The notes under the pieces: model-generated | Told to the model about the DNA's origin: nothing | What the model saw: only the letters and a program-made list of their open reading frames with translations | Database searches by the model: none | Source of the DNA: a virus | Taxonomy: Duplodnaviria > Caudoviricetes | Virus record (IMG/VR): IMGVR_UViG_3300037070_004226 | Coordinates: 1 to 60,440 of that record | Length of the DNA: 60,440 bases | Strand: one strand, 5' to 3' | Position numbers and translations under genes: made by a program | Shown: positions 1 through 60,440 of the stretch, piece after piece | Layout of the letters: each line of letters starts with the position of its first letter | How positions within the stretch are numbered: position 1 is the first letter of the stretch

Positions 1-792
1 CTCAAGGTGGCCTACGTGGACGGTGACACCGACGACCCAGTGCGCCGGGCGATGTTCTGGGATCTGAACCACGGGAAGCTCGATTACATTTGCAACGTCC
101 AGGTGATCGAGCGGGGAACAGATATTCCGCGAATCGGCTGCATCCAGTTGTGCGTCGCCGTTGGAAGCGTGGTCAGATACCGCCAGATGATCGGCCGCGG
201 CAGCCGGATTCACCCCGAGAAGACCGACTGCTTGGTTCTCGATCATGGGGGGAACATCCTCCGGCACGGCTTCTTCGAGGATGACCCGCCGTGGTCCCTG
301 GATCGTTCCGAGAAGAATCCCGGCGATCACAAGACCCGCCCTTCGATTGAATGCCCCCAGTGCCAGGCGATCTACCGTGGTGGGAAGTGCCGCCAGTGCG
401 GCTATGAACCGTCCGAGAAGGAACGACGCGGGCAGGGGCTGGAATTCGATGGAACCGAGCTCGCCGAGGTTAAAGCCAATGAGAAGGCCACGATCAAGGT
501 CTGTTCTGCCGAGGTTCTGATGGTGCGTGCCCTCTATATCGCGGGGAAGTCCGGTCGAACCTGGCGGCAGTGCTGTGGGATCTTCAACGGTCTCTGCAAG
601 CGGCAGGGGACGCCCGGCTACCGAATCCCAAACTCAGTTCAGGTGGCAGGGAAGCGATACCAGATGCCCAAGATGGGAACTTACGACGGGGGGCGGAAGG
701 TGATGGATCTGTTCCCGTTCACGATTGAGAAGGGGAATCATGGCGGAAATTACCTGGAAGAGCCCCAGGAGAGGCAACATTCAGCGTTTTAG
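1..792 (+). CDS. SF2 (DEAD/DEAH-like) helicase, C-terminal part, 5'-truncated by the window (allele A)
   Basis: Motif V-like GTDIP, motif VI QMIGRGSR, and CxxC..CxxC Zn finger. Near-identical to the C-terminus of 56353..57951. Confidence 0.9.
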   Translation, partial: LKVAYVDGDTDDPVRRAMFWDLNHGKLDYICNVQVIERGTDIPRIGCIQLCVAVGSVVRYRQMIGRGSRIHPEKTDCLVLDHGGNILRHGFFEDDPPWSLDRSEKNPGDHKTRPSIECPQCQAIYRGGKCRQCGYEPSEKERRGQGLEFDGTELAEVKANEKATIKVCSAEVLMVRALYIAGKSGRTWRQCCGIFNGLCKRQGTPGYRIPNSVQVAGKRYQMPKMGTYDGGRKVMDLFPFTIEKGNHGGNYLEEPQERQHSAF

Positions 793-800
793 AGGAAGCA

Positions 801-1298
801 ATGCTCACAAAAAGAATTATCACCGACATCGCTGGCACAGCGCCGTACCTGATTCGCTGGTCGCTCTGGCTGCCGTTTGGCCTCAGTCTGAAGTTGCATC
901 AGATCGTTCGCCACGACGACGACCGCTGCAAGCATGACCATCCGTGGTGGTTCCTGAGGATTATTCTCTGGGGCGGGTACGAAGAAGAGTTCAGGAATTC
1001 CAAGAGAAACCCGCCTGGAAGCGCCCACGGATACAACCGGACGGCACTTCGCAAGCCGTGGCGTCCGTGGGCTCCCTGGAGAATCTACTACTGCGGACTT
1101 GATTTCGAGCATCGCATAACGCGACTGCTCGCCGGTCCATCGTGGTCACTGGTTTTGTGCGGCCCGCGATTCCGCGAGTGGGGATTCTTCACGCGGCAGG
1201 GATGGATGCAGTGGCGGTCGTTCGTCGATGAATCGCGGTCGAAACGTGTGCTGTGGTGCGACGACGACAGAGTTCTCAATGATGATGCCGAGTTTTAA
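801..1298 (+). CDS. Conserved phage hypothetical protein, possibly cupin-like (allele A only)
   Basis: HDHPW...ILWGGYEE and HRI motifs; GAGGA RBS; absent from allele B. Confidence 0.65.
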   Translation: MLTKRIITDIAGTAPYLIRWSLWLPFGLSLKLHQIVRHDDDRCKHDHPWWFLRIILWGGYEEEFRNSKRNPPGSAHGYNRTALRKPWRPWAPWRIYYCGLDFEHRITRLLAGPSWSLVLCGPRFREWGFFTRQGWMQWRSFVDESRSKRVLWCDDDRVLNDDAEF

Positions 1299-1319
1299 CC
1301 CTTTTCATAGGAGCATGTT

Positions 1320-1604
1320 ATGGCGAAGAAGAAGATCAAAGTCCCGAAGGAATCACAGACGTACATCGAGGGAACCGCCGAGGAGCGGATTCCAGCGATT
1401 GAACGGGCCGCCTCTGCCTATGCGGACTTCCGCGACCAACGGATTGAGGCCGGTGAGCAGGAGGTCAAGCTGAAACAGAAGCTGATCAGCGTGATGAAGG
1501 ACCATAGCCTCGAAACGTACAAGTTCGATGGGTTCATGGTGATTCTGACCCACGTTGACGAGGACGAGATCAAGGTGAAGAAGCTGCGGGCGGCGAAAGA
1601 GTAG
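1320..1604 (+). CDS. Hypothetical 94-aa protein (allele A)
   Basis: AGGAG RBS; differs from 57991..58275 by one residue with several synonymous changes. Confidence 0.85.
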   Translation: MAKKKIKVPKESQTYIEGTAEERIPAIERAASAYADFRDQRIEAGEQEVKLKQKLISVMKDHSLETYKFDGFMVILTHVDEDEIKVKKLRAAKE

Positions 1605-1666
1605 GGCTGGCCTCTGAAACGTGGACCCTCTATTCCGAGGGTTGCGCGTCATGCCAGCCGCTTTTC

Positions 1667-1898
1667 ATAACCCCCAGTTGGGCAAAGGTACTTGGCTCCC
1701 CCACCGACGGCTGCGGCTCTAAGCGGGGAGCGAACAAATCAGTCACCTACAGCAAGCGGGAAAGCCGTAGGCAAGGTGCATGATTGAAGCTGGAGGAACC
1801 GGGTTCGCCCGGTTGGGTTGGTGATGAGCCAACGAGTGCGGCAGCTTACCAAATAACTCGCGGGGTTTAGGTTTCTTTGCGTTTCACGCTGGAGTTGA
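1667..1898 (+). ncRNA. Candidate structured non-coding RNA (allele A)
   Basis: ORF-free, conserved in both alleles, multiple nested helices, UUCG hairpin with a compensatory indel between copies. Confidence 0.6.
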
Positions 1899-1901
1899 TC
1901 C

Positions 1902-2108
1902 ATGCCCTACAGTGACCCGTGCTCTGAGAAGGGCCAGCACCCGCTTCCAACGGTGTGCAAGTGGTGCGGCAAGGAGGGAAGTACGTGCTGGTTCAAGAAT
2001 AACCCCGGAATGTGCTTTGAGTGTGGCACAGTCTGGTTTCCGGTGTCCGCCTACGCTAAACGGCCCGAGCCTGAATGGGTTCGGAACCTGGAGTTCTGCA
2101 AGCCATGA
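1902..2108 (+). CDS. Small Zn-finger-like hypothetical protein (allele A only)
   Basis: CKWC and CFEC motifs; GGAG RBS; ATGA overlap with the next gene. Confidence 0.6.
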   Translation: MPYSDPCSEKGQHPLPTVCKWCGKEGSTCWFKNNPGMCFECGTVWFPVSAYAKRPEPEWVRNLEFCKP

Positions 2109-2404
2109 CCATCAGCGAAGACTTCCAGAAGCGCCAAGCCGAGAAGCCGGACCAATTCACCCTGGCCTGGTGGAACCAGCAGTACACGGAGCTGCACAAG
2201 GACGTCCGCGGAGCAACCCACGGAATTCATCTGGCCCTGGCCGACAACGAAGACCTCGGAAAGGCGGTCAAGGAGCTTCACGGACGGGTTCAGGCGCTGG
2301 AAGCGGCCGGCGAGCTCGACCGGGCCAAGATCGGAGAGCTTCAGGCGCGAGTCGAGAAGATGGCCGACTGGGCCGCTAAGTTAAAGAACGGTAAGAATCC
2401 CTAA
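2105..2404 (+). CDS. Coiled-coil hypothetical protein (allele A)
   Basis: Homologous to 59252..59560; ATG at 2105 overlaps the upstream stop. Confidence 0.8.
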   Translation: MTISEDFQKRQAEKPDQFTLAWWNQQYTELHKDVRGATHGIHLALADNEDLGKAVKELHGRVQALEAAGELDRAKIGELQARVEKMADWAAKLKNGKNP

Positions 2405-2420
2405 CCCCCGGAGCCCGCCC

Positions 2421-2642
2421 ATGAGCGAACTCGAAAAACTACGCAGCCTGCTCGAAGATCTCTGGTCGTGCTTCGACTGCGGCTACCTTGGAAATCAATG
2501 TGGCCACGACGAATCAGAGAATGAGCATGACGATGAAGCCTGCCCGATGTGCGGCTGCCATGTCGGCGACGGCTTCGGCATGGCTGAAAACGACCCGCGA
2601 TACCGAGACATCCTCGCCATCATTAACCGGGAGACGCCATGA
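2421..2642 (+). CDS. Cys-rich hypothetical protein
   Basis: CFDC and CPMC motifs; 5' part repeated at 60262. Confidence 0.7.
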   Translation: MSELEKLRSLLEDLWSCFDCGYLGNQCGHDESENEHDDEACPMCGCHVGDGFGMAENDPRYRDILAIINRETP

Positions 2643-2875
2643 TTTATCTAATCGCCATAGCCCTAGCTGCCATCCGCATCGCGGGCCACAAGTCCGAAGC
2701 GTTCCAAGCGGTCGCTCATCTTTTCATCGGCTGGCTCATCGGTGCTGGTGTTTATCAACGGGCTACTTGGACCGAAGGCCGCTCGGTAGCAATGCAAAAG
2801 ATTTGGCTGGCAATCGGCTTGTCAGTTGTGGAAGTGATTTGTTTTTTAATTGGAAGGTTTTTTACTCAGGAGTGA
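2639..2875 (+). CDS. Small membrane protein
   Basis: Three hydrophobic segments; ATGA coupling to the upstream gene. Confidence 0.65.
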   Translation: MIYLIAIALAAIRIAGHKSEAFQAVAHLFIGWLIGAGVYQRATWTEGRSVAMQKIWLAIGLSVVEVICFLIGRFFTQE

Positions 2876-2878
2876 TTT

Positions 2879-5800
2879 ATGAGCAGCAAAATGGAATGGG
2901 TTGAACACGTTGACAGTTGGGGCCAGAGGTGCGAGCCGAAGCCAATGTCGCTTCTGGTGTTCCACCTTGGCAATTGGAGCGAAGTCATCACCGTGACTCC
3001 CGAAGGCGATGCGGTGGTTGATTTGATCTCCTACCAGGGTGCCGAGAAGCTGGGAATTTATCTCGGCAGCGGGATGGTTCTTGCTGCCACAAGAGCGGAA
3101 TCCAAGGAGACGTAGATGTTCACGGTCTTTGTTTTAGGGGCAGTCATCGGTGCTGCCGTTGGTCTGGTGTTGCTTCTCAATTACTTAGAAATGCAAGGAC
3201 CGTGGGCATGACTTATCAACTCGTAAATGGCCCGCAAGACGGCGGCAAGGTCAAACAAATTGGCAACGAGATGCCAGCGACGGTTTTCGTTGGTCCGAAG
3301 TGGCTTGGTGACGGCTACGTTGCTTGGGGCCGCGAGCGTTGCAAAAGGTTTCCGTGTCGCTATGACTGGGACGGAGCTAATTTTATGTTTCAAAGGAGCC
3401 AACCATGACCCCCGACGTTCAGACGATTGAGCGGCTGACCAGGGAGCGGGATGAGGCGATGAAGGAGTTAGAGGCCGAACGGCACACGTTCCTCATGGAA
3501 AATCAGCGGGCTACGGAACTTATTGATGCCCTCAAGGCCAAGATGGCGAAGGTGGAGGCGTGGGCGGAAGATATGGGCGACTGCAAATTGTTGTGCGACG
3601 GAAAACTGCGTAGCATCCTCAGCCCGTCAGTGAAAAATGGAATGGAGGAAGCAGAGCGATGAGCGAGAAGCGACTTAGAAAAATCGCCCTCTACCTTGAG
3701 TACATCGCGTTCATTCTCAAGGAGGAAGCGGACAATCATGGACGGAAGAACGCTCGTAAACGTCGCGGACTCAAGGCGGAACGTGATAGCCTCTTGTCCC
3801 AAATGGAACAATTTTCTCACCCCGAAAGGTTCAAGGACTTGCCATGAAAAGACAGGGAATCATTCTCGGTAGCAATGAAGGCCATTATCGCTGGTTTCTC
3901 AAGTGGGTTGGCACTTGGTCCCCCAGAGAGAAGATGCTTCGCGTTTGCAGATTTGTGTACCGTGGCGGACCTCGTGGAAGCTTGCCGGGACAACCAGGAG
4001 GTGGGTACACAGCGAAACTTTCTCTGGCCTTGCGTCCGTCCTTGTTCAGCTTTAAGCGAAGCAGGCACGAATGGGAAGCGACCCTGCTTGGCGTGCGAAT
4101 CCATCACCAGAAATCATTTGGCGGATGGTGCGTCTAATCAATTCTAACGCCCGCTCAGGGCGGGGAGGGGTGAAGAGGATGATTTGCCACGTTAAGGCCA
4201 TGTTCGCCTGCGACGATTGCGGGACTGAATTTATCGTGTCGCTGGAACCGGCCTACGAGCCACCTGCCGGATGGTCTGTCTTTGCGGTTGCCGAAGACGC
4301 CATTCGCGGCGGGCAAGGTTACGAGGATGGAGTCGAAGGCTCTATGCCGGGGCCGTGGAGCAGCGGTTCTGTTGGCGACGATGGACGGCATTACTGCGAC
4401 CGCTGCACGAGAAAACGAGACACAACCTAAACCCCCGAAAGGCAGCCATGAGCAAAATTGACGAAGCCGCGAAGGAAATTCTCTGCTGGCTTTACGATGA
4501 CTCTGGCGATGCGGAAGCGGACCTGAAAGCCATCCTCCGCAAGCACTTCGCCGAGCCGGGGGAACTGCCCGTCAAAGTTCCACCCTCCCGCTACCTGGAA
4601 AGCTACGCTGGCCAGAAGCTCGTCATGGTGAACCGCGAGGACTTGGAAGAGTGGGCTAAGGCGTTTGAACCAAAGGAATGAAAGGACTCACCACATGGAC
4701 GGGGACGCGAAGCGAGTCATTGAACGGCTGAGAGAAATCACCGCCAAGATCGGCGTGCCTGTGAACCTGCCAGCGGGGCGGGAGATAGAGATACACGCCA
4801 AGCCGGGGGAGGTGCCTGTCATGCGCTTCGATAAGGCGGGGGCGGAAGACTCCGCAGAGGAACGAATCGAAGAGCTTTTGGACGGTGACGACCCGATTGA
4901 CGTAATGCCGACCCTGGAAGCGAGAATGTTGGCCGAGAGAATCTTGGAGGTGTTGAAATGAGTGGCCTGCCAGAAATGATTGACACGCTGGAAACAAAAC
5001 TCAAAGAGCGAGAGGAAGAACTCGATTCTATCCGAGAGAAAGTCATTGCTCTGGAACTCGCCAACAGTGACATCACTCGCCTTAAGACCTGCGAGGCCGC
5101 TTGGCTCGGAGTCGTGGAAGCACTTCAGCCTGACCCGCACTTTCAAAAACTAACAAATGAGATGAGCCATGCAGGCGCCGCCAAGACGTGGGTTCAAGGA
5201 ATGGTGCAAGACTATGCGGACATCGGCAGCGGAGACAAAGGAACTACGAACGTATCTAATGTTCCTGCGGTTCAAGAGAATCGCCCGCTGGTTGGTAAAT
5301 GCCGAGTTGAAATAACGGGCCGCATTCTCTGCACGAAGGACTCCCCTTGGAATCCAGAGCTTCCCGGCAACGTTGCCCATCCCGACGCCGAGCTTGTCAG
5401 CAGCGGAGAGTACCGCGACTTGTACCGTTGCCCTCACTGCAACACGACGTTTCATGTGGAGTTGCCGGAATGAACACTCCATTGATTTTCAGTGGCATCC
5501 CGTTTTCGTCTCAGCGGATCATCGTTTACCGCGTTGGCAAAAGCATCACCGTGGGCATTAGCGGAACCGGCGGTACGCTCGAAATGGGGACTGAGTATTT
5601 TGACTTGGGGCCGGTGCCGAAGTTCTCTGACCCACCGCGCAGTCCAAACTGCTGCGGCTGCGATATGCCACGAGCGGACTGCGTTTGCAACGTCACCTAA
5701 CCAAAGGAGAATTGAAATGGGATTTGCTCACCACGGGTCGAATGAAGAATCGCAATTGATGAAGCTGTTCATTGAACAAACTCAGGGGCGTGCCAAGCGG

Positions 5801-6406
5801 GCATTCTCCGAAGGTCGCATCAATGCCACTGACGATGGCGACTTGGCGTGTGCGATCACGACAGACCGCCTACATGGGAAAATCGTCATGGACTTTGGGA
5901 AGCCAGTAACTTGGCTCGCCATGACGCCCGCCGATGCCGTCAGTTGGGCGAAGCAACTCATTCAGCGGGCGAGAGAAATCAGCAAAGAGCCAATCGTCTT
6001 GGAGCTGTAGCATGAATACCGAAGAATTCATTGCCGAGTGCGAAAAGTGGGCAGCGGCGTTTGGGAATTCACACGCCGAACTGCCGCTGCCGACTAGCGA
6101 GGGCTGGTGGTGGGAGTGGGTCGATGGCGAGTGGGACATGAGGCATATTGTGAATGGGCTGGAAACGTGTAATCCCGGTCGCTGGGTCAAGGCGATTCCG
6201 CCCACGGAAAGGGGGCAGGGATGAGTGAGCCTTGGACGGAAGAACAATCGAAATGCACCGGAACTGTGGTGAAGCAGCCCGATGGCTCTTTGCTTTGTCC
6301 GGCCTGCGGGCGGAAGTGGCCGCCGATTGTGAATGAAAAAAAGCTGGCGAAGCAAGCCACGGCTAAGGCGGCAGCGATTCCAGTTGAAGCGGTGGAATGG
6401 ATTTGA
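2879..6406 (+). other. Cluster of short, tightly coupled hypothetical early genes (2879-3115, 3202-3408, 3405-3662, 3659-3847, 3844-4137, 4179-4430, 4448-4681, 4695-4961, 4958-5473, 5470-5700, 5717-6010, 6012-6224, 6221-6406)
   Basis: Head-to-tail ORFs with ATGA overlaps and purine-rich RBSs; several carry CxxC pairs; no recognisable function. Confidence 0.7.
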
Positions 6407-6413
6407 AAGGGAG

Positions 6414-9400
6414 TTACTCTAACCCGAGACCGGCCAGAGCTCGCAGCTTCTTCCGGTAGGAATCCTTCAGTTCCCCAGTGTCCTTCTCCCTGATCGAACC
6501 GCGTTTCCCGGTGGAATCAGGCTTCAGGTAGTATTCCTGAAGCAGGGACTGAGCGTCTTCGATGGCCCCATCGGCCTTCAGCTTCTGGAACTGGGCCTGA
6601 GCTCGAACAAGGGACCGCCGTTCCCGCTCGTAGGACTCCGCATCCTTGTACTTGGACTCGTCCTTCAGGGGTTCCGTGGCCGCATACACCGTCCGCTGCA
6701 AATAGTCGCTGACGATCTTCTGGACCTCCTCGGGGGCGTCCTTGGCGACCAGCGGGTTCGGGTTCCCCTTCAATTCGTCGTAACCCAGGGCGGAGCGGGC
6801 GAGGCCCACGACGTACGGCTGGTACTGGTAATCCCGCCGGCCAGTCCCTCCCTCCCGTTCCAGATTGCGAATCTCCGTCATCATCTCGGCGTAGCCGTCC
6901 AGCACGGCCTGCTTCCCGGTGGTCTCGTCCGAAACCTTCCCGGCAGCCTTCTCCCGGTGTCCCTGGATCTTCAGATTCTCCAACTCCGTGTAGAAGTCGC
7001 TGACGGAACGCGCCTGATGCCGGTCGAGGACAAGTCCCCGCAGGAAGGGAATGTGTTCCGGGCCCAGCCGGCCGTCTCGAGCCGAGTCATACAGGTCTGT
7101 CATGCGGTGATAGAACCCGCCCGATGCGCTGGAAAGCAGGTGATCGGTCTGAATCGGGCTGATTCCGAGATAGGGGCCAGAGACTTGGCCAATCGAATTC
7201 GATGCCCGCGACGTGTAGGGGGTGGTCTGCTGCTCTTTGGGAAGGTCCTTCAGGTAATCCGGCGTCAGGTCTCGCCCGCGGAAGTAATCGTAATCCGCCA
7301 CAAAGGTCTCCACCAAGCCACGCCCCAGGCCGCCACCCGTGGGGATTCGTCCGCCGAAGTCCCTCAGAACCACGTCGGACGTGTCCCTGGCGTCGTCGTG
7401 ATACCAGGCGTCGAGCATGTTCTCGGTGAGGTTCGAGATAACCGCCGAATCCCGCGGCTTGGGGATTCTCAGGTAGGTCTTCCCGTTCCGGCCCCAGGTC
7501 CAGTAGCCGTCCCGCAGATGAGCCTCTTGCTCGCGCCAGTCGTCGTCATCATGCCGAAGCAGCCAGTACAAGATGCTCGTGGAGGCCAGAGCGCTGAGGT
7601 ACACGACGTACCGGGCGGCGCGTGTCCCCTCGACGTCCTTCTTCCCGAGCGACTTCAGCCCCTTAATCTGCCCCCACTGGCGGTGAGAAGCCTGAATTGC
7701 AGCGTTGAAGAACGGCAGGAACGCCTCGACGTACTGCCCCTTGGCCCCGATTCGCTTGAAGTTGACCGTGGCTTCCGCCATCGCTACTGCGGCCTTGATC
7801 CGGACGTGCTCCGGAAGACGGTCGACCTCCTGGCCAATCTCGACGTTGTACCAGTTCCCATCCCGGATCTCGAACCCCTCTTCCCTGATTGCAGCCTCTG
7901 CATCAGCCAGCCGGGGCGGGGCGTCAGAAACGGCGATCAGGTCCATCATCCCCTGCAATACGCTCTCGGCGGAATCGCCGGGTCGGGACAGAGTGATTCC
8001 CAGCTTGCTCAGTACCGACTTGCCAATCCGCCGGCGGCGATAGCGAGTCCTGCTTTCGGCGTCGTGACCGACGACTGAATAGACCTTGCCGCCCGATTCC
8101 TCGTACAGGCGGATGAGCGGGTCGTTGGCTTTGTGCCCTGTCAGCTTGCGGGCCTTCTCGGCGATGTACCGGCCGAGCATCTCAGGAGGCTTCCCGAGCG
8201 TGGAGAGTCCCTTAGCGTGCCGGGCCTTCCCCTGGAATTCCCAGTAGTCCCGCAGCAGGTTGGCCGTGCCGAAGCCCGTGGAAGCACCCACGGCACCGGT
8301 CTTGAACCAGCGGGCCGCTTCCCGGAAGACGGACATGAACGGGCCGAACTGGACTTCATCCATCCCGGTAGTCGTCGCGTACAGGTCTTGGTCCAGCTCG
8401 TACATCAGGGGGTTCCCCTGCTTGTCGTAGATCAGAACCGTTCGCTTGGAAGCGTTGGGGGTGTAATCCGGCCGCCAGAGGGAAATGACCGCCAGTGCGT
8501 TGGGCTCCTCCTGGGCGGCTTCCATGAGGGCGTCGACGTCGACCTCCCCGTCCTCTTCTTCAATCCCATGCCTCTCGGCGAACCACTTCAGCGACTTCTC
8601 GCTGACCGTTTCCGGGGAATTGAGAAGCTGGGCCGCAATCTTCATCGCTCGGGAGTCATCCGCCTCGACGACACCCTCGTCGACCAGGGTATCCAGAATC
8701 TCCTCGATGTTCCCCTGCGTCACCTTCCGCTTCGGGTCCACCCGGTCCATCAGACCGCCCATGCCTCCGACGCCGCCCAGCTTCGGGTCCAGCGTCTCGG
8801 CGAGAACGTGCTGCTGGCGGGCCTGAATCGCCCGGCCGTAGAACCGCATCGCCTGGGCAACCGTGGCGTCGATCGGGTCGATGATCTGCCGGCCAGAACC
8901 CTTCCTCGACCGTCCCTTGACCGCCTTCCCGAGGTTGACGAAGCCCACCCCGCTTCCCGCGAACCGGCCTTTGTCTCCCTCCCGCACTCGATGCAGGGGG
9001 AAATAGTTCTTCCCGCCGTAGTACCGGAGCATGTTGTCTGCCTGGTCCTGGGGCAGGGCGCCCGCTTCCACCAGCATCTTCAGCAGGTCGTTGTTGAACT
9101 GGGCGAGACCCTGGGCGAACGCCTCGAACCTATCCGACTTCCCGCTCGCCTCGACTTCGCTGATCCAGTTCTCGGCGTCCTCGACATCGAAGGCGGTGTT
9201 GTAACCAGGCTTCTTCTCTTCCATGAACAGGGTATGCCTGGCTGCCGCGTACAGAACCGCGTCTTCGTACTCTCCGTCGGATTCCAGATGGTCCCGCAAT
9301 CCCCACAGGGAGGTCGTGCCGATGGGCTTCCCGGTCTGAAGCGACTTGACCCCTTCCTCGAAGGCGATCGTGGCGTGGGACGAGGCCGACATGAAATGGG

Positions 9401-12400
9401 CCATCGTCAGGTCGTAGATGCCGATTCCCTTGTGGCCTTTCTTCTTGGCTGCCTCCTGGATCCATTCGAGCGTGTGGAACTTGTCCACGAAATCGGTCTT
9501 GAGCCGGTTCACGAACCGCCGACTCTTCGCCAGCCATTCCTCCTTGAAGCTCAGGTCCTTTGGCTGCTTGTCGGAGATCAGGGAAGCGAGCCGGGCGAAC
9601 GCGCTCTGATTGGAGAACTGCTGGGCATACCCCCGGAACTCGGCGATGGACTTCGCCACTTCGGGATGTGCCGGCAGCCACGTTCCCTCGAACCAGGCGT
9701 AAGTCTGCGGGGCGTCGATAGCGGGATTCGGAACCTGCTTCCCATTCACGTCGATCGGCGGCTCGGTCATGTACCGGCGAAGGAATTCCGCCCATCCCTC
9801 GAAGACCCGCCCCTTCTGAGGTTCGTAATCCAGCCGCTTGATCTCGGTCTTGACCTCCTTCGGCATTCCCCGGACGGCCTTGGTGGTCTCGTCGATATGG
9901 TGGGCGACTTCGTGAGCTATGACTCCCAGGCTGGCGAAATAGTCCTCGCCGGTGCGAATCACTGCCGGGCTTGGGGGACGGGATTTCCCCGAGAGCCATT
10001 TGTAGATCCCGGCTGCGCGGTCGCTGAATCCCTCCTGCCGGATGGGCACGTTGAACAGCCGCTCGGCCGTCTTCTGAATGTCGGCCGCGGCGATGGGTGC
10101 TTCGCCCTCGGTCTTGGGCTTGGAGGAACGGGTCTGCCGCGTTATGCCGGCCTGCAAGCTGGCAACGCCTTCGCCTTCTTCCTGGGTGGCTTTGTCGGCG
10201 GCCTGCTGGGTTGGGGTCTTGGCCTGGAATGGCTTCCCGCCTTCCAGGAAGTGAATCTTGGCGAGTTGCTCCTCGGCCATCCTCGCCGCACCGGGAAGAA
10301 GTGTCGATTGCTCGACACGCCACTTATCGCCCTTCCCTACAAGGGAAACACGTTTACCAGCCTCTTTTTTTAGGTAATGGGCGCTTCCGCCCCAGGTGGC
10401 GCTCACTCCGTTCTCGGTCACTTTGACATTGGAGAATCCGACGTTCTTCAGCGTGCGGCCCACTGCTTCGGAAGCGCTGATCTGCTGAAGCCCGATGTCT
10501 TCCAGGTTGATTCCGACGGTCTGCCCTTCAGTTAATTCGCTGGGGTGGAGGTTGAACGATTCCGGGTTCAGGGTGTATGTCACTCCGTCTCGGAAGACGA
10601 GTTGCTTCTTGGAATTGACGGTGAAGATGGGTTCGTAGGCGAATTCGGGGACCTGCTTGGCCATCTCCTTCACCATCGCCAGCCCGTGCGTCTTGAGCCC
10701 GAATAATTCCGCGCTTTTGTGTTTCCCCAAGTCGAACGAGTCCAGAACTTTATCGGCCTTGACCTTCGTTTTGGCTACCTCGGTGTGCTTCTCGTCTGGT
10801 CGTTTCCTGGCATTTGAGCGGGCTTCCTTCAGGCGAACCTTCTCCTCTTCGTCACGCTTCTTCTCGGCGGCAGCGTTGGACTTGCGTTGCTTGGCGTCCT
10901 TCGATTCCTTGAACGACCTCTCGGCCTGAAGCACCGCATCCTGTTCTTCCTTGGACACGTAGTTGTCCAGAAGCGGCTGCGGGGCGACCCACGACTCGTT
11001 GCCGTGGGATTCAATGCGGTACTTGCCTCTCGCCGGGTCGAATTCGTGGACCGTGATAGTGGTATAAGCGCGGCCCTCGCGTTCCAGGGAATACCTCACG
11101 CCGGCGGGGACTGGCGGGAATCCTGCTCCGGCGACTCGATAGTATTCGTCCTCGGCTTTCTTCGCGGCTTCCTTGCGGTCCAGGGCGGCCTGCTTGGCCT
11201 GCTCGATCTTCTTCGCCTGGGCAGCCATCTCGGGGCTGGCCTTCACTATGTCTTCGGCGTTCTTGATGGCACCGGCGTACTGCTTGGCTGCGGAGTAACC
11301 GTGCTTGCCGCGACCACCGAAAGGGATTTTCAGGTTGCGGGCCGCTGTCTGGAACAGCGATTTCTCCAACTTGCTGAGCGCGACTTCTTCCGTTGGAATA
11401 GCTTGCTCTGCTGTTTCCCGGTCTTCCCTGGCCTTCGACCATGCCTTGTACTCCCCTTCGCCGACGCCTTCCGGCCCCTTGGTGTAATCGGCCAGCTTCC
11501 GGTTGCCGAGTTCCTTCGTGACCGCGACCTTCAGGTTGTCACCGCCATCGGAGTACGACTGCGTGCCTTCGTTCTTTCGGGATAGGTGGCGAAGTGCGGC
11601 ATCCGACAGCTTCGACAGGTCGTACTCATCATCCTTGAGCGTGATCGAGCCACTTGCTTCCTGGGCCTTCTTCTCTTCGACTGGGGGAAGCGGTTCTGGA
11701 ACTGCCTTGGCTTCGGCACGCAGCCGGTATTCTTCGTTGTACTTGCGGTTGGCCTCCTTCATCTCCTTGACACGTTCCTCTTGTGTCGCAATCTTCTGGC
11801 TGATCTCAATGCGAATCGGCGGCGGGACCATCGGGCCGCTTCGCTTCTCAAACCTCTTGCGGGCGGCTTCTGCTGACTGTGCCGCTTTGCGAACCTCTTC
11901 CGACGAGTGCGGCGGCTTGTAAGGCTCGTCCTGAATCGCTTCCGCCTTGGCTTCTGGCTCCTTCGGCTGAACTGGGGGAACGGGTTCGTCGGCCTGCTTC
12001 TGCGTCTCCATGAACTGAATCGCGGAATCCCTGCCATCGAAGGTGGCAACTGGACCGCCGCGTTCGTCACCGGCTGCGAAGACTCCGAACTTCGTCCCCG
12101 TCTCAGTCTCCACGGGGCCAAGGCGGTATTTGCCGATTTCCGCCGCGTAGGCTTTGAAGTATTGGTCCTTCCGTCCCTTGCTTTTAACAGGCCCCACCGC
12201 TTCCTGGGGGGCCACTGGCGTCACCGGAACGACTGGGGTGGGTTCTGGGGACGAATCGGGCTGGGGGGCCGCTGGGGGCGTTTCTGGGGGCTTGGGACCC
12301 ATCCAGTCCGAAACGACCTGCTCAAGGGTTTTCCCCTCGGGAACCGCCTTGGAATAGTTTTCATCGCCAAAACCCTTGGTAATCCATTCTGCGACCGCCT

Positions 12401-13868
12401 TGGGGTCCTTCAGTTCTCCGGGCTTCCGGGTAAGGGCGTCGTTGAGCCATTCTTCGGCCTGCTGCTTTGGCTTGGGAACGAGTCCCCTCCTCTTCGGCTG
12501 TGCGGGAGCCGCTTCCTTCCGGACGGGTCGCTTCTGGGGAACTGGGGGCGATTCCGGAACAGCCACCTCGGCACTTGGGTAGGACAATGTCCTATCGGGA
12601 ATCGCTTCCGGCTCCTTGCCCACAACGATTTCCGTTGGCCCTTGGGCTAAGACATCCGGTGGGTTGGCTGCATCCTGCGCCATAATCACCCCCTTCAGCA
12701 CGGAATCGTCTACCGGGGGGGCTGCTTCCGGCTCTACTTGTACTTCCGGCGGAACGACTTCGCCCGCTGTGGCTTGTACTTCAGCTTCTTCTTCGACCGG
12801 GGGTGTTTCTGTGGGTACTTCACTTTCAATCTCCTGTTCTGCCTGAGTAATAAGTCCGTCGAGCGCCTTGCCTCTCGATTCTCGGTTCTTCAACTGCTCG
12901 TCGGTGAAGCCCAGTTCCTTGCCTTCATCGACGGTGACGTACCGCTTCTGATCGTTGCGAATCTCCTTCAGGCGGGCGAGTTCCTGGGCTCGGGCTGCTC
13001 CCGTCACACCGCCGGAGATGATGTTCGGTGTTTCCACTGCCCCCAGCGTCACAGCGGTTTGAACGCTGGTCTCCTTCATGGTCTCCCAAATCTGCTTCGG
13101 GGTCAGAGGCTTTCCAGACGCAACCGACCTGGCGACGGCATGGCCGATTTCTGTGATGTTCTCCTCGGGGAGTTCCGCGAGCGCATCCTTCAGGGCCTGC
13201 TTCGCTGCGGGAAGGACTGCCTTGGAAGCAACTCGGCGGCCGACGGCTGATTCAAAACCGCCAAAGCCGACCTTTTGGAAAGCTGCCGCGACAATTCCTT
13301 CGATTACTCCTTGGGTATTGGCGTAGGTCCGGACTTCCGCCTCGGACATCCCCATGTCGCGGGCTTCGGTGATCGCCTGGTCTCGCTCCTGAAGGGCGGC
13401 GCTTCCGATTGCACCATAAGGACCAAGGAACCGCCCGGCCACAATGGACGTTGGGATGGTCTTTCCGGCTCCGCGGAGCGTGCGCTTCAGGATGGGAGGA
13501 ACGATTCCTTCCTCGTCGTGTTTCCGTGCCACCTGCTCATAGGCGTCGCCAAAACGATTCAGCTTGTCGGCCGTTTCATCCATTCCAACTTGGCGAGCCG
13601 CTGGAGCGACTACGCTTGTTCCCAGGCCAACCAGCGTTGCCCCCACGTCCCTGACGACAGAAGCTGGTACAAGGGGTCCGGCTATCGCCGCCGCCAGCTT
13701 CATGCCGGCACCCTTCCCCTTATCGACCTCGGCCTCAAGCCTGTTCTTCCGGGCCTCCTGACTGAGCATCCGGGCCTCGTCAAGCGGAACCTCCGGGGCG
13801 GAATCCCACCAGTTGCCGGCTGCTGGCTTCGGCTCGATTACCGGAGCGTTGTCCCACCAGTTACTCAT
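6414..13868 (-). CDS. Large polyvalent / ejected virion protein (~2480 aa) with a zincin-like HExxH domain and an LPD38-like C-terminus
   Basis: IAHEVAHHID; EATVNFKRxG..PFFNAAIQ..RIPKP pattern typical of LPD38. Probable start MSNWWD overlaps the upstream stop. Last gene of the late operon. Confidence 0.75.
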   Translation of the reverse strand: MSNWWDNAPVIEPKPAAGNWWDSAPEVPLDEARMLSQEARKNRLEAEVDKGKGAGMKLAAAIAGPLVPASVVRDVGATLVGLGTSVVAPAARQVGMDETADKLNRFGDAYEQVARKHDEEGIVPPILKRTLRGAGKTIPTSIVAGRFLGPYGAIGSAALQERDQAITEARDMGMSEAEVRTYANTQGVIEGIVAAAFQKVGFGGFESAVGRRVASKAVLPAAKQALKDALAELPEENITEIGHAVARSVASGKPLTPKQIWETMKETSVQTAVTLGAVETPNIISGGVTGAARAQELARLKEIRNDQKRYVTVDEGKELGFTDEQLKNRESRGKALDGLITQAEQEIESEVPTETPPVEEEAEVQATAGEVVPPEVQVEPEAAPPVDDSVLKGVIMAQDAANPPDVLAQGPTEIVVGKEPEAIPDRTLSYPSAEVAVPESPPVPQKRPVRKEAAPAQPKRRGLVPKPKQQAEEWLNDALTRKPGELKDPKAVAEWITKGFGDENYSKAVPEGKTLEQVVSDWMGPKPPETPPAAPQPDSSPEPTPVVPVTPVAPQEAVGPVKSKGRKDQYFKAYAAEIGKYRLGPVETETGTKFGVFAAGDERGGPVATFDGRDSAIQFMETQKQADEPVPPVQPKEPEAKAEAIQDEPYKPPHSSEEVRKAAQSAEAARKRFEKRSGPMVPPPIRIEISQKIATQEERVKEMKEANRKYNEEYRLRAEAKAVPEPLPPVEEKKAQEASGSITLKDDEYDLSKLSDAALRHLSRKNEGTQSYSDGGDNLKVAVTKELGNRKLADYTKGPEGVGEGEYKAWSKAREDRETAEQAIPTEEVALSKLEKSLFQTAARNLKIPFGGRGKHGYSAAKQYAGAIKNAEDIVKASPEMAAQAKKIEQAKQAALDRKEAAKKAEDEYYRVAGAGFPPVPAGVRYSLEREGRAYTTITVHEFDPARGKYRIESHGNESWVAPQPLLDNYVSKEEQDAVLQAERSFKESKDAKQRKSNAAAEKKRDEEEKVRLKEARSNARKRPDEKHTEVAKTKVKADKVLDSFDLGKHKSAELFGLKTHGLAMVKEMAKQVPEFAYEPIFTVNSKKQLVFRDGVTYTLNPESFNLHPSELTEGQTVGINLEDIGLQQISASEAVGRTLKNVGFSNVKVTENGVSATWGGSAHYLKKEAGKRVSLVGKGDKWRVEQSTLLPGAARMAEEQLAKIHFLEGGKPFQAKTPTQQAADKATQEEGEGVASLQAGITRQTRSSKPKTEGEAPIAAADIQKTAERLFNVPIRQEGFSDRAAGIYKWLSGKSRPPSPAVIRTGEDYFASLGVIAHEVAHHIDETTKAVRGMPKEVKTEIKRLDYEPQKGRVFEGWAEFLRRYMTEPPIDVNGKQVPNPAIDAPQTYAWFEGTWLPAHPEVAKSIAEFRGYAQQFSNQSAFARLASLISDKQPKDLSFKEEWLAKSRRFVNRLKTDFVDKFHTLEWIQEAAKKKGHKGIGIYDLTMAHFMSASSHATIAFEEGVKSLQTGKPIGTTSLWGLRDHLESDGEYEDAVLYAAARHTLFMEEKKPGYNTAFDVEDAENWISEVEASGKSDRFEAFAQGLAQFNNDLLKMLVEAGALPQDQADNMLRYYGGKNYFPLHRVREGDKGRFAGSGVGFVNLGKAVKGRSRKGSGRQIIDPIDATVAQAMRFYGRAIQARQQHVLAETLDPKLGGVGGMGGLMDRVDPKRKVTQGNIEEILDTLVDEGVVEADDSRAMKIAAQLLNSPETVSEKSLKWFAERHGIEEEDGEVDVDALMEAAQEEPNALAVISLWRPDYTPNASKRTVLIYDKQGNPLMYELDQDLYATTTGMDEVQFGPFMSVFREAARWFKTGAVGASTGFGTANLLRDYWEFQGKARHAKGLSTLGKPPEMLGRYIAEKARKLTGHKANDPLIRLYEESGGKVYSVVGHDAESRTRYRRRRIGKSVLSKLGITLSRPGDSAESVLQGMMDLIAVSDAPPRLADAEAAIREEGFEIRDGNWYNVEIGQEVDRLPEHVRIKAAVAMAEATVNFKRIGAKGQYVEAFLPFFNAAIQASHRQWGQIKGLKSLGKKDVEGTRAARYVVYLSALASTSILYWLLRHDDDDWREQEAHLRDGYWTWGRNGKTYLRIPKPRDSAVISNLTENMLDAWYHDDARDTSDVVLRDFGGRIPTGGGLGRGLVETFVADYDYFRGRDLTPDYLKDLPKEQQTTPYTSRASNSIGQVSGPYLGISPIQTDHLLSSASGGFYHRMTDLYDSARDGRLGPEHIPFLRGLVLDRHQARSVSDFYTELENLKIQGHREKAAGKVSDETTGKQAVLDGYAEMMTEIRNLEREGGTGRRDYQYQPYVVGLARSALGYDELKGNPNPLVAKDAPEEVQKIVSDYLQRTVYAATEPLKDESKYKDAESYERERRSLVRAQAQFQKLKADGAIEDAQSLLQEYYLKPDSTGKRGSIREKDTGELKDSYRKKLRALAGLGLE

Positions 13869-15207
13869 TTGGCACCGTCCGAATCGTTCCGTCTGGATGG
13901 ATGAAAGCCGTGCCGGGTTTCTTGCGAAGGGCTTCAAAGTCTGCCGGTGTCTTGGGTGTCGGCAGTCCGATCTGGTCTTTGTTGGCGAGGATCTTCTCGC
14001 GGGTCTCCGGTGAATAGGCCGAACCTGCCGTCGCCTGCATCGCAGTGGCATACGCGACGGCCGCTTTCATGGGGTCAGAAGCTCCCCAGTCGGAAGCCTT
14101 CTGAACCACTTCCGGCGTCACTCCCTTGGCAATATCAGGGGAAAGATTCGGGTACTTCTTCAGGTGCTCCTGAACGACGGTCGGGGACCAGATGTTGTCG
14201 GCCGGGGCTTGGAGACCCTGATTCTGGCCCAGTGGCTGTCCAGGAGATAACGTGTTGAGATCCTTCTCGGTCTGCTGAGAAGTTGCGGCCGGGGCGGCGG
14301 GAGTGAAGAAGGAATCCGCTTCACTCTGCATTTCGTCCGCCTTTTTCAGTGCTTCACCAAACGACTTGTACTTGGGTTTGTTGAGGTCGTCTGTCTCTGC
14401 AAAGAGCTTCTCGGCCTTCGCTTTGATGTCTTGCTGACGCTTCTGCTCTGCCGCTTGGATTTTCTCCTGCTGCTTGATCTGGTCAGCTTGGATTTTCTCC
14501 TGCTGCTTCTGCTGTTCCTTCTGCTGCTCTGCTTGAGCCTTCGCTTGGGCTTCCGCCTGGGGGTTCTCGATTGGCTTTCCTGTCCTGCGGTCGTAAGGAA
14601 TGCGGCCTTCTTCGGGAAGTCCGGCGTCGTTGAAGGCTTTGCCGGACTGGTCGCGGTAGATGGTGTTTTTATTCTCCTCGTCGGCTGGTGAAAACGAGTC
14701 CTGAAGATCCTGGACGCCAGATTGATAGGCGTCACGCTCCTCTTGCCACGCTTTCTGCACTTCGGGCTTCGTCAAATCCCAAGTCGGCCCCATCAACTCT
14801 GCCAGAGCGTTCTTGTGCTTCGTCAACGTCTTTCGAGCTTCGGCGTCAGCGTGCTCTGGAATAGATGGCAGCTTCATGAATTCAGCCTGAGCAAACCGAC
14901 GCTCGGTAAGCATGTCGCCTTGCACTCGCTTCTGGTCCGCGCCGAAAGCCTGCCATGCGCGGCCAAGCAATTGAGCCTTTTGCTGCTGCTCGTTCTGTCC
15001 GGCCTGGAACTCGAAGTTCGCCTCCTGCATCTTGACCCTGTTCTGCTGGTCAATCGCCGACTGCTGGGCCTGAAACGCCTGCTGCGACTGCTGCTGGTAA
15101 ATGTCGAGAAGGTCGTCCTGCTGTTTCTTCTTCCGGTTGCCAACGCCCGCCGCGAATCCAGATTGCAAGATGGGACCGGGTGCTCCGTACTTCAGGACGA
15201 TGGCCAT
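13861..15207 (-). CDS. Putative internal virion / DNA ejection protein
   Basis: Q/E/K-rich helical protein directly upstream of the giant ejection-like gene. Confidence 0.6.
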   Translation of the reverse strand: MAIVLKYGAPGPILQSGFAAGVGNRKKKQQDDLLDIYQQQSQQAFQAQQSAIDQQNRVKMQEANFEFQAGQNEQQQKAQLLGRAWQAFGADQKRVQGDMLTERRFAQAEFMKLPSIPEHADAEARKTLTKHKNALAELMGPTWDLTKPEVQKAWQEERDAYQSGVQDLQDSFSPADEENKNTIYRDQSGKAFNDAGLPEEGRIPYDRRTGKPIENPQAEAQAKAQAEQQKEQQKQQEKIQADQIKQQEKIQAAEQKRQQDIKAKAEKLFAETDDLNKPKYKSFGEALKKADEMQSEADSFFTPAAPAATSQQTEKDLNTLSPGQPLGQNQGLQAPADNIWSPTVVQEHLKKYPNLSPDIAKGVTPEVVQKASDWGASDPMKAAVAYATAMQATAGSAYSPETREKILANKDQIGLPTPKTPADFEALRKKPGTAFIHPDGTIRTVPNE

Positions 15208-15233
15208 TTGTGAATTCCTTGTTAATGTCGCCG

Positions 15234-16115
15234 CTACCCAGTCCTCATTACAGTCCAGGCCCCGATGCTTTGCAGCGTTGCGTTTGCTCCGACGGTTTGC
15301 AGTTTGGCAACCAGATACGTTCCGTCGCTGTCCACGAATTCAAACCCCATGTGATGAACCTGTTCCAGCTTTGTGGAAATCATGTCCACAATGGTCGTGT
15401 TCTGTTGCGTCACGGCGGAACCATCGCTGATAACCGTGACCGTGATTCTGGTGTTGCCAGCGACTTGCGGGCCGAGGGTCAGCCAGGAAAGATATAGCCC
15501 AGGCGGCAAGTAGAGCTTCTTCTTGGACGCATCCATAGTGAAGTAAGGATGGGAAGCGGCGTTGTAGTCCGTCCACTCAATTTCGCTGTTGGACCCGTCT
15601 GTAATCGTCTGATTGATTGGGTTGCGGTAGCCAGCCACGATTGGTCCGGATGCGCCAATGTCCAGCCACGCAATCCCCACGTCGTCATCGTCCAGAAGCA
15701 GCTCCACCACTTCGTCCAAATCCGCTGGATGACCAACTGTGGTCTCGGCCTTCCCAGGGTTGTAGCCCAACTTGCCCTTAATCCGGGCAGCCACCACAAT
15801 CTGCCCCACGACGTAAGGATTCGTCCCGCGAACCACATAGGGCTTCGCCACGTTGATCGGCGTCGTGGTGGGGACCGTGGAGGGGTCGTGCAGGTAAGTG
15901 AAGGTGGGGTCGGAGTCCGCTTCGTGCCCGCGGCAGACGACGTAGTTGTCGTGGGTGTCTTCCTCGATCACCTGGAAGAGGGCCAGCGTGGTTCCCCGAA
16001 CCGGCTCTGGTGCCAGCGGCGCACGCTCCCCGGTCATCGGGTTGAAGGGTGCCCCCGGTATCCCGAAGAACGGAGCAGGAATTCGTCTCTTGCGAAACAT
16101 TATGGTGCGGTCCAT
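15234..16115 (-). CDS. Hypothetical virion-associated protein
   Basis: 293-aa ORF in the structural operon; beta-rich C-terminal domain. Confidence 0.6.
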   Translation of the reverse strand: MDRTIMFRKRRIPAPFFGIPGAPFNPMTGERAPLAPEPVRGTTLALFQVIEEDTHDNYVVCRGHEADSDPTFTYLHDPSTVPTTTPINVAKPYVVRGTNPYVVGQIVVAARIKGKLGYNPGKAETTVGHPADLDEVVELLLDDDDVGIAWLDIGASGPIVAGYRNPINQTITDGSNSEIEWTDYNAASHPYFTMDASKKKLYLPPGLYLSWLTLGPQVAGNTRITVTVISDGSAVTQQNTTIVDMISTKLEQVHHMGFEFVDSDGTYLVAKLQTVGANATLQSIGAWTVMRTG

Positions 16116-18097
16116 CCGGTTCCCGCGTCCCCCAAAGAAAACGCGAGCTTGGAGATTTCAACGAGGTCAGGCCCTTCGTCCACGCGGTCCTGAATGACGC
16201 GGAACATGCCCACGAGGAACTGGTTCCGGCTATCGACCTGGTACTTCATCAGGTCCAGTTCCGCCTGTGACGTGCTCTGCTTCATCTGAAGCCGGCGGGC
16301 GGCAATTTCCATCATCTGCACGTTCAGCTTGACCCGCAGATCCTGGAGGTACTGGCCTTTCTGAAGGCTCATGGCCGAATACTTCTGCCGGCCATCGAGC
16401 GTTTCGGCCACGGCGGCGTTCAGTTGGGCCAGGAGCTTGTCTCTCTGGGAAGCCTCGTTCCGATGAACGTCCTGCTTGGCGGCGTGGGTTTGAACTGTCG
16501 CCTCGATTTGTTGACGGAGAATCGCTAGCAGCTCAGTGTAGGTCTGACCCTCGTTCTGAAGCTCGACACGGCTGAGGGCGTCCCGCAGTGCCTGAATCCG
16601 GTCGAGCGAGTCCATCGTCCTCTGTCTGACCGCCTGTAACCGTGATTCGAGGTTGCTGGCGACTTCGACCTGGAAGCGGGTGAAGGCGTCCTTCAGCCCG
16701 TAGAGCGTGGTCTGAGCGGAAAGGGTCCGGTCCCTCACGCCTTGCAGTTGCCCGAATAGCGTGTGAGCCGACTGGGCTTCGTAGCGAAGCACGTCCTGCT
16801 GGATTCCGTACAGGCGGTCTCGCCCGTCCAGGCTCCGAGCCCGCATCTTGTCCTGTTCCCCGAACAGCGTGTGCTCGTTCGCCAGCTTCTCCCGCATCAG
16901 CCGGTCGTTTAGTTCACCGATGGCCTGGGTCCGTTCCCTCAGAACCGCTTCCTGCTTATCGACCAGGATGGGCGACGAATAGAACCCCTGATTCACCAGC
17001 GCCTGAGAGACTTCGCCCAGCCGGGCGTCGAACACTTCGTTGATTCGTGCCAGGTCCGTGACCCCCAGGTCAACCAACAAGGCGCGAGCAGTGGCGGCGT
17101 GGGTCGTGAAGTCAGTGGTCAGGAGCGCCAGAATCGTTTCGTAGCTCGAAGAATGGTTGTCGAAGGCGGTATCCAGGGAGGTGAGGGAAGCCGTGATCGA
17201 ACTGTTCAGGGCGGTGTAGTCCGACAGAATCGTGGTCAGCAGCGATTCGACGGTGGCACCATGAGCCGTCAGAACCGCCTGGGCGCTGGTGGTGAGGGCG
17301 GTGAGTGCTGCGCCGTGGGTCGTGTAATCCGCCAGGAGCGTGTCGATGTTGGCGAGTTGGCTGGTAATGTGACTGGCCAGGTCGGCCCCCATGTCAGCCA
17401 GGATGTCGTCCAGTGCCCCGGTGTGGGTTGTATACTCCGCGTCGAGTTCGTCCAACTTCGATTCGTAATCGGAGAGGTAGGTGGTGAGTGCATCGCTCTG
17501 CCGCGTGAGCAGGGTTGCAATGACTCCCGAATGGCTCTGGTAGTTGGCTTCGATCTCATCGAGCTTGACGACGTAAACCGCCAGTTGCGTTGCCACCCGG
17601 TCTGATTCCGCCAGGGACTCGCTGCGGGCCAGGTCGACTTGCGTCGAGATGGCTGCCACGTTGTCCTCGAACGCCGCCATGTAGACCACCACGTCTGCGT
17701 CCGACTTGGCGGTCATTTCCGTGTAATGCTGCTGGGACTGCGCGAAGGCGTGGTTCCAGACGGTGATGATGTCCTTGTACCGCAGGTAGTTGAACGTGTT
17801 GGCGGCGTTGTGGGCCACGATCAGCGAGAACATCAGTTCTTGCAGAATCTGCCAGTTGTTCATCGACTGCTTCGACATGTCGTAGGACTTCGTCGGCGGG
17901 GACGTGCTGGCGTCCTCCGTCACGTTCGTCACTACCCAGCCCTGCGCCGTCAGCCAGCCCATCATCTCCCGATCGACATTCGTGACGTTGGAAGCCGTAA
18001 ACCAGAGAGGGGTGTAAGGCGTCGTCGCCATGAGCGGCGGGACGTTGTGCGTCATCAGGCCGCCGGGGTCCATCTGCGGAAGATTCGGTGTCGCCAT
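16100..18097 (-). CDS. Long alpha-helical repeat protein (ejection or tape-measure-like)
   Basis: 665 aa with two blocks of 36-aa periodic repeats; AGGAG RBS. Confidence 0.65.
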   Translation of the reverse strand: MATPNLPQMDPGGLMTHNVPPLMATTPYTPLWFTASNVTNVDREMMGWLTAQGWVVTNVTEDASTSPPTKSYDMSKQSMNNWQILQELMFSLIVAHNAANTFNYLRYKDIITVWNHAFAQSQQHYTEMTAKSDADVVVYMAAFEDNVAAISTQVDLARSESLAESDRVATQLAVYVVKLDEIEANYQSHSGVIATLLTRQSDALTTYLSDYESKLDELDAEYTTHTGALDDILADMGADLASHITSQLANIDTLLADYTTHGAALTALTTSAQAVLTAHGATVESLLTTILSDYTALNSSITASLTSLDTAFDNHSSSYETILALLTTDFTTHAATARALLVDLGVTDLARINEVFDARLGEVSQALVNQGFYSSPILVDKQEAVLRERTQAIGELNDRLMREKLANEHTLFGEQDKMRARSLDGRDRLYGIQQDVLRYEAQSAHTLFGQLQGVRDRTLSAQTTLYGLKDAFTRFQVEVASNLESRLQAVRQRTMDSLDRIQALRDALSRVELQNEGQTYTELLAILRQQIEATVQTHAAKQDVHRNEASQRDKLLAQLNAAVAETLDGRQKYSAMSLQKGQYLQDLRVKLNVQMMEIAARRLQMKQSTSQAELDLMKYQVDSRNQFLVGMFRVIQDRVDEGPDLVEISKLAFSLGDAGTGWTAP

Positions 18098-18118
18098 CGA
18101 AGTAGCTCCTGTTTCCTG

Positions 18119-20404
18119 CTACGCAAACACAAAGACCAGGGACACGCTCACGTTCGCGGCGTTGCCGTTCGTTCCCGCAGCCGTGACCCGCAGCTCCAAA
18201 GCATCGTTCCAAGCCACGGCATAATTCGCGGTAGAGATGGCCACTGCCGAGCCGTCAACCCACGTCCCGGCCGTCGAAAGCTGAAGCCCCGCGTTGCTGT
18301 CCTGAGTCGAAACCAGATTCCCGGCGATCTTCGCGTTCAGCTTCGGCTGCGCGGCCCCGGTGTCGGCGGTCTTGTGGGTTGCGGAGATCGCCACGAGGTA
18401 AGCCCGCGACTTCCGCCAGCGGACATACCTGTTCGACGTGCCTGCCAGGATGTCCTCCACGTTGTCGGCGTAGGCTCCGGACACTGACAGGAGCATGGTC
18501 GCGACCTGCGCGGGAGTCCCGATTTCGAGGTTGGTCAGGGCTACCCCCGTGTTCAGAGTGGCCCCGGCAATCGTCATCAGGGAATTGGAAGCGACCGCCG
18601 TAATCACCCCGTAGTAGGTGGTTCCGCCGTAGGTGTAACGAACCGCCTTTCCCACGGCGATGTCGCTCGTATCGGAGAACGTCACCGTGGAGGTGCTGGC
18701 GGGAGTGGCAGTGTACTTCGTGGCGGAAACGGTCGTCCATTGCGGGTCTAAGCCAGCGCCCTGGACGTAATCGGCCAGTTCTTCCAGGGAGGTCATCGCC
18801 GGAACACCGCTCTGCGAGACGATGATCTTATCGGTGTCCTGAAGCGTTCCTTGGGCGAGGGTTTCGGTATAGGTGCCGATTCCCCCCAGAACGACCGTTC
18901 CAACCGCTGTCACTGTGGCCTGCTTCGCGGTCCCCGACTGGCAGATCAGCATATTATCCGTACCGACGACCGTGGCGGACGCCAGACCGGAGATGTCGAG
19001 CACGCTCGCCTGTAACCCGATCAAGAGGAACGTCTGCAACTGACTGACCGTAGCTTCGTTTTTGGTTCCGGCCTTGTCGATGAGGAACGTATCCGTTCCG
19101 ACGACTGAGGCGGGGGCGCTCGCCGCCCACTGCGTTGTGGTGACGTAAGTGGCAATCTCGGCCCCCGTGGCATACTTCGCCACTCCGGAAACCAGGATGT
19201 AGAACTTATCCGTGGCCAGCAGGGTCCCCGTGTCCGAGAGGCCGCCGACGTAGGTGGCGAAGTCAGTGTTCAGCTTCGTTTCGAGAGCGGTCAGCGTCGT
19301 CTTCTTCGCCACGCCGGATTGGTTCACCAGGAACTCATCCGTCGCTCCGAGGGTCGCGGTGCTCAGGCCGGAGATGTTCAGAACGGTTGCCTGGATGCCG
19401 ACCAGCACGAACGTCGACAGCGCGTCGACGGTGACGGTCTTGCTGACGTTGCTTCGGCCGATGATTAACTCATCGCCAGTGACAATCGCCCCACCCGCTG
19501 TTTGACTCCACGCCTGGGTCAGAACGTAGTCCACCACGTCGGAAATATCCATCGTCTTGGCGACGGAACTGCGGAAGACCGTGAACTTATCGCTGGCCGC
19601 GGCGGGGGCGACTGCGGCGCTCGCCCCCAGGGTTGTGAGCACATAGTCCGACATCGTGTCCACGGTGAGCGTCTTCAGCGCCCCTGAACGCTGCGCCGGT
19701 AGAACATCCGTCGAGAGGGCGGGATCGACGAGTGCCCCGTCCCACGCCATGTCGATGATGTCAAAACCCACCCCACTGGCGAAATAGTCCGCCATGTTCT
19801 CCGCGGTGACGTACTTCGGAGTCCCGCCCTGAAGCGAGTAGAACAGGTCCCCGTCAACGACCGTCGTGTTCTCGGTGAGGGCCGCGACGTAGACGGCGAA
19901 GTCTGTCCAGAGCTTTGTTTCCAGGTTCCCGAGAGTAACCTTCTTGGGGGTCGTAGTTTGGCACACCACGAACAGGTCGCTCGCCCCGAGAGTGGCCGCG
20001 GTGAGTCCGGAGATGTCCAGGACCGACGCCTGCATCCCATCCCACATGTACGTTTTGAGGTTGTTCACCGTGATCGTCTTCGCAACACCCGATCGCTCGA
20101 TGACCACCAAGTCCCCGGAAACGATGGAGGTCACGACGGTCGAATCGAAAGCCCTGGTGAGCGCGTAGTCCGAAACGGCGTCCAGCGTGAAAGTCTTGAT
20201 CGTTCCGGCTCGGTCCCCATGGAGAATGTCCCCGCTTGTGGGTGTGGCAACAGAACCAGCCACTTGCGCCGCGTTCATGTACGTCAGAAGCAAGGCGGGG
20301 GTGACGTAGTAGGGCAGCGTATCGACGAGGGGGATTTTCTCAGAACCGCCGATGGTGTCCACCGAGAGTGAACCGACAAATTCGCTGTATTTTACGTTTG
20401 CCAT
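18119..20404 (-). CDS. Tail-fibre-like repeat protein
   Basis: More than 10 degenerate ~40-aa repeats (D-hydrophobic-RSG/QSG..KTxTV..L..Y) followed by a distinct C-terminal domain. Confidence 0.65.
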   Translation of the reverse strand: MANVKYSEFVGSLSVDTIGGSEKIPLVDTLPYYVTPALLLTYMNAAQVAGSVATPTSGDILHGDRAGTIKTFTLDAVSDYALTRAFDSTVVTSIVSGDLVVIERSGVAKTITVNNLKTYMWDGMQASVLDISGLTAATLGASDLFVVCQTTTPKKVTLGNLETKLWTDFAVYVAALTENTTVVDGDLFYSLQGGTPKYVTAENMADYFASGVGFDIIDMAWDGALVDPALSTDVLPAQRSGALKTLTVDTMSDYVLTTLGASAAVAPAAASDKFTVFRSSVAKTMDISDVVDYVLTQAWSQTAGGAIVTGDELIIGRSNVSKTVTVDALSTFVLVGIQATVLNISGLSTATLGATDEFLVNQSGVAKKTTLTALETKLNTDFATYVGGLSDTGTLLATDKFYILVSGVAKYATGAEIATYVTTTQWAASAPASVVGTDTFLIDKAGTKNEATVSQLQTFLLIGLQASVLDISGLASATVVGTDNMLICQSGTAKQATVTAVGTVVLGGIGTYTETLAQGTLQDTDKIIVSQSGVPAMTSLEELADYVQGAGLDPQWTTVSATKYTATPASTSTVTFSDTSDIAVGKAVRYTYGGTTYYGVITAVASNSLMTIAGATLNTGVALTNLEIGTPAQVATMLLSVSGAYADNVEDILAGTSNRYVRWRKSRAYLVAISATHKTADTGAAQPKLNAKIAGNLVSTQDSNAGLQLSTAGTWVDGSAVAISTANYAVAWNDALELRVTAAGTNGNAANVSVSLVFVFA

Positions 20405-20413
20405 TGTTTCACC

Positions 20414-22765
20414 CTACGTTGCGGACGGAGACGAGGACGGAGTGTTTGAAACGGACGAGGAGCGGCTGCTCGATGGCGTATTCGACACGGACGAGGACGG
20501 AGTGTTTGACACCGACGAGGACGGCGAGGGGCTGCTTGAGGGTGTGTTCGACGTGGACCCAGAAGCGGTGCTCGACGGCGAAGCCGAGGTACTCGTGCTT
20601 GGCGTGTTCGACACCGACGCCGAGGGGGAATGCGATTGACTGCTCGAAGGGCTGCTTGACGCTGACGACGACGGCGAAGGACTGCTGGAAGGAGACACAG
20701 AAGGAGAAGTCGAGGGACTGGCCGAAGCCGACGCGGATGGCGAGGACGAAACGCTTCTGGACGGGCTGGCAGACCGCGAGGACGACGGCGACGGGCTGCT
20801 CGACGTGGACGCCGAAGGTGACGCCGAGGGGGTGTTCGACACGCTGGCGGAAGGCGAACTCGACACAGAAGCCGAAGCAGTGCTCGATGGCGACGAAGAA
20901 ACGGACGCGGAGGGCGATGTGGATGTCGAAGCGGAGCGGCTGGAGGAAGGCGTATTCGAGACTGATGCGGACGGCGACGTGGACGGCGAACTTGATGTCG
21001 AGGCCGAGGGCGAAGTCGAGGGGGAAGCCGAAGCGGATGCGGACGGCGTGCTGGAGACCGACGCGGATCGGGACGACGACGGAGAATGAGAGACCGAGGC
21101 AGAGGGAGACGTGGAGGGAGACCCCGAAGGGCTGCTCGAACAGGAAACCACGCCAGGATCAACGATGTTGGCCGTGCTTCCCCGCCACTGACCCGAGGTT
21201 TCTGTATTTACAGTAAGTCCCTCGAACGCCCATCTCTCACACGACTGAAGCCACAAGACCGCCCAGACCGACCGGACGCGGGGGTAGCACATAATCGCCC
21301 GTCCGCTGATCCAGTTCCCGGAGCCTTTGACGTAGGTTGAATAACTCGTTCCGGCCTGGTACGCCTCGATCGCTAGCTTCACGTTGTCCGCCGCTTCTTC
21401 CGCAGTGTCCCCAGTGATGATCCGCCAGTTCACTCTCCCGCCGCCGGCCGCGAGCTGCGCGTGCATGTTCAGCATCCGCCCGAAGTACCCAGGGCGGCCG
21501 AGCCGGAAGGGGCCGATGGCGACGTGCGACGAAATCTCGTTCCCATCGTCGTCAGCCCCGCCGACCTTGCGGATGTACCCGTCACTGCCGGCCAATAAGA
21601 GCATTCCACGGTAATTACAGACCGCCAGCGGGGAGAGGCTGTCCCGATAGAACCTCATCGGCCAGAACGCCTTGGACACCGTTTCGTACAGCCAGTGGGT
21701 GTCAGAACCCGCAGCGGTTCGGAGGTAGATATGGAACGCCCTGCGCTCCTGGTCCCACCCGAGGGAGACCGTTGTGTCCGTGATGTGGATGTCCCTGAGC
21801 TCATCCGGCACGACGTCCGGAGTGAGGGCCGTCAGGTTGGAACCATCGGCGTTCACGGAATAGAGCCCGTCTTCCGAGAGGAACACGATCGACGTGTCCG
21901 TCTTCACCCAGGCTTTCGCGCCAACGATGCCGACCTCTTCGGAGACCCTTTGCAGAGATCCGCCCGCGGTGGGGTCGCCATTCACCACCCAGATTCCCCT
22001 GGACGTGAAGCAGAGCAGGTATTTATCCAGGCAGGGGACGATGGCCAGAGGCCGGGCACCGACATCCGCAGCGAGTGACAACTGGAACGCCAGCGCCCGG
22101 CCCGAGTCATTGAAGTGCGCCCCGTAATCGAAGTCGCCGTACACCCCCTGCCGAGACATGTAGATCGCGTTGTCCTGCCCGGCCATGCACAGCCGGTCGC
22201 GGTAGACCGCCCCGAACGTGCAATTCGTCGGAATCGTGCTGCCGGCGACGGCGACGAGGTTGTCGACCTGCCGCGTCTTGGGGTCCATCTGCACGACGCC
22301 GCTGGTGGTGACGGCGAACACCTTCTGCTTCCCAGCCACCAGGAAACCGCTGGCGGGAGCCGTTCCCTCGCTGACGATGATGGGGTTCTCGTTCTCATCG
22401 GTGATGATGTCGCCCGCTTCGTTCGTCAGGTAAGCCACCGTCGTCGTCAGAACGCCGTTGTCAATCGTGGCAATCGAGGAATCGACCAGCACGAACAGGA
22501 CTTCGCTCGCCCCGCCGGCCGCCGAGGAGACGTTCACCGCGATCATGTCGTCGATCGTGGTTCCGAGGGAAGCCGAGTGGTATTTCGTCAGTCCGTTCCG
22601 ACTTCCCCCACGGAGTCGGCGGTCCAATGGGTCTTCAATGCGGACGTTTACCGACCAGGGACTCGGGAAGGCCACGCGGGAATCCGGGCTGGAACGCACC
22701 GCTTCCCGGCGGACAACGCCCCGCATCGGCCATCGAAGATCAAGAGTCTTTTTCGGCATCGCCAT
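20414..22765 (-). CDS. Tail nozzle / DNA-stabilisation-like protein (P22 gp10 / T7 gp12-like) with a ~240-aa Ser-rich C-terminal tail
   Basis: Beta-propeller-like motifs (YRDRL..IYMSRQG..DFDY, VGIVG..IVFLSEDGLY); position after the adaptor; S/P/A/T tract at 20417..21146. Confidence 0.7.
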   Translation of the reverse strand: MAMPKKTLDLRWPMRGVVRREAVRSSPDSRVAFPSPWSVNVRIEDPLDRRLRGGSRNGLTKYHSASLGTTIDDMIAVNVSSAAGGASEVLFVLVDSSIATIDNGVLTTTVAYLTNEAGDIITDENENPIIVSEGTAPASGFLVAGKQKVFAVTTSGVVQMDPKTRQVDNLVAVAGSTIPTNCTFGAVYRDRLCMAGQDNAIYMSRQGVYGDFDYGAHFNDSGRALAFQLSLAADVGARPLAIVPCLDKYLLCFTSRGIWVVNGDPTAGGSLQRVSEEVGIVGAKAWVKTDTSIVFLSEDGLYSVNADGSNLTALTPDVVPDELRDIHITDTTVSLGWDQERRAFHIYLRTAAGSDTHWLYETVSKAFWPMRFYRDSLSPLAVCNYRGMLLLAGSDGYIRKVGGADDDGNEISSHVAIGPFRLGRPGYFGRMLNMHAQLAAGGGRVNWRIITGDTAEEAADNVKLAIEAYQAGTSYSTYVKGSGNWISGRAIMCYPRVRSVWAVLWLQSCERWAFEGLTVNTETSGQWRGSTANIVDPGVVSCSSSPSGSPSTSPSASVSHSPSSSRSASVSSTPSASASASPSTSPSASTSSSPSTSPSASVSNTPSSSRSASTSTSPSASVSSSPSSTASASVSSSPSASVSNTPSASPSASTSSSPSPSSSRSASPSRSVSSSPSASASASPSTSPSVSPSSSPSPSSSASSSPSSSQSHSPSASVSNTPSTSTSASPSSTASGSTSNTPSSSPSPSSSVSNTPSSSVSNTPSSSRSSSVSNTPSSSPSAT

Positions 22766-23702
22766 CGTGCCACGAAGGAATCGGCTTGAAATGCTCAACA
22801 AGCCATGATAACGGACGGACGGCCAGTGGCCACGCATCTTTTAGCCACAAATCCCTGGAATGGTCCCGAGCCTTGTCGATGTCCCTTTGCGAGATTTCGT
22901 AGGGCCAGGACGATTCTCCGTTCTGTCCGAAGTTCCCCGTGCGGAAGAGATGCGAGATCCAGGTGTCGAGATTCGTCACCATCCGGCCCCCGGAGAGCCA
23001 GGCTTTGCAGGCGAGCTCGGTCCCGTACTGGCCCCAGCTTCCGTGAGATTCATCCATCCCCCCGAGCTTCTTGAACCGCTTCCGGTCCATCAGGAAGGCG
23101 CAGCCGATACAGCTCATCGTCTCGACGATGCCCGAGGGGGCCTGCCGCTTGTACTCCGGGGAGTGAACGTAGTGACGCCAGTATTGGAAGTGAAGCGTTC
23201 GGTCGAACATCCACGAGGTCGTAGGGGCGTACTCGACTCTGGGCTGCCAGACCATGACCTTACTGAAGTCCGTTCCCTTGCACTCCTTGCACTCGACCGG
23301 CTTCGTCCCCTGGTACTGTCTCTCCCCGCAGCCGTTGCAGTGCCAGTCGAAGACATGGAGCCGGTGCATCGACGGAATCATCGTCATGTCCGGCTCCATC
23401 TTGGCCAGGAGCTTCCGGTCGAAGCCCTCGTCGGTCGAGCAATGGGCGTCGAGTTTCATCACGTACTTCGCCCGGCTGACGTGCGCCCCATAGTTGGTCG
23501 CCGCCCGCTGGCCTACCGCGGTGCCAAAGTGAAGCACCTGAAGCCGCGGGTGATGAACGAGGGGAGGATTCGGCCAGTACGAATCGCAGACCGCAATGAC
23601 CTCGGTCGATTCGTCAGAGTGGGCGAGAACGTCGTCCACGGTATGCCGCATGAATTCTTCGTTGCGGCCGGGAATAATCACGCTGAGGAGTTTAGCCGCC
23701 AC
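22740..23702 (-). CDS. GT-A glycosyltransferase resembling the polypeptide GalNAc-transferase catalytic domain
   Basis: SVIIPGRNE, KLDAHC (DxH), LGGMDESHGSWG..ELACKAWLSGG..HLFR; contains a CxxC..CxxC insert. Confidence 0.85.
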   Translation of the reverse strand: MAAKLLSVIIPGRNEEFMRHTVDDVLAHSDESTEVIAVCDSYWPNPPLVHHPRLQVLHFGTAVGQRAATNYGAHVSRAKYVMKLDAHCSTDEGFDRKLLAKMEPDMTMIPSMHRLHVFDWHCNGCGERQYQGTKPVECKECKGTDFSKVMVWQPRVEYAPTTSWMFDRTLHFQYWRHYVHSPEYKRQAPSGIVETMSCIGCAFLMDRKRFKKLGGMDESHGSWGQYGTELACKAWLSGGRMVTNLDTWISHLFRTGNFGQNGESSWPYEISQRDIDKARDHSRDLWLKDAWPLAVRPLSWLVEHFKPIPSWHDGDAEKDS

Positions 23703-24441
23703 GATGTCTCGCGCTCTTTCCGGGGTTTTTGTGGAACCAGTTACGCTCCGTCTTCCGGCTCAGGGTATGAAACAGCCCCTGCGGATCGGCGTCCACGTCC
23801 CCGACGTATTTGCCGTTTGGGAAGTGGTATATCTTCGGGCGGTGGGTGCAGACTTGGCTTCCCTCTCCACCACGCTTCAGCTCGTAAGTCCGCCAGGCAC
23901 TGCGGAAGGCCCTGTCCTCACCCTGGGGGTAGGGCTTTTCCACGAGGTCTTCCCGGTATCCGCCCAGTTCCCAGAACACGTCCCTCCGCATGGCGAAGTT
24001 GTTCGGAAGCGGGCCATGAGCCAAGCTCACGTTCTTCGGGAGCCCGTAGGTTTCGAGAACGTCTCGGTCCTGGGTCAGCCGGCCATTTTCATCCAGCACC
24101 CCAAACTCACGGACGAATTGGACTTTGACGCCGGTGAATTCCCTGATGAATTTGATCGCGTACCTGGGGACGATGTGGTCGAGGTCGTACATCATGAGGT
24201 ATTCGCCCTTGGCGATTCTGGCCCCGGCGTTCCGGGCGAGGGCCCACGTCCAGGGGCGCTTGTCGTTCGTCCTGATAATCGTCGCAATGTGGTCAAAGTT
24301 GTTCTCGATGGGCGGGTCGCTCCCGTCATCCACCAGAATCAACTCGGTGTCTCCGGGCAGGCCGATGTTGTAGAAGTGCAGCAGTTGCCGGCGAACCACT
24401 TCATGCGAATTCAAACATGGTATTACGATGCTCAACTTCAC
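23692..24441 (-). CDS. GT2-family glycosyltransferase
   Basis: KLSIVIP, ILVDDGS, ARNAGA, DLDH, LGGYRE..GED. GTG start overlaps the methyltransferase stop. Confidence 0.9.
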   Translation of the reverse strand: MKLSIVIPCLNSHEVVRRQLLHFYNIGLPGDTELILVDDGSDPPIENNFDHIATIIRTNDKRPWTWALARNAGARIAKGEYLMMYDLDHIVPRYAIKFIREFTGVKVQFVREFGVLDENGRLTQDRDVLETYGLPKNVSLAHGPLPNNFAMRRDVFWELGGYREDLVEKPYPQGEDRAFRSAWRTYELKRGGEGSQVCTHRPKIYHFPNGKYVGDVDADPQGLFHTLSRKTERNWFHKNPGKSARHRGG

Positions 24442-25082
24442 GATCCCAGCCCAGCCCTTTCCGCCCCCCGCATCCAGAACGCGGTCGGCTCCATGTCCCG
24501 CGTCACGTACCACGGGTCAATCCAGTGGGAATGGGTGTAGCCATCGACCGCCTTAATCACTCCGGACATGCCGAACGAGCAGTAGTCGTGAACCAGGACC
24601 AGACCGCCTTCACGGACCTTCGGTGCCCAGCGAATGATTCCTTGAACACAGGCATCGAACGTGTGATCGTCGTCGATGTTCACCGCGTCGAGAGAACCGT
24701 CCTCGAAGTCTTCCACGGCGTCGAGACTGGCCTTCCTGAGAATCGTGAACCCGTACTGTTCCGCGTGCAGCATGGCCGCGACGTAGATTTTGTCCTGACT
24801 CTCCTGCGAAACCCGGTGGTAAGCCCGATAGGGGTCGATGCAGGTGAGGTCCAGTCCGGGAATGTTTTCCTTCCAGAGAATCGCTGATGCCCCGTAGCGC
24901 GTCCCCACTTCAACCATCTTCTTCACGCCCAGGTCACGCATGGTGAGGGCCAGGGACAGTCGGCCTTTGCCATCCCTGCCGGTCCTGTGGAGGGACGTGG
25001 CCAGAATCGGCAGGTTGTCCAGTCCGCCCTGGAACCGGAAATGCTTATTAAGCGCTTTTCGCAAGTCGAGCATCGTCTGCAA
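24438..25082 (-). CDS. Class I SAM-dependent methyltransferase (Methyltransf_24-like, possible sugar O-methyltransferase)
   Basis: VEVGTRYGASA, CIDPY, IDDDH, GGLVLVHDY. Confidence 0.85.
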   Translation of the reverse strand: MQTMLDLRKALNKHFRFQGGLDNLPILATSLHRTGRDGKGRLSLALTMRDLGVKKMVEVGTRYGASAILWKENIPGLDLTCIDPYRAYHRVSQESQDKIYVAAMLHAEQYGFTILRKASLDAVEDFEDGSLDAVNIDDDHTFDACVQGIIRWAPKVREGGLVLVHDYCSFGMSGVIKAVDGYTHSHWIDPWYVTRDMEPTAFWMRGAERAGLGS

Positions 25083-25785
25083 TTCCTTCGTTGTAGATAC
25101 GGGTGATTTCCTTAGCCCGACCCCAAATCGGGATGTCGAACGCCTTCAGTTCCCCCGGCTTCCGCGCCAACCCCTTAGTTCCAATGTAGGTGGGGCTGAG
25201 ACCGTCGGGATGGCATAGGTTAACCATGGGCTCGATACAATACCACTCCACCAGCTTGTTTCGGCGGACGCCCAGAATCTTCTCGACCTCGCGCCGTCCG
25301 ATTTCCCCGGTGTAATCCCTGCCCTGGGGCCACTTCTCTTCTCTCTCTTCGAGGGCATCTACGACCAGCTTCCTTGGGCCGATCATCGTGAAATTCCCGT
25401 GCTTCCTGATGGCTGAGTAGTACGGGTTTTCGTCCCATGACATAACCGACCAGCGGGACATATCGTAGGCCACCTCGTCGTCCCGCGGGCGGAAGTCGCT
25501 GAAGTGCCGCTTCGTATAAAGCGTGTCGTCCTCTGCCACGGCCACGTACTTCGTTTCCGCCAGGGCCGCACCCCTGAGAAGCTGGCGGTACACGTTCCAA
25601 GCACGGAATGGCCCGTCTTGAATCAGATAGCCGGTTGCCGGTCGGGTCGGCTCCTCGACCGGCTTCGCGGAAATGACGATCATCGGCCTGCCTTCCGTGG
25701 CACGAAGAAGATGCTCCCAGTGGAATTTCACCCACCGGGAAGGCATCTTGTTGCACGTCAGATACACAACCGTAAGGTCGCTCAT
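25048..25785 (-). CDS. GT-A-fold glycosyltransferase-like protein
   Basis: N-terminal LTVVYLT strand; AETKYVAVAEDDTLY with a DxD-like EDD motif. Confidence 0.65.
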   Translation of the reverse strand: MSDLTVVYLTCNKMPSRWVKFHWEHLLRATEGRPMIVISAKPVEEPTRPATGYLIQDGPFRAWNVYRQLLRGAALAETKYVAVAEDDTLYTKRHFSDFRPRDDEVAYDMSRWSVMSWDENPYYSAIRKHGNFTMIGPRKLVVDALEEREEKWPQGRDYTGEIGRREVEKILGVRRNKLVEWYCIEPMVNLCHPDGLSPTYIGTKGLARKPGELKAFDIPIWGRAKEITRIYNEGIADDARLAKSA

Positions 25786-26321
25786 TACGTGGGCGACGGG
25801 CTTGCGGACGGAGAACCGGACGCGGACGCCGAGGGCGACGTCGAGGCCGAAGGCGTATTCGACACGGACGCTGATGGTGACGTGGAAGCCGATGGCGTAT
25901 TCGAAGCCGACGCCGAGGGCGACGTGGACGGGCTGCTCGACGCCGAGGCCGAAGCGATGACCGTTCCCAGGTTCCCTTCGAGGGCTTCCCAGCGGAACAC
26001 GCCGGCGCTGACCGTCACCGAAATGAGGCTCAGGAAGTCGCTGGCGTCCGCAAAGGTCGCTTGCGTTTCCCCGGCCACGTTGAAGCCGCCGGTCGCAGTG
26101 ACAACGATGTCACCACCGCCATCCGTCTTGATTCGGAGGACCAGCCGAATTCCCGGCTTGGTCGGCCTGGGGAGCGTGCGGGTTTCCCCGGAAGCGCCGC
26201 TGACCATCTCACAGATTTGGAGATCCATCTTCGGCCGGATGATTCCGGCGTTGCCTGGGTCTTTGAGGATCTTCGGGCCTTTGTACAGGTCGTGGTGAAG
26301 TCTGGAAGCTGGCGTGCCCAT
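25785..26321 (-). CDS. Putative virion protein with a 56-aa Ser-rich C-terminal tail
   Basis: Paralog of 26371..26733 plus a PSASxS tract. Confidence 0.8.
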   Translation of the reverse strand: MGTPASRLHHDLYKGPKILKDPGNAGIIRPKMDLQICEMVSGASGETRTLPRPTKPGIRLVLRIKTDGGGDIVVTATGGFNVAGETQATFADASDFLSLISVTVSAGVFRWEALEGNLGTVIASASASSSPSTSPSASASNTPSASTSPSASVSNTPSASTSPSASASGSPSASPSPT

Positions 26322-26370
26322 TTGGGAACCCTTTCTGAAGTGAGGAACAGGTGCCGTAGCACCAGAGGAA

Positions 26371-26733
26371 CTAAGCCGCGTAAGCGATGCGTCTGGTCAT
26401 AATCTGCCAGCGGAAGGTGCCGAGAGTGGCAGTTTCCACCGAGATCAGGGAAAGCAGGTCGCTCGCGTCTCCGAACGTCGCCTTGCTTTCCCCAGCGTTA
26501 TTGAGTCCGTTGGTGACTGTCACCACGATGTCCCCGCCATCCGTCATCAGGCGAAGCACGAAGCGGATGCCGGATTTCCTGGGGGCGGCCAAGGTGCGGG
26601 TCTGGGCCGCGGTGGAGACCATCTCGCAGATTTGCAGGTCTTCCCGGACGTGAATCGTCTTGCCGTCTCCGGGGTCGGTAAGCAGCTTGTCGGCTTCGTA
26701 GAGTGCTGCGTGGACGCGATGTTGACTGGGCAT
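26371..26733 (-). CDS. Putative virion protein, tail-less paralog of 25785..26321
   Basis: Shared DLQICEMVS, TRTL, TDGG.DIVVT, DASDxLSLISV and FRW; AAGGA RBS before ATG 26733. Confidence 0.8.
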   Translation of the reverse strand: MPSQHRVHAALYEADKLLTDPGDGKTIHVREDLQICEMVSTAAQTRTLAAPRKSGIRFVLRLMTDGGDIVVTVTNGLNNAGESKATFGDASDLLSLISVETATLGTFRWQIMTRRIAYAA

Positions 26734-26776
26734 GTGAAAATCCTTGTGAAAGGAAGAGGAAGGGAGATCAGTCGGA

Positions 26777-27193
26777 TTACAGTTCGTCTGTCTCGTAAAT
26801 CGCTTCGATGGAACCCGTGAGGGTGTTTCCGCCCTGGGCCACGACAACCTTGATTCGCATATCCACCAGGGGGATGCGTTCGGAGGGAACGGTTCCAAGG
26901 GCTCCGGTCGCCGAGTTGGAGTTCGTCGGGGTGGCACGGGGGTACAGGAATGAATTCCCTGTCCCCAGATTGAGCTTGGTCAGAATCGGGGTTCCGGCTG
27001 GAGCAGCGTATCCAGCAGGAGGGTTCGCAGGGACTGCCTCCTCCGCGGTGATCGTCAGGTCTGCCCCTGTGACAATCGTTCCGGGGCGGTAGATGATCAT
27101 GTGGAGGTAGCCACGAATCTTCGACCCCAGGTACACGGTCGCGTCTCCGCCAGAACTGGTCACGATGGCGGTCGTTACTCTTTTGAGCAGCAT
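26777..27193 (-). CDS. Hypothetical virion protein
   Basis: 138-aa beta-rich ORF in the structural operon. Confidence 0.65.
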   Translation of the reverse strand: MLLKRVTTAIVTSSGGDATVYLGSKIRGYLHMIIYRPGTIVTGADLTITAEEAVPANPPAGYAAPAGTPILTKLNLGTGNSFLYPRATPTNSNSATGALGTVPSERIPLVDMRIKVVVAQGGNTLTGSIEAIYETDEL

Positions 27194-27200
27194 GGTTCAC

Positions 27201-28436
27201 CTATAGGATGTCTGAATCCAACGTAATCGTTCCAATGCGGGAGGCGCGGGCCGTTTCATAATCCCAACCGCAGCCGTAACCGTCCCCTACATCACGCCCA
27301 AGATGAGTGGGGCTGGATTTCTCTAAGTCGGCTCGAATTGCCAGGGGGAGCATCAGCATGAACCGTTCGGTGTGGCGTTTGCTTTCCTCGTCGTAGTTCC
27401 GTTCCGCGGCCGCGAGACATGCTTCAATGATAACCTGAGTGAGGGTCTCTCCGCCAACGGGATATTGGTTTGTTTCGTCTACCATCGTCGGGCGAAGGAT
27501 CATGGGGACCTTCAGGACATAGGCCGCGTCTGGGGTCGGGTAGAGTGCCAGCCGCTTCCGGGATCCCACGGTGGGGTCGAACAGGGCCGTTCGCACCGAG
27601 TAGAACAAGGGCCGATCGTAGTAGGGGTCGCCCTGGTGAAGCCCGCGCCCGCGGCTGTCATGCCGCTGCACCAGCGCCGGGTAAAAGTCCGACTGGCCTG
27701 GTTCGTAGGTCAAGGCGCTATCCGGGGAAATCGCTTCAAACGCCGCGGGAAGGTCGTACTCCTCACGCCCGAGCTCGTAAGTGGTCAGGGCGGCCGCGGT
27801 GACGGTTACGTCTTCCAGAGTGATCTGGGTAGCGGTGTCCCGCGAATCCACGTCGTAATAGTTGTCCCCGATCCTCAGAACGCCCACCGCCGCCCAGGTC
27901 GGCCAGGTTCCGCCCGCCAGCGTCACTACTCCCGCCACAACGGTAATGGTCCCGGTCGTGTACGGAGCGGTCGTCGTGATCTCGGCGATCGGCCGGAAGA
28001 AGCTCCAGGGATGGGCCGTATAAACGTCGTGCAGACCGTCCCGGATGCACTCTTCGATGCAGTCGAGTTGCACTGAGTCGAACCCCGTCCTGATTCCGTA
28101 CAGGAAATGCCCCACCCTGTCGGTGAGCATCGAGTAGCTGGCGACCATCGTGCCCGTTTCGGCGCGAGCCGGAATGTCAATCTCAAAGTGGAAGGTTGAG
28201 GAGGCGTACACGAATTCGACGTAAGCCGTGTAGGCGATGTCCTGAATGTCCTCGAATGAGTATTCATAGACCCCAGTGGACACGTTGGTCATGTTCGTGC
28301 CGTCCGCCACGACGACGGCATCGGTGTCATTCCGCTTGATCCCGTAGGTCCCCGTGGGATCGGACATCTTGGCGGTGGTCACATTCGTCAGAACCCCGTC
28401 CACGCTCCACGTTTTACGGATTAGTCGTGTGGCCAT
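27201..28436 (-). CDS. Head-tail adaptor (tail tubular protein A-like) with extra beta domains
   Basis: HPWSFFR, EYDLP..F, LYPTPDAAYVL motifs typical of podoviral adaptors. Confidence 0.7.
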   Translation of the reverse strand: MATRLIRKTWSVDGVLTNVTTAKMSDPTGTYGIKRNDTDAVVVADGTNMTNVSTGVYEYSFEDIQDIAYTAYVEFVYASSTFHFEIDIPARAETGTMVASYSMLTDRVGHFLYGIRTGFDSVQLDCIEECIRDGLHDVYTAHPWSFFRPIAEITTTAPYTTGTITVVAGVVTLAGGTWPTWAAVGVLRIGDNYYDVDSRDTATQITLEDVTVTAAALTTYELGREEYDLPAAFEAISPDSALTYEPGQSDFYPALVQRHDSRGRGLHQGDPYYDRPLFYSVRTALFDPTVGSRKRLALYPTPDAAYVLKVPMILRPTMVDETNQYPVGGETLTQVIIEACLAAAERNYDEESKRHTERFMLMLPLAIRADLEKSSPTHLGRDVGDGYGCGWDYETARASRIGTITLDSDIL

Positions 28437-28445
28437 GTTAGCTCC

Positions 28446-29531
28446 TTAGATGACGATGATGTCGCTGTCGGCATCGGTTTCATCCCCCGGAGAGGGCGAA
28501 GACGAAGGGCTTGCCGATACAGATGATGATACGGAGGAACTGGGACTGGGGGAGGAACTGGGACTGGAAGAGACTGAGGAAGAGGGCGACGGAGAAGCGC
28601 TTGGGCTGCCGCTTACGCTCGACGATGGACTGGTGGATGGCGAACTGCTTTTACTACTGCTGGGAGTGTTCGACGCCGAAGCGCTGGGAGTGTTGCTGAC
28701 GCTCGAAGATGGGGATGCGGAAGGACTGCTGCTGACCGAACTGCTTGGGCTTGGAGAGCTCGACGGTGATGACGAAGCCGAAGCGCTGGGGGTGCTCGAC
28801 GCCGATGAGGAGGGTGTACTGCTGGGGGAACTCGACACCGAGGACGAAGCGGTCGAGGACGCCGAGCCTGAAGGCGATGAGGAGGCTGCACCGGAATAGG
28901 TGAGGACGATTCTGCCAGAACCGCCCGTCGTTCCGTTCGCCGTGGCACCACCACCGCCACCACCGCCACCAGGAGCCGAACCTGCGGCCCCGGCCTGCCC
29001 TGTGCTGCCACCGTTGCCGCCGTTTCCAGCCCCTGTTACGCCAGAGCCACCGGCCCCTCCGCTGACGCCAGAACCGGCGTCGCCGTTGTCACCGTTGGCC
29101 GCGGTTCCTCCTGATGATCCACCGCCACCAGCCCCACCTGAACCTGAAGCGTTTCCGCCGTTTCCGCCCGAGAACTTGGTATCGCCAGTCCCCGAAGCCG
29201 ATGCCCCGCCAGTTCCACCAGTACCAACCGACCCGGTAAGACCACCCTTGGCCAGACAGACAACCGTTACATCGTCATCGTCCGCGAAGTAGGTATCCCC
29301 GCCAGAGTTCCCAGGGCCGGAACCTCCAGCGCCTACAGACCAGCCATAGAGCAGGCCCGCAGTGACAGCCCATGCGTTCGTCTTGGAATACCCACCACCA
29401 CCACCACCACCTTCTCCGTTGGTATTGACGCCGCTTGAACCGCCGCCCCCCCAGCATTCAACGGCAACGGACGTGACGCCAACCGGGCATTCCCAGTCGC
29501 CAGTCCCTGAAGTGAAGGTTTCTTGGGCCAT
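28446..29531 (-). CDS. Glycine-rich domain protein with a ~130-aa Ser-rich tract
   Basis: TFTSGTGDW.CP.GVTSV.VECWGGGG...GGSGRIVLTY glycine-rich phage domain, followed by a PSSS/PSAS tract. Confidence 0.8.
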   Translation of the reverse strand: MAQETFTSGTGDWECPVGVTSVAVECWGGGGSSGVNTNGEGGGGGGGYSKTNAWAVTAGLLYGWSVGAGGSGPGNSGGDTYFADDDDVTVVCLAKGGLTGSVGTGGTGGASASGTGDTKFSGGNGGNASGSGGAGGGGSSGGTAANGDNGDAGSGVSGGAGGSGVTGAGNGGNGGSTGQAGAAGSAPGGGGGGGGATANGTTGGSGRIVLTYSGAASSSPSGSASSTASSSVSSSPSSTPSSSASSTPSASASSSPSSSPSPSSSVSSSPSASPSSSVSNTPSASASNTPSSSKSSSPSTSPSSSVSGSPSASPSPSSSVSSSPSSSPSPSSSVSSSVSASPSSSPSPGDETDADSDIIVI

Positions 29532-30335
29532 TTAATCCACGGAAAGGTCTGTCGATGTGGCGAAGCTGTGTCCTGGTACGGTCGAAAGCAGGATTTCCGT
29601 GCGTGATACTGCGGTTTTCAACCTGGATCTCTGAGTCGATGGGGCCTGAATGAGTATTGTATCCGAAGTGATCTCGATTTCATCTCCGCCGCTCGGGCTG
29701 GAAGAGAGTGAAGAGGAAACCGAAGCGCTGGGTGAAGGACTGGCCGAAGGGGAAGTTGATACGCTGGCGCTGGGTGAGGTGCTAGTCGAGGCCGAAGGAC
29801 TGGCCGAAGGCGAAGCGGAAACGGAAGCGGACGGTGTGGACGATGGGGAACTGCTTACCGAGGCCGATGGCGACGAGGAAGGCGATGGCGAAGCCGAGGG
29901 GGACGATGACGGCGATGGCGAGGCGGAAGGCGTTGACGATGCAGACGCCGAGGGTGTTGCCGACGGCGAGCTGCTTACGCTACTTGATGGCGACGGGCTC
30001 GCACTGGGAGACGTGGAGGGCGAACTTGACGGTGATGGGGACGCCGAGGGCGTGGACGAGATAGACGCCGAGGGCGAAGCGGAGGGGGTAGAAGAGGCCG
30101 AAGCCGACGGTGATACGGATGGCGTTGACGATGCCGATGTGGACGGCGAGGACGATGGCGACGGGCTGGAGCTTGGACTTGCGGACGGGCTGGAACTGGG
30201 CGAAGCAGACGGGCTGGTCGATGGAGAGGACGACGCCGCTGAAGACGCATCATGGATTGCTCCATCCGGCGTCCAGAATACGCGAGCGCCTTCCAGGACT
30301 ACTGAGCCGTCTGAGGACCAGGCTACTTGTGGCAA
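29532..30335 (-). CDS. Mucin-like Ser/Pro/Ala-rich protein
   Basis: ~185 of 267 aa are SPSAS-type repeats; TTG start with GGGGGTG upstream. Confidence 0.75.
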   Translation of the reverse strand: MPQVAWSSDGSVVLEGARVFWTPDGAIHDASSAASSSPSTSPSASPSSSPSASPSSSPSPSSSPSTSASSTPSVSPSASASSTPSASPSASISSTPSASPSPSSSPSTSPSASPSPSSSVSSSPSATPSASASSTPSASPSPSSSPSASPSPSSSPSASVSSSPSSTPSASVSASPSASPSASTSTSPSASVSTSPSASPSPSASVSSSLSSSPSGGDEIEITSDTILIQAPSTQRSRLKTAVSRTEILLSTVPGHSFATSTDLSVD

Positions 30336-30353
30336 AAGGCACCCCCGCTAAAG

Positions 30354-31739
30354 TTAGGTGCCAATCCAGATTGACGGATCGAGGTACATGTTTCCCGCGG
30401 TGATGCTTGCCACTCCCACCATAAGTCGCGCTCGCGCCGTGCACTTCTCGGCAACGGTGCGCGTCACCCGGCACTCCATCTCGTTGTCATTGGCAACGAT
30501 CTCTGTCCATGTCTTTGCACTATTCGTGAGGTCAACCGGCGTGCCGTCGAACGGCTGTGCGTTTCTTGTGCTTGTGATCGTGCCAATCGGGAAGCTGGCA
30601 TTTTCGAGGCATTCAAACTCGGCCCATACTTCCCTGTTTGTGAAATCGGTAGCACTCGCACGAAGCAACTGCAAATGAATGTCCTGAGATCCAGTTGTGT
30701 CCAGCCACCTATGAATCCAGGGCGTGACAAAAGGCTCTGCCTCGGAGCAAGCAGCCGTGGTGACGATTTCCCAACTGATTCCCGCCCCGTCGAATTGAGC
30801 CCCGCTGTTGGCGAAGTTGCTGGTGTTCTGCGTGATCTGCCCAAGACGGTTGTAGTACGCGAAGGTGTTATGGGTATCGCCGGGGTCAACCAGAACCGCC
30901 GTGATGTTTGCCACATTGCCGAGGAAGCTGCCTGTATACAGTCCCGGTGTTGCACTTGTTTTGCAGTTGATGAGGCGAAGCGGCCCAGCCATATTCGTGA
31001 TGTCGAAATAGAAACCGCCAGACTTCTCGTACGCTGACAAGTCCGAGTCCGCAATGGTCACGTCGCTGGTTAAGTTCGTCTGGAAGTCGCAAAGCGATGC
31101 CGGTTTGCTGCCGCCGATATAGCTCATCGTGAGCCCGGTGATCCTGACGCGGCAATCGCGGAACAGCATCACGGCCCCGGTCGCTACGTTCTTAATGCCG
31201 ACGGCACAGTTCACGACGTTGGAGGTCGTTGTGAGCTTCGTGGTGTCGGCGGACGGGCCGAATTGCAGGCGGGCGGCGGCGTTCGTGCTGTTGACATTCA
31301 GCGTGCAGCCTTGCAGGTCAACCGAAATAATCGTGTCTGTTTCGCCGGCCACGGCAATCGAGATATGTGCACCCGCAGAGTTTCCTGTTCCGCCGTTTAT
31401 GGTCATACCGAAGATACGCAACCGCTGCCCGCCAATCGAGCCGATGCCGAACACCGCATTAGCCGCCCCCACGTTCTCGGCTGCACCCGCTGCCCAGGCG
31501 GTCGGCGGTTCCCCGCTCGCTCGGCTGGCACTGATGATTGCCAGGACTTGATTCGCGGTGACGGCGTTCCAAGTGATCGCAGCACCAGGCGTGAAGCTAT
31601 GCGCCGAGTCAACGTAGATGATGTCTCCACTCGCGGTAGCGACAGCGATAGCACCGGCGACGGTTGCCTTGGCATTTGCCCAGGTCAAACCGTCACTGGC
31701 GTCGGAACCATCTACGGAGCTAACGTAATAGACTGTCAT
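30354..31739 (-). CDS. Pectin-lyase-like beta-helix protein (putative tail spike or appendage)
   Basis: YYVSSVDGSDASDGLTWANAKATV..GDIIYV N-terminus typical of beta-helix proteins; ATGA coupling. Confidence 0.65.
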   Translation of the reverse strand: MTVYYVSSVDGSDASDGLTWANAKATVAGAIAVATASGDIIYVDSAHSFTPGAAITWNAVTANQVLAIISASRASGEPPTAWAAGAAENVGAANAVFGIGSIGGQRLRIFGMTINGGTGNSAGAHISIAVAGETDTIISVDLQGCTLNVNSTNAAARLQFGPSADTTKLTTTSNVVNCAVGIKNVATGAVMLFRDCRVRITGLTMSYIGGSKPASLCDFQTNLTSDVTIADSDLSAYEKSGGFYFDITNMAGPLRLINCKTSATPGLYTGSFLGNVANITAVLVDPGDTHNTFAYYNRLGQITQNTSNFANSGAQFDGAGISWEIVTTAACSEAEPFVTPWIHRWLDTTGSQDIHLQLLRASATDFTNREVWAEFECLENASFPIGTITSTRNAQPFDGTPVDLTNSAKTWTEIVANDNEMECRVTRTVAEKCTARARLMVGVASITAGNMYLDPSIWIGT

Positions 31740-33850
31740 TGGCCTTTGACCAGAAAGGTTCTCTTCTTCCCGTCCACAACCGTTGTGACCGGATTCCATC
31801 CAGCGTGCAAAGTCTTTGGCACCGGGTCGGTAAAGGTCTTTTGCTGCGGCGTCCCCGGCCAGCGTTGATATTTCAGTGTGTACGTGCCGACCGGAGCCAT
31901 GTTGGAACTGATGATTGCTAGGTCTTCCGGCTTCGTGGCGAGTGAGCCGAGCAGCCCGTCGCCAGTCACGTCAGGCACGGCGTCAGCGGGAGCGATGACA
32001 GCGAGCAGGCACGCCCCGTATTCGTCCATGAGCTGCTGATTTGTCTTGCCGAAATACTCCGTGGGAATGACGGCAGCGTAGGGGGTGTTCGCCGGGAACG
32101 GAACGTAGTCGGCAGCTTGTTCCTTGTAGTAGAGTTGGACGCCTTCCAGCAGCGTTTGCTCCCACTGGAAATACGAGTTGCCGGTGGTTTGCTGGGGGAC
32201 AATCGGGAGCATCGCTTCGCCCATCTTATAGGTGTAGCTTCCGCAGTTCGTGATCTTCACCGTTCGCCCATCGGCCGTGACTGTCTGCCGGCGAATCAGG
32301 TCGATGTCCACGCCGTTCCCTGAGAAGATTCCGCCGTCGATAATCGTTGTGCCCTTTTGCGGCACGCTGATGCCGGTCGGGAAGTCGCTGAGTTTGAAGT
32401 CGAGCAGGTGGGTATCCTTGCCGTATGGCACAGCGCTGGTAAAGCCGTTCTCGGCTCCAGTCCCTCCGCGAACATCGAAGTCTCTGAAGGTAACTGCCAC
32501 GGACTGCCTCGCGTCGATACCATCCTTCTTTGTTCCGAACACCTTGAGCCCGGTGACGAAGCTCCGTCGCACTTCCGGCCCGTCTTCATTCGCCTTCTGC
32601 GAGCCGAATCCTCCGAAGCAGTCGATGGCCGTGTTGTCTGCGATGCTGGCAAACGGGATTTCCTTGACGCGCATGGTGGTTTTGATGACGTTGCCGGTCC
32701 AATCCAGGTAGTCGGGGAGATACTTAGTTTCCACCATGCACTCGCCCAGGCCAGTTTCGATCAACCCCAGCGCCTCCGGCCAGAATGCGAAGTCACGCTG
32801 ACCGATGGCGGTGCAATTCTCAATCTTGATTCTTGTACCCTGAGTGAAGAATCCGAACCCCTTGAAGGCGAAGTCCTGAGCGTTAAGCCGTCCAGCCGTG
32901 CCAGCAATGGTTCCATCTTTCCCGCGAGCGGCGAGGCAATGAACGAATGAGCCTAGCTCGTTTCCGGCCTCACCTACGAATTGCGAACCAAGAGCCTGGT
33001 AGGCAATGCAGTCCGTGGCGTTGACGTTGCTCGAATGGTTCACCAGCCCCCATCCAGGCGAATCGTCCACCACGAGCCCCTCGACGTTAATCTCCGTATC
33101 GAGCGAGCAGCGATGAAAATGCAGGCCGTAGCGTCCGCGAAGATTCGTCGTGCTGATGGCTACGCCCTTGTTGGTGCGACCGAGCTTGGTGAATCGAGCG
33201 AACTTGAGATTCACGTCAGTCGTGTGCATGAGCATCACGTGGCCCCGTCTGCCGATGACGCTGGACTCGCTGGTGAACACCACGTTGCGGGTCAGCATCG
33301 ACTCTGGCGGGTCCAGCACCGCTTCGTCCCACGGAGCGACGGCAGCCCCTTCCACGTCAAAGCGACCGTGGCAAATCAGCCCCCGTCCGAATTGGCCGGG
33401 GTCCGCTGCGAGGTCAATCGGCCCCATGTCCGCGAAGAGGACGGTATGGGTGACGCCCGCCGCAGGCTTGGAAGTAAAAGAGCCGCACGCACCACCACCG
33501 TCGCAAAAGCCAATGACGGCTGTATCGACGATGAGCTTGCTAGTAACCGCCGGCTCCATAGCCAGTGAACCGGTGACGTGCAGCCATTTGATTCGATGCG
33601 TCTCGCCGGCCAGCGAGACGCTCCGCTCCATCGGAATCAACACCTTGGCCCCGTCGCCGGGCACGCCGTTGTCCCACGTCGCGGCATCCTGCCATGCACC
33701 GTCCGCAACAGCGGTATGCGTCACGGCAGAATCTGGAACGAGGGCTTTGACGGCGGCACGCTCGGCGACGAATACGGGATGATTCGGGTCAACGGCCATA
33801 GCGTTCGCCGCGAGCAAGGCCAGCACGATAAGCGGTTCAAGGATTTTCAT
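31736..33850 (-). CDS. Secreted G8-domain / right-handed beta-helix protein
   Basis: Signal-peptide-like N-terminus; GAWQDAATWDNGVPGDGAKVLIP, RGHVM, GRYGLHFH. Confidence 0.8.
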   Translation of the reverse strand: MKILEPLIVLALLAANAMAVDPNHPVFVAERAAVKALVPDSAVTHTAVADGAWQDAATWDNGVPGDGAKVLIPMERSVSLAGETHRIKWLHVTGSLAMEPAVTSKLIVDTAVIGFCDGGGACGSFTSKPAAGVTHTVLFADMGPIDLAADPGQFGRGLICHGRFDVEGAAVAPWDEAVLDPPESMLTRNVVFTSESSVIGRRGHVMLMHTTDVNLKFARFTKLGRTNKGVAISTTNLRGRYGLHFHRCSLDTEINVEGLVVDDSPGWGLVNHSSNVNATDCIAYQALGSQFVGEAGNELGSFVHCLAARGKDGTIAGTAGRLNAQDFAFKGFGFFTQGTRIKIENCTAIGQRDFAFWPEALGLIETGLGECMVETKYLPDYLDWTGNVIKTTMRVKEIPFASIADNTAIDCFGGFGSQKANEDGPEVRRSFVTGLKVFGTKKDGIDARQSVAVTFRDFDVRGGTGAENGFTSAVPYGKDTHLLDFKLSDFPTGISVPQKGTTIIDGGIFSGNGVDIDLIRRQTVTADGRTVKITNCGSYTYKMGEAMLPIVPQQTTGNSYFQWEQTLLEGVQLYYKEQAADYVPFPANTPYAAVIPTEYFGKTNQQLMDEYGACLLAVIAPADAVPDVTGDGLLGSLATKPEDLAIISSNMAPVGTYTLKYQRWPGTPQQKTFTDPVPKTLHAGWNPVTTVVDGKKRTFLVKGQ

Positions 33851-34109
33851 AACGCCTCAGTTCGGATAGGTAATCGCCAGAGCCTTCGCCTTGCGCTCGA
33901 GCGTCTGCATTTGAGCGTGAGTGACGCCCTTCCAAGCCGCGTGGAAGCCTTCATGCACCAAGCCCGTCCGCACTTGGTTCGGTGTCTTGAGCTTGGAACG
34001 ATTCAGGATGATCGTCTTGCAAGTGCCATTAGCTTCCCTCAAAAAGCCGCTGCCGAGTCGCTGTCTAAAGTTCCCCGGCAGCGGCCCATCGCCTCCCGAC
34101 GATTACGGT

Positions 34110-34295
34110 TTAACGCCTCCAGAATCGCAGCCGAACGATGCCACGGCCTTCAGATCGCCGGGCCTGGGAATTCGAGCGAACTGCGCCGATGCGACTTCCG
34201 AGGCCACAGCCCCCGAGGCCACAACCGGCCAGCACTTCGCACGGGATACTCCCGAGCAGAGCCACGGCCAGGACGAAGAGAATCAGATACTTCAC
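34110..34295 (-). CDS. Small secreted basic peptide
   Basis: MKYLILFVLAVALLG signal-like N-terminus; Arg-rich C-terminus. Confidence 0.5.
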   Translation of the reverse strand: MKYLILFVLAVALLGSIPCEVLAGCGLGGCGLGSRIGAVRSNSQARRSEGRGIVRLRFWRR

Positions 34296-34322
34296 GGATC
34301 ACCTTCCTTTCTTGGAAATTGG

Positions 34323-34463
34323 TCAATGCAAAACGGGTGCGTCCACGTTCAACGACTTGGCCAGCACCCAAACGATCAGACTGATGAGCCCCCACCCAAT
34401 GTGCAGCCCCATCCCTACGATCACGGCCCAAATGAATGTTTTGAAACTGATTTCGGCGTTCAT
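34323..34463 (-). CDS. Small hydrophobic membrane protein (46 aa)
   Basis: MNAEISFKTFIWAVIVGMGLHIGWGLISLIVWVLAK...; ATG overlaps the holin stop. Confidence 0.55.
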   Translation of the reverse strand: MNAEISFKTFIWAVIVGMGLHIGWGLISLIVWVLAKSLNVDAPVLH

Positions 34464-35128
34464 GGCTTTTTCTCCGGTGGATAAGAGTCTCCGCGGTCCC
34501 CTTTGTCGCCCTTCTCTCCAGTGTCCCCCTTGGCTCCACGCGGGTTCACGACCACGGTGCTACGCTCCCCGGTGTCGTCGACTTCCAGAACGCCGCTGTC
34601 CTTCTGCAGGTTCACAATTACGTCAGACGGTCGCTTGGTTCGGGTTTTTTCCAGCGGCGCGGAAGTCTCGTTGACGTTCACCTCCACGATCGGTGCCTTG
34701 GAATCTTCCCGCAGCTTCTTCTCTCTAAGCCTCTCGAAAGCGTTCTTGAGCGAAGCGGGCAGAGGCACACCAGCCCGACCGGCGTTCTCCACAATGCTAA
34801 ATAGCTCGAATCCGCAGAAGCCGAACGCTCCCATGTTCGCCAGCGGTGCCCCTGGGATCACAATCTCCATGACCTTCGCCGCGCCGATAATCAGCATGAC
34901 AATCCCTTTGCGGCACAGTCCCTTGAAGCTCGCAGCACTAGCGAGTTCACCACCAGTCCACGCAGCCAAATATCCAGTTAGTACGTCTATGACCATCAGG
35001 ACGAGCAGGCAGCCGACAAGAGGATTTTGGGAGAACAGGGCCGCAGCTTGTTCCCGCAAGCTATCAAAATGATGCCAGTCGAACACTACAGACTCCCTCC
35101 CCGCGGTGATCGTGACTTCTGCGTACAT
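34460..35128 (-). CDS. Holin (phage holin family 4 / toxin-secretion type)
   Basis: LMVIDVLTG, S..SFKGL.RK, ELFSIVENAGRAGVPLP; collagen-like GxY repeats at the C-terminus. Confidence 0.85.
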   Translation of the reverse strand: MYAEVTITAGRESVVFDWHHFDSLREQAAALFSQNPLVGCLLVLMVIDVLTGYLAAWTGGELASAASFKGLCRKGIVMLIIGAAKVMEIVIPGAPLANMGAFGFCGFELFSIVENAGRAGVPLPASLKNAFERLREKKLREDSKAPIVEVNVNETSAPLEKTRTKRPSDVIVNLQKDSGVLEVDDTGERSTVVVNPRGAKGDTGEKGDKGDRGDSYPPEKKP

Positions 35129-35345
35129 GGATTAGTTTGGTCCGTTGGTCATGCAGCACCACGCAGCAACGCTTCCAGTTGCGGCGTCATCATAATCGTT
35201 TCGTCGTTCGCCCCCAGAACCGCTTCCGCCTTCGCCAGTTGAATCTTCAGGCCGATGTTCTCCCGCTCCAATTCACGGCTCCGCTCCAAGTGCAGCCGGG
35301 CTTTGAGTTCGGCACGGTCTAAGCGGTTGTGGTATTGGGAAGCCG

Positions 35346-36374
35346 TCACACTTCTGCCTTCGGAACGAGCTTGAATCGGTTGCCGCCGTCCGGCGTGGCA
35401 ACGTACTTCCACTTGCCATCGAATTGCACGTCGCCGCGGATGATGATTCCGTTCTCGACGTAGAGCTGACCGGTGACGGGCGGATGAGCGGGAGGCACTG
35501 GGGGAGTGAGCGGTGGAACTGGCTCGCCGCCGAAGTAACGCCGCTTCGTGGATTCGTGCTTGTCTCCCTTCCACGTCAGCGGGTTGTAGGTGATGATCGA
35601 CGGGTTCATGATCCCGCCGTTGGTATGCTCCAAGCCGTCGCCGTGCCCCTTGTATTCGTGGGTCAGAAGATTCGCCAGAGTGATCGCCGAAGGGTTGTAA
35701 CCGTTGTCGATTCGGCAAGTCACGGTCTGATTGCAGGTGTCCGGCTCGGGGAAGTAGCAGAACCCTATGACGCTGCCGGCGATGCCCTGAAACCGCGTGT
35801 CCGTTTCGCACTGCGACTTGTCGCCGTCGAAAATATGACGCACGGCCTGCCCGAATTCGGCCTCGCACGCCTCCGTGTATCCGCACGCCTGCTTGAGAAT
35901 CCCCTTCTGATGCGTCGATGCGGCCGACGTGTCGATATTGACGCGGGTGGAGTGAATCCCCATCCTCTGCGGGTCGCAGCCTGCTTTAGGCCATGAGCCG
36001 CTTCCGCCGACGTAGGCCGCCGCATACCGCTGGTAGGATTCCACAGCAGCTTGCAGCTCAGGATCGTCGTAATGGAAGCTGGCGTGACCGGGCGGGGCGT
36101 AGTCAGGCATCGCACACCGCTTCATGTCCATCACGGCGGCACTGGCAGGACCGATCTCTCCGTCCGGTTCAAGCTCCCGCCCGTGGAAGGCGTTGACCAG
36201 TCGCTCGACGTTGGCGTCGATTTGCTGCCAGGATGCCAGTAGGCTTTTGGCGTCGGCTTCGCTGCCGTCCATCTTGGCCACGGAGGCTTCGTCAAGGTTG
36301 TGGAGATTCGGATACGCTTCGTTCCACGAATGGCCGAAACGGTAAGCCCAGAGCAGTCTTTCGGTGAGTGTCAC
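35346..36374 (-). CDS. Matrixin (M10)-like metalloprotease, candidate lysin
   Basis: Pro-domain-like DGEIGP..KRCAMPD, zinc site HEYKGHGDGLEH, Met-turn IMNP; near the holin. Confidence 0.75.
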   Translation of the reverse strand: MTLTERLLWAYRFGHSWNEAYPNLHNLDEASVAKMDGSEADAKSLLASWQQIDANVERLVNAFHGRELEPDGEIGPASAAVMDMKRCAMPDYAPPGHASFHYDDPELQAAVESYQRYAAAYVGGSGSWPKAGCDPQRMGIHSTRVNIDTSAASTHQKGILKQACGYTEACEAEFGQAVRHIFDGDKSQCETDTRFQGIAGSVIGFCYFPEPDTCNQTVTCRIDNGYNPSAITLANLLTHEYKGHGDGLEHTNGGIMNPSIITYNPLTWKGDKHESTKRRYFGGEPVPPLTPPVPPAHPPVTGQLYVENGIIIRGDVQFDGKWKYVATPDGGNRFKLVPKAEV

Positions 36375-36538
36375 TTTGGCACCTCCCGCAGCTTCGCTTT
36401 CGGCTCCACGTCCAGGTCGGTTATGACTCGCTGGATCAAGTCGTCAAACATTTGCGCCATAATTGGGTCGGACGCTGCCCGCTCTTTCACCCAGTCCTTG
36501 AGATTATGGAGACGATTGATTGCTTCTTCGTGCGTCAT
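36371..36538 (-). CDS. Small hypothetical protein
   Basis: 55-aa ORF whose stop overlaps the protease GTG start. Confidence 0.5.
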   Translation of the reverse strand: MTHEEAINRLHNLKDWVKERAASDPIMAQMFDDLIQRVITDLDVEPKAKLREVPK

Positions 36539-36589
36539 GCGTCCCCCACTGGCTCGTACGTGGCCTCAAAAATGTCCTTCGCCATCGCG

Positions 36590-37261
36590 CTACCCTCCAA
36601 AGAGTTTAAGGAGGGTCATGATCAGCTCGATGAGCTTGATGATCTTGTCGATGTCGATGCCGTCCAGGATTCCCTTTCCCGGCTTCGTCAAGGCGATCGG
36701 GCTGTAGCCCGTTGCCGCGTTAAGGCCGTTGGCAACCTGCTTGTAGGCCGCTGCGTACTGAGCCTTCGTGGCCAAGCTCCCCTCTTGCTGCAGCGCGGAC
36801 AGTGCATCGCTTACCGCCGTTCGCCAGCCGCCCCACGATGCTTTGTCCGGCATTTCCGCCAGGACCAGGTTAGTCGCGGCTTTGATCGCGGCGAGAGATT
36901 GCTCAGGGGCTATCGAGCCGTTAGAGACACCGGCCGAGACGCGAGAGTAAACTTCGGACAGGGCCGCGCCGGTGGTTTTGCTGCCGCCCTCGTTGACCAG
37001 GACCGTCTTCGTTTGGGCCTGGATCTCCTTTTCGAACGCCGTCAGCACTGGGCCAGGCGGCGGGTCTACCGGGTCTGTCGGGGTCTGGCCGGTCTTGAGC
37101 AGCGTCAAAGGGCGGACGGTGATGACGCCTCCCTTTTTCGTAACGACAAGCGATTGCCCTTCGGCGAGGTCGCTGACGTCGATTGCGGTAACACGGTCCT
37201 GAGCGGAGAGGACCGGGGTGAGGGCCAAGAGCAGGCCACAAATGAGAAGTCGGGGAGACAT
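36590..37261 (-). CDS. Secreted or envelope hypothetical protein
   Basis: Signal peptide, PTDPVDPPPGP linker, amphipathic C-terminus. Confidence 0.7.
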   Translation of the reverse strand: MSPRLLICGLLLALTPVLSAQDRVTAIDVSDLAEGQSLVVTKKGGVITVRPLTLLKTGQTPTDPVDPPPGPVLTAFEKEIQAQTKTVLVNEGGSKTTGAALSEVYSRVSAGVSNGSIAPEQSLAAIKAATNLVLAEMPDKASWGGWRTAVSDALSALQQEGSLATKAQYAAAYKQVANGLNAATGYSPIALTKPGKGILDGIDIDKIIKLIELIMTLLKLFGG

Positions 37262-37346
37262 GAGCGGAATCCTATAGCTGGAGGCTGGTTCGTATCCCCC
37301 GCCAGCCTAGCATCTTCGCTGGCGGGGGCATAGGTTTCCTTTCCGA

Positions 37347-38213
37347 TTACAGATACTGGGCGCAGCCCCACCAGTCAATATCCAGGTTCAGAGCCGCGTC
37401 CCCAGCTACGTCCTTGATGCCGATGACCGGAGCCATGAACACCGTGGAAGCTGGGAACGTGGCCGCGGCCAGCTCCGCCGTCGTCAGCATCGCCGGCGTG
37501 ATGTGTCCACCAGGACGGACGCCGTTGACGTAGAACTCCACCGTCTTCGGGTGAGCCCGATACCGGAAGCCGAGCTTCACGTAGGTCGCGGCGACCATCG
37601 TGTGAAGCGTGTCCAGCTTCGTCTTCGTGCTGCCGTCCTGGGCGGTCTGGGAAGCGGCCTTGTAAGCCCCGTCCCAAGCTGCGCCTTCGCCCACGAGATG
37701 CTGGAATCCGACGCCCGCAAACGTCGTCGCCAGAGCACCCGTGGTGTCCGCGAAGATTTTGTCGGTAACGCCGGCACCATCAGAACCAGCCAGCGCCAGC
37801 CCGGCGAAGATCGACCACTTCGCCGCGGTGATCGCGGAGACCGCGAACCGGCACTCGAAGGCCATATCCTTCGCCACGTTGAACTGGAACGGAGCGCCAA
37901 GTCCTCGGCCCCACTGGACCACAGCTTCACCGTTGGCGGTGCTGCCAGGGGTCAAGAGCCGGAGAATACCTTTCTCCGTCGCCGTGTCCGCCACCTGTTC
38001 AACGACGTAGCTTGAGCCTTCGAGGATCTTGTACGGACCCTCTAAGGTGCTAGCGATGAACGAGTGGAAGTTGTCAAAGAACCCAAAGCTGGGATTCCCG
38101 CTTCCGGAGGCGTAGTTCGCTCCGAGTGGCCCCATCGAAATCGGCGGGGCGAATCCTCGCCACACACGCTGCGAGGGCAATCTTGAATCGAAGTCTTCAA
38201 AGGTCAGATTCAT
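37347..38213 (-). CDS. Putative capsid decoration / minor capsid protein
   Basis: Directly downstream of the major capsid gene; beta-sandwich-like with a LDIDWW terminus. Confidence 0.55.
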   Translation of the reverse strand: MNLTFEDFDSRLPSQRVWRGFAPPISMGPLGANYASGSGNPSFGFFDNFHSFIASTLEGPYKILEGSSYVVEQVADTATEKGILRLLTPGSTANGEAVVQWGRGLGAPFQFNVAKDMAFECRFAVSAITAAKWSIFAGLALAGSDGAGVTDKIFADTTGALATTFAGVGFQHLVGEGAAWDGAYKAASQTAQDGSTKTKLDTLHTMVAATYVKLGFRYRAHPKTVEFYVNGVRPGGHITPAMLTTAELAAATFPASTVFMAPVIGIKDVAGDAALNLDIDWWGCAQYL

Positions 38214-38270
38214 CTGTCAGTCCTTTCAAAAGAAGCGGGATTGCCCAGCCAAGGGTGGGCGTTGTCCCTG

Positions 38271-38302
38271 AAAAACCCGGAGCGGCGAAGTTGCCGCCCC
38301 AG
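38271..38302 (-). terminator. Rho-independent terminator-like hairpin after the major capsid gene
   Basis: CTGGGGCGGC-AACTTC-GCCGCTCCGG followed by GTTTTT on the - strand. Confidence 0.55.
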
Positions 38303-38336
38303 CCTAAATTTAGCCCTGCGGCTAAACTCCTCTAAA

Positions 38337-39455
38337 CTACGTGGTTTCCGTGACCGTTTCAGTGCAGTAGCCGCGGAAGTTCCCCCGGCGGTTGAAGCAC
38401 ACGAGTTGAAGCGAGTCGTCCATGCAGCGCACGCGGACGTTCGACATCTCGGGGTGCTGGAACGCCTTGCGCTTCCTCATGTGGCGGCCGGGCTGGTAGA
38501 AGCACCGGAACGTGTCCCAGTTCACTCCCAGGATGATTCCGTCCGTGCGGGCGTTGATTGATGCGGCGCTCGTCCAGGCCGGAATCCAGACCATCGGCAC
38601 GCCCCGGATATAGACCGCCCCGGAATGAGCCGCCAGGTCGTCGCCGATGTTGTCGTTGCCCAACTGAAGCAACTGACGCGCTTGGGCGATTCGGCTGTGC
38701 GTGGTCAACAGCTCCCACTTCGGCCGCTTCTGAGCAACAACGTCGGGCCGCTCGACCGGCGGCTGGAAGTAGCACATGTCCATCGAGTTGATGGTCTTCT
38801 CGACGAAATCCGCCCGGTCAACCGTGGTGTAGGGGAACGTGCGGTTCCGCCACTGGTCGTAGGTGGTCGTGCTGATTCCACCGACTCCCACCGATCCAAA
38901 GCCGACCGGAGCGTAGCCGTCGAAGCCCTCTTCCGAGTTGTTCTCGGTCGTGCTGTCGTCCGTGGCAGTGATCCAGTGCAGCAGGGAAAGAGGCGGGTAA
39001 GGGGACTGAGCCGGATCGGTCGGGCCAGCACCAAACATCAGGTCTTCCATGTTGGTGTAGAACGACGTCATCAGGTCGCGTTCCAGCGATTCCAGATAGT
39101 CGTAAATCTGCTTCCCGCCGGTCTGGAAGATTTCCTCGTCGATGTCGTAGTGGTAGTTCGTCGTGGTCATCGACCACTTCGACGAACCTTCACTGAGGAC
39201 GTTCACTCGGTCAGACGAATCGCGGTGATAGAGGCCGACGACTTGGAAGTTGTCGTTCGTCGCCACCTTGATTTTCCACTTGCACTGTGAAGTGGCCATC
39301 GTGTCTTTCTTCAGGTTCCCCGAGAAGAGACGGGAGGCGAACTTGTACTCCTGAAGCGGCAGGGAGAGGTCCTGCGCCGCGAGACGGTCTTCACCAGCGA
39401 ATTTCTGGTGGATACCTGCTACGAAATCGTCGATTTGTTCAATGCCAAGAGCCAT
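38337..39455 (-). CDS. Major capsid protein
   Basis: 372 aa after portal and scaffold; composition and position fit an HK97-fold capsid protein (WRNR, CFNRRGN). Confidence 0.8.
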   Translation of the reverse strand: MALGIEQIDDFVAGIHQKFAGEDRLAAQDLSLPLQEYKFASRLFSGNLKKDTMATSQCKWKIKVATNDNFQVVGLYHRDSSDRVNVLSEGSSKWSMTTTNYHYDIDEEIFQTGGKQIYDYLESLERDLMTSFYTNMEDLMFGAGPTDPAQSPYPPLSLLHWITATDDSTTENNSEEGFDGYAPVGFGSVGVGGISTTTYDQWRNRTFPYTTVDRADFVEKTINSMDMCYFQPPVERPDVVAQKRPKWELLTTHSRIAQARQLLQLGNDNIGDDLAAHSGAVYIRGVPMVWIPAWTSAASINARTDGIILGVNWDTFRCFYQPGRHMRKRKAFQHPEMSNVRVRCMDDSLQLVCFNRRGNFRGYCTETVTETT

Positions 39456-39470
39456 GAGCCGGAGTCCTTA

Positions 39471-40469
39471 TTAAGACCCGGCAAGTTCCTTGTAGCGCCG
39501 ATCGGCTTCTTCCCTCGGATCTTCCCGAGGATCTTGAGGACGGGTTGCCCCACCCCCTTGTCTGCCGTTGCTCTGCCTGGAAATCTTGCGGGTTCTGGTT
39601 TTGAGGTCTTTCTTGCCGAGGTCTTCTGCGAAGACCATGCGGGCCACGCGGCCCACGAGCGATTCGTTGAGTTCTGTTGGACGACCGAGTTTCTCCATTC
39701 CGATCATGTGAGCCCTCACGGCGACATGCAAATCATGCCGGCGCTGAAGCTGCTTAGAGTCTTCCTTGTCGGTCTTGCCGAACAGGTCGGCATGATCGAG
39801 GGAATCCACCAGTGAATCGAAACGGTTCTCTTCGGACTTGGCATCGTTCTCCAAGAGACGCGATTCCAGGGCTTCCAGACGGGATTCGTAATGGTCACGC
39901 ATCCGCGTGAATTCATTGACGATCTCCTCGTCGTAGACGGCCTTGTCCAACTTGGGCTCATACTTGCCTTCGGCTTCGGGTTTCCCTTCGGCTTTCGGCT
40001 CGGGCTCTGCCTTCTTAACGAACTCGCCCTTGGCATTGCGGCCAGTGGCTTTTTCGCTCTCTTCTGCCATCGCCTTGCGGCCGGCAGCCAGAGCGCTCTT
40101 GTCGAAGAGACGCATCGCCCTTTCAAGCTCCTCGCGGCTGGCGAAATCGGCTAGTTCCGATTCCTCGATACCATACGCGGCAACCTCGGCTTTCAAGTCG
40201 TCATCCATCCAGGAATCAGACTCCTCATCACCGGACTCCGCTTTGGCTTCCGCCTTGGCGGGCTTACTGCCGGATTTTCCCTCGGCAGGAATTTCTTTGG
40301 CCTTTTCAGGCTTGTGTTCGTTGTTGGCGTGCTCGGAAGCGATTCGAGCATCGCCCTTGGGCTCGGGCAATGTCCCGGCCCGGTCCTCAGCGACTTCCTC
40401 GACGACCTGCTCGACGTAGGCGTTGACTTCTTCCCTCGTCGATGTTTCGGTCAGTTCTGCGAGCGCCAT
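39471..40469 (-). CDS. Capsid scaffolding protein
   Basis: Acidic, charged and helical; lies between portal and capsid genes. Confidence 0.7.
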   Translation of the reverse strand: MALAELTETSTREEVNAYVEQVVEEVAEDRAGTLPEPKGDARIASEHANNEHKPEKAKEIPAEGKSGSKPAKAEAKAESGDEESDSWMDDDLKAEVAAYGIEESELADFASREELERAMRLFDKSALAAGRKAMAEESEKATGRNAKGEFVKKAEPEPKAEGKPEAEGKYEPKLDKAVYDEEIVNEFTRMRDHYESRLEALESRLLENDAKSEENRFDSLVDSLDHADLFGKTDKEDSKQLQRRHDLHVAVRAHMIGMEKLGRPTELNESLVGRVARMVFAEDLGKKDLKTRTRKISRQSNGRQGGGATRPQDPREDPREEADRRYKELAGS

Positions 40470-40470
40470 G

Positions 40471-40776
40471 TTAATCCCCGTATGATCCGTCGGAATCGAC
40501 CAATCCCCTCACGCGAAGCAATTCTTTCCTTCCACGGCGGCTGGTGATCTCCAGTTGGCCGTCGTTTTTCACTTGAACACCTTGGATGTTATGCTTCCTG
40601 ATGACAGAACGCAACTCAGGAACTTGGGATTTCATACATCCCAGCCCGTCGGACTTCAGCGGGTCGTGCTGGGAATAGGTGTTGGAAGCGAGCGCTGGAG
40701 CCTTCAGGAAGTCGTCATTCGCCCCCTTCAGGAACTCTTCCCGGGTGACTGGTTTGCCGTTCAGGGTGTAGGTCAT
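40471..40776 (-). CDS. Hypothetical protein
   Basis: 101-aa ORF coupled between neighbours in the head module. Confidence 0.65.
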   Translation of the reverse strand: MTYTLNGKPVTREEFLKGANDDFLKAPALASNTYSQHDPLKSDGLGCMKSQVPELRSVIRKHNIQGVQVKNDGQLEITSRRGRKELLRVRGLVDSDGSYGD

Positions 40777-40779
40777 GGA

Positions 40780-41028
40780 TTAAACCGGGTCGTAGGTCGC
40801 TTCAAAAATGTCGGGCTTGCAGGGGTAAAAGTGAATTCCATCCTTCTCAGGAATAACCCAGTCGCCAAACGCGAGGTCAACTCGCTGCTCGTTGTGAATC
40901 GTGTGAAGATGCGGCACTTTGGAGGTATCACCGCACTTCCAGCCAAAGCAAACACCTTTTGGTATCGGCTGGCCCTCTAAGAACTGGTTGGCCTCAATCA
41001 CGACTGGCTTTTTGCGGAACTGTGGCAT
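40780..41028 (-). CDS. Conserved small phage protein (FRKKPVVIEA...YPCKPDIFEATY family)
   Basis: Characteristic terminal motifs of a widespread phage family. Confidence 0.8.
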   Translation of the reverse strand: MPQFRKKPVVIEANQFLEGQPIPKGVCFGWKCGDTSKVPHLHTIHNEQRVDLAFGDWVIPEKDGIHFYPCKPDIFEATYDPV

Positions 41029-42797
41029 TATGCCGGCTTCCTATTGAGTTGCCCGCCCGAACCGCCCCCCATGAGCGTCTTGACCATCTCGGCGGAACGA
41101 TTCGCCTGAGTTCCTCCGGTCGAGACGTTCTTGCGCACGGTTTCCCTGGAAGTCACCGGGGATTTCGTGGCCCCATTCTGCTCCCCGCCGGGCATCATCG
41201 CGGGCGCGGCGAAGGTGATGATCCGTTTCAGTTCCGGCTTGTTCATCAGCCGCGCGATGTCGTCGAGAAGCGCTTGAGCGTCGATCGTGGCTCCCGACGC
41301 CTGAAACATCGGCCAGAGTGGGGCGATTTCGTGGAGTACCTGGAATATCTCCTGAAGGTGCTGTTGGGGGGTCTTAAAGACCATCGAGTAGGGTTCCACC
41401 CGGAAATCGTAGTCCTCGAATTCGCCCAAGCGCGTGTCTGGCGACCAGCTTGAGTCAACCTGGATGCCAGAGTTCCCAACGGGAATTGACGACTGAATTT
41501 CAAGCGTCTGGTCCTCCCACATCAGTCTTCCGAGATCCAAGATGCAATCCGCGGCGAAGTTCACGGTCGCCATCCGCATGTCAGCGACGTTCTTGGAAAG
41601 CTGGCCGTGAATCAGTTCCTCCTGCCCGAGAGTCGCAGCCTGGGGACCGAGGCCGCCCATCGCTTGAAGGTTCCCGGCGAAGCGGTCGTACTCTTCCTGG
41701 ATGAACGCGGCCGCCGCCATGTCTCTTTGGTCGATTCCCCCGACCTCCACCTGCTGAATGTTCTTCGGGTCGTTCGAGCGAACCCAGGAATTACGTTTGG
41801 CGAGGCGAATCTTCTCGGCATCGTCTGCGCCGGAAGGCGAATACACGTTGATGACGCGGTGAGCATCGGAATCCTTCTCCATCCTGACGTGCAGACGATT
41901 CTGCTGAAGATGCATCCCGAACAGATTGATCGCCGGCGCAGCGGGAATGAGCCGATCAGGAACATCTCCCAGCGAGAGGAACTTGTACGGTCCCGCCTGG
42001 GAACCGGTCCATTCCCGTTCGATCAGCGGGGGCAAGTCATCTGCGACGGGCATCGTGATGATCGTCTTGTTCTCGGCGATCCACACGTCCTGAAGCCAGA
42101 TCATGTCCTTCAGGTCATCGTCTTCGGCATCATCGACTCCAATGTCCCGGGCCGAATCAGTGCCCCCGAGGGAATCCCGTTTCGTCGGCTTGAGCTTCTC
42201 CTTGACCTTCTTGTCATAGCCCGGTTCGTCCATGACCTTCTCGTAATCGGCCCGGTAACGATGCCCGCAGAAGCGCATCTTGGTTCGCTCTCTGCTCGGC
42301 ATATCCAGAATCAGGTCGTCCAGGGAAACCCGGTTCAGCCACGGTTCCCCCGGGTCCAGCCACACATCCTCTTCGGACTCCAGGATTCCGTGGAAGCGGG
42401 TGTCGGTGTCCCGCATCATCACGCAGCCGACTCCGATGCAGAAGAACGCATCGAGAACGATATCCCGGAACGTCTGATCCAGGCACATGTCTGAAATCAG
42501 CTTGTTCAGGTTCACCTCGAAGCGCCGGGCGAAGGGGAGCTTCTCGACCGAGGACGTGTTCACCAGAACCTGCGGGTTGTTCGCGGCCAGGGCGGTCACG
42601 TAAATCCGAGCCGTCTGGTTGATCAGGTTCACCAGAATCTTCTCGGAACCCTGCGGAGCCGTCTGGTCATACCATGAACCCGCGTAGTGCTTGATCATCA
42701 GGTTCCGGACGCGACGATGCTTCTCGATGGCCTCGTTCGACGACTTGATCGCCTTGATGAGGCGTCCGCGTCTCTCGTCGTTGTGGAGGTCGATCAT
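41028..42797 (-). CDS. Portal protein
   Basis: 589 aa directly after the terminase; ATLGQEE and DFRVEPYS motifs of P22-like portals. Confidence 0.8.
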   Translation of the reverse strand: MIDLHNDERRGRLIKAIKSSNEAIEKHRRVRNLMIKHYAGSWYDQTAPQGSEKILVNLINQTARIYVTALAANNPQVLVNTSSVEKLPFARRFEVNLNKLISDMCLDQTFRDIVLDAFFCIGVGCVMMRDTDTRFHGILESEEDVWLDPGEPWLNRVSLDDLILDMPSRERTKMRFCGHRYRADYEKVMDEPGYDKKVKEKLKPTKRDSLGGTDSARDIGVDDAEDDDLKDMIWLQDVWIAENKTIITMPVADDLPPLIEREWTGSQAGPYKFLSLGDVPDRLIPAAPAINLFGMHLQQNRLHVRMEKDSDAHRVINVYSPSGADDAEKIRLAKRNSWVRSNDPKNIQQVEVGGIDQRDMAAAAFIQEEYDRFAGNLQAMGGLGPQAATLGQEELIHGQLSKNVADMRMATVNFAADCILDLGRLMWEDQTLEIQSSIPVGNSGIQVDSSWSPDTRLGEFEDYDFRVEPYSMVFKTPQQHLQEIFQVLHEIAPLWPMFQASGATIDAQALLDDIARLMNKPELKRIITFAAPAMMPGGEQNGATKSPVTSRETVRKNVSTGGTQANRSAEMVKTLMGGGSGGQLNRKPA

Positions 42798-42861
42798 CCG
42801 AAATGGTTTTAAGATTTAAGGCCGTTTTCTTTAACGTGCCTCGTCTGTTTGAAAGTCGTGT

Positions 42862-44781
42862 TTAGAAGCTCATCACGTCACGAATTCCGAACTCAGGACT
42901 CCCTTCCTCCACCTTATTCCGCTCCCTCATCTCCCGCCACAGAAAACTTCCGTACTCGGGAGTTTCGCTTGTTTCCTCGGGAAAGTCAACTCTGCCATCC
43001 GCTTCCGAGGAATAAACCAGCCAGGCCACACCTGCAGCTATGCACCGATCGCCATGGTTCACTTCCTTCGCCGCGTGGTTCTTCGTGGGCGCGTGAATGA
43101 TCTTCCCGTCCTCCCATTCGTACTCGCCGCACTCCTTAATCAGTTCATCGCTCCGCAGAATCAGCTTCCCGGTCTCCATCCCCAGCGCCATCTGCTCGAA
43201 GAGGTTCGCCTTGTCCTCGTTCGTCCGGTTCCCCCAGCCGGCCTTCCGAGACTTCCGCTTCATGCCGATCTCAGGCACGTCCCGGTAGAACACGTTCCCA
43301 TAGTAGATGACCTCCATGATCTCCTTCGCAAAGGGCCCAGACATCCCCGAATCCTCCCACCCCAGCCGCGCCTTCCGCAGCCACAGACACAGCCCCACCA
43401 CGACCCGGGCAAACTTAATCAGCGGCATCCCCTTCACCGTGTACTCCCCGACCTGTTCCCCCGTTCGATCGTCCAGAATCGAGGCCACCGAGTTTGAGGA
43501 GTAAGCCCCGTCACTTCCCGAAGCCATGTCACAACCTACCGTGAACGGCCCGAGTGGAGGAGAGTCATCAGCACCAGGCCGGAACCAGAGCTTCAGGGCT
43601 CCGTCACTCCGGGGAAGAAGTCCAGTCAATTCCAAATCTTCTGAGTCGAATATGGGCGTCCCCTGCCAGATCGGAGCTCGGCAGCTCTTCTTCGCCTTAT
43701 CCAGAAGTTCCGTGGTGAACACCTTCCCGACGGCCCCGCGGGGGTCCCGGTCGAGCTGCGAAGCGATTAGTCTCGGGGTCGACGTCGGACGGAGACACCG
43801 CATGTCGTACCAGGGGGACCGGACCCGGCCTTCGAACTTGAACCCCTTCCTCTCAAGTCGACTGCGCAGGTCCGGATTCTCCCGGTGATAGGCGTCGACG
43901 GCCGGCTGGTCGACCTGCTTCCGGGCGACCGGCTTCTCATTGATAATCTGGTAGGAATTCTTCCCGTGAATCGGGTTGTCCTTCCAGTCCAAAACCAGAT
44001 GAACGCTGTTCTTCGCCGTATCAGGGTTCTCGCAGGCGTCGTGGAACACCCCCGCATCGGCATAGCGGGCCGAGACCATTCGAATGCAGTTCGACACGTC
44101 ATGCAGGGATTCCTGGACCGCGTAGTCCTTCCCGCCGGCGATGAAGTCCCGAGCTCCGGCCTCGTCAATCGTGAAAACCGTCGCCCGTCCACCTGCCGCC
44201 ACGTCCTGACCGGCCGCGTAACCAGAGAGCAGCGCGCCGTTGGCCGGGTTCAGGAACGTATGCTGACCAAGATTCCGGTGCTTCTGAGGATCCCATCCGT
44301 CGGGGACCAGCCAGAAGGGGAGCTTTTCAATCGCCCAGGCCACCTTCCAGAGAACCGTGCTCGAGTCCGTCTTGGAATCCACCAGTGATTCGTTCCGCGT
44401 CACGAAACCCGCCGAGAACATCGGGTCCCTGAGCCATCTCCTCAAATCCACCCACAAATACCCGTAAGTTCCACCCTGTGCCCGGCTCTTATCCACGATG
44501 ACGTCGATGGTCTTCTCTTCCCCAGAATCGTCAATCGCCTTGTCAATCGCCAGGAATACCGGTTCCTGATGGGGCCAGGGAATGAACGGCCTCACCTTCA
44601 CCTTCGCCCGCGGTTCGTAGGACCAACAGGCAAATCCCATGAAGAAGAGCAGGTCCGTCATGCAGGCGTCGATGAGCGCCTTCCGAAATCTCAAATCCGT
44701 AATCGCCCGCTGACGGCAGGCATACCGCCATTCGAGATTCTCCGCTGGGTCTTTTGGGTAGAGGTCGTAGAAGGGGGTCAT
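42862..44781 (-). CDS. Terminase large subunit
   Basis: PFIPWPHQ, KSRAQGGT (Walker A), TIDEAG (Walker B), GCDMASG and HGDRCIA (RNase H-like nuclease). Confidence 0.9.
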   Translation of the reverse strand: MTPFYDLYPKDPAENLEWRYACRQRAITDLRFRKALIDACMTDLLFFMGFACWSYEPRAKVKVRPFIPWPHQEPVFLAIDKAIDDSGEEKTIDVIVDKSRAQGGTYGYLWVDLRRWLRDPMFSAGFVTRNESLVDSKTDSSTVLWKVAWAIEKLPFWLVPDGWDPQKHRNLGQHTFLNPANGALLSGYAAGQDVAAGGRATVFTIDEAGARDFIAGGKDYAVQESLHDVSNCIRMVSARYADAGVFHDACENPDTAKNSVHLVLDWKDNPIHGKNSYQIINEKPVARKQVDQPAVDAYHRENPDLRSRLERKGFKFEGRVRSPWYDMRCLRPTSTPRLIASQLDRDPRGAVGKVFTTELLDKAKKSCRAPIWQGTPIFDSEDLELTGLLPRSDGALKLWFRPGADDSPPLGPFTVGCDMASGSDGAYSSNSVASILDDRTGEQVGEYTVKGMPLIKFARVVVGLCLWLRKARLGWEDSGMSGPFAKEIMEVIYYGNVFYRDVPEIGMKRKSRKAGWGNRTNEDKANLFEQMALGMETGKLILRSDELIKECGEYEWEDGKIIHAPTKNHAAKEVNHGDRCIAAGVAWLVYSSEADGRVDFPEETSETPEYGSFLWREMRERNKVEEGSPEFGIRDVMSF

Positions 44782-44785
44782 GGGG

Positions 44786-45615
44786 CTACTTTCCGGCACA
44801 GACGTAAGGGCCGCACGAATACTCCCACTCTTCGTCCGCGAACAGGCGAAGGTTTTTGTCGTCCTTGATGGCCTCGCGTAACGGCTTGAGACGAGAGCAG
44901 AAGTAAACCGGGTCTTTCCCGAGGGAAAGACGACGGTCATTCAACAGCTCTTCCAGTTGGCACGATTTCTCAAATAGCTTTGGCCGCGTCCGTCTCTGTT
45001 CAATCCAGAAGCGAATAGTATGCAGCGGGCAGAACCAGCAAGACGATTTTGGAGCGACCGGCAGGCCAGCGGCCTCGATGATGTTCATGCAAGCGCCACG
45101 ACTCAGCCCCAAGCGGATAAGCGGATAAGCGGGTAGTCGAGAATCTGGTGCGGGATGCCGCTATCCGACCTCGCCCGGCTTGCTTCATCCGTGCTGATGC
45201 CGATGCCGACAATCATCGGATGCTCTTCGGTCGCTCCGTTCGCCTTCGACCACTTCGCCAGCACTTTGATTTTGAAGTCGGCGGTGCAGCTCCTTGTACC
45301 AGGTGCTCCAGTCTCGCTCATGCGAACAGGAATTGGCAGCGACCTTGAACCGTGTTTGGTCAATCTGCCCAGGAGCGTCTCTTGCGTGCCATCTCGCTTC
45401 AGACGCGGAATGACGACCAGCGATAACCCATGCTTCTCGGCGTAGGGCTTGGCGACCTGTTCCAAGTAATCCAGAGTCGCCGGGTTCTCTGAGTCCTCCC
45501 CCACGTCCGCCATGACGAAATGCTTGTATTCCGGCAGCCTGCCAGTCGCGGCCAGAACAAGGCAGGCGGTCGATTGAACCCCACCGCCAAAGCTGAAAGC
45601 GTGAGTAATTGTCAT
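44786..45615 (-). pseudogene. PAPS-reductase / adenine nucleotide alpha-hydrolase family gene split by an 8-bp duplication
   Basis: SFGGGVQS, CTADFKI and GISTDE in 45103..45615; KSSCWFCP in 44786..45112; frameshift at the AAGCGGAT tandem repeat 45111..45132. Confidence 0.8.
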
Positions 45616-45983
45616 CCGTCTATGTCCGCTCCTTCCATCACAAACCCATCACACCCCACAGAATACGCCACCCGAAACGCCGCGGCAGACAAAGCCCCCC
45701 TCAGACGTTCGTTCTCACCCTCCAACCACTTCACCCTGTCCCGAAGCTCGCCGATCAGCTTCTCGTGGGCCAACAATGGCCTTTCGTTCTCGTCCGTTTC
45801 AAACTCGTCTTCCGCTCGCCATCGTGGATCGCTCATCACTACCTCACTACGTTCTGCTGGCGTGAAAGTGTACCCATCGCCTGTTCCATCGTCAGCGTCG
45901 TGGAAATGGCAAGACCGTCCTGAACAAACACCGCCCCGCACGGAGACCTCAAATACCTCTCCCCATTCCGCAGCTTCCGCCAA
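45612..45983 (-). CDS. Hypothetical protein (start uncertain)
   Basis: Coiled-coil C-terminus; stop overlaps the next start. Confidence 0.45.
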   Translation of the reverse strand: MAEAAEWGEVFEVSVRGGVCSGRSCHFHDADDGTGDGYTFTPAERSEVVMSDPRWRAEDEFETDENERPLLAHEKLIGELRDRVKWLEGENERLRGALSAAAFRVAYSVGCDGFVMEGADIDG

Positions 45984-46095
45984 AGCACCGAGGATGCCAA
46001 TTCAGCGTCCGCAGAAAACGCCGGGAATCGTTCATCAAATCGACTCCTCGCATGAAGGGTAAGACCAGGCATCCTGACCGGTGTGGTTTTGCCCA

Positions 46096-46836
46096 TCAGA
46101 CTGCCTCTTTTTCCCTTCGTTCGTACTCACGATACCACTCCGCATCCCGCTTCGACATCGGCGTTCGATAAAACGGGTCGGAACTGTGCTTGCTGGCCAC
46201 CGGCTTCACGGCGTCCTCCGCAGACGCTCCTCGCTTCAGGCGACGATAAATTACCGCTGACGAAATTCCAAATTCTGAGACGCACTCGCCCACGCTCATC
46301 ACGATTCCGTCAATCTCAAGCCTGATGTTGTTGCTCCGGTTGTTGGCCTGGACCTCGACTGTCGCCCAACGACAATTTCCAGGCTCATAACTCCCGTCGT
46401 TGTCCTCCCGGTCAATCGAGTGGAGATCGGACGGCCTCCTGCCCATGTCCTCCAAAAATGCCAGGAACGATCTCCACCGCTCGCAAAAGGTAATTCCGCG
46501 GCCTCCGTACCGCTCGTTTTCAAGATCCAGGCATCTCGCCTTCATCGCCAGCCAGACGCGATATTCAGGCGTCCCGCTTTCTCCGTGAGTCACATGCCCG
46601 CCAAACTTGTGGCCTCGCTCGACCGCCATCTCCTTCGCCAAGCATCCACACGATTTCGTCCGACCATTCCTGAGAGCCGGAAGCCGGAAAACCTTAGAGA
46701 ACCCGCAGTCGCACTTGCACTCCACCATCCGAACTATCGTCCCGTTCGGAGTCTTCACCTGATCCAGTTCCCGCTGAACTACCAACCGCCCAAAGCGGTC
46801 GCCAGCAGATACAGGTTTTGCGGTCTTGAGCGGCAT
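46096..46836 (-). CDS. HNH homing-endonuclease-like protein
   Basis: CKCDCG, KSCGC, YGGRGI.FCERW, SIDREDNDGSYEPGNCRWAT. Confidence 0.85.
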   Translation of the reverse strand: MPLKTAKPVSAGDRFGRLVVQRELDQVKTPNGTIVRMVECKCDCGFSKVFRLPALRNGRTKSCGCLAKEMAVERGHKFGGHVTHGESGTPEYRVWLAMKARCLDLENERYGGRGITFCERWRSFLAFLEDMGRRPSDLHSIDREDNDGSYEPGNCRWATVEVQANNRSNNIRLEIDGIVMSVGECVSEFGISSAVIYRRLKRGASAEDAVKPVASKHSSDPFYRTPMSKRDAEWYREYERREKEAV

Positions 46837-46842
46837 CGACGA

Positions 46843-46871
46843 AGCATAGCCGGTTATCCCTGATGGGTCAA
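46843..46871 (-). promoter_or_regulatory. Sigma70-like promoter of the HNH gene (leaderless)
   Basis: TTGACC-N17-TATGCT, 6 nt upstream of the ATG. Confidence 0.6.
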
Positions 46872-46981
46872 GTGCCGTCTTAACAGGGCTTTAGCACATT
46901 TCGGTTACAGGGATAATCCGTTAGGGTCCCCGTCGAGGTGGCACCGACTGGATCGAATCCCGGCGAGGTCGAGCGCGTGCG

Positions 46982-47593
46982 TCAGTCCTTCCCCTTCCCT
47001 GCGTCCTTCATCTCCTCTAACAGCGCCCTTATCTCCCCCAGTTGCATCCTCTCCCTGCGAACGAATTCCGCTTCATCCTGCCCGCTCGAAGCCTGCTTGC
47101 TGGCCACCTCGATGAACTTGGCGTAACTTCGAATCGACGTTTCCAGCCAGCTCAATGCGCTTCGGCTTGGTGCTGGGCCGTAAGCCTTTGTCAGATCAAC
47201 CTTTACGGCGCCGCTTGGCAATTCCTTCACGACAGCGAGCCGGTTCTCTTGAACCCAACTCACTTCCACGCCTAGACTTACGCTCCCTGGAAGCTGCGGC
47301 CAGTCCTTCGGAATAACGTCAAGCCCCTTGATTCCCCGCTCTCTCGGCTGTAACTCGTTGTCCTGTGCTGGCTTAGGCGGAGATTCCAAAAGCGCACTCG
47401 CTTCGCTTTTCCCCCCTTGCGGCGGAGGTGGACCCTTCGCGGGATTGTAGAGTTTTCCGTTCGGTCCGCGGGCCAAAGGGACGCCAAACGCCATCAAGGG
47501 AGGGCTCGGCTTGGCCGCTACAACCGCAGTAGCGGCATCAGGAACGCTCCCCTGCCCTGTTTGTGGTTCTGCTTGTGGTTGTGGCTCGATCAT
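46982..47593 (-). CDS. Hypothetical protein, possible terminase small subunit
   Basis: First gene of the - strand arm, upstream of the large terminase; positional inference only. Confidence 0.45.
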   Translation of the reverse strand: MIEPQPQAEPQTGQGSVPDAATAVVAAKPSPPLMAFGVPLARGPNGKLYNPAKGPPPPQGGKSEASALLESPPKPAQDNELQPRERGIKGLDVIPKDWPQLPGSVSLGVEVSWVQENRLAVVKELPSGAVKVDLTKAYGPAPSRSALSWLETSIRSYAKFIEVASKQASSGQDEAEFVRRERMQLGEIRALLEEMKDAGKGKD

Positions 47594-47692
47594 GGCTGTG
47601 GCGGCTGTGCTGCGTCCTGTGTGGCAGGTGATCTAGGTCGAGTGAGGCCGTCGGAACGATTCTGGTGGCATCCTAGAGCGTCGGTTGAGGGG

Positions 47693-47722
47693 ATTATAGG
47701 GTGAATCGGGGTGGAATCTCAA
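47693..47722 (-). promoter_or_regulatory. Sigma70-like promoter, leftward
   Basis: TTGAGA-N18-TATAAT on the - strand at the divergence point. Confidence 0.55.
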
Positions 47723-47739
47723 TAGTGGGGCGAAATGGC

Positions 47740-47767
47740 TTGCACTCCTGATGGACCGCACTACAAT
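47740..47767 (+). promoter_or_regulatory. Sigma70-like promoter, rightward (leaderless)
   Basis: TTGCAC-N16-TACAAT, 6 nt before ATG 47774. Confidence 0.5.
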
Positions 47768-47773
47768 AGCCTC

Positions 47774-47959
47774 ATGCCATCTAAAGCCGCTGCCGATCTG
47801 GCCCGATTACGCTGGAAGGGGAAATCAGCCGAGGAACGCCGCGCGACCATGGCGCGAGCCCGCGAGGCCCGCGATATGTCGCCGGAAGCACGAGCGGAAA
47901 TGGGCCGCAGACTAACCGCGGCCAGGGCTGCGAAGCGAGCAAAACCGCAGGCCGAGTAA
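47774..47959 (+). CDS. Small basic nucleic-acid-binding-like protein
   Basis: Arg/Ala-rich SAEERR..MSPEAR repeats. Confidence 0.6.
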   Translation: MPSKAAADLARLRWKGKSAEERRATMARAREARDMSPEARAEMGRRLTAARAAKRAKPQAE

Positions 47960-48024
47960 AATTTTCTTCTCCTTATCCTGCTTGGACTTAGGACACAATC
48001 CGTATAAATGTGCGGATTATCTGA

Positions 48025-48054
48025 TTGACTTGCATCCCGCCAGCCGTCTATAGT
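48025..48054 (+). promoter_or_regulatory. Sigma70-like early promoter
   Basis: TTGACT-N18-TATAGT upstream of the early genes. Confidence 0.6.
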
Positions 48055-48116
48055 TGTGCGTGTCGTGAGTTCAGCCGGGTGAGTTGAACCGGGTGGGGAA
48101 TTAGGAGAATGAAACG

Positions 48117-48401
48117 ATGACCAATCTCGAACGTGAATTTGCGACTGCTGGCCTTGAGTATGCCGAAGGACTCCCGCGAGCCTATCTCACGGACTGGTCT
48201 GATTCGGTTCACACCCTCGCCAAGAGCATCCGGGCGAAGGTCCGCGAGTTGAAGCGTGAAGGAACGACCGGCATGAGCCGCGATAACCTCAAGATGATCG
48301 TCAGCACCGCGGGCTTGACCATCGCCCCGAATCCGTCCGCTTTCGCTCGCTGCTTCGAGCAGGCTTTGGAAGTCGCCGAGGTCAACGGGTTCGTGTACTA
48401 A
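48117..48401 (+). CDS. Hypothetical early protein
   Basis: AGGAG RBS; first gene after the promoter. Confidence 0.65.
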   Translation: MTNLEREFATAGLEYAEGLPRAYLTDWSDSVHTLAKSIRAKVRELKREGTTGMSRDNLKMIVSTAGLTIAPNPSAFARCFEQALEVAEVNGFVY

Positions 48402-48509
48402 GAGGTTCGCCCGCGAAAGTGTAACCGGGTCCAAACCGGCGCGGGTGCTTTGCTTCGGGTGAGGTAAACGGGTGAACGGCTCCCGAATAGCTGTTTAGAG
48501 GGTGAAACG

Positions 48510-49253
48510 ATGACTACGACATTAGAATTCCGCTGGTCAGTGAGTCGAGGGCGCGATACCTACGGCTACAACATCTGCACTTTGTACCTGAATGGCCGCA
48601 AGGTGGCCCGCTGCAATGGTGGCGGGTACGACATGAAGGGAACCTGCTATGGCTCATTTATCGCCTCCCATTATGCCAATCGACTGCTTGGACTCAAAAA
48701 GAGCGACATGCCCAAGCAGTCCCACTGGAATTCAAACCATCGGCAGATTTGCCGGGGCCAGTGTCACGAAGAGTACATGACTGCCTTGATCGACGACAAG
48801 AAGCCAGCCGAATTGCCAACGTATGAACGATGGGTAAATGAGACTTGCCCGGTGTGCGGCGGTGAACTGGGGACAACGGACATGGGCGAGCGAATCGACG
48901 AAGGCCGCTACTTCTACGGTCTGACCTACCACGACCCAAACTATGATCCTGCTGATGCTGTCATCGGTATTGACGCCAGTGATCGAACAATCGGCGGCGA
49001 GGCCAAGGGAATGACTGTGGGCGAGGCTGAGGCCGCTGGAAAGAGCCTTGGACTTGAGCGCTATCAAGCGATCTATTCCGCCAGCAGCAAGCACCCCACG
49101 AAGCGTCACACAGTTCCAAGTATTGACGGGGGCTGCGGTATGCGGTGCGTCGAGGACATCGCTAAGACCATCGGAATTACCCTGGAATACGTGCCGACGC
49201 GGAAGAAGCACGACAGCATTTACATCCTGCACGATTCAACTGCCGCCGAATAG
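48510..49253 (+). CDS. Conserved phage hypothetical protein
   Basis: WSVSRGRDTYGYNIC..GGGYDMKGT and IDGGCG motifs; CxxC insert. Confidence 0.7.
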   Translation: MTTTLEFRWSVSRGRDTYGYNICTLYLNGRKVARCNGGGYDMKGTCYGSFIASHYANRLLGLKKSDMPKQSHWNSNHRQICRGQCHEEYMTALIDDKKPAELPTYERWVNETCPVCGGELGTTDMGERIDEGRYFYGLTYHDPNYDPADAVIGIDASDRTIGGEAKGMTVGEAEAAGKSLGLERYQAIYSASSKHPTKRHTVPSIDGGCGMRCVEDIAKTIGITLEYVPTRKKHDSIYILHDSTAAE

Positions 49254-49378
49254 TTCACCCCCTCGCGCCCCACGAGGTTAACCAGGGGCAGGCCCTCTTA
49301 GTCGGCTGCCTGCACGGTGGCGAGGGCTGCACGAATCCGGGTGTGATTCGACCGAAGGCCGACGATTGGAGAAATGCC

Positions 49379-49636
49379 ATGCAATTCACAGTAGGTCAGC
49401 GGGTGAAGCACTCCGGCCGAGTCATTCAGGACAAGCGAGACTATTGGAACCGCTGCGGGCGGGAGCCTATGAAATCAGGGGCCAAGCGAGCCCTTGACGC
49501 GGCCGTATTAGAGCGCGGGCACGTTACCGCGATTCTGGCAGGCGACCCGGCGCGCGGCGTTTCGCCAGGGCTGGAAATCACATGGGCAAGCGGCGTCGTG
49601 TCGCGCTGCCTTTCTTACTTGGTGGAGGCCGCTTAA
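49379..49636 (+). CDS. Hypothetical protein
   Basis: GGAG RBS; FTVGQRV N-terminus. Confidence 0.6.
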   Translation: MQFTVGQRVKHSGRVIQDKRDYWNRCGREPMKSGAKRALDAAVLERGHVTAILAGDPARGVSPGLEITWASGVVSRCLSYLVEAA

Positions 49637-50032
49637 ATGGGAAAGGAACTGATGGCCGCGGCAGAAAGGATTCGCCGCGTAGAGGCTGGGGAATCGAAAC
49701 TGGCCGTCTATTGCACGATGGATGCAATCGAGCGACCATCAACGCAGAAGTGGCAGGAAAGCCTTGCCGATGTCGCCCACCACAAGGATGCTTGGATGCT
49801 CGCGCGATTCCTGCACTCGCAAGCCGATGACGACCGCGATGCCCTGGAAGTTGGGGTGATTCGCACGCCAAACATCGACCACGAACCGACTGAGCGCGAA
49901 ATCTTTGACGCTGGCTTCGCAGCCTGCCGGTCATACGGCGACAACCACATACATTATCGTGGCCAGCAGGCGGACCAAGTGTTTGCCGCGGCGATGGCAC
50001 GTCTACGCGATGTCCCAATTAGCAAGCCATGA
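49637..50032 (+). CDS. Hypothetical protein
   Basis: GGAGG RBS; coupled to neighbours. Confidence 0.6.
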   Translation: MGKELMAAAERIRRVEAGESKLAVYCTMDAIERPSTQKWQESLADVAHHKDAWMLARFLHSQADDDRDALEVGVIRTPNIDHEPTEREIFDAGFAACRSYGDNHIHYRGQQADQVFAAAMARLRDVPISKP

Positions 50033-50238
50033 GCGACCACGAACAAGTACCGAGCCACGAAGATCGTTTCGACGATTGGGACCAGTACGAGCGCGAACTG
50101 GAGCCGATCGGCTCTTGCTGCAACTGTTCCGTCAACGTGTACGAAGAAGACGCATGGTTTTTCGATGGCGGAGTTGTCCTATGCGACCAGTGTGCTTGGC
50201 TCGCAATGGGATGCCCTGGACCACAAGGAGCTGCTTAA
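50029..50238 (+). CDS. Small Cys-rich hypothetical protein
   Basis: CCNC..CDQC. Confidence 0.6.
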   Translation: MSDHEQVPSHEDRFDDWDQYERELEPIGSCCNCSVNVYEEDAWFFDGGVVLCDQCAWLAMGCPGPQGAA

Positions 50239-50985
50239 ATGAACCTATCAAAACTAGCTGACCCCTTCCCCGACGAAGACATTGAGTGGCGAGTCTCCCA
50301 CGCCGGCCGAGGAGGGAAGGGAATCTACTGCCTGGTTGTGGCTTACATCACGGCCAGGGCGATCATGAAGCGGCTCGATGAGGTCGTTGGCCCCGAGAAC
50401 TGGCGGAACGAGGAGCCGCGGATGATTGAGGTGGGCAAGTCCGGCGCGTTCGCGGGCGGAATCTCCATCAAGATTGAAGGGGAGTGGATCACGAAATGGG
50501 ACGTGTGCGAACCTACCGCAGTCGAGCCGGCCAAGGGCGGCTTTAGCGGGGCCATGAAGCGGGCCGGCGCTCAGTGGGGCATTGGCCGCTATCTCTATTA
50601 CCTGGATGAAACCTTCGCCGAGACTTCCGAAGAGAACCAGAAGGGTTCCCGAGTTTGGAACAAGGCCAAGACCAAGGATGGCGTCGAATACTACTGGAAG
50701 GCCCCCGGCTTGCCAGCTTGGGCGCTTCCCAAGGGCGAGGAGCCGGAAGTCAAGCCCGCCGAGCTCAACCAACTCAAGAAGGTCTGGCAGGCGAAATTCG
50801 CCCCCGATCAGAAGAACAAGAAGGAACTGGCCGAGGGCTTCACGCGCTTCGTCACGTCAGTTGTGGGCGAATTCCCAATGGCTGACGCCTCGACCTGGAC
50901 GCATGACGCTTTGGAACGCTGCACGAAGCGGATCGCCGAGACTAAAGAACCTGGTGGCGTTAGTTCGGATGTACCCTTTGAGTGA
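50239..50985 (+). CDS. Rad52/Rad22-family ssDNA annealing protein (Sak-like)
   Basis: AYITARAIMKRLDEVVGPENW, KGGFSGAMKRAGAQWGIGRYLY, acidic DVPF tail. Confidence 0.9.
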   Translation: MNLSKLADPFPDEDIEWRVSHAGRGGKGIYCLVVAYITARAIMKRLDEVVGPENWRNEEPRMIEVGKSGAFAGGISIKIEGEWITKWDVCEPTAVEPAKGGFSGAMKRAGAQWGIGRYLYYLDETFAETSEENQKGSRVWNKAKTKDGVEYYWKAPGLPAWALPKGEEPEVKPAELNQLKKVWQAKFAPDQKNKKELAEGFTRFVTSVVGEFPMADASTWTHDALERCTKRIAETKEPGGVSSDVPFE

Positions 50986-51406
50986 GGAACCGATGGCTGA
51001 ATTACTATGGTCCTGCATCGAAATGATCCTGATTGCCTCAGAGGAATACCCAAGGAGCGATTTGTGAAACACCCACTATTAGAAATCCGCGACCGAGCCA
51101 ACGCCCTGGAGCGCGAGATCATCAACACGAAGATCGGTGACACCGAGGCCCTGCTCGCCAACGTCCTGACGCTGACAATGCTGGTTCGCGGCCTGATTGC
51201 CGTGGCCATGGCTGAAGTAGAGGAGAGCCGAGTATGACCGAAACACCTGATGAACTCCTGGCAAAGCTCAATATCTACGAAGTCCACGACGCCCGCGGCA
51301 AGCTCCTGACGACGGTTCAGGGGAACGACCCGCGATCAGTTCTTGGAATTATGCTCCTTGTATGGGGCGATGGAATCACTGTGAAACAGGTAAATGAGAG
51401 GAACGA

Positions 51407-51958
51407 ATGAGTCACGATTACGTCAGCAAGCGGATTGCCAAAGTCGCTCGTGATGACTTGGACGCGCTTCGCCATTGGCCGTGGATTGTCATGGGCACTC
51501 GTCGATTCCGTCGCTACCGATTTGCGCAGGTCGGCGATGCAATGCAGCTTGGAGCCGTGCATCTCTGCAAGAGCCTTCTCACCCACGACTCACGCAAAGG
51601 AAAGGTCCTGACCTACTGCGGCACCTCGATCCATGCCGTCATGGCTCAGTGGATGTTCGCTCAAATCAAATGGGCAGAGGCAAGGAAGCCGCTTCGTGAA
51701 GACAGCCTCGTTCAAGACGATTCATTTCTGGAAGAGGCTGTCTATCACTCCGAATGCCGGGAGACGATTGCAAAGCTCATGAAGCATTTGACCTATCGGG
51801 AACGCCTGATTGTTAAGCGGCGATGCGAGGAAGACACCTTAGAGGAAGTCGCCAGAGAAGTTGGGGTTACGAAGGAGCGGATTCGCCAAATCGAAGCCCG
51901 CGCCCACGGCAGGATGCGCGACGCTGCGATTAAATACGGCATTGTATGCCCATACTAA
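51407..51958 (+). CDS. Sigma-70 family RNA polymerase sigma factor
   Basis: Region 4 HTH TLEEVAREVGVTKERIRQIE; degenerate region 2. Confidence 0.8.
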   Translation: MSHDYVSKRIAKVARDDLDALRHWPWIVMGTRRFRRYRFAQVGDAMQLGAVHLCKSLLTHDSRKGKVLTYCGTSIHAVMAQWMFAQIKWAEARKPLREDSLVQDDSFLEEAVYHSECRETIAKLMKHLTYRERLIVKRRCEEDTLEEVAREVGVTKERIRQIEARAHGRMRDAAIKYGIVCPY

Positions 51959-51967
51959 GGAACAGCC

Positions 51968-53143
51968 GTGAGCCGACTCAGAAAGCGATTCCTCGATTGC
52001 TCCAACATGACCCGCGAGGAGGCCGAGCGCTGGGGGTCAGAGTTGATCGAAGTCCAGCGGGACATTATGTTTCAGATTGGGGACCTCGCCCGCTTCGCCG
52101 AGGCGAAGTGGCCTGACACCCATACCCAAATCTGGCCGGAATGGGTTTCCCCTGGCCTGCTCTCCCGCGCCGCCGGCGTCTGCCGAGCTTATCCCAAGTT
52201 TGAGGACCGCGAGGCCGAAGCAACCTATTCCCAGTACATGCAGGTCGCTTCCAAGCCCGATCGCCTGAACCGCCTGGCCGCGATGGTCGATCAGGGGCAG
52301 ACCACTGATGAATCACGCCAAGCGGCCAAAGAGGAGAAGTCAAACGGGGGCCCCAGGTGGCTCCTGGCGATCGACGTCAACTATTTCCTACACCGCTTCT
52401 GGTTCTCGGGCGCCGGCGTCGAAGCCGCGGTCAGCGTGGCGACGTGGGTTCAGAGGACGGTGAACCGGCTCAAAGAGAAGGGACTGACAGATTGCGCCTG
52501 CTGTTTCGACTCTAAGTCGAATCACCGCAAGGAGTTCACGAAGGACTGGGAGGATAAGTACAAGGATAGACCCCCGAAGGACCCCGAACTGGTTCAGCAA
52601 TTGAACCTCGTCTATGACCTCCTGAAGGGGGCTGGCTTCGCTTGTGTGGGCTTGGAAGGGTTTGAGGCGGATGATGTGATGGCTTCCTACGCGAAGCAGT
52701 TCCAGGGCCGTGTAACGCTTCTGACGCAAGACAAAGACTGCCGGTCGAGTCTTTCCGAGAAGTGCAACATGCTCCTAGACGTGGAATGGACCACGGACGA
52801 AACGAGCGGCGACTCCCTGCCAGAATACAAGTGGCTCAGCGCCAAGACCCACACCGATAAAACCGGGATTCCTCCGTCCCAATGGGTTGCCTTCCAATGC
52901 CTGATGGGTGATGCAACAGACGGAATCAAAGGAGCGCCAGGGATCGGAGAGAAGGGGGCGGCTGACATCGTGAAGATGTTCGGGACGGTCGAAGCCGCAA
53001 TCGCAGCGGCCAAGACTGGGGACGAGCGACTGAAACCCAGGCAGCGCGAGTCTCTCATCGCGTTCGAGCCCAAAGCCGAAGTCACTCGCAAACTCGTGAC
53101 CTTAGTTGACAGCCTTGAGGTTCCAACTACCACGCGAATCTGA
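51968..53143 (+). CDS. 5'-3' exonuclease / flap endonuclease with an N-terminal extension
   Basis: AIDVN, CFDS, EADDVM, DKD, LMGDATDGIKGAPGIGEKGA (H3TH). Confidence 0.9.
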   Translation: MSRLRKRFLDCSNMTREEAERWGSELIEVQRDIMFQIGDLARFAEAKWPDTHTQIWPEWVSPGLLSRAAGVCRAYPKFEDREAEATYSQYMQVASKPDRLNRLAAMVDQGQTTDESRQAAKEEKSNGGPRWLLAIDVNYFLHRFWFSGAGVEAAVSVATWVQRTVNRLKEKGLTDCACCFDSKSNHRKEFTKDWEDKYKDRPPKDPELVQQLNLVYDLLKGAGFACVGLEGFEADDVMASYAKQFQGRVTLLTQDKDCRSSLSEKCNMLLDVEWTTDETSGDSLPEYKWLSAKTHTDKTGIPPSQWVAFQCLMGDATDGIKGAPGIGEKGAADIVKMFGTVEAAIAAAKTGDERLKPRQRESLIAFEPKAEVTRKLVTLVDSLEVPTTTRI

Positions 53144-53272
53144 TATGATCGCCCTTGAAAGCATGGCTCCACGAACACGCAACCTCGGGCGGAATGTCCG
53201 CGCTATCTGCGCTGGCCATGCTTTCACCCGCCCGAGGTTGTTTCATTTGAGGAAAGCACAAATGAAGGCCCC

Positions 53273-53809
53273 ATGCCCAAGCTGACCCCCGAACAGAGAT
53301 CCCAGAACGCCCGCGAGCGGATGCTTGATTGCGCCAAGCAATATCAGCTTGGAACGTACAGCCGGAAGTTCGTTGCGCCCGTATTCCAGGAGATGATTCG
53401 GGCGGAAGCCGGGGCCATGCCCGAGGGGTTCACGACAACCATCATTAACGGCGATATCGGCCAGAGCTTCCGAAGCGAGGGCGATTGCGCCTGCGTCACC
53501 TGCGGAACCGTCAAAGCGTGGGACAGCGGCATAAAGGGAATCCACTGCGGCCATTTCCTCGCGTCGAGGTGTAACTCGATTCTGTTTGAAGAGGACAACG
53601 TGGCCCCTCAGTGTTCGGCCTGTAATTACTATCGGAGCGGGGAACCACAGCACTTCAGACACTGGATGCTCGAAGTCCGGCCCGAAGCGGTCGAGCGATT
53701 AGAGCGGCTTAAAACCCAGTCGAAGACGTTCACACGGGATGAGCTCGTGGATATGCGAATCGGTTATAAAGCGCGGCTGGATGCAGCCGTTGAAAGGATG
53801 AGAACATGA
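53273..53809 (+). CDS. NinG/Rap-like recombination endonuclease
   Basis: CVTCG, HCGHF..R, FEEDNVAPQCSACN. Confidence 0.85.
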   Translation: MPKLTPEQRSQNARERMLDCAKQYQLGTYSRKFVAPVFQEMIRAEAGAMPEGFTTTIINGDIGQSFRSEGDCACVTCGTVKAWDSGIKGIHCGHFLASRCNSILFEEDNVAPQCSACNYYRSGEPQHFRHWMLEVRPEAVERLERLKTQSKTFTRDELVDMRIGYKARLDAAVERMRT

Positions 53810-54129
53810 ACATCGAGCGATTACTGGACTGGGTGAACAAGGCCATTCACTTGGCGACTTTCGACCGCGAACGGTTTCGCGTGAGAGCCATCCAAAGCGT
53901 CGATGGAACCGAGATTCAGATGTACGCGGAAACGCGATTCCCCTTCCCAGAGGAAGGGAAGATACTCGTGAACTACCAGATTGTTCGGCTGGAGGACTGC
54001 GCCAACGGATTCGACGTGAGGCAACTGACTGACATCGTGGAAGGCGCGGTCCAAATGCTTGAGTGGAAGATCGAAGACGATGGTAAATCGGTTACGCGGC
54101 CCGATTACAAGCCGCGGTGGCAAGGATGA
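53806..54129 (+). CDS. Hypothetical protein
   Basis: ATGA-coupled to the NinG-like gene. Confidence 0.6.
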   Translation: MNIERLLDWVNKAIHLATFDRERFRVRAIQSVDGTEIQMYAETRFPFPEEGKILVNYQIVRLEDCANGFDVRQLTDIVEGAVQMLEWKIEDDGKSVTRPDYKPRWQG

Positions 54130-54142
54130 AGGGAGACAGCCA

Positions 54143-54343
54143 ATGTTAGTTCTGAGTCGAAAGAGGAATGAATCAATCATGCTAGGCGACGACGTGAAGA
54201 TCACAGTCGTCAGTATTAAATCGAACGCAGTTCGGCTAGCGATCGTCGCTCCATCGAACATCCCAGTTCACCGGCAGGAAGTTTGGGACGACATTCAGAA
54301 ATATGGGTCGAAGCGCTTGACAGACGACCCGCTGGAAGAGTAG
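54143..54343 (+). CDS. csrA: Carbon storage regulator CsrA
   Basis: MLVLSRKRNESIMLGDDVKITVV...VRLAIVAP..IPVHRQEV. Confidence 0.92.
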   Translation: MLVLSRKRNESIMLGDDVKITVVSIKSNAVRLAIVAPSNIPVHRQEVWDDIQKYGSKRLTDDPLEE

Positions 54344-54471
54344 ATTCTCCACATGCACGAAACCAGAATGATTCCCGCACAAGTGTAAAGCCCGGCTGGG
54401 GAAATTCTGCGCGGCTCTGCCGCACTGGTTTCGTGCAAACCCAGCCGGGCCTCCCTTGTTTGGAGTTGATA

Positions 54472-55464
54472 ATGGAAACCAAATCGCTCCCAGTTGACCT
54501 GCTCCGAATCGACGCCGGAACTCAAAGCCGACTGGCGATCAACGAAGAGGTCGTCGAGGACTACTCTGAAATAGTCGAAGGCTCAAAGCAGTGGCCCTTC
54601 GACGAGATCGACGTGTTCCACGACGGCAGCGATTACCTCGTGGCCGACGGCTTCCACCGGACACTCGGGGCGAAGAGGGCGAAGCGGGCCTCCATTCCCT
54701 GCCGAGTTCACAAGGGAACAGCCATCGACGCCCGCATCTTCGGAATGACCGCGAACGACCGCCACGGCCTGCGAATGAGCCGAGCCGACAAAAGGTCATG
54801 CGTCGAGTGGCTTTTAGACAACCAGCCCAAGATGACTCAGGCGGACGTTGCTGAGAAATCTGGCGTAAACCCAAGGACAGTAAGGCGTATCGTCGCAGAC
54901 CGCAAGCCTTCGGTTCTGGACAAGAATAGGACATTGTCCTACTCCAGTGACAAGGTGGACGATTCAATCAGCGAGAAGGGGAGGTCCGGCGGCGAAGTGT
55001 CTACGTCGTCAGCTACAACCCCTGCTTCGACCGCCCCGGAACCCGGCGAGGCCGCTGATCTTCCGCTGGACTTCGACCCATTCGGCTTTGATTCACGAGG
55101 AGAGGATGAACGAACGGATACACAGGGCAATGAGGCCCAAGGAACGGATCCCCGGCCGCCGAGGAGTGGCAAGGACAAGCCGGGGACTGGGACATGTCCC
55201 TGTTGCACTGGGAAAAAGTGGGTTCAGGACGAATTCGGATTCACCTGCGCCAAGTGCCATCATCCGTGGGGCGAAGTGGCTGATGTCCAGATCGAGGAGC
55301 AAAAGGATCACGTTGGAACGCTTCGCTCGAAGACGGTTAAGACGGTCGAGGCCCTGATGCGGGCGTTCGGCGACCTGAATCAACTCTGCCCCAAGGCGGG
55401 TACTCATAAGACGGCGATTGATCTGTGTAAGACTCTTCTGAAAAGCGCCCAATCATGGAAATGA
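54472..55464 (+). CDS. ParB-like N-terminal domain protein with an HTH and a Zn finger
   Basis: GTQSR, LVADGFHR, AN..HGLR, TQADVAEKSGVNPRTV, CPCC..CAKC. Confidence 0.8.
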   Translation: METKSLPVDLLRIDAGTQSRLAINEEVVEDYSEIVEGSKQWPFDEIDVFHDGSDYLVADGFHRTLGAKRAKRASIPCRVHKGTAIDARIFGMTANDRHGLRMSRADKRSCVEWLLDNQPKMTQADVAEKSGVNPRTVRRIVADRKPSVLDKNRTLSYSSDKVDDSISEKGRSGGEVSTSSATTPASTAPEPGEAADLPLDFDPFGFDSRGEDERTDTQGNEAQGTDPRPPRSGKDKPGTGTCPCCTGKKWVQDEFGFTCAKCHHPWGEVADVQIEEQKDHVGTLRSKTVKTVEALMRAFGDLNQLCPKAGTHKTAIDLCKTLLKSAQSWK

Positions 55465-55799
55465 AACACACCCCCGGCCCGTGGTGCGTCGAATCGGCAA
55501 TGGGCGAAGACACCGACATCGCCCTCGCCTATGAGATTCCGAGCGAAGGCTCCCCCATCATCATCGCCACCTGCTTTCCTGGCGACAAAACGGAGGAAGA
55601 CGACGGGGACGCGATTACCTACAAACAGGCCAGAGCCAACGCCAAGTTGATGGCCGCTGCGCCGGACATGCTGGCTGCGTTGCGAGTTGCCGATGACGCG
55701 ATTTGCCAAGCAACCTGGGAGGTTCGGCAGAAAGAACTGACGAACGCCAGCAACATCGTCAGGGCCGCGATTGCCAAGGCGGAAGGACTGCAAAAATGA
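55455..55799 (+). CDS. Conserved phage hypothetical protein
   Basis: KHTPGPW...ANAKLMAAAPDMLAAL...AIAKAEG family. Confidence 0.8.
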   Translation: MEMKHTPGPWCVESAMGEDTDIALAYEIPSEGSPIIIATCFPGDKTEEDDGDAITYKQARANAKLMAAAPDMLAALRVADDAICQATWEVRQKELTNASNIVRAAIAKAEGLQK

Positions 55800-56356
55800 T
55801 TAAGCTCACTGACGACGAATTGAAGATGGACCTGCCTGCCGCTCTGGCCGAAACCGAGATGGCAATCAAGGCCCTCGCTGCCATCAGCCAAGCAGTTCCC
55901 GAAGAGGCGTACCAGATTCGCAGCATAATGCGGCGTGCGATTGCTGGTGAACTTGACCGCGACCAGTACAAGAAGGAGCGGGATGGCCTGCTCGATGACA
56001 AGCGGGTGCTTGGGGACCGCCTCAGCCGCGTCGCCGCCGAGCGGGCAGAGGCCATAAGCGAGAGGGACAAGGAACGCTGGCGGAATCAGGACGAGCAAGG
56101 CAAGTGGCTGGAAACCAGGGACGCAAACCAGCGAATCACCGCAGAGCTTGCAGCACTGAAGGGCGGCACTGCGGCTGACGATGTGCGGATGCTCCGGCGA
56201 GCAATAGGTGTGATGGTTCCGACGATTTGCCGCTGCTACCGAGACACGACCCCATCGGCTAACGACCATGAGGCTGCCGAGAAAACGCTGGCTCGCATTG
56301 ATGCGGCGATGCGTGCGACCGCCAAGTATGGCCCCCACGACGGAGAACCGATGTGA
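55796..56356 (+). CDS. Coiled-coil hypothetical protein
   Basis: ATGA coupling at the 5' end; stop overlaps the helicase GTG. Confidence 0.65.
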   Translation: MIKLTDDELKMDLPAALAETEMAIKALAAISQAVPEEAYQIRSIMRRAIAGELDRDQYKKERDGLLDDKRVLGDRLSRVAAERAEAISERDKERWRNQDEQGKWLETRDANQRITAELAALKGGTAADDVRMLRRAIGVMVPTICRCYRDTTPSANDHEAAEKTLARIDAAMRATAKYGPHDGEPM

Positions 56357-57951
56357 TAGCCTTACCGGACTTGTGGAAACACCAGGAAGACCTCCGCGAC
56401 CGCACCCGCGCCGCCCTGGCGGCGCACGGTCGGGTGATTCTCTGTGCGAACCCCGGTTTCGGGAAGACTCGCTGCTCGAAGTGGATTCTGGGGACTGCGG
56501 CGAACCGGGCTCCACTTCCGAATCAGACCGGCCGAAGCCTGTTCTGCGTTCATCGCCGCGGCCTGGTGGACAACGCCTCCGATTCCTTCCTGGAAGACCC
56601 CAAGCTCCCGCATGGAATCATTATGAGCGGTCGAGACGCCGCCTACGGCCACCGAATTCAGGTCGCCTCGATCGACACGATGCTCAGTTGGTTCATCGAG
56701 GACGACCAGTACCACACCGACATTACCTTTGACCTGATCGTGTTCGACGAGTGCCACTCACACCACGATAAGCTGGCCCGATTCCTGAAGTACCACGACC
56801 AGAAGCGAGAAGCCCTCGGCCAGCACCCCGCTTACGTGATCGGCCTCTCCGCGACGCCCCAAGCGAAGGGACTGGCGGACGTTTACAAGGAAATCGTGCT
56901 CGGGCCGACGACCCAGTGGCTGATCGAGAACAAGTTCCTCAGTCCCTTCCGCTACTTCAAAGGGGTTCAGGGGAAGCTCGGCCTGCTCGTGAAGCGGGGG
57001 GATGAGTTCACCAAGGACAGCGAAGCGGCCGCGATGGAAGGGATGTCCGGCGATCTGGTGAGGGACTGGAAGAAGTTCGCAGACGGTCGCCCCACGGTCG
57101 GGTTCTTCCCGCGCCGTTCACACGCCCAGGACGCCCTGGAACAACTCACAGCCGCCGGTCTCAAGGTGGCCTACGTGGACGGGGACACCGACGACCCCGT
57201 GCGCCGAGCGATGTTCTGGGATCTGAACCACGGGAAGCTCGATTACATTTGCAACGTCCAGGTGATCGAGCGGGGAACAGATATTCCGCGAATCGGCTGC
57301 ATCCAGTTGTGCGTGGCCGTTGGAAGCGTCGTCAGATATCGCCAGATGATCGGCCGCGGAAGCCGGATCCACCCTGAGAAGGTCGACTGCCTGGTGCTCG
57401 ACCACGGGGGAAACATCCTCAGACACGGTTTCTTCGAGGATGACCCGCCATGGAGTTTGGACCGTTCCGAGAAGAACCCCGGTGATCACAAGACCCGCCC
57501 GACGATCGAATGCCCCAAGTGTCAGGCGATCTACCGAGGGGGGAAGTGCCGGCAGTGCGGCTACGAACCGTCTTCCGCGGAACGACGCGGGCAGGGGCTG
57601 GAATTCGATGGGAAGGAGCTCGCCGAGGTCAAGGCCAAGGAGAAGGCCCCGATCAAGGTCTGTTCGGCCGAGGTTCTGATGGTGCGTGCCCTCTATATCG
57701 CGGGGAAGTCCGGTCGAACCTGGCGGCAGTGCTGTGGGATCTTCAACGGTCTCTGCAAGCGGCAGGGGACGCCGGAGTACAGGATTCCAAGCTCAGTAAG
57801 CGTTTCAGGCAAGAGATACCAGATGCCCCGCTATGGAACTTCTGACGGTGGGCAGAGGGTAGGGCATATCTTCCCGTTCACGATTGAGAAGGGGAATCAC
57901 GGCGGAAATTACCTGGAAGAGCCCCAGGAGAGGCAACATTCAGCGTTTTAA
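56353..57951 (+). CDS. SF2 helicase with a C-terminal Zn finger (allele B, full length)
   Basis: PGFGKT, DECH, SATP, QMIGRGSR. Confidence 0.93.
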   Translation: MIALPDLWKHQEDLRDRTRAALAAHGRVILCANPGFGKTRCSKWILGTAANRAPLPNQTGRSLFCVHRRGLVDNASDSFLEDPKLPHGIIMSGRDAAYGHRIQVASIDTMLSWFIEDDQYHTDITFDLIVFDECHSHHDKLARFLKYHDQKREALGQHPAYVIGLSATPQAKGLADVYKEIVLGPTTQWLIENKFLSPFRYFKGVQGKLGLLVKRGDEFTKDSEAAAMEGMSGDLVRDWKKFADGRPTVGFFPRRSHAQDALEQLTAAGLKVAYVDGDTDDPVRRAMFWDLNHGKLDYICNVQVIERGTDIPRIGCIQLCVAVGSVVRYRQMIGRGSRIHPEKVDCLVLDHGGNILRHGFFEDDPPWSLDRSEKNPGDHKTRPTIECPKCQAIYRGGKCRQCGYEPSSAERRGQGLEFDGKELAEVKAKEKAPIKVCSAEVLMVRALYIAGKSGRTWRQCCGIFNGLCKRQGTPEYRIPSSVSVSGKRYQMPRYGTSDGGQRVGHIFPFTIEKGNHGGNYLEEPQERQHSAF

Positions 57952-57990
57952 CCTTAAGGCCCATAAGCACTTATTTAGGAGAAGCATGTT

Positions 57991-58275
57991 ATGGCGAAGA
58001 AGAAGATCAAAGTTCCGAAGGAGTCCCAGACGTACATCGACGGAACCGCCGAGGAGCGGATTCCGGCGATTGAACGGGCCGCCTCTGCCTACGCGGACTT
58101 CCGCGACCAGCGGATTGAGGCCGGAGAGCAGGAGGTCAAACTGAAGCAGAAGCTGATCAGCGTGATGAAGGATCACAGCCTCGAAACGTACAAGTTCGAT
58201 GGGTTCATGGTGATTCTGACTCACGTTGACGAGGACGAGATCAAGGTGAAGAAGCTGAGGGCGGCGAAAGAGTAG
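57991..58275 (+). CDS. Hypothetical 94-aa protein (allele B)
   Basis: Near-identical to 1320..1604. Confidence 0.85.
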   Translation: MAKKKIKVPKESQTYIDGTAEERIPAIERAASAYADFRDQRIEAGEQEVKLKQKLISVMKDHSLETYKFDGFMVILTHVDEDEIKVKKLRAAKE

Positions 58276-58286
58276 TTGCTCGACCT

Positions 58287-58517
58287 ATAACCCCCAGTTG
58301 GGCAAAAGGTACTTGGCTCCCCCACCGACGGCTGCGGCTCTAAGCGGGGAGCGAACAAATCAGTCACCTACAGCAAGCGGGAAAGCCGTAGGCAAGGTGC
58401 ATGATTGAAGCTGGAGGAACCGGTTCGCCGGTTGGGTTGGTGAAGAACCAACAGTTGCGGCAGCTTACCAAATAACTCGCGGGGTTTAGGTTTCTTTGCG
58501 TTTCACGCCGGAGTTGA
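58287..58517 (+). ncRNA. Candidate structured non-coding RNA (allele B)
   Basis: Second copy of 1667..1898 with structure-preserving differences. Confidence 0.6.
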
Positions 58518-58524
58518 CTCTGCT

Positions 58525-58827
58525 ATGGCCGACAATCTGAGAGTGGATTTCGGAACGTGTGCCGAAGCTCCGATGTACTCGGACTTCGACGACGGGGAAG
58601 TAGGCTACCGTGTCGAGATTTTGACTCATGCCGGTTTCATCAAGAGCAACGGGGTGGAACTCCACCACGACGAGTGGCTGCTGATCCCCACGAAGTTTGC
58701 TCGGAAGCGGGACGCAGAGATGGCGAGACTGGCCCTCATCAAAGCTGGACTGGACAACCCAGAGTCATTGCGGAAGGCCGGCTGGGAAGAAATGCGATTC
58801 GTGATGGCTTCAGCCCTTCAATGGTGA
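58525..58827 (+). CDS. Hypothetical protein (allele B only)
   Basis: GGAG RBS at the end of the non-coding element. Confidence 0.65.
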   Translation: MADNLRVDFGTCAEAPMYSDFDDGEVGYRVEILTHAGFIKSNGVELHHDEWLLIPTKFARKRDAEMARLALIKAGLDNPESLRKAGWEEMRFVMASALQW

Positions 58828-58830
58828 TCC

Positions 58831-59004
58831 ATGAACTACAAGGAATTTCGATCCCTGGTAACGCACCTGCGTTGGGCGCAGAAGGAATACTTCCGCACCC
58901 GAGACAACACCCTGCTGGAAGCGGCGAAGAAGCTGGAGCGGGAGGTGGACAAGGAGCTTCTGGAAACAGGACAGGGGAAGCTGTTCGAGGAGGATGGGAA
59001 GTGA
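58831..59004 (+). CDS. Small hypothetical protein (allele B only)
   Basis: MNYKEFRSLVTHLRWAQKEYFRTR...KKLEREVD; below the ORF-track length cutoff. Confidence 0.6.
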   Translation: MNYKEFRSLVTHLRWAQKEYFRTRDNTLLEAAKKLEREVDKELLETGQGKLFEEDGK

Positions 59005-59255
59005 AGCGTCACACCTACAAAATCAGCACTTGGGATTGCGAGCTAGATCGCTGGCGAGTGGCCTACCGGAGGATCTCCAAGTGGGGAATTCGCCGGAAGC
59101 TGCGGGAACTCTACCGCTGTGGCTGGACGCAAATCTCCGTCCAGGTGAAGGCCGAGACGCACGACCGGCCGGCGGCGCGGTTTGACCGTGACTGGATGGC
59201 TTCGATGTCTCACTCCCCAAGGCTGCGAAAATACTTCAAAGGCATCGAAGCATGA
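59001..59255 (+). CDS. Basic hypothetical protein (allele B only)
   Basis: GTG start overlaps the upstream stop; GAGGAGG RBS. Confidence 0.55.
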   Translation: MKRHTYKISTWDCELDRWRVAYRRISKWGIRRKLRELYRCGWTQISVQVKAETHDRPAARFDRDWMASMSHSPRLRKYFKGIEA

Positions 59256-59560
59256 GCATGTCCGAAGACTTCCAGAAGCGCCAAGCCGAGAAGCCGGACC
59301 AATTCACTTTGGCCTGGTGGAACCAGCAGTACCAGGAACTGCACAAGGATGTCCGCGGAGCAACCCACGCGATTCACCTGGCCTTGGCCGACAATGAGGA
59401 TCTCGGGAAGAGGCTGCTGGCTGCCGAGGACACGATTCATTCCATGAAAGCAGACCGCGAGCTCGACCGGGCCAAGATCGGGGAGCTTCAGGCGAGAGTC
59501 GAGAAGATGGCCGAATTCCTGAACCAGTTGAAACAGAAGAAAACAGGAGAAGCGAAATGA
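59252..59560 (+). CDS. Coiled-coil hypothetical protein (allele B)
   Basis: Homolog of 2105..2404. Confidence 0.8.
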   Translation: MSMSEDFQKRQAEKPDQFTLAWWNQQYQELHKDVRGATHAIHLALADNEDLGKRLLAAEDTIHSMKADRELDRAKIGELQARVEKMAEFLNQLKQKKTGEAK

Positions 59561-60222
59561 GCGAAACGGTAAAACTTGGGGCGATCGTCGAGGGCGAAGC
59601 GGAACGGGACGCGGTGCATGTCGCCTTGGCTCCGGTCGTGGCAGGCGAGAATTTGGAACCCGGAGAACACGTAGGGTTTCTGGAGGGAAACCGCGTGAGC
59701 AAACATGCCGAGAAGAACATCGGCATCGTGGACCCGTTCCTGACAGCCACAGTGCGGGCCGGACAGACGTTCTACCTGTGCCTCTATCCGAACACTGTGA
59801 CGAGCCTACGGCACGACTGGACGCATCCGGCGTTCGCAAAGCTACCATCAGCTCCGCACGGCATGGCGACTCTCAATAGCGAGGCCAGTCCGGAAGAGTT
59901 TGGTATCGCGGCTGACTACTTGGAAGAGCGCGGATTTGAGGCACCGGCGAAGGCGTTACGGGAGGCGAAGCCGAAAGGCGACAAGACTGACGCCGAGCAA
60001 TGGCTCCGCTTCTATGCGAACCGCATGAATCCATACGAAGAGGGTGAGAAGGCGTTTTCGACGCTGATTGACGGCTTGCGGTCTGGCGAGTTGTTCGCGC
60101 ATGGCAGCGACCTTCACGGATTAGCTGAACTTGACGACGCCGACGAATTGAAGAGGCGAGCGGAAATCTATCTCGGCACAAGCATCGACTGGAATGGTTT
60201 CAACTTCTCTTGCTCTTGCTGA
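59557..60222 (+). CDS. Conserved phage hypothetical protein (allele B only)
   Basis: RDAVHVA..GIVDPFL..LYPNTVTSLRHDWTHPAF...FSCSC; internal AADYLEERG segment. Confidence 0.75.
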   Translation: MSETVKLGAIVEGEAERDAVHVALAPVVAGENLEPGEHVGFLEGNRVSKHAEKNIGIVDPFLTATVRAGQTFYLCLYPNTVTSLRHDWTHPAFAKLPSAPHGMATLNSEASPEEFGIAADYLEERGFEAPAKALREAKPKGDKTDAEQWLRFYANRMNPYEEGEKAFSTLIDGLRSGELFAHGSDLHGLAELDDADELKRRAEIYLGTSIDWNGFNFSCSC

Positions 60223-60261
60223 AACCCGGAGCATTTCATCCCTAACCCCCGGAGCCCGCCC

Positions 60262-60440
60262 ATGAGCGAACTCGAAAAACTACGCAGCCTGCTCGAAGAT
60301 CTCTGGTCGTGCTTCGACTGCGGCTACCTTGGAAATCAATGTGGCCACGACGAATCAGAGAATGAGCATGACGATGAAGCCTGCCCGATGTGCGGCTGCC
60401 ATGTCGGCGACGGCTTCGGCATGGCTGAAAACGACCTCTT
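60262..60440 (+). CDS. Cys-rich hypothetical protein, 3'-truncated copy of 2421..2642
   Basis: Identical sequence up to 60436. Confidence 0.7.
   Translation, partial: MSELEKLRSLLEDLWSCFDCGYLGNQCGHDESENEHDDEACPMCGCHVGDGFGMAENDL

Follow-up and report, generated by a model that had tools for sequence, protein, structure and literature searches.

To our knowledge, the initiation of mucin-type O-glycosylation by enzymes of family GT27 is treated as a eukaryotic trait. These enzymes, which are of the retaining kind, transfer GalNAc from UDP-GalNAc to Ser/Thr residues in polypeptides; their Gal/GalNAc-T motif, of the WGGENxE type, belongs to the acceptor-side half of the catalytic domain. Gram-positive serine-rich repeat adhesins are glycosylated in the cytoplasm, GtfA/GtfB acting on SRRPs and SdgA/SdgB on Ser-Asp repeats. 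In phages, virion glycosylation is said to have been described for the mycobacteriophages Che8, Corndog and Myrna by Freeman et al. in 2023 in Cell Host Microbe. Later sources report mycobacteriophage glycans at the C-termini of virion proteins (PMC12619734) and count Che8 gp110 among the two glycosyltransferases that capsid glycosylation requires (PMC12363180). TagN of S. aureus PS187 is described as a wall-teichoic-acid GalNAc transferase whose acceptor is poly-glycerol-phosphate (PMC11032452). In the literature searched, the mycobacteriophage systems are the only phage virion glycosylation that we could trace, and their enzymes are unrelated to those presented here; our literature search found no earlier description of the GT27-like phage enzyme or of the gene cassette that contains it.

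An uncultured tailed phage encodes a GT27-like glycosyltransferase

The window, by which we mean the whole stretch of DNA analysed (60,440 nucleotides), is the complete 60-kb record of an uncultured tailed phage. An ORF on its minus strand (22740..23702; GTG start, 320 aa) encodes a predicted soluble GT-A glycosyltransferase for which we propose a role as initiating protein O-glycosyltransferase. An earlier note on this DNA had ascribed polypeptide-GalNAc-transferase signatures to this ORF, the translation of which does contain both sequence strings quoted there as well as the CNGC...CKEC stretch; sequence, profile and fold all lend strong support to its designation as GT27-like.

This kinship rests on rankings among PDB structures. 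Pfam matches the enzyme to Glycos_transf_2 (1.9e-9; 38.1 bits against a gathering cut-off of 23.3) over residues 7-109 only, and to Glyco_transf_7C exactly at the cut-off (6.4e-5), the N-terminal half being that of a generic GT2. In a phmmer search of the PDB, the best 16 distinct sequences were all polypeptide-GalNAc-transferases (ppGalNAc-Ts; best 3.7e-8), and the first match outside GT27 had an E-value of 0.012; similarity of this order goes well past what chance would give. A profile search with 35 homologues returned the same 16 ppGalNAc-Ts at 2.9e-21 to 6.4e-10 with both halves aligned; other GT2 structures were matched only in the N-terminal nucleotide-binding half (positions 1-97 or so). 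The AF2 model of the enzyme (pLDDT 92.6) gave a concordant picture: among the Foldseek matches listed, ranks 1-50 were all GT27 enzymes (best 5.1e-17), and a VIA search of 48,161 chains scored GT27 representatives at Z 26.8 (275 aa, rmsd 2.9) and 25.0, the best non-GT27 glycosyltransferase reaching 18.2. The comparison with GALNT structures that the note had called for has thus identified GT27 enzymes as the nearest solved relatives, at 16-23% identity. Judged from sequence and model, the catalytic domain, including its acceptor-side half, is of the GT27 type.

The motif residues are also largely kept. The DxH motif, D85-A86-H87 (codons at 23442..23450, minus strand), aligns to the 'DSHC'/'DAHC' of ppGalNAc-Ts, and the distal histidine of the putative metal triad, H251 in ISHLFR (codon at 22950..22952, minus strand), to the His of the GT27 'GHVFR'. 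D85 and H87 are invariant in all 274 aligned homologue domains (120/120 close and 154/154 distant), as is H251 in all 266 (120/120 close homologues and 146/146 distant domain matches), so that the triad noticed earlier is found to align with that of GT27 and to be invariant in all 270 homologues examined. We propose from this alignment that D85, H87 and H251 may bind Mn2+ as in GT27. The Gal/GalNAc-T motif is represented by SWGQYGTELACKAWLSGG. In the alignment of this stretch with its GT27 counterpart, the W, G, E, L, W and GG are kept, and the centre differs, the phage enzyme having GQYGT there; among close homologues E229, W235, G238 and G239 are retained in 120/120, and among distant ones in at least 142 of about 150.

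Beyond the catalytic domain the resemblance ends. No transmembrane segment is present in the phage enzyme, beta-1 of the AF2 model beginning at residue 6 and the homologues beginning at the same place, and the type II membrane anchor and stem of GT27 are absent. Since a phage or bacterial protein lacking a signal sequence stays in the cytoplasm, the enzyme is expected to be cytoplasmic. Pfam detects no ricin-type (CBM13) lectin domain, the chain stopping behind the catalytic domain, at residue 320, and on both counts model and Pfam bear out what had been noted. Because anchor and lectin domain are missing, we refer to the protein as GT27-like and not as a GT27 member. A putative Cys4 zinc-ribbon-like insertion (C122, C125, C138 and C141; 23280..23339, minus strand), flanked by beta-strands in the model, has its four cysteines complete in 120/120 close homologues; of the 135 distant domain matches, 76 have four, 28 three, two have two, three have one and 26 none. 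The Zn-finger-like insert of the earlier note is therefore real, but its suggested standing in for the lectin domain does not hold, as the insertion is internal to the catalytic domain and optional, being missing in those 26 distant homologues.

Identity across thousands of relatives of the enzyme is 66-88%, a level that indicates strong purifying selection, apparently acting on the catalytic core. Such conservation, the invariance or near-invariance of the predicted metal ligands and other motif residues across 270 homologues and the confidence of the model make it highly improbable that the protein is a glycosyltransferase homologue that has lost its activity or become vestigial and now serves as a structural protein or chaperone, a reading that has nothing specific in its favor beyond being a generic possibility for divergent enzymes.

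The enzyme is part of a conserved glycan-building cassette

The GT27-like gene closes a four-gene cassette, which lies co-directionally within the late gene block among four proteins with Ser-rich tracts of 62-254 aa and further comprises genes for an unannotated GT-A enzyme, a Methyltransf_24 methyltransferase and a GT2. The last of these (23692..24513, minus strand; 273 aa; Pfam Glycos_transf_2, 2.6e-13) is a generic GT2 glycosyltransferase and a candidate glycan extender; in the PDB it matches chondroitin synthase, TarP and RmlT, in each case in the N-terminal half (best 1.2e-4). The methyltransferase (24438..25082, minus strand; 214 aa; Pfam 1.1e-13), without sequence match in the PDB, is proposed to be a SAM-dependent sugar O-methyltransferase. 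The third glycosyltransferase (25048..25785, minus strand; 245 aa) has no Pfam, PHROG or NCBIfam match and was assigned to the GT-A fold from its AF2 model (pLDDT 94.0), which Foldseek relates to generic GT-A enzymes (best 3.3e-6, TM about 0.4-0.46); E85 and D87 of its E85-D86-D87 motif, Y90 and H94 are invariant in 34 homologues.

The 80 viral loci that we compared were chosen by the GT27-like enzyme, which is why it occurs in every one of them. Alongside it, the methyltransferase was found in 65/80 viral and 61/80 cellular loci, the third GT-A in 59/80 and 52/80, and the GT2 in 36/80 and 10/80. Loci that seemed to carry the GT27-like enzyme alone proved to contain fused extra domains or other GT2s. 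Gene fusions join homologues of the enzyme to GT2 and methyltransferase domains (P0121, P0124, P0175 and an ORF of L065), and in seven loci (L040, L044, L045, L047, L052, L062 and L067) the third GT-A is fused C-terminally to the GT27-like enzyme.

The presence of three GT-A enzymes in one cassette raises the question of which of them would attach the first sugar. The GT27-like enzyme could be an extender, the Ser tracts being O-glycosylated by the cassette with initiation left to the third GT-A (25048-25785), the GT2 or a host enzyme. The third GT-A is nearly as conserved as the GT27-like enzyme, to which it may be fused as described above. Clusters of the CPR contain a second, shorter paralogue of the GT27-like enzyme, so that a division of labor among paralogues is conceivable. 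Che8 gp110, GT25-like by Pfam and, according to PMC12363180, required for glycosylation of the capsid together with a second glycosyltransferase, further indicates that enzymes other than GT27 can be key in phage virion glycosylation. We nevertheless regard this assignment as rather unlikely: the other cassette glycosyltransferases are generic, so only the GT27-like enzyme has a GT27-type acceptor half, and among solved structures that half is found in peptide-initiating enzymes alone. The GT27-like enzyme is likely, by inference from these comparisons, to be the initiator.

Serine-rich neighbors are gained and lost with the cassette

All four genuine Ser-rich ORFs of the window map at 20.4-30.3 kb, on both sides of the cassette, and three of the four tracts are C-terminal. 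Directly downstream of the GT27-like gene, as the note had pointed out, an ORF at 20414..22837 (minus strand; 807 aa, the real start probably lying a few codons inside) carries the longest tract of the window, 254 C-terminal residues encoded at about 20417-21178. This protein weakly matches PHROG 8094, a tail appendage (E 3.5e-4), and with NCBIfam its tract scores far under the cut-offs, the matches to ClfA and to a model for a 'serine-rich protein' being weak and of a composition type. On the other side of the cassette, a 178-aa protein (25785..26321, minus strand), whose nearest Atlas clusters are viral hypothetical proteins, ends in a 62-aa Ser-rich tail (about 25788-25973); next to it lies a paralogue (26371..26937, minus strand; 60% identity over 109 aa, E 3e-41; ORF probably over-extended at its N-terminus) that has no Ser-rich tract. 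A 361-aa protein (28446..29531, minus strand) combines a Gly_rich_2 domain (PF21722, 1.8e-9) with a 160-aa C-terminal tract (about 28449-28928), an architecture that recurs beside an enzyme homologue on a Woesebacteria chromosome (L107, 12430-14118), and a 267-aa protein (29532..30335, minus strand) contains a 209-aa tract. The four tract-bearing proteins are our proposed substrates. Apart from the 807-aa protein, none of them has a PHROGs match; the weak matches to a tail appendage PHROG and to Gly_rich_2 are suggestive of a virion location. Six other ORFs flagged as Ser-rich (85-180 aa, with tracts of 35-48 aa) were dismissed on inspection as overlapping-frame ORFs.

An ORF with an S/T-rich tract of at least 40 aa accompanies the enzyme in 66/80 viral loci, which span 34-67% GC; the remaining 14 have no S/T-rich ORF in the flanks fetched, many of which are incomplete. 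The syntenic interval was fully covered in 68 related phage loci, 20 with the cassette and 48 without. The homologue of the 178-aa protein bears an S/T-rich tail in 17/20 loci with the cassette, against 0/15 without, and is tailless in the other three cassette-positive loci; homologues of the 807-aa protein have an S/T tract in 0/48 loci that lack the cassette. On the tree of the neighboring 411-aa protein, S/T tracts are found in 16/18 cassette-positive and 2/44 cassette-negative rows, and the state of the cassette changes at least 6-7 times. Independent contrasts, underpowered at 6-7 pairs, had the tract changing in the same direction as the cassette in 4.5 pairs on average, in the opposite direction in 0.3 and not at all in 1.2 (sign test, median p 0.125). 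Among related phages, the cassette and the S/T-rich tails of its neighbors are gained and lost together. With this joint gain and loss, and a pairing that recurs in Patescibacteria, the link to the Ser-rich neighbor is much stronger than the adjacency from which it had originally been drawn.

The pairing recurs in Patescibacteria and some archaea

The GT27-like family comprises at least 3,622 sequence clusters and is represented on at least 559 viral contigs; genome matches fall in 158 species genomes, mostly of Patescibacteria, and include some archaeal MAGs. Close homologues are annotated in some sources as 'glycosyltransferase involved in cell wall biosynthesis'. The cassette core found in Patescibacteria and some archaeal MAGs adjoins giant proteins whose Ser content reaches 49%. 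In 52/80 cellular loci there is an S/T-rich ORF, as a rule giant (e.g. 2,373 aa with 49% Ser) and positioned just downstream on the same strand; none is present in the flanks fetched, many of them incomplete, for the other 28. Over 800 kb of a Woesebacteria chromosome, the ORFs whose tracts are longest, three in number (337, 159 and 360 aa), are directly downstream of the enzyme homologue, the tracts of the other five ORFs measuring at most 141 aa; nucleotide-sugar genes are also present in this cluster.

These associations bear on the nature of the acceptor. A GT27-like label does not in itself fix it, because a bacterial enzyme annotated as a ppGalNAc-T is described as resembling the teichoic-acid GalNAc transferase TagN (PMC11032452). 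The phage enzyme might accordingly modify a non-protein acceptor (teichoic acid, LPS/O-antigen, capsule or phage DNA), for instance in superinfection exclusion or restriction evasion, the Ser tails being unglycosylated flexible linkers that happen to be encoded nearby. The cell-wall label of close homologues would fit such a role, as would the DNA glucosylation and serotype conversion for which phage glycosyltransferases are best known according to PMC12619734. It is difficult to reconcile with the co-directional placement of the cassette inside the late gene block, its gain and loss together with S/T tails on neighboring proteins, the location of the most Ser-rich ORFs of the Woesebacteria stretch immediately downstream of the cellular cassette, and the finding that no DNA-hypermodification genes were seen beside the cassette. 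We consider a non-protein acceptor improbable.

A proposed route to mucin-like phage proteins

Taken as a whole, the observations are probably best explained by cytoplasmic O-glycosylation of the Ser-rich tracts, with the GT27-like enzyme initiating; the phage may in this way give proteins of its own a sugar coat. The GT27-like enzyme would work in the host cytoplasm as a soluble, Mn2+-dependent GT-A enzyme, transferring the first sugar from a UDP-sugar to Ser residues of the long PSAS-type tracts of the four neighboring late proteins. Extension of the glycan would then fall to the other two GT-A enzymes of the cassette and its methylation to the Methyltransf_24 enzyme, yielding densely O-glycosylated, mucin-like extensions on phage proteins. 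We infer that the acceptor is protein, that the substrates are located at the virion surface and that any benefit would be of the kind of shielding, adhesion or stability. More tentatively, the family could be a large and hitherto undescribed sister group, in prokaryotes and viruses, to the enzymes that initiate mucin-type O-glycosylation in eukaryotes. In the bacterial cytoplasm it would start dense O-glycosylation of mucin-like Ser-repeat proteins, namely those of phages and the giant Ser-rich ones of Patescibacteria and some archaea.

The family, of which the GT27-like catalytic domain is the defining feature, has a tight link to Ser-repeat proteins and is always set in a glycan-building cassette. 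If the wider reading is correct, mucin-type initiation chemistry would not be a eukaryotic invention, and many uncultured phages would carry a self-made glycan coat. Should the activity be borne out, phages would have a second and widespread way of decorating proteins of their own, and the great length of Ser-repeat proteins in Patescibacteria would be explained. The activity would also inform views on how GT27 originated and provide a compact, soluble enzyme of the bacterial cytoplasm for the production of mucin-like glycoproteins.

Comparison with known systems

Like the cassette of the window, the phage-encoded cluster of mycobacteriophage Che8 combines several glycosyltransferases with a Methyltransf_24 domain (by Pfam, gp108 is GT2 plus Methyltransf_24, gp109 GT2-like and gp110 GT25-like). 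No similarity to gp108-110 is detectable, hhalign giving probabilities of 0.2% (gp110) and 5.6% (gp109) and BLASTP against gp108 E-values of 0.029 (methyltransferase) and 3.5 (GT2), and tblastn against 50,697 deposited phage genomes found no match. Here the enzyme that marks the system is GT27-like, and not GT25 as in the mycobacteriophage system. Mycobacteriophage glycans are reported at the C-termini of virion proteins, as are three of the four Ser tracts here, where the proposed acceptors are Ser-rich repeat tracts of 62-254 aa on late proteins of putative virion location.

The GtfA/GtfB and SdgA/SdgB systems share with our proposal soluble cytoplasmic glycosyltransferases and very long Ser-rich repeats encoded beside their genes. 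The initiators of those systems, however, have the GT-B fold (GT4) whereas the phage enzyme is a GT27-like GT-A, and their substrates are cellular adhesins with dedicated export, in contrast to phage proteins. The bacterial enzyme likened to TagN is annotated 'polypeptide N-acetylgalactosaminyltransferase' and so offers another GT27-like label on a soluble prokaryotic glycosyltransferase (PMC11032452); its acceptor in that source is poly-glycerol-phosphate, whereas the phage enzyme is found among Ser-rich proteins and not teichoic-acid genes.

With eukaryotic GT27 enzymes (mouse GalNAc-T1, 8v9q; human GalNAc-T2, 6egs/4d0t; T. gondii GalNAc-T3, 8uhv), the phage enzyme has in common a GT-A catalytic domain made of the same two halves, the DxH and distal His triad, the W-G-x4-E-L...W-x-x-G-G stretch and H-x-F-R. 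Both are tied to dense Ser (or Thr) repeat tracts, in the eukaryotic case those of mucins. Eukaryotic GT27 enzymes are Golgi-lumenal, with a signal anchor, a stem and a C-terminal ricin-type lectin domain, whereas the phage enzyme, predicted to be cytoplasmic, has none of these and carries an extra Cys4 insertion, and its family, unlike GT27, is distributed in phages, Patescibacteria and some archaeal MAGs.

A phage-encoded enzyme related to polypeptide GalNAc-transferases

The open reading frame at 22740-23702 (minus strand) starts with GTG and encodes a glycosyltransferase (GT) of 320 residues, its coordinates and all the strings quoted from it being as reported in the earlier note, which had recognized in it the signatures of GT27, the CAZy family of polypeptide GalNAc-transferases (ppGalNAc-Ts). 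Sequence, profile and structure rankings strongly support this kinship. Pfam assigns a GT2-type N-terminal half (residues 7-109, 1.9e-9) and a Glyco_transf_7C stretch (residues 196-241, 6.4e-5, at the cut-off). Searching all PDB sequences returned ppGalNAc-Ts as the top 16 distinct matches (3.7e-8 to 6.4e-3), the first match of another kind having an E-value of 0.012. A profile built from 35 homologues (A1) matched the same 16 enzymes at 2.9e-21 to 6.4e-10 over both halves, whereas its match to ordinary GT2 structures (3bcv, CgT, chondroitin synthase, TagF, ArnC, GtrB, SpsA) was confined to the first 80-100 positions. With the AlphaFold model (pLDDT 92.6, pTM 0.91) as query, Foldseek returned GT27 enzymes at every rank from 1 to 50 (best 5.1e-17; TM 0.57-0.67 on the query). 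A search independent of Foldseek, covering 48,161 representative chains, gave mouse GalNAc-T1 (Z 26.8, 275 residues, rmsd 2.9, 23% identity), Toxoplasma gondii GalNAc-T3 as second (Z 25.0) and, after a gap (Z at most 18.2), AvpGT, a Leptospira GT2, WrtF, K4CP, SpsA, TarP/TarS and others. The profile matches over both halves and the structure ranking indicate a specific likeness to GT27 in the acceptor-side half.

The DxH plus distal histidine metal triad described earlier is borne out by these alignments: D85-A-H87 aligns with the GT27 DxH and H251 with the histidine of the GT27 'GHVFR' motif, and all three residues are unvarying among 270 aligned homologues, in which E229, W235, G238, G239, R254, K83, G64 and R66 are also invariant or nearly so. 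Pfam and the AlphaFold model agree with the earlier note that membrane anchor and lectin domain are absent, as is the stem. The suggestion that a zinc finger-like insert takes the place of the lectin domain does not hold: the Cys4 element (C122, C125, C138, C141) is kept in 120 of 120 close homologues, but its absence from 26 of 135 distant homologue domain matches and from shorter Patescibacteria paralogues identifies it as an optional internal insertion.

The family is large: of 3,795 near-length candidates, 3,622 clusters reach E ≤1e-3, and there are 1,115 representatives at 50% identity, 214 of them below 1e-30. Neither NCBIfam, where matches to the enzyme fell far under the cut-offs, nor PHROGs, where a single weak match pointed to a family of unknown function (8.9e-4), holds a model for it, and tblastn found no match at 1e-3 in 50,697 deposited phage genomes. 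Close homologues are labelled at source only as 'hypothetical protein' or 'glycosyltransferase involved in cell wall biosynthesis'. Full-text searches of openly available main texts yielded no description of GT27-like enzymes or of Ser-repeat glycoproteins of phages or Patescibacteria. Cytoplasmic GTs encoded by phages or bacteria are already known to O-glycosylate proteins; what we rate as new is the predicted GT27-type initiator and the mucin-like Ser repeats.

The phage genome and the glycosylation cassette

The window is a complete virus record (60,440 bp, rated 100% complete in IMG/VR) in which domain searches find a holin (PF05105, 1.7e-24), Rad52, a 5'-3' exonuclease and a helicase; a weak SU10-type portal match and a beta-helix protein are also present. 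The late block ends in a 2,545-aa ORF (6414-14051, minus strand) that has, close to its C-terminus, an LPD38 'large polyvalent protein' domain (3.5e-19) and is probably a giant virion protein or an ejected polyvalent protein. A 704-aa protein (31736-33850, minus strand) with weak CEMIP beta-helix and G8 domain matches, under the cut-offs, is a possible tailspike or depolymerase. Genes for a PAPS-reductase-like protein (45103-45615; phrog_424, 4e-19) and an HNH endonuclease (46096-46836; phrog_374, 8.5e-60), both on the minus strand, are found upstream of the 692-aa and portal-like ORFs.

Three genes upstream of the GT27-like enzyme, on the same (minus) strand, complete the cassette: a generic GT2 (23692-24513) identified by Pfam and PDB sequence matches, a Methyltransf_24 methyltransferase (24438-25082) identified by Pfam, for which the PDB sequence search found no solved relative, and a 245-aa protein (25048-25785) with no Pfam, PHROG or NCBIfam family match. 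The model of the latter, built with 34 homologues, adopts a GT-A fold (pLDDT 94.0); its E85-D86-D87/Y90/H94 motif is invariant in these homologues and its structural matches are to generic GT-A enzymes only (WrtF, EXTL2, SpsA; best 3.3e-6), which together identify it as the third glycosyltransferase of the cassette.

Eighty viral loci were chosen by similarity to the GT27-like enzyme from at least 559 relatives among the 598 pattern matches listed. By tblastn at 1e-5, 65 of the 80 contain the methyltransferase, 59 the third GT and 36 the GT2. The partners also occur as fusions: the GT27-like enzyme is joined to GT2 and Methyltransf_24 in proteins P0121 and P0124, to GT2 in P0123 and to the methyltransferase in P0175; locus L065 encodes all three domain types in a single 934-aa ORF, and the third GT is attached to the C-terminus of the enzyme in seven loci (L040, L044, L045, L047, L052, L062, L067). 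An argument that the enzyme alone suffices, from loci in which it seemed the only cassette gene beside a giant S/T-rich ORF, was abandoned, as the candidates (L065, L109, L122, L131, L144) all proved to be longer fusions of 532-1,181 aa; among these supposed solo loci, L065 carries a second GT2 domain as well as a Methyltransf_24 domain, L109 an intein and L122 a separate upstream GT2. We note that proteins P0134, P0140 and L109 9992-13537 include homologues split by inteins (Hint, Intein_splicing, LAGLIDADG) and homologues followed by GIY-YIG and NUMOD3 homing endonuclease domains.

Serine-rich neighbours and their association with the cassette

At a threshold of at least 40% Ser per 30 residues, four ORFs with long Ser tracts lie on the cassette strand (minus), all within 20.4-30.3 kb: those of an 807-aa protein directly downstream of the cassette (254-aa C-terminal tract), a 178-aa protein directly upstream (25785-26321; 62-aa tail), a Gly_rich_2 protein (28446-29531; 160-aa tail) and a 267-aa protein (209-aa tract). 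Six further flagged ORFs (85-180 aa, tracts of 35-48 aa) were set aside by inspection as overlapping-frame ORFs. Apart from a weak tail-appendage match of the 807-aa protein, the Ser-rich proteins of the window have no matches in PHROGs, and none above the cut-offs in NCBIfam; for the 178-aa protein, Atlas returned viral hypothetical clusters and one lead scored 0.95, a 'phage depolymerase C-terminal' cluster, upon which we did not build. The Ser-tailed protein encoded at 25785-26321 has a tailless tandem paralogue (26371-26937, minus strand; 60% identity over 109 aa), and the pair offers a built-in test system for the role of the tail and its modification.

Beyond the window, an S/T-rich ORF (at least 40 residues of tract, at least 50% S+T) occurs in 66 of the 80 viral loci; since these span 34-67% GC, the tracts are not an effect of base composition. 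Phages with and without the cassette were compared using a 411-aa neighbour protein (A3) as bait (107 relatives, 80 kept), the interval between the homologues of the 411-aa and 807-aa proteins being fully covered in 68 loci, 20 cassette-positive and 48 cassette-negative. Homologues of the 178-aa protein carry an S/T-rich tail in 17 of the 20 cassette loci versus none of the 15 cassette-less loci that have a homologue. Homologues of the 807-aa protein have a tract in 0 of 48 cassette-less loci and in only one of the 20 cassette loci (L239, 347 aa); the window aside, this protein would therefore be a lineage-specific substrate.

On a tree built from the 411-aa protein (62 rows, after exclusion of seven loci with fragments <200 aa), tracts in the interval covary with the cassette, being present in 16 of 18 cassette-positive versus 2 of 44 cassette-negative rows. 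The tree requires at least 6-7 switches between presence and absence of the cassette, and in the resulting 6-7 independent pairs the tract changes the same way in 4.5, the opposite way in 0.3 and not at all in 1.2 on average. The direction is that expected, although the sign test is underpowered and not significant (median p 0.125), and the inference rests on the raw counts.

Relatives in Patescibacteria and other cellular genomes

The family extends beyond phages, a relative being encoded in 158 of 175 pattern matches on one-genome-per-species contigs. The best 80 of these 158, all from metagenome-assembled genomes (MAGs), are 39-56% identical to the phage enzyme and belong mostly to Patescibacteria (Woese-, Levy-, Davies- and Saccharibacteria, WWE3, others), with a few Thermoplasmatota, Pacearchaeota and others. 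Many MAGs labelled 'uncultured Gammaproteobacteria' (L090, L095, L096, L098-L101, L103, L106, L111, L114, others) resemble the Patescibacteria loci in their low GC content (34-47%), small chromosomes and gene content; these labels look unreliable and we do not trust them, given chromosomes of about 0.9 Mb (e.g. 938 kb, OZ246401.1).

Of the 80 cellular loci, 61 contain the methyltransferase, 52 the third GT and 10 the GT2, and 52 have an S/T-rich ORF, typically giant, just downstream and on the same strand, as in L103 (2,373 aa, 49% Ser, SPSVSPS-type repeats) and L151 (2,324 aa). The giant Ser-repeat proteins L103 11128-18246, L151 12087-19058, L107 14636-16225 and L130 13111-17751 lack an obvious signal peptide. 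They have in common a conserved domain at the C-terminus, about 60 aa long, that closes with a motif of the type ...W-N-x-x-G-R-P-K...G-F-N...L-E...W...L-P-M-K-K-I. As a background check, one Woesebacteria chromosome was covered over 800 of its 916 kb, a stretch with eight S/T-rich ORFs: the longest tracts (337, 159 and 360 aa) belong to three ORFs directly downstream of a homologue of the GT27-like enzyme, the other five having tracts of 42-141 aa. One of the three combines a Gly-rich domain with Ser repeats, the architecture of the window ORF at 28446-29531.

The Woesebacteria cluster is a glycan-building island and not a prophage. At L107 1882-6653 it encodes a Polysacc_synt_2 dehydratase, a UDP-GlcNAc 2-epimerase, a Polysacc_synt_C epimerase/reductase and a carbamoyltransferase, and further Methyltransf_24 proteins are found in the cluster. 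This combination of genes is similar to a UDP-2-acetamido-6-deoxyhexose pathway, a hint that the glycan derives from HexNAc and bears carbamoyl and methyl groups. Because of such cellular contexts and the late-block position in the phage, DNA modification was considered unlikely as the role of the enzyme and rejected.

Three Patescibacteria genomes also encode, 7-15 kb from the full copy, the shorter paralogue without the Cys4 insert (frames of 263-272 aa; G001:C1 231155-231895, G002:C1 294634-295302, G003:C14 622086-622751), which matches profile positions 2-122 and from 166-180 to 250-275. The two copies may divide labour in the manner of GalNAc-T isoforms.

Proposed mechanism

We propose that the GT27-like enzyme would be soluble and cytoplasmic, hold Mn2+ through D85, H87 and H251, and transfer the first sugar from a UDP-sugar to Ser in repeat tracts, in the way that GT27 enzymes act on mucins. 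The GT2 and the third GT-A enzyme would lengthen the glycan and the methyltransferase would cap it, producing bottle-brush-like extensions on late phage proteins. The kinship to GT27, the motifs, the cassette, the fusions and the covariation of cassette and tracts are all shown by the data. That the cassette as a whole acts on a protein acceptor is probable; the initiating role of the GT27-like enzyme is slightly favoured, plausible but unproven. Of the interpretation in the earlier note, the likeness to GT27 and the link to Ser tracts stand firmly, whereas the assignment as peptide-initiating enzyme is plausible only. The nature of the sugar is likewise inferred, as is a virion location for the substrates, in favour of which speak only a weak tail-appendage match and the late-block position.

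Comparison with known glycosylation systems

The enzyme is proposed to work like GT27 members; because the lectin domain and membrane anchor that we looked for are absent and identity is 16-23%, we call it GT27-like and keep it out of that family. Serine-rich repeat adhesins are glycosylated in the cytoplasm by GT-B enzymes, and the process proposed here runs parallel to theirs, with the difference that the adhesin enzymes belong to that other fold. Caution as to the acceptor comes from a bacterial gene annotated as a ppGalNAc-T that is described as TagN-like with teichoic acid as acceptor (PMC11032452).

Mycobacteriophage virion glycosylation provides a further comparison. In phage Che8, Pfam assigns GT2 and Methyltransf_24 domains to gp108, a GT2-like domain to gp109 and a GT25-like domain to gp110. 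Homology of the cassette to gp108-110 was considered and rejected, there being no sequence relationship. Mycobacteriophage glycans are reported at the C-termini of capsid and tail-tube subunits (PMC12619734). The two systems are similar in design, each combining several glycosyltransferases with a Methyltransf_24 enzyme.
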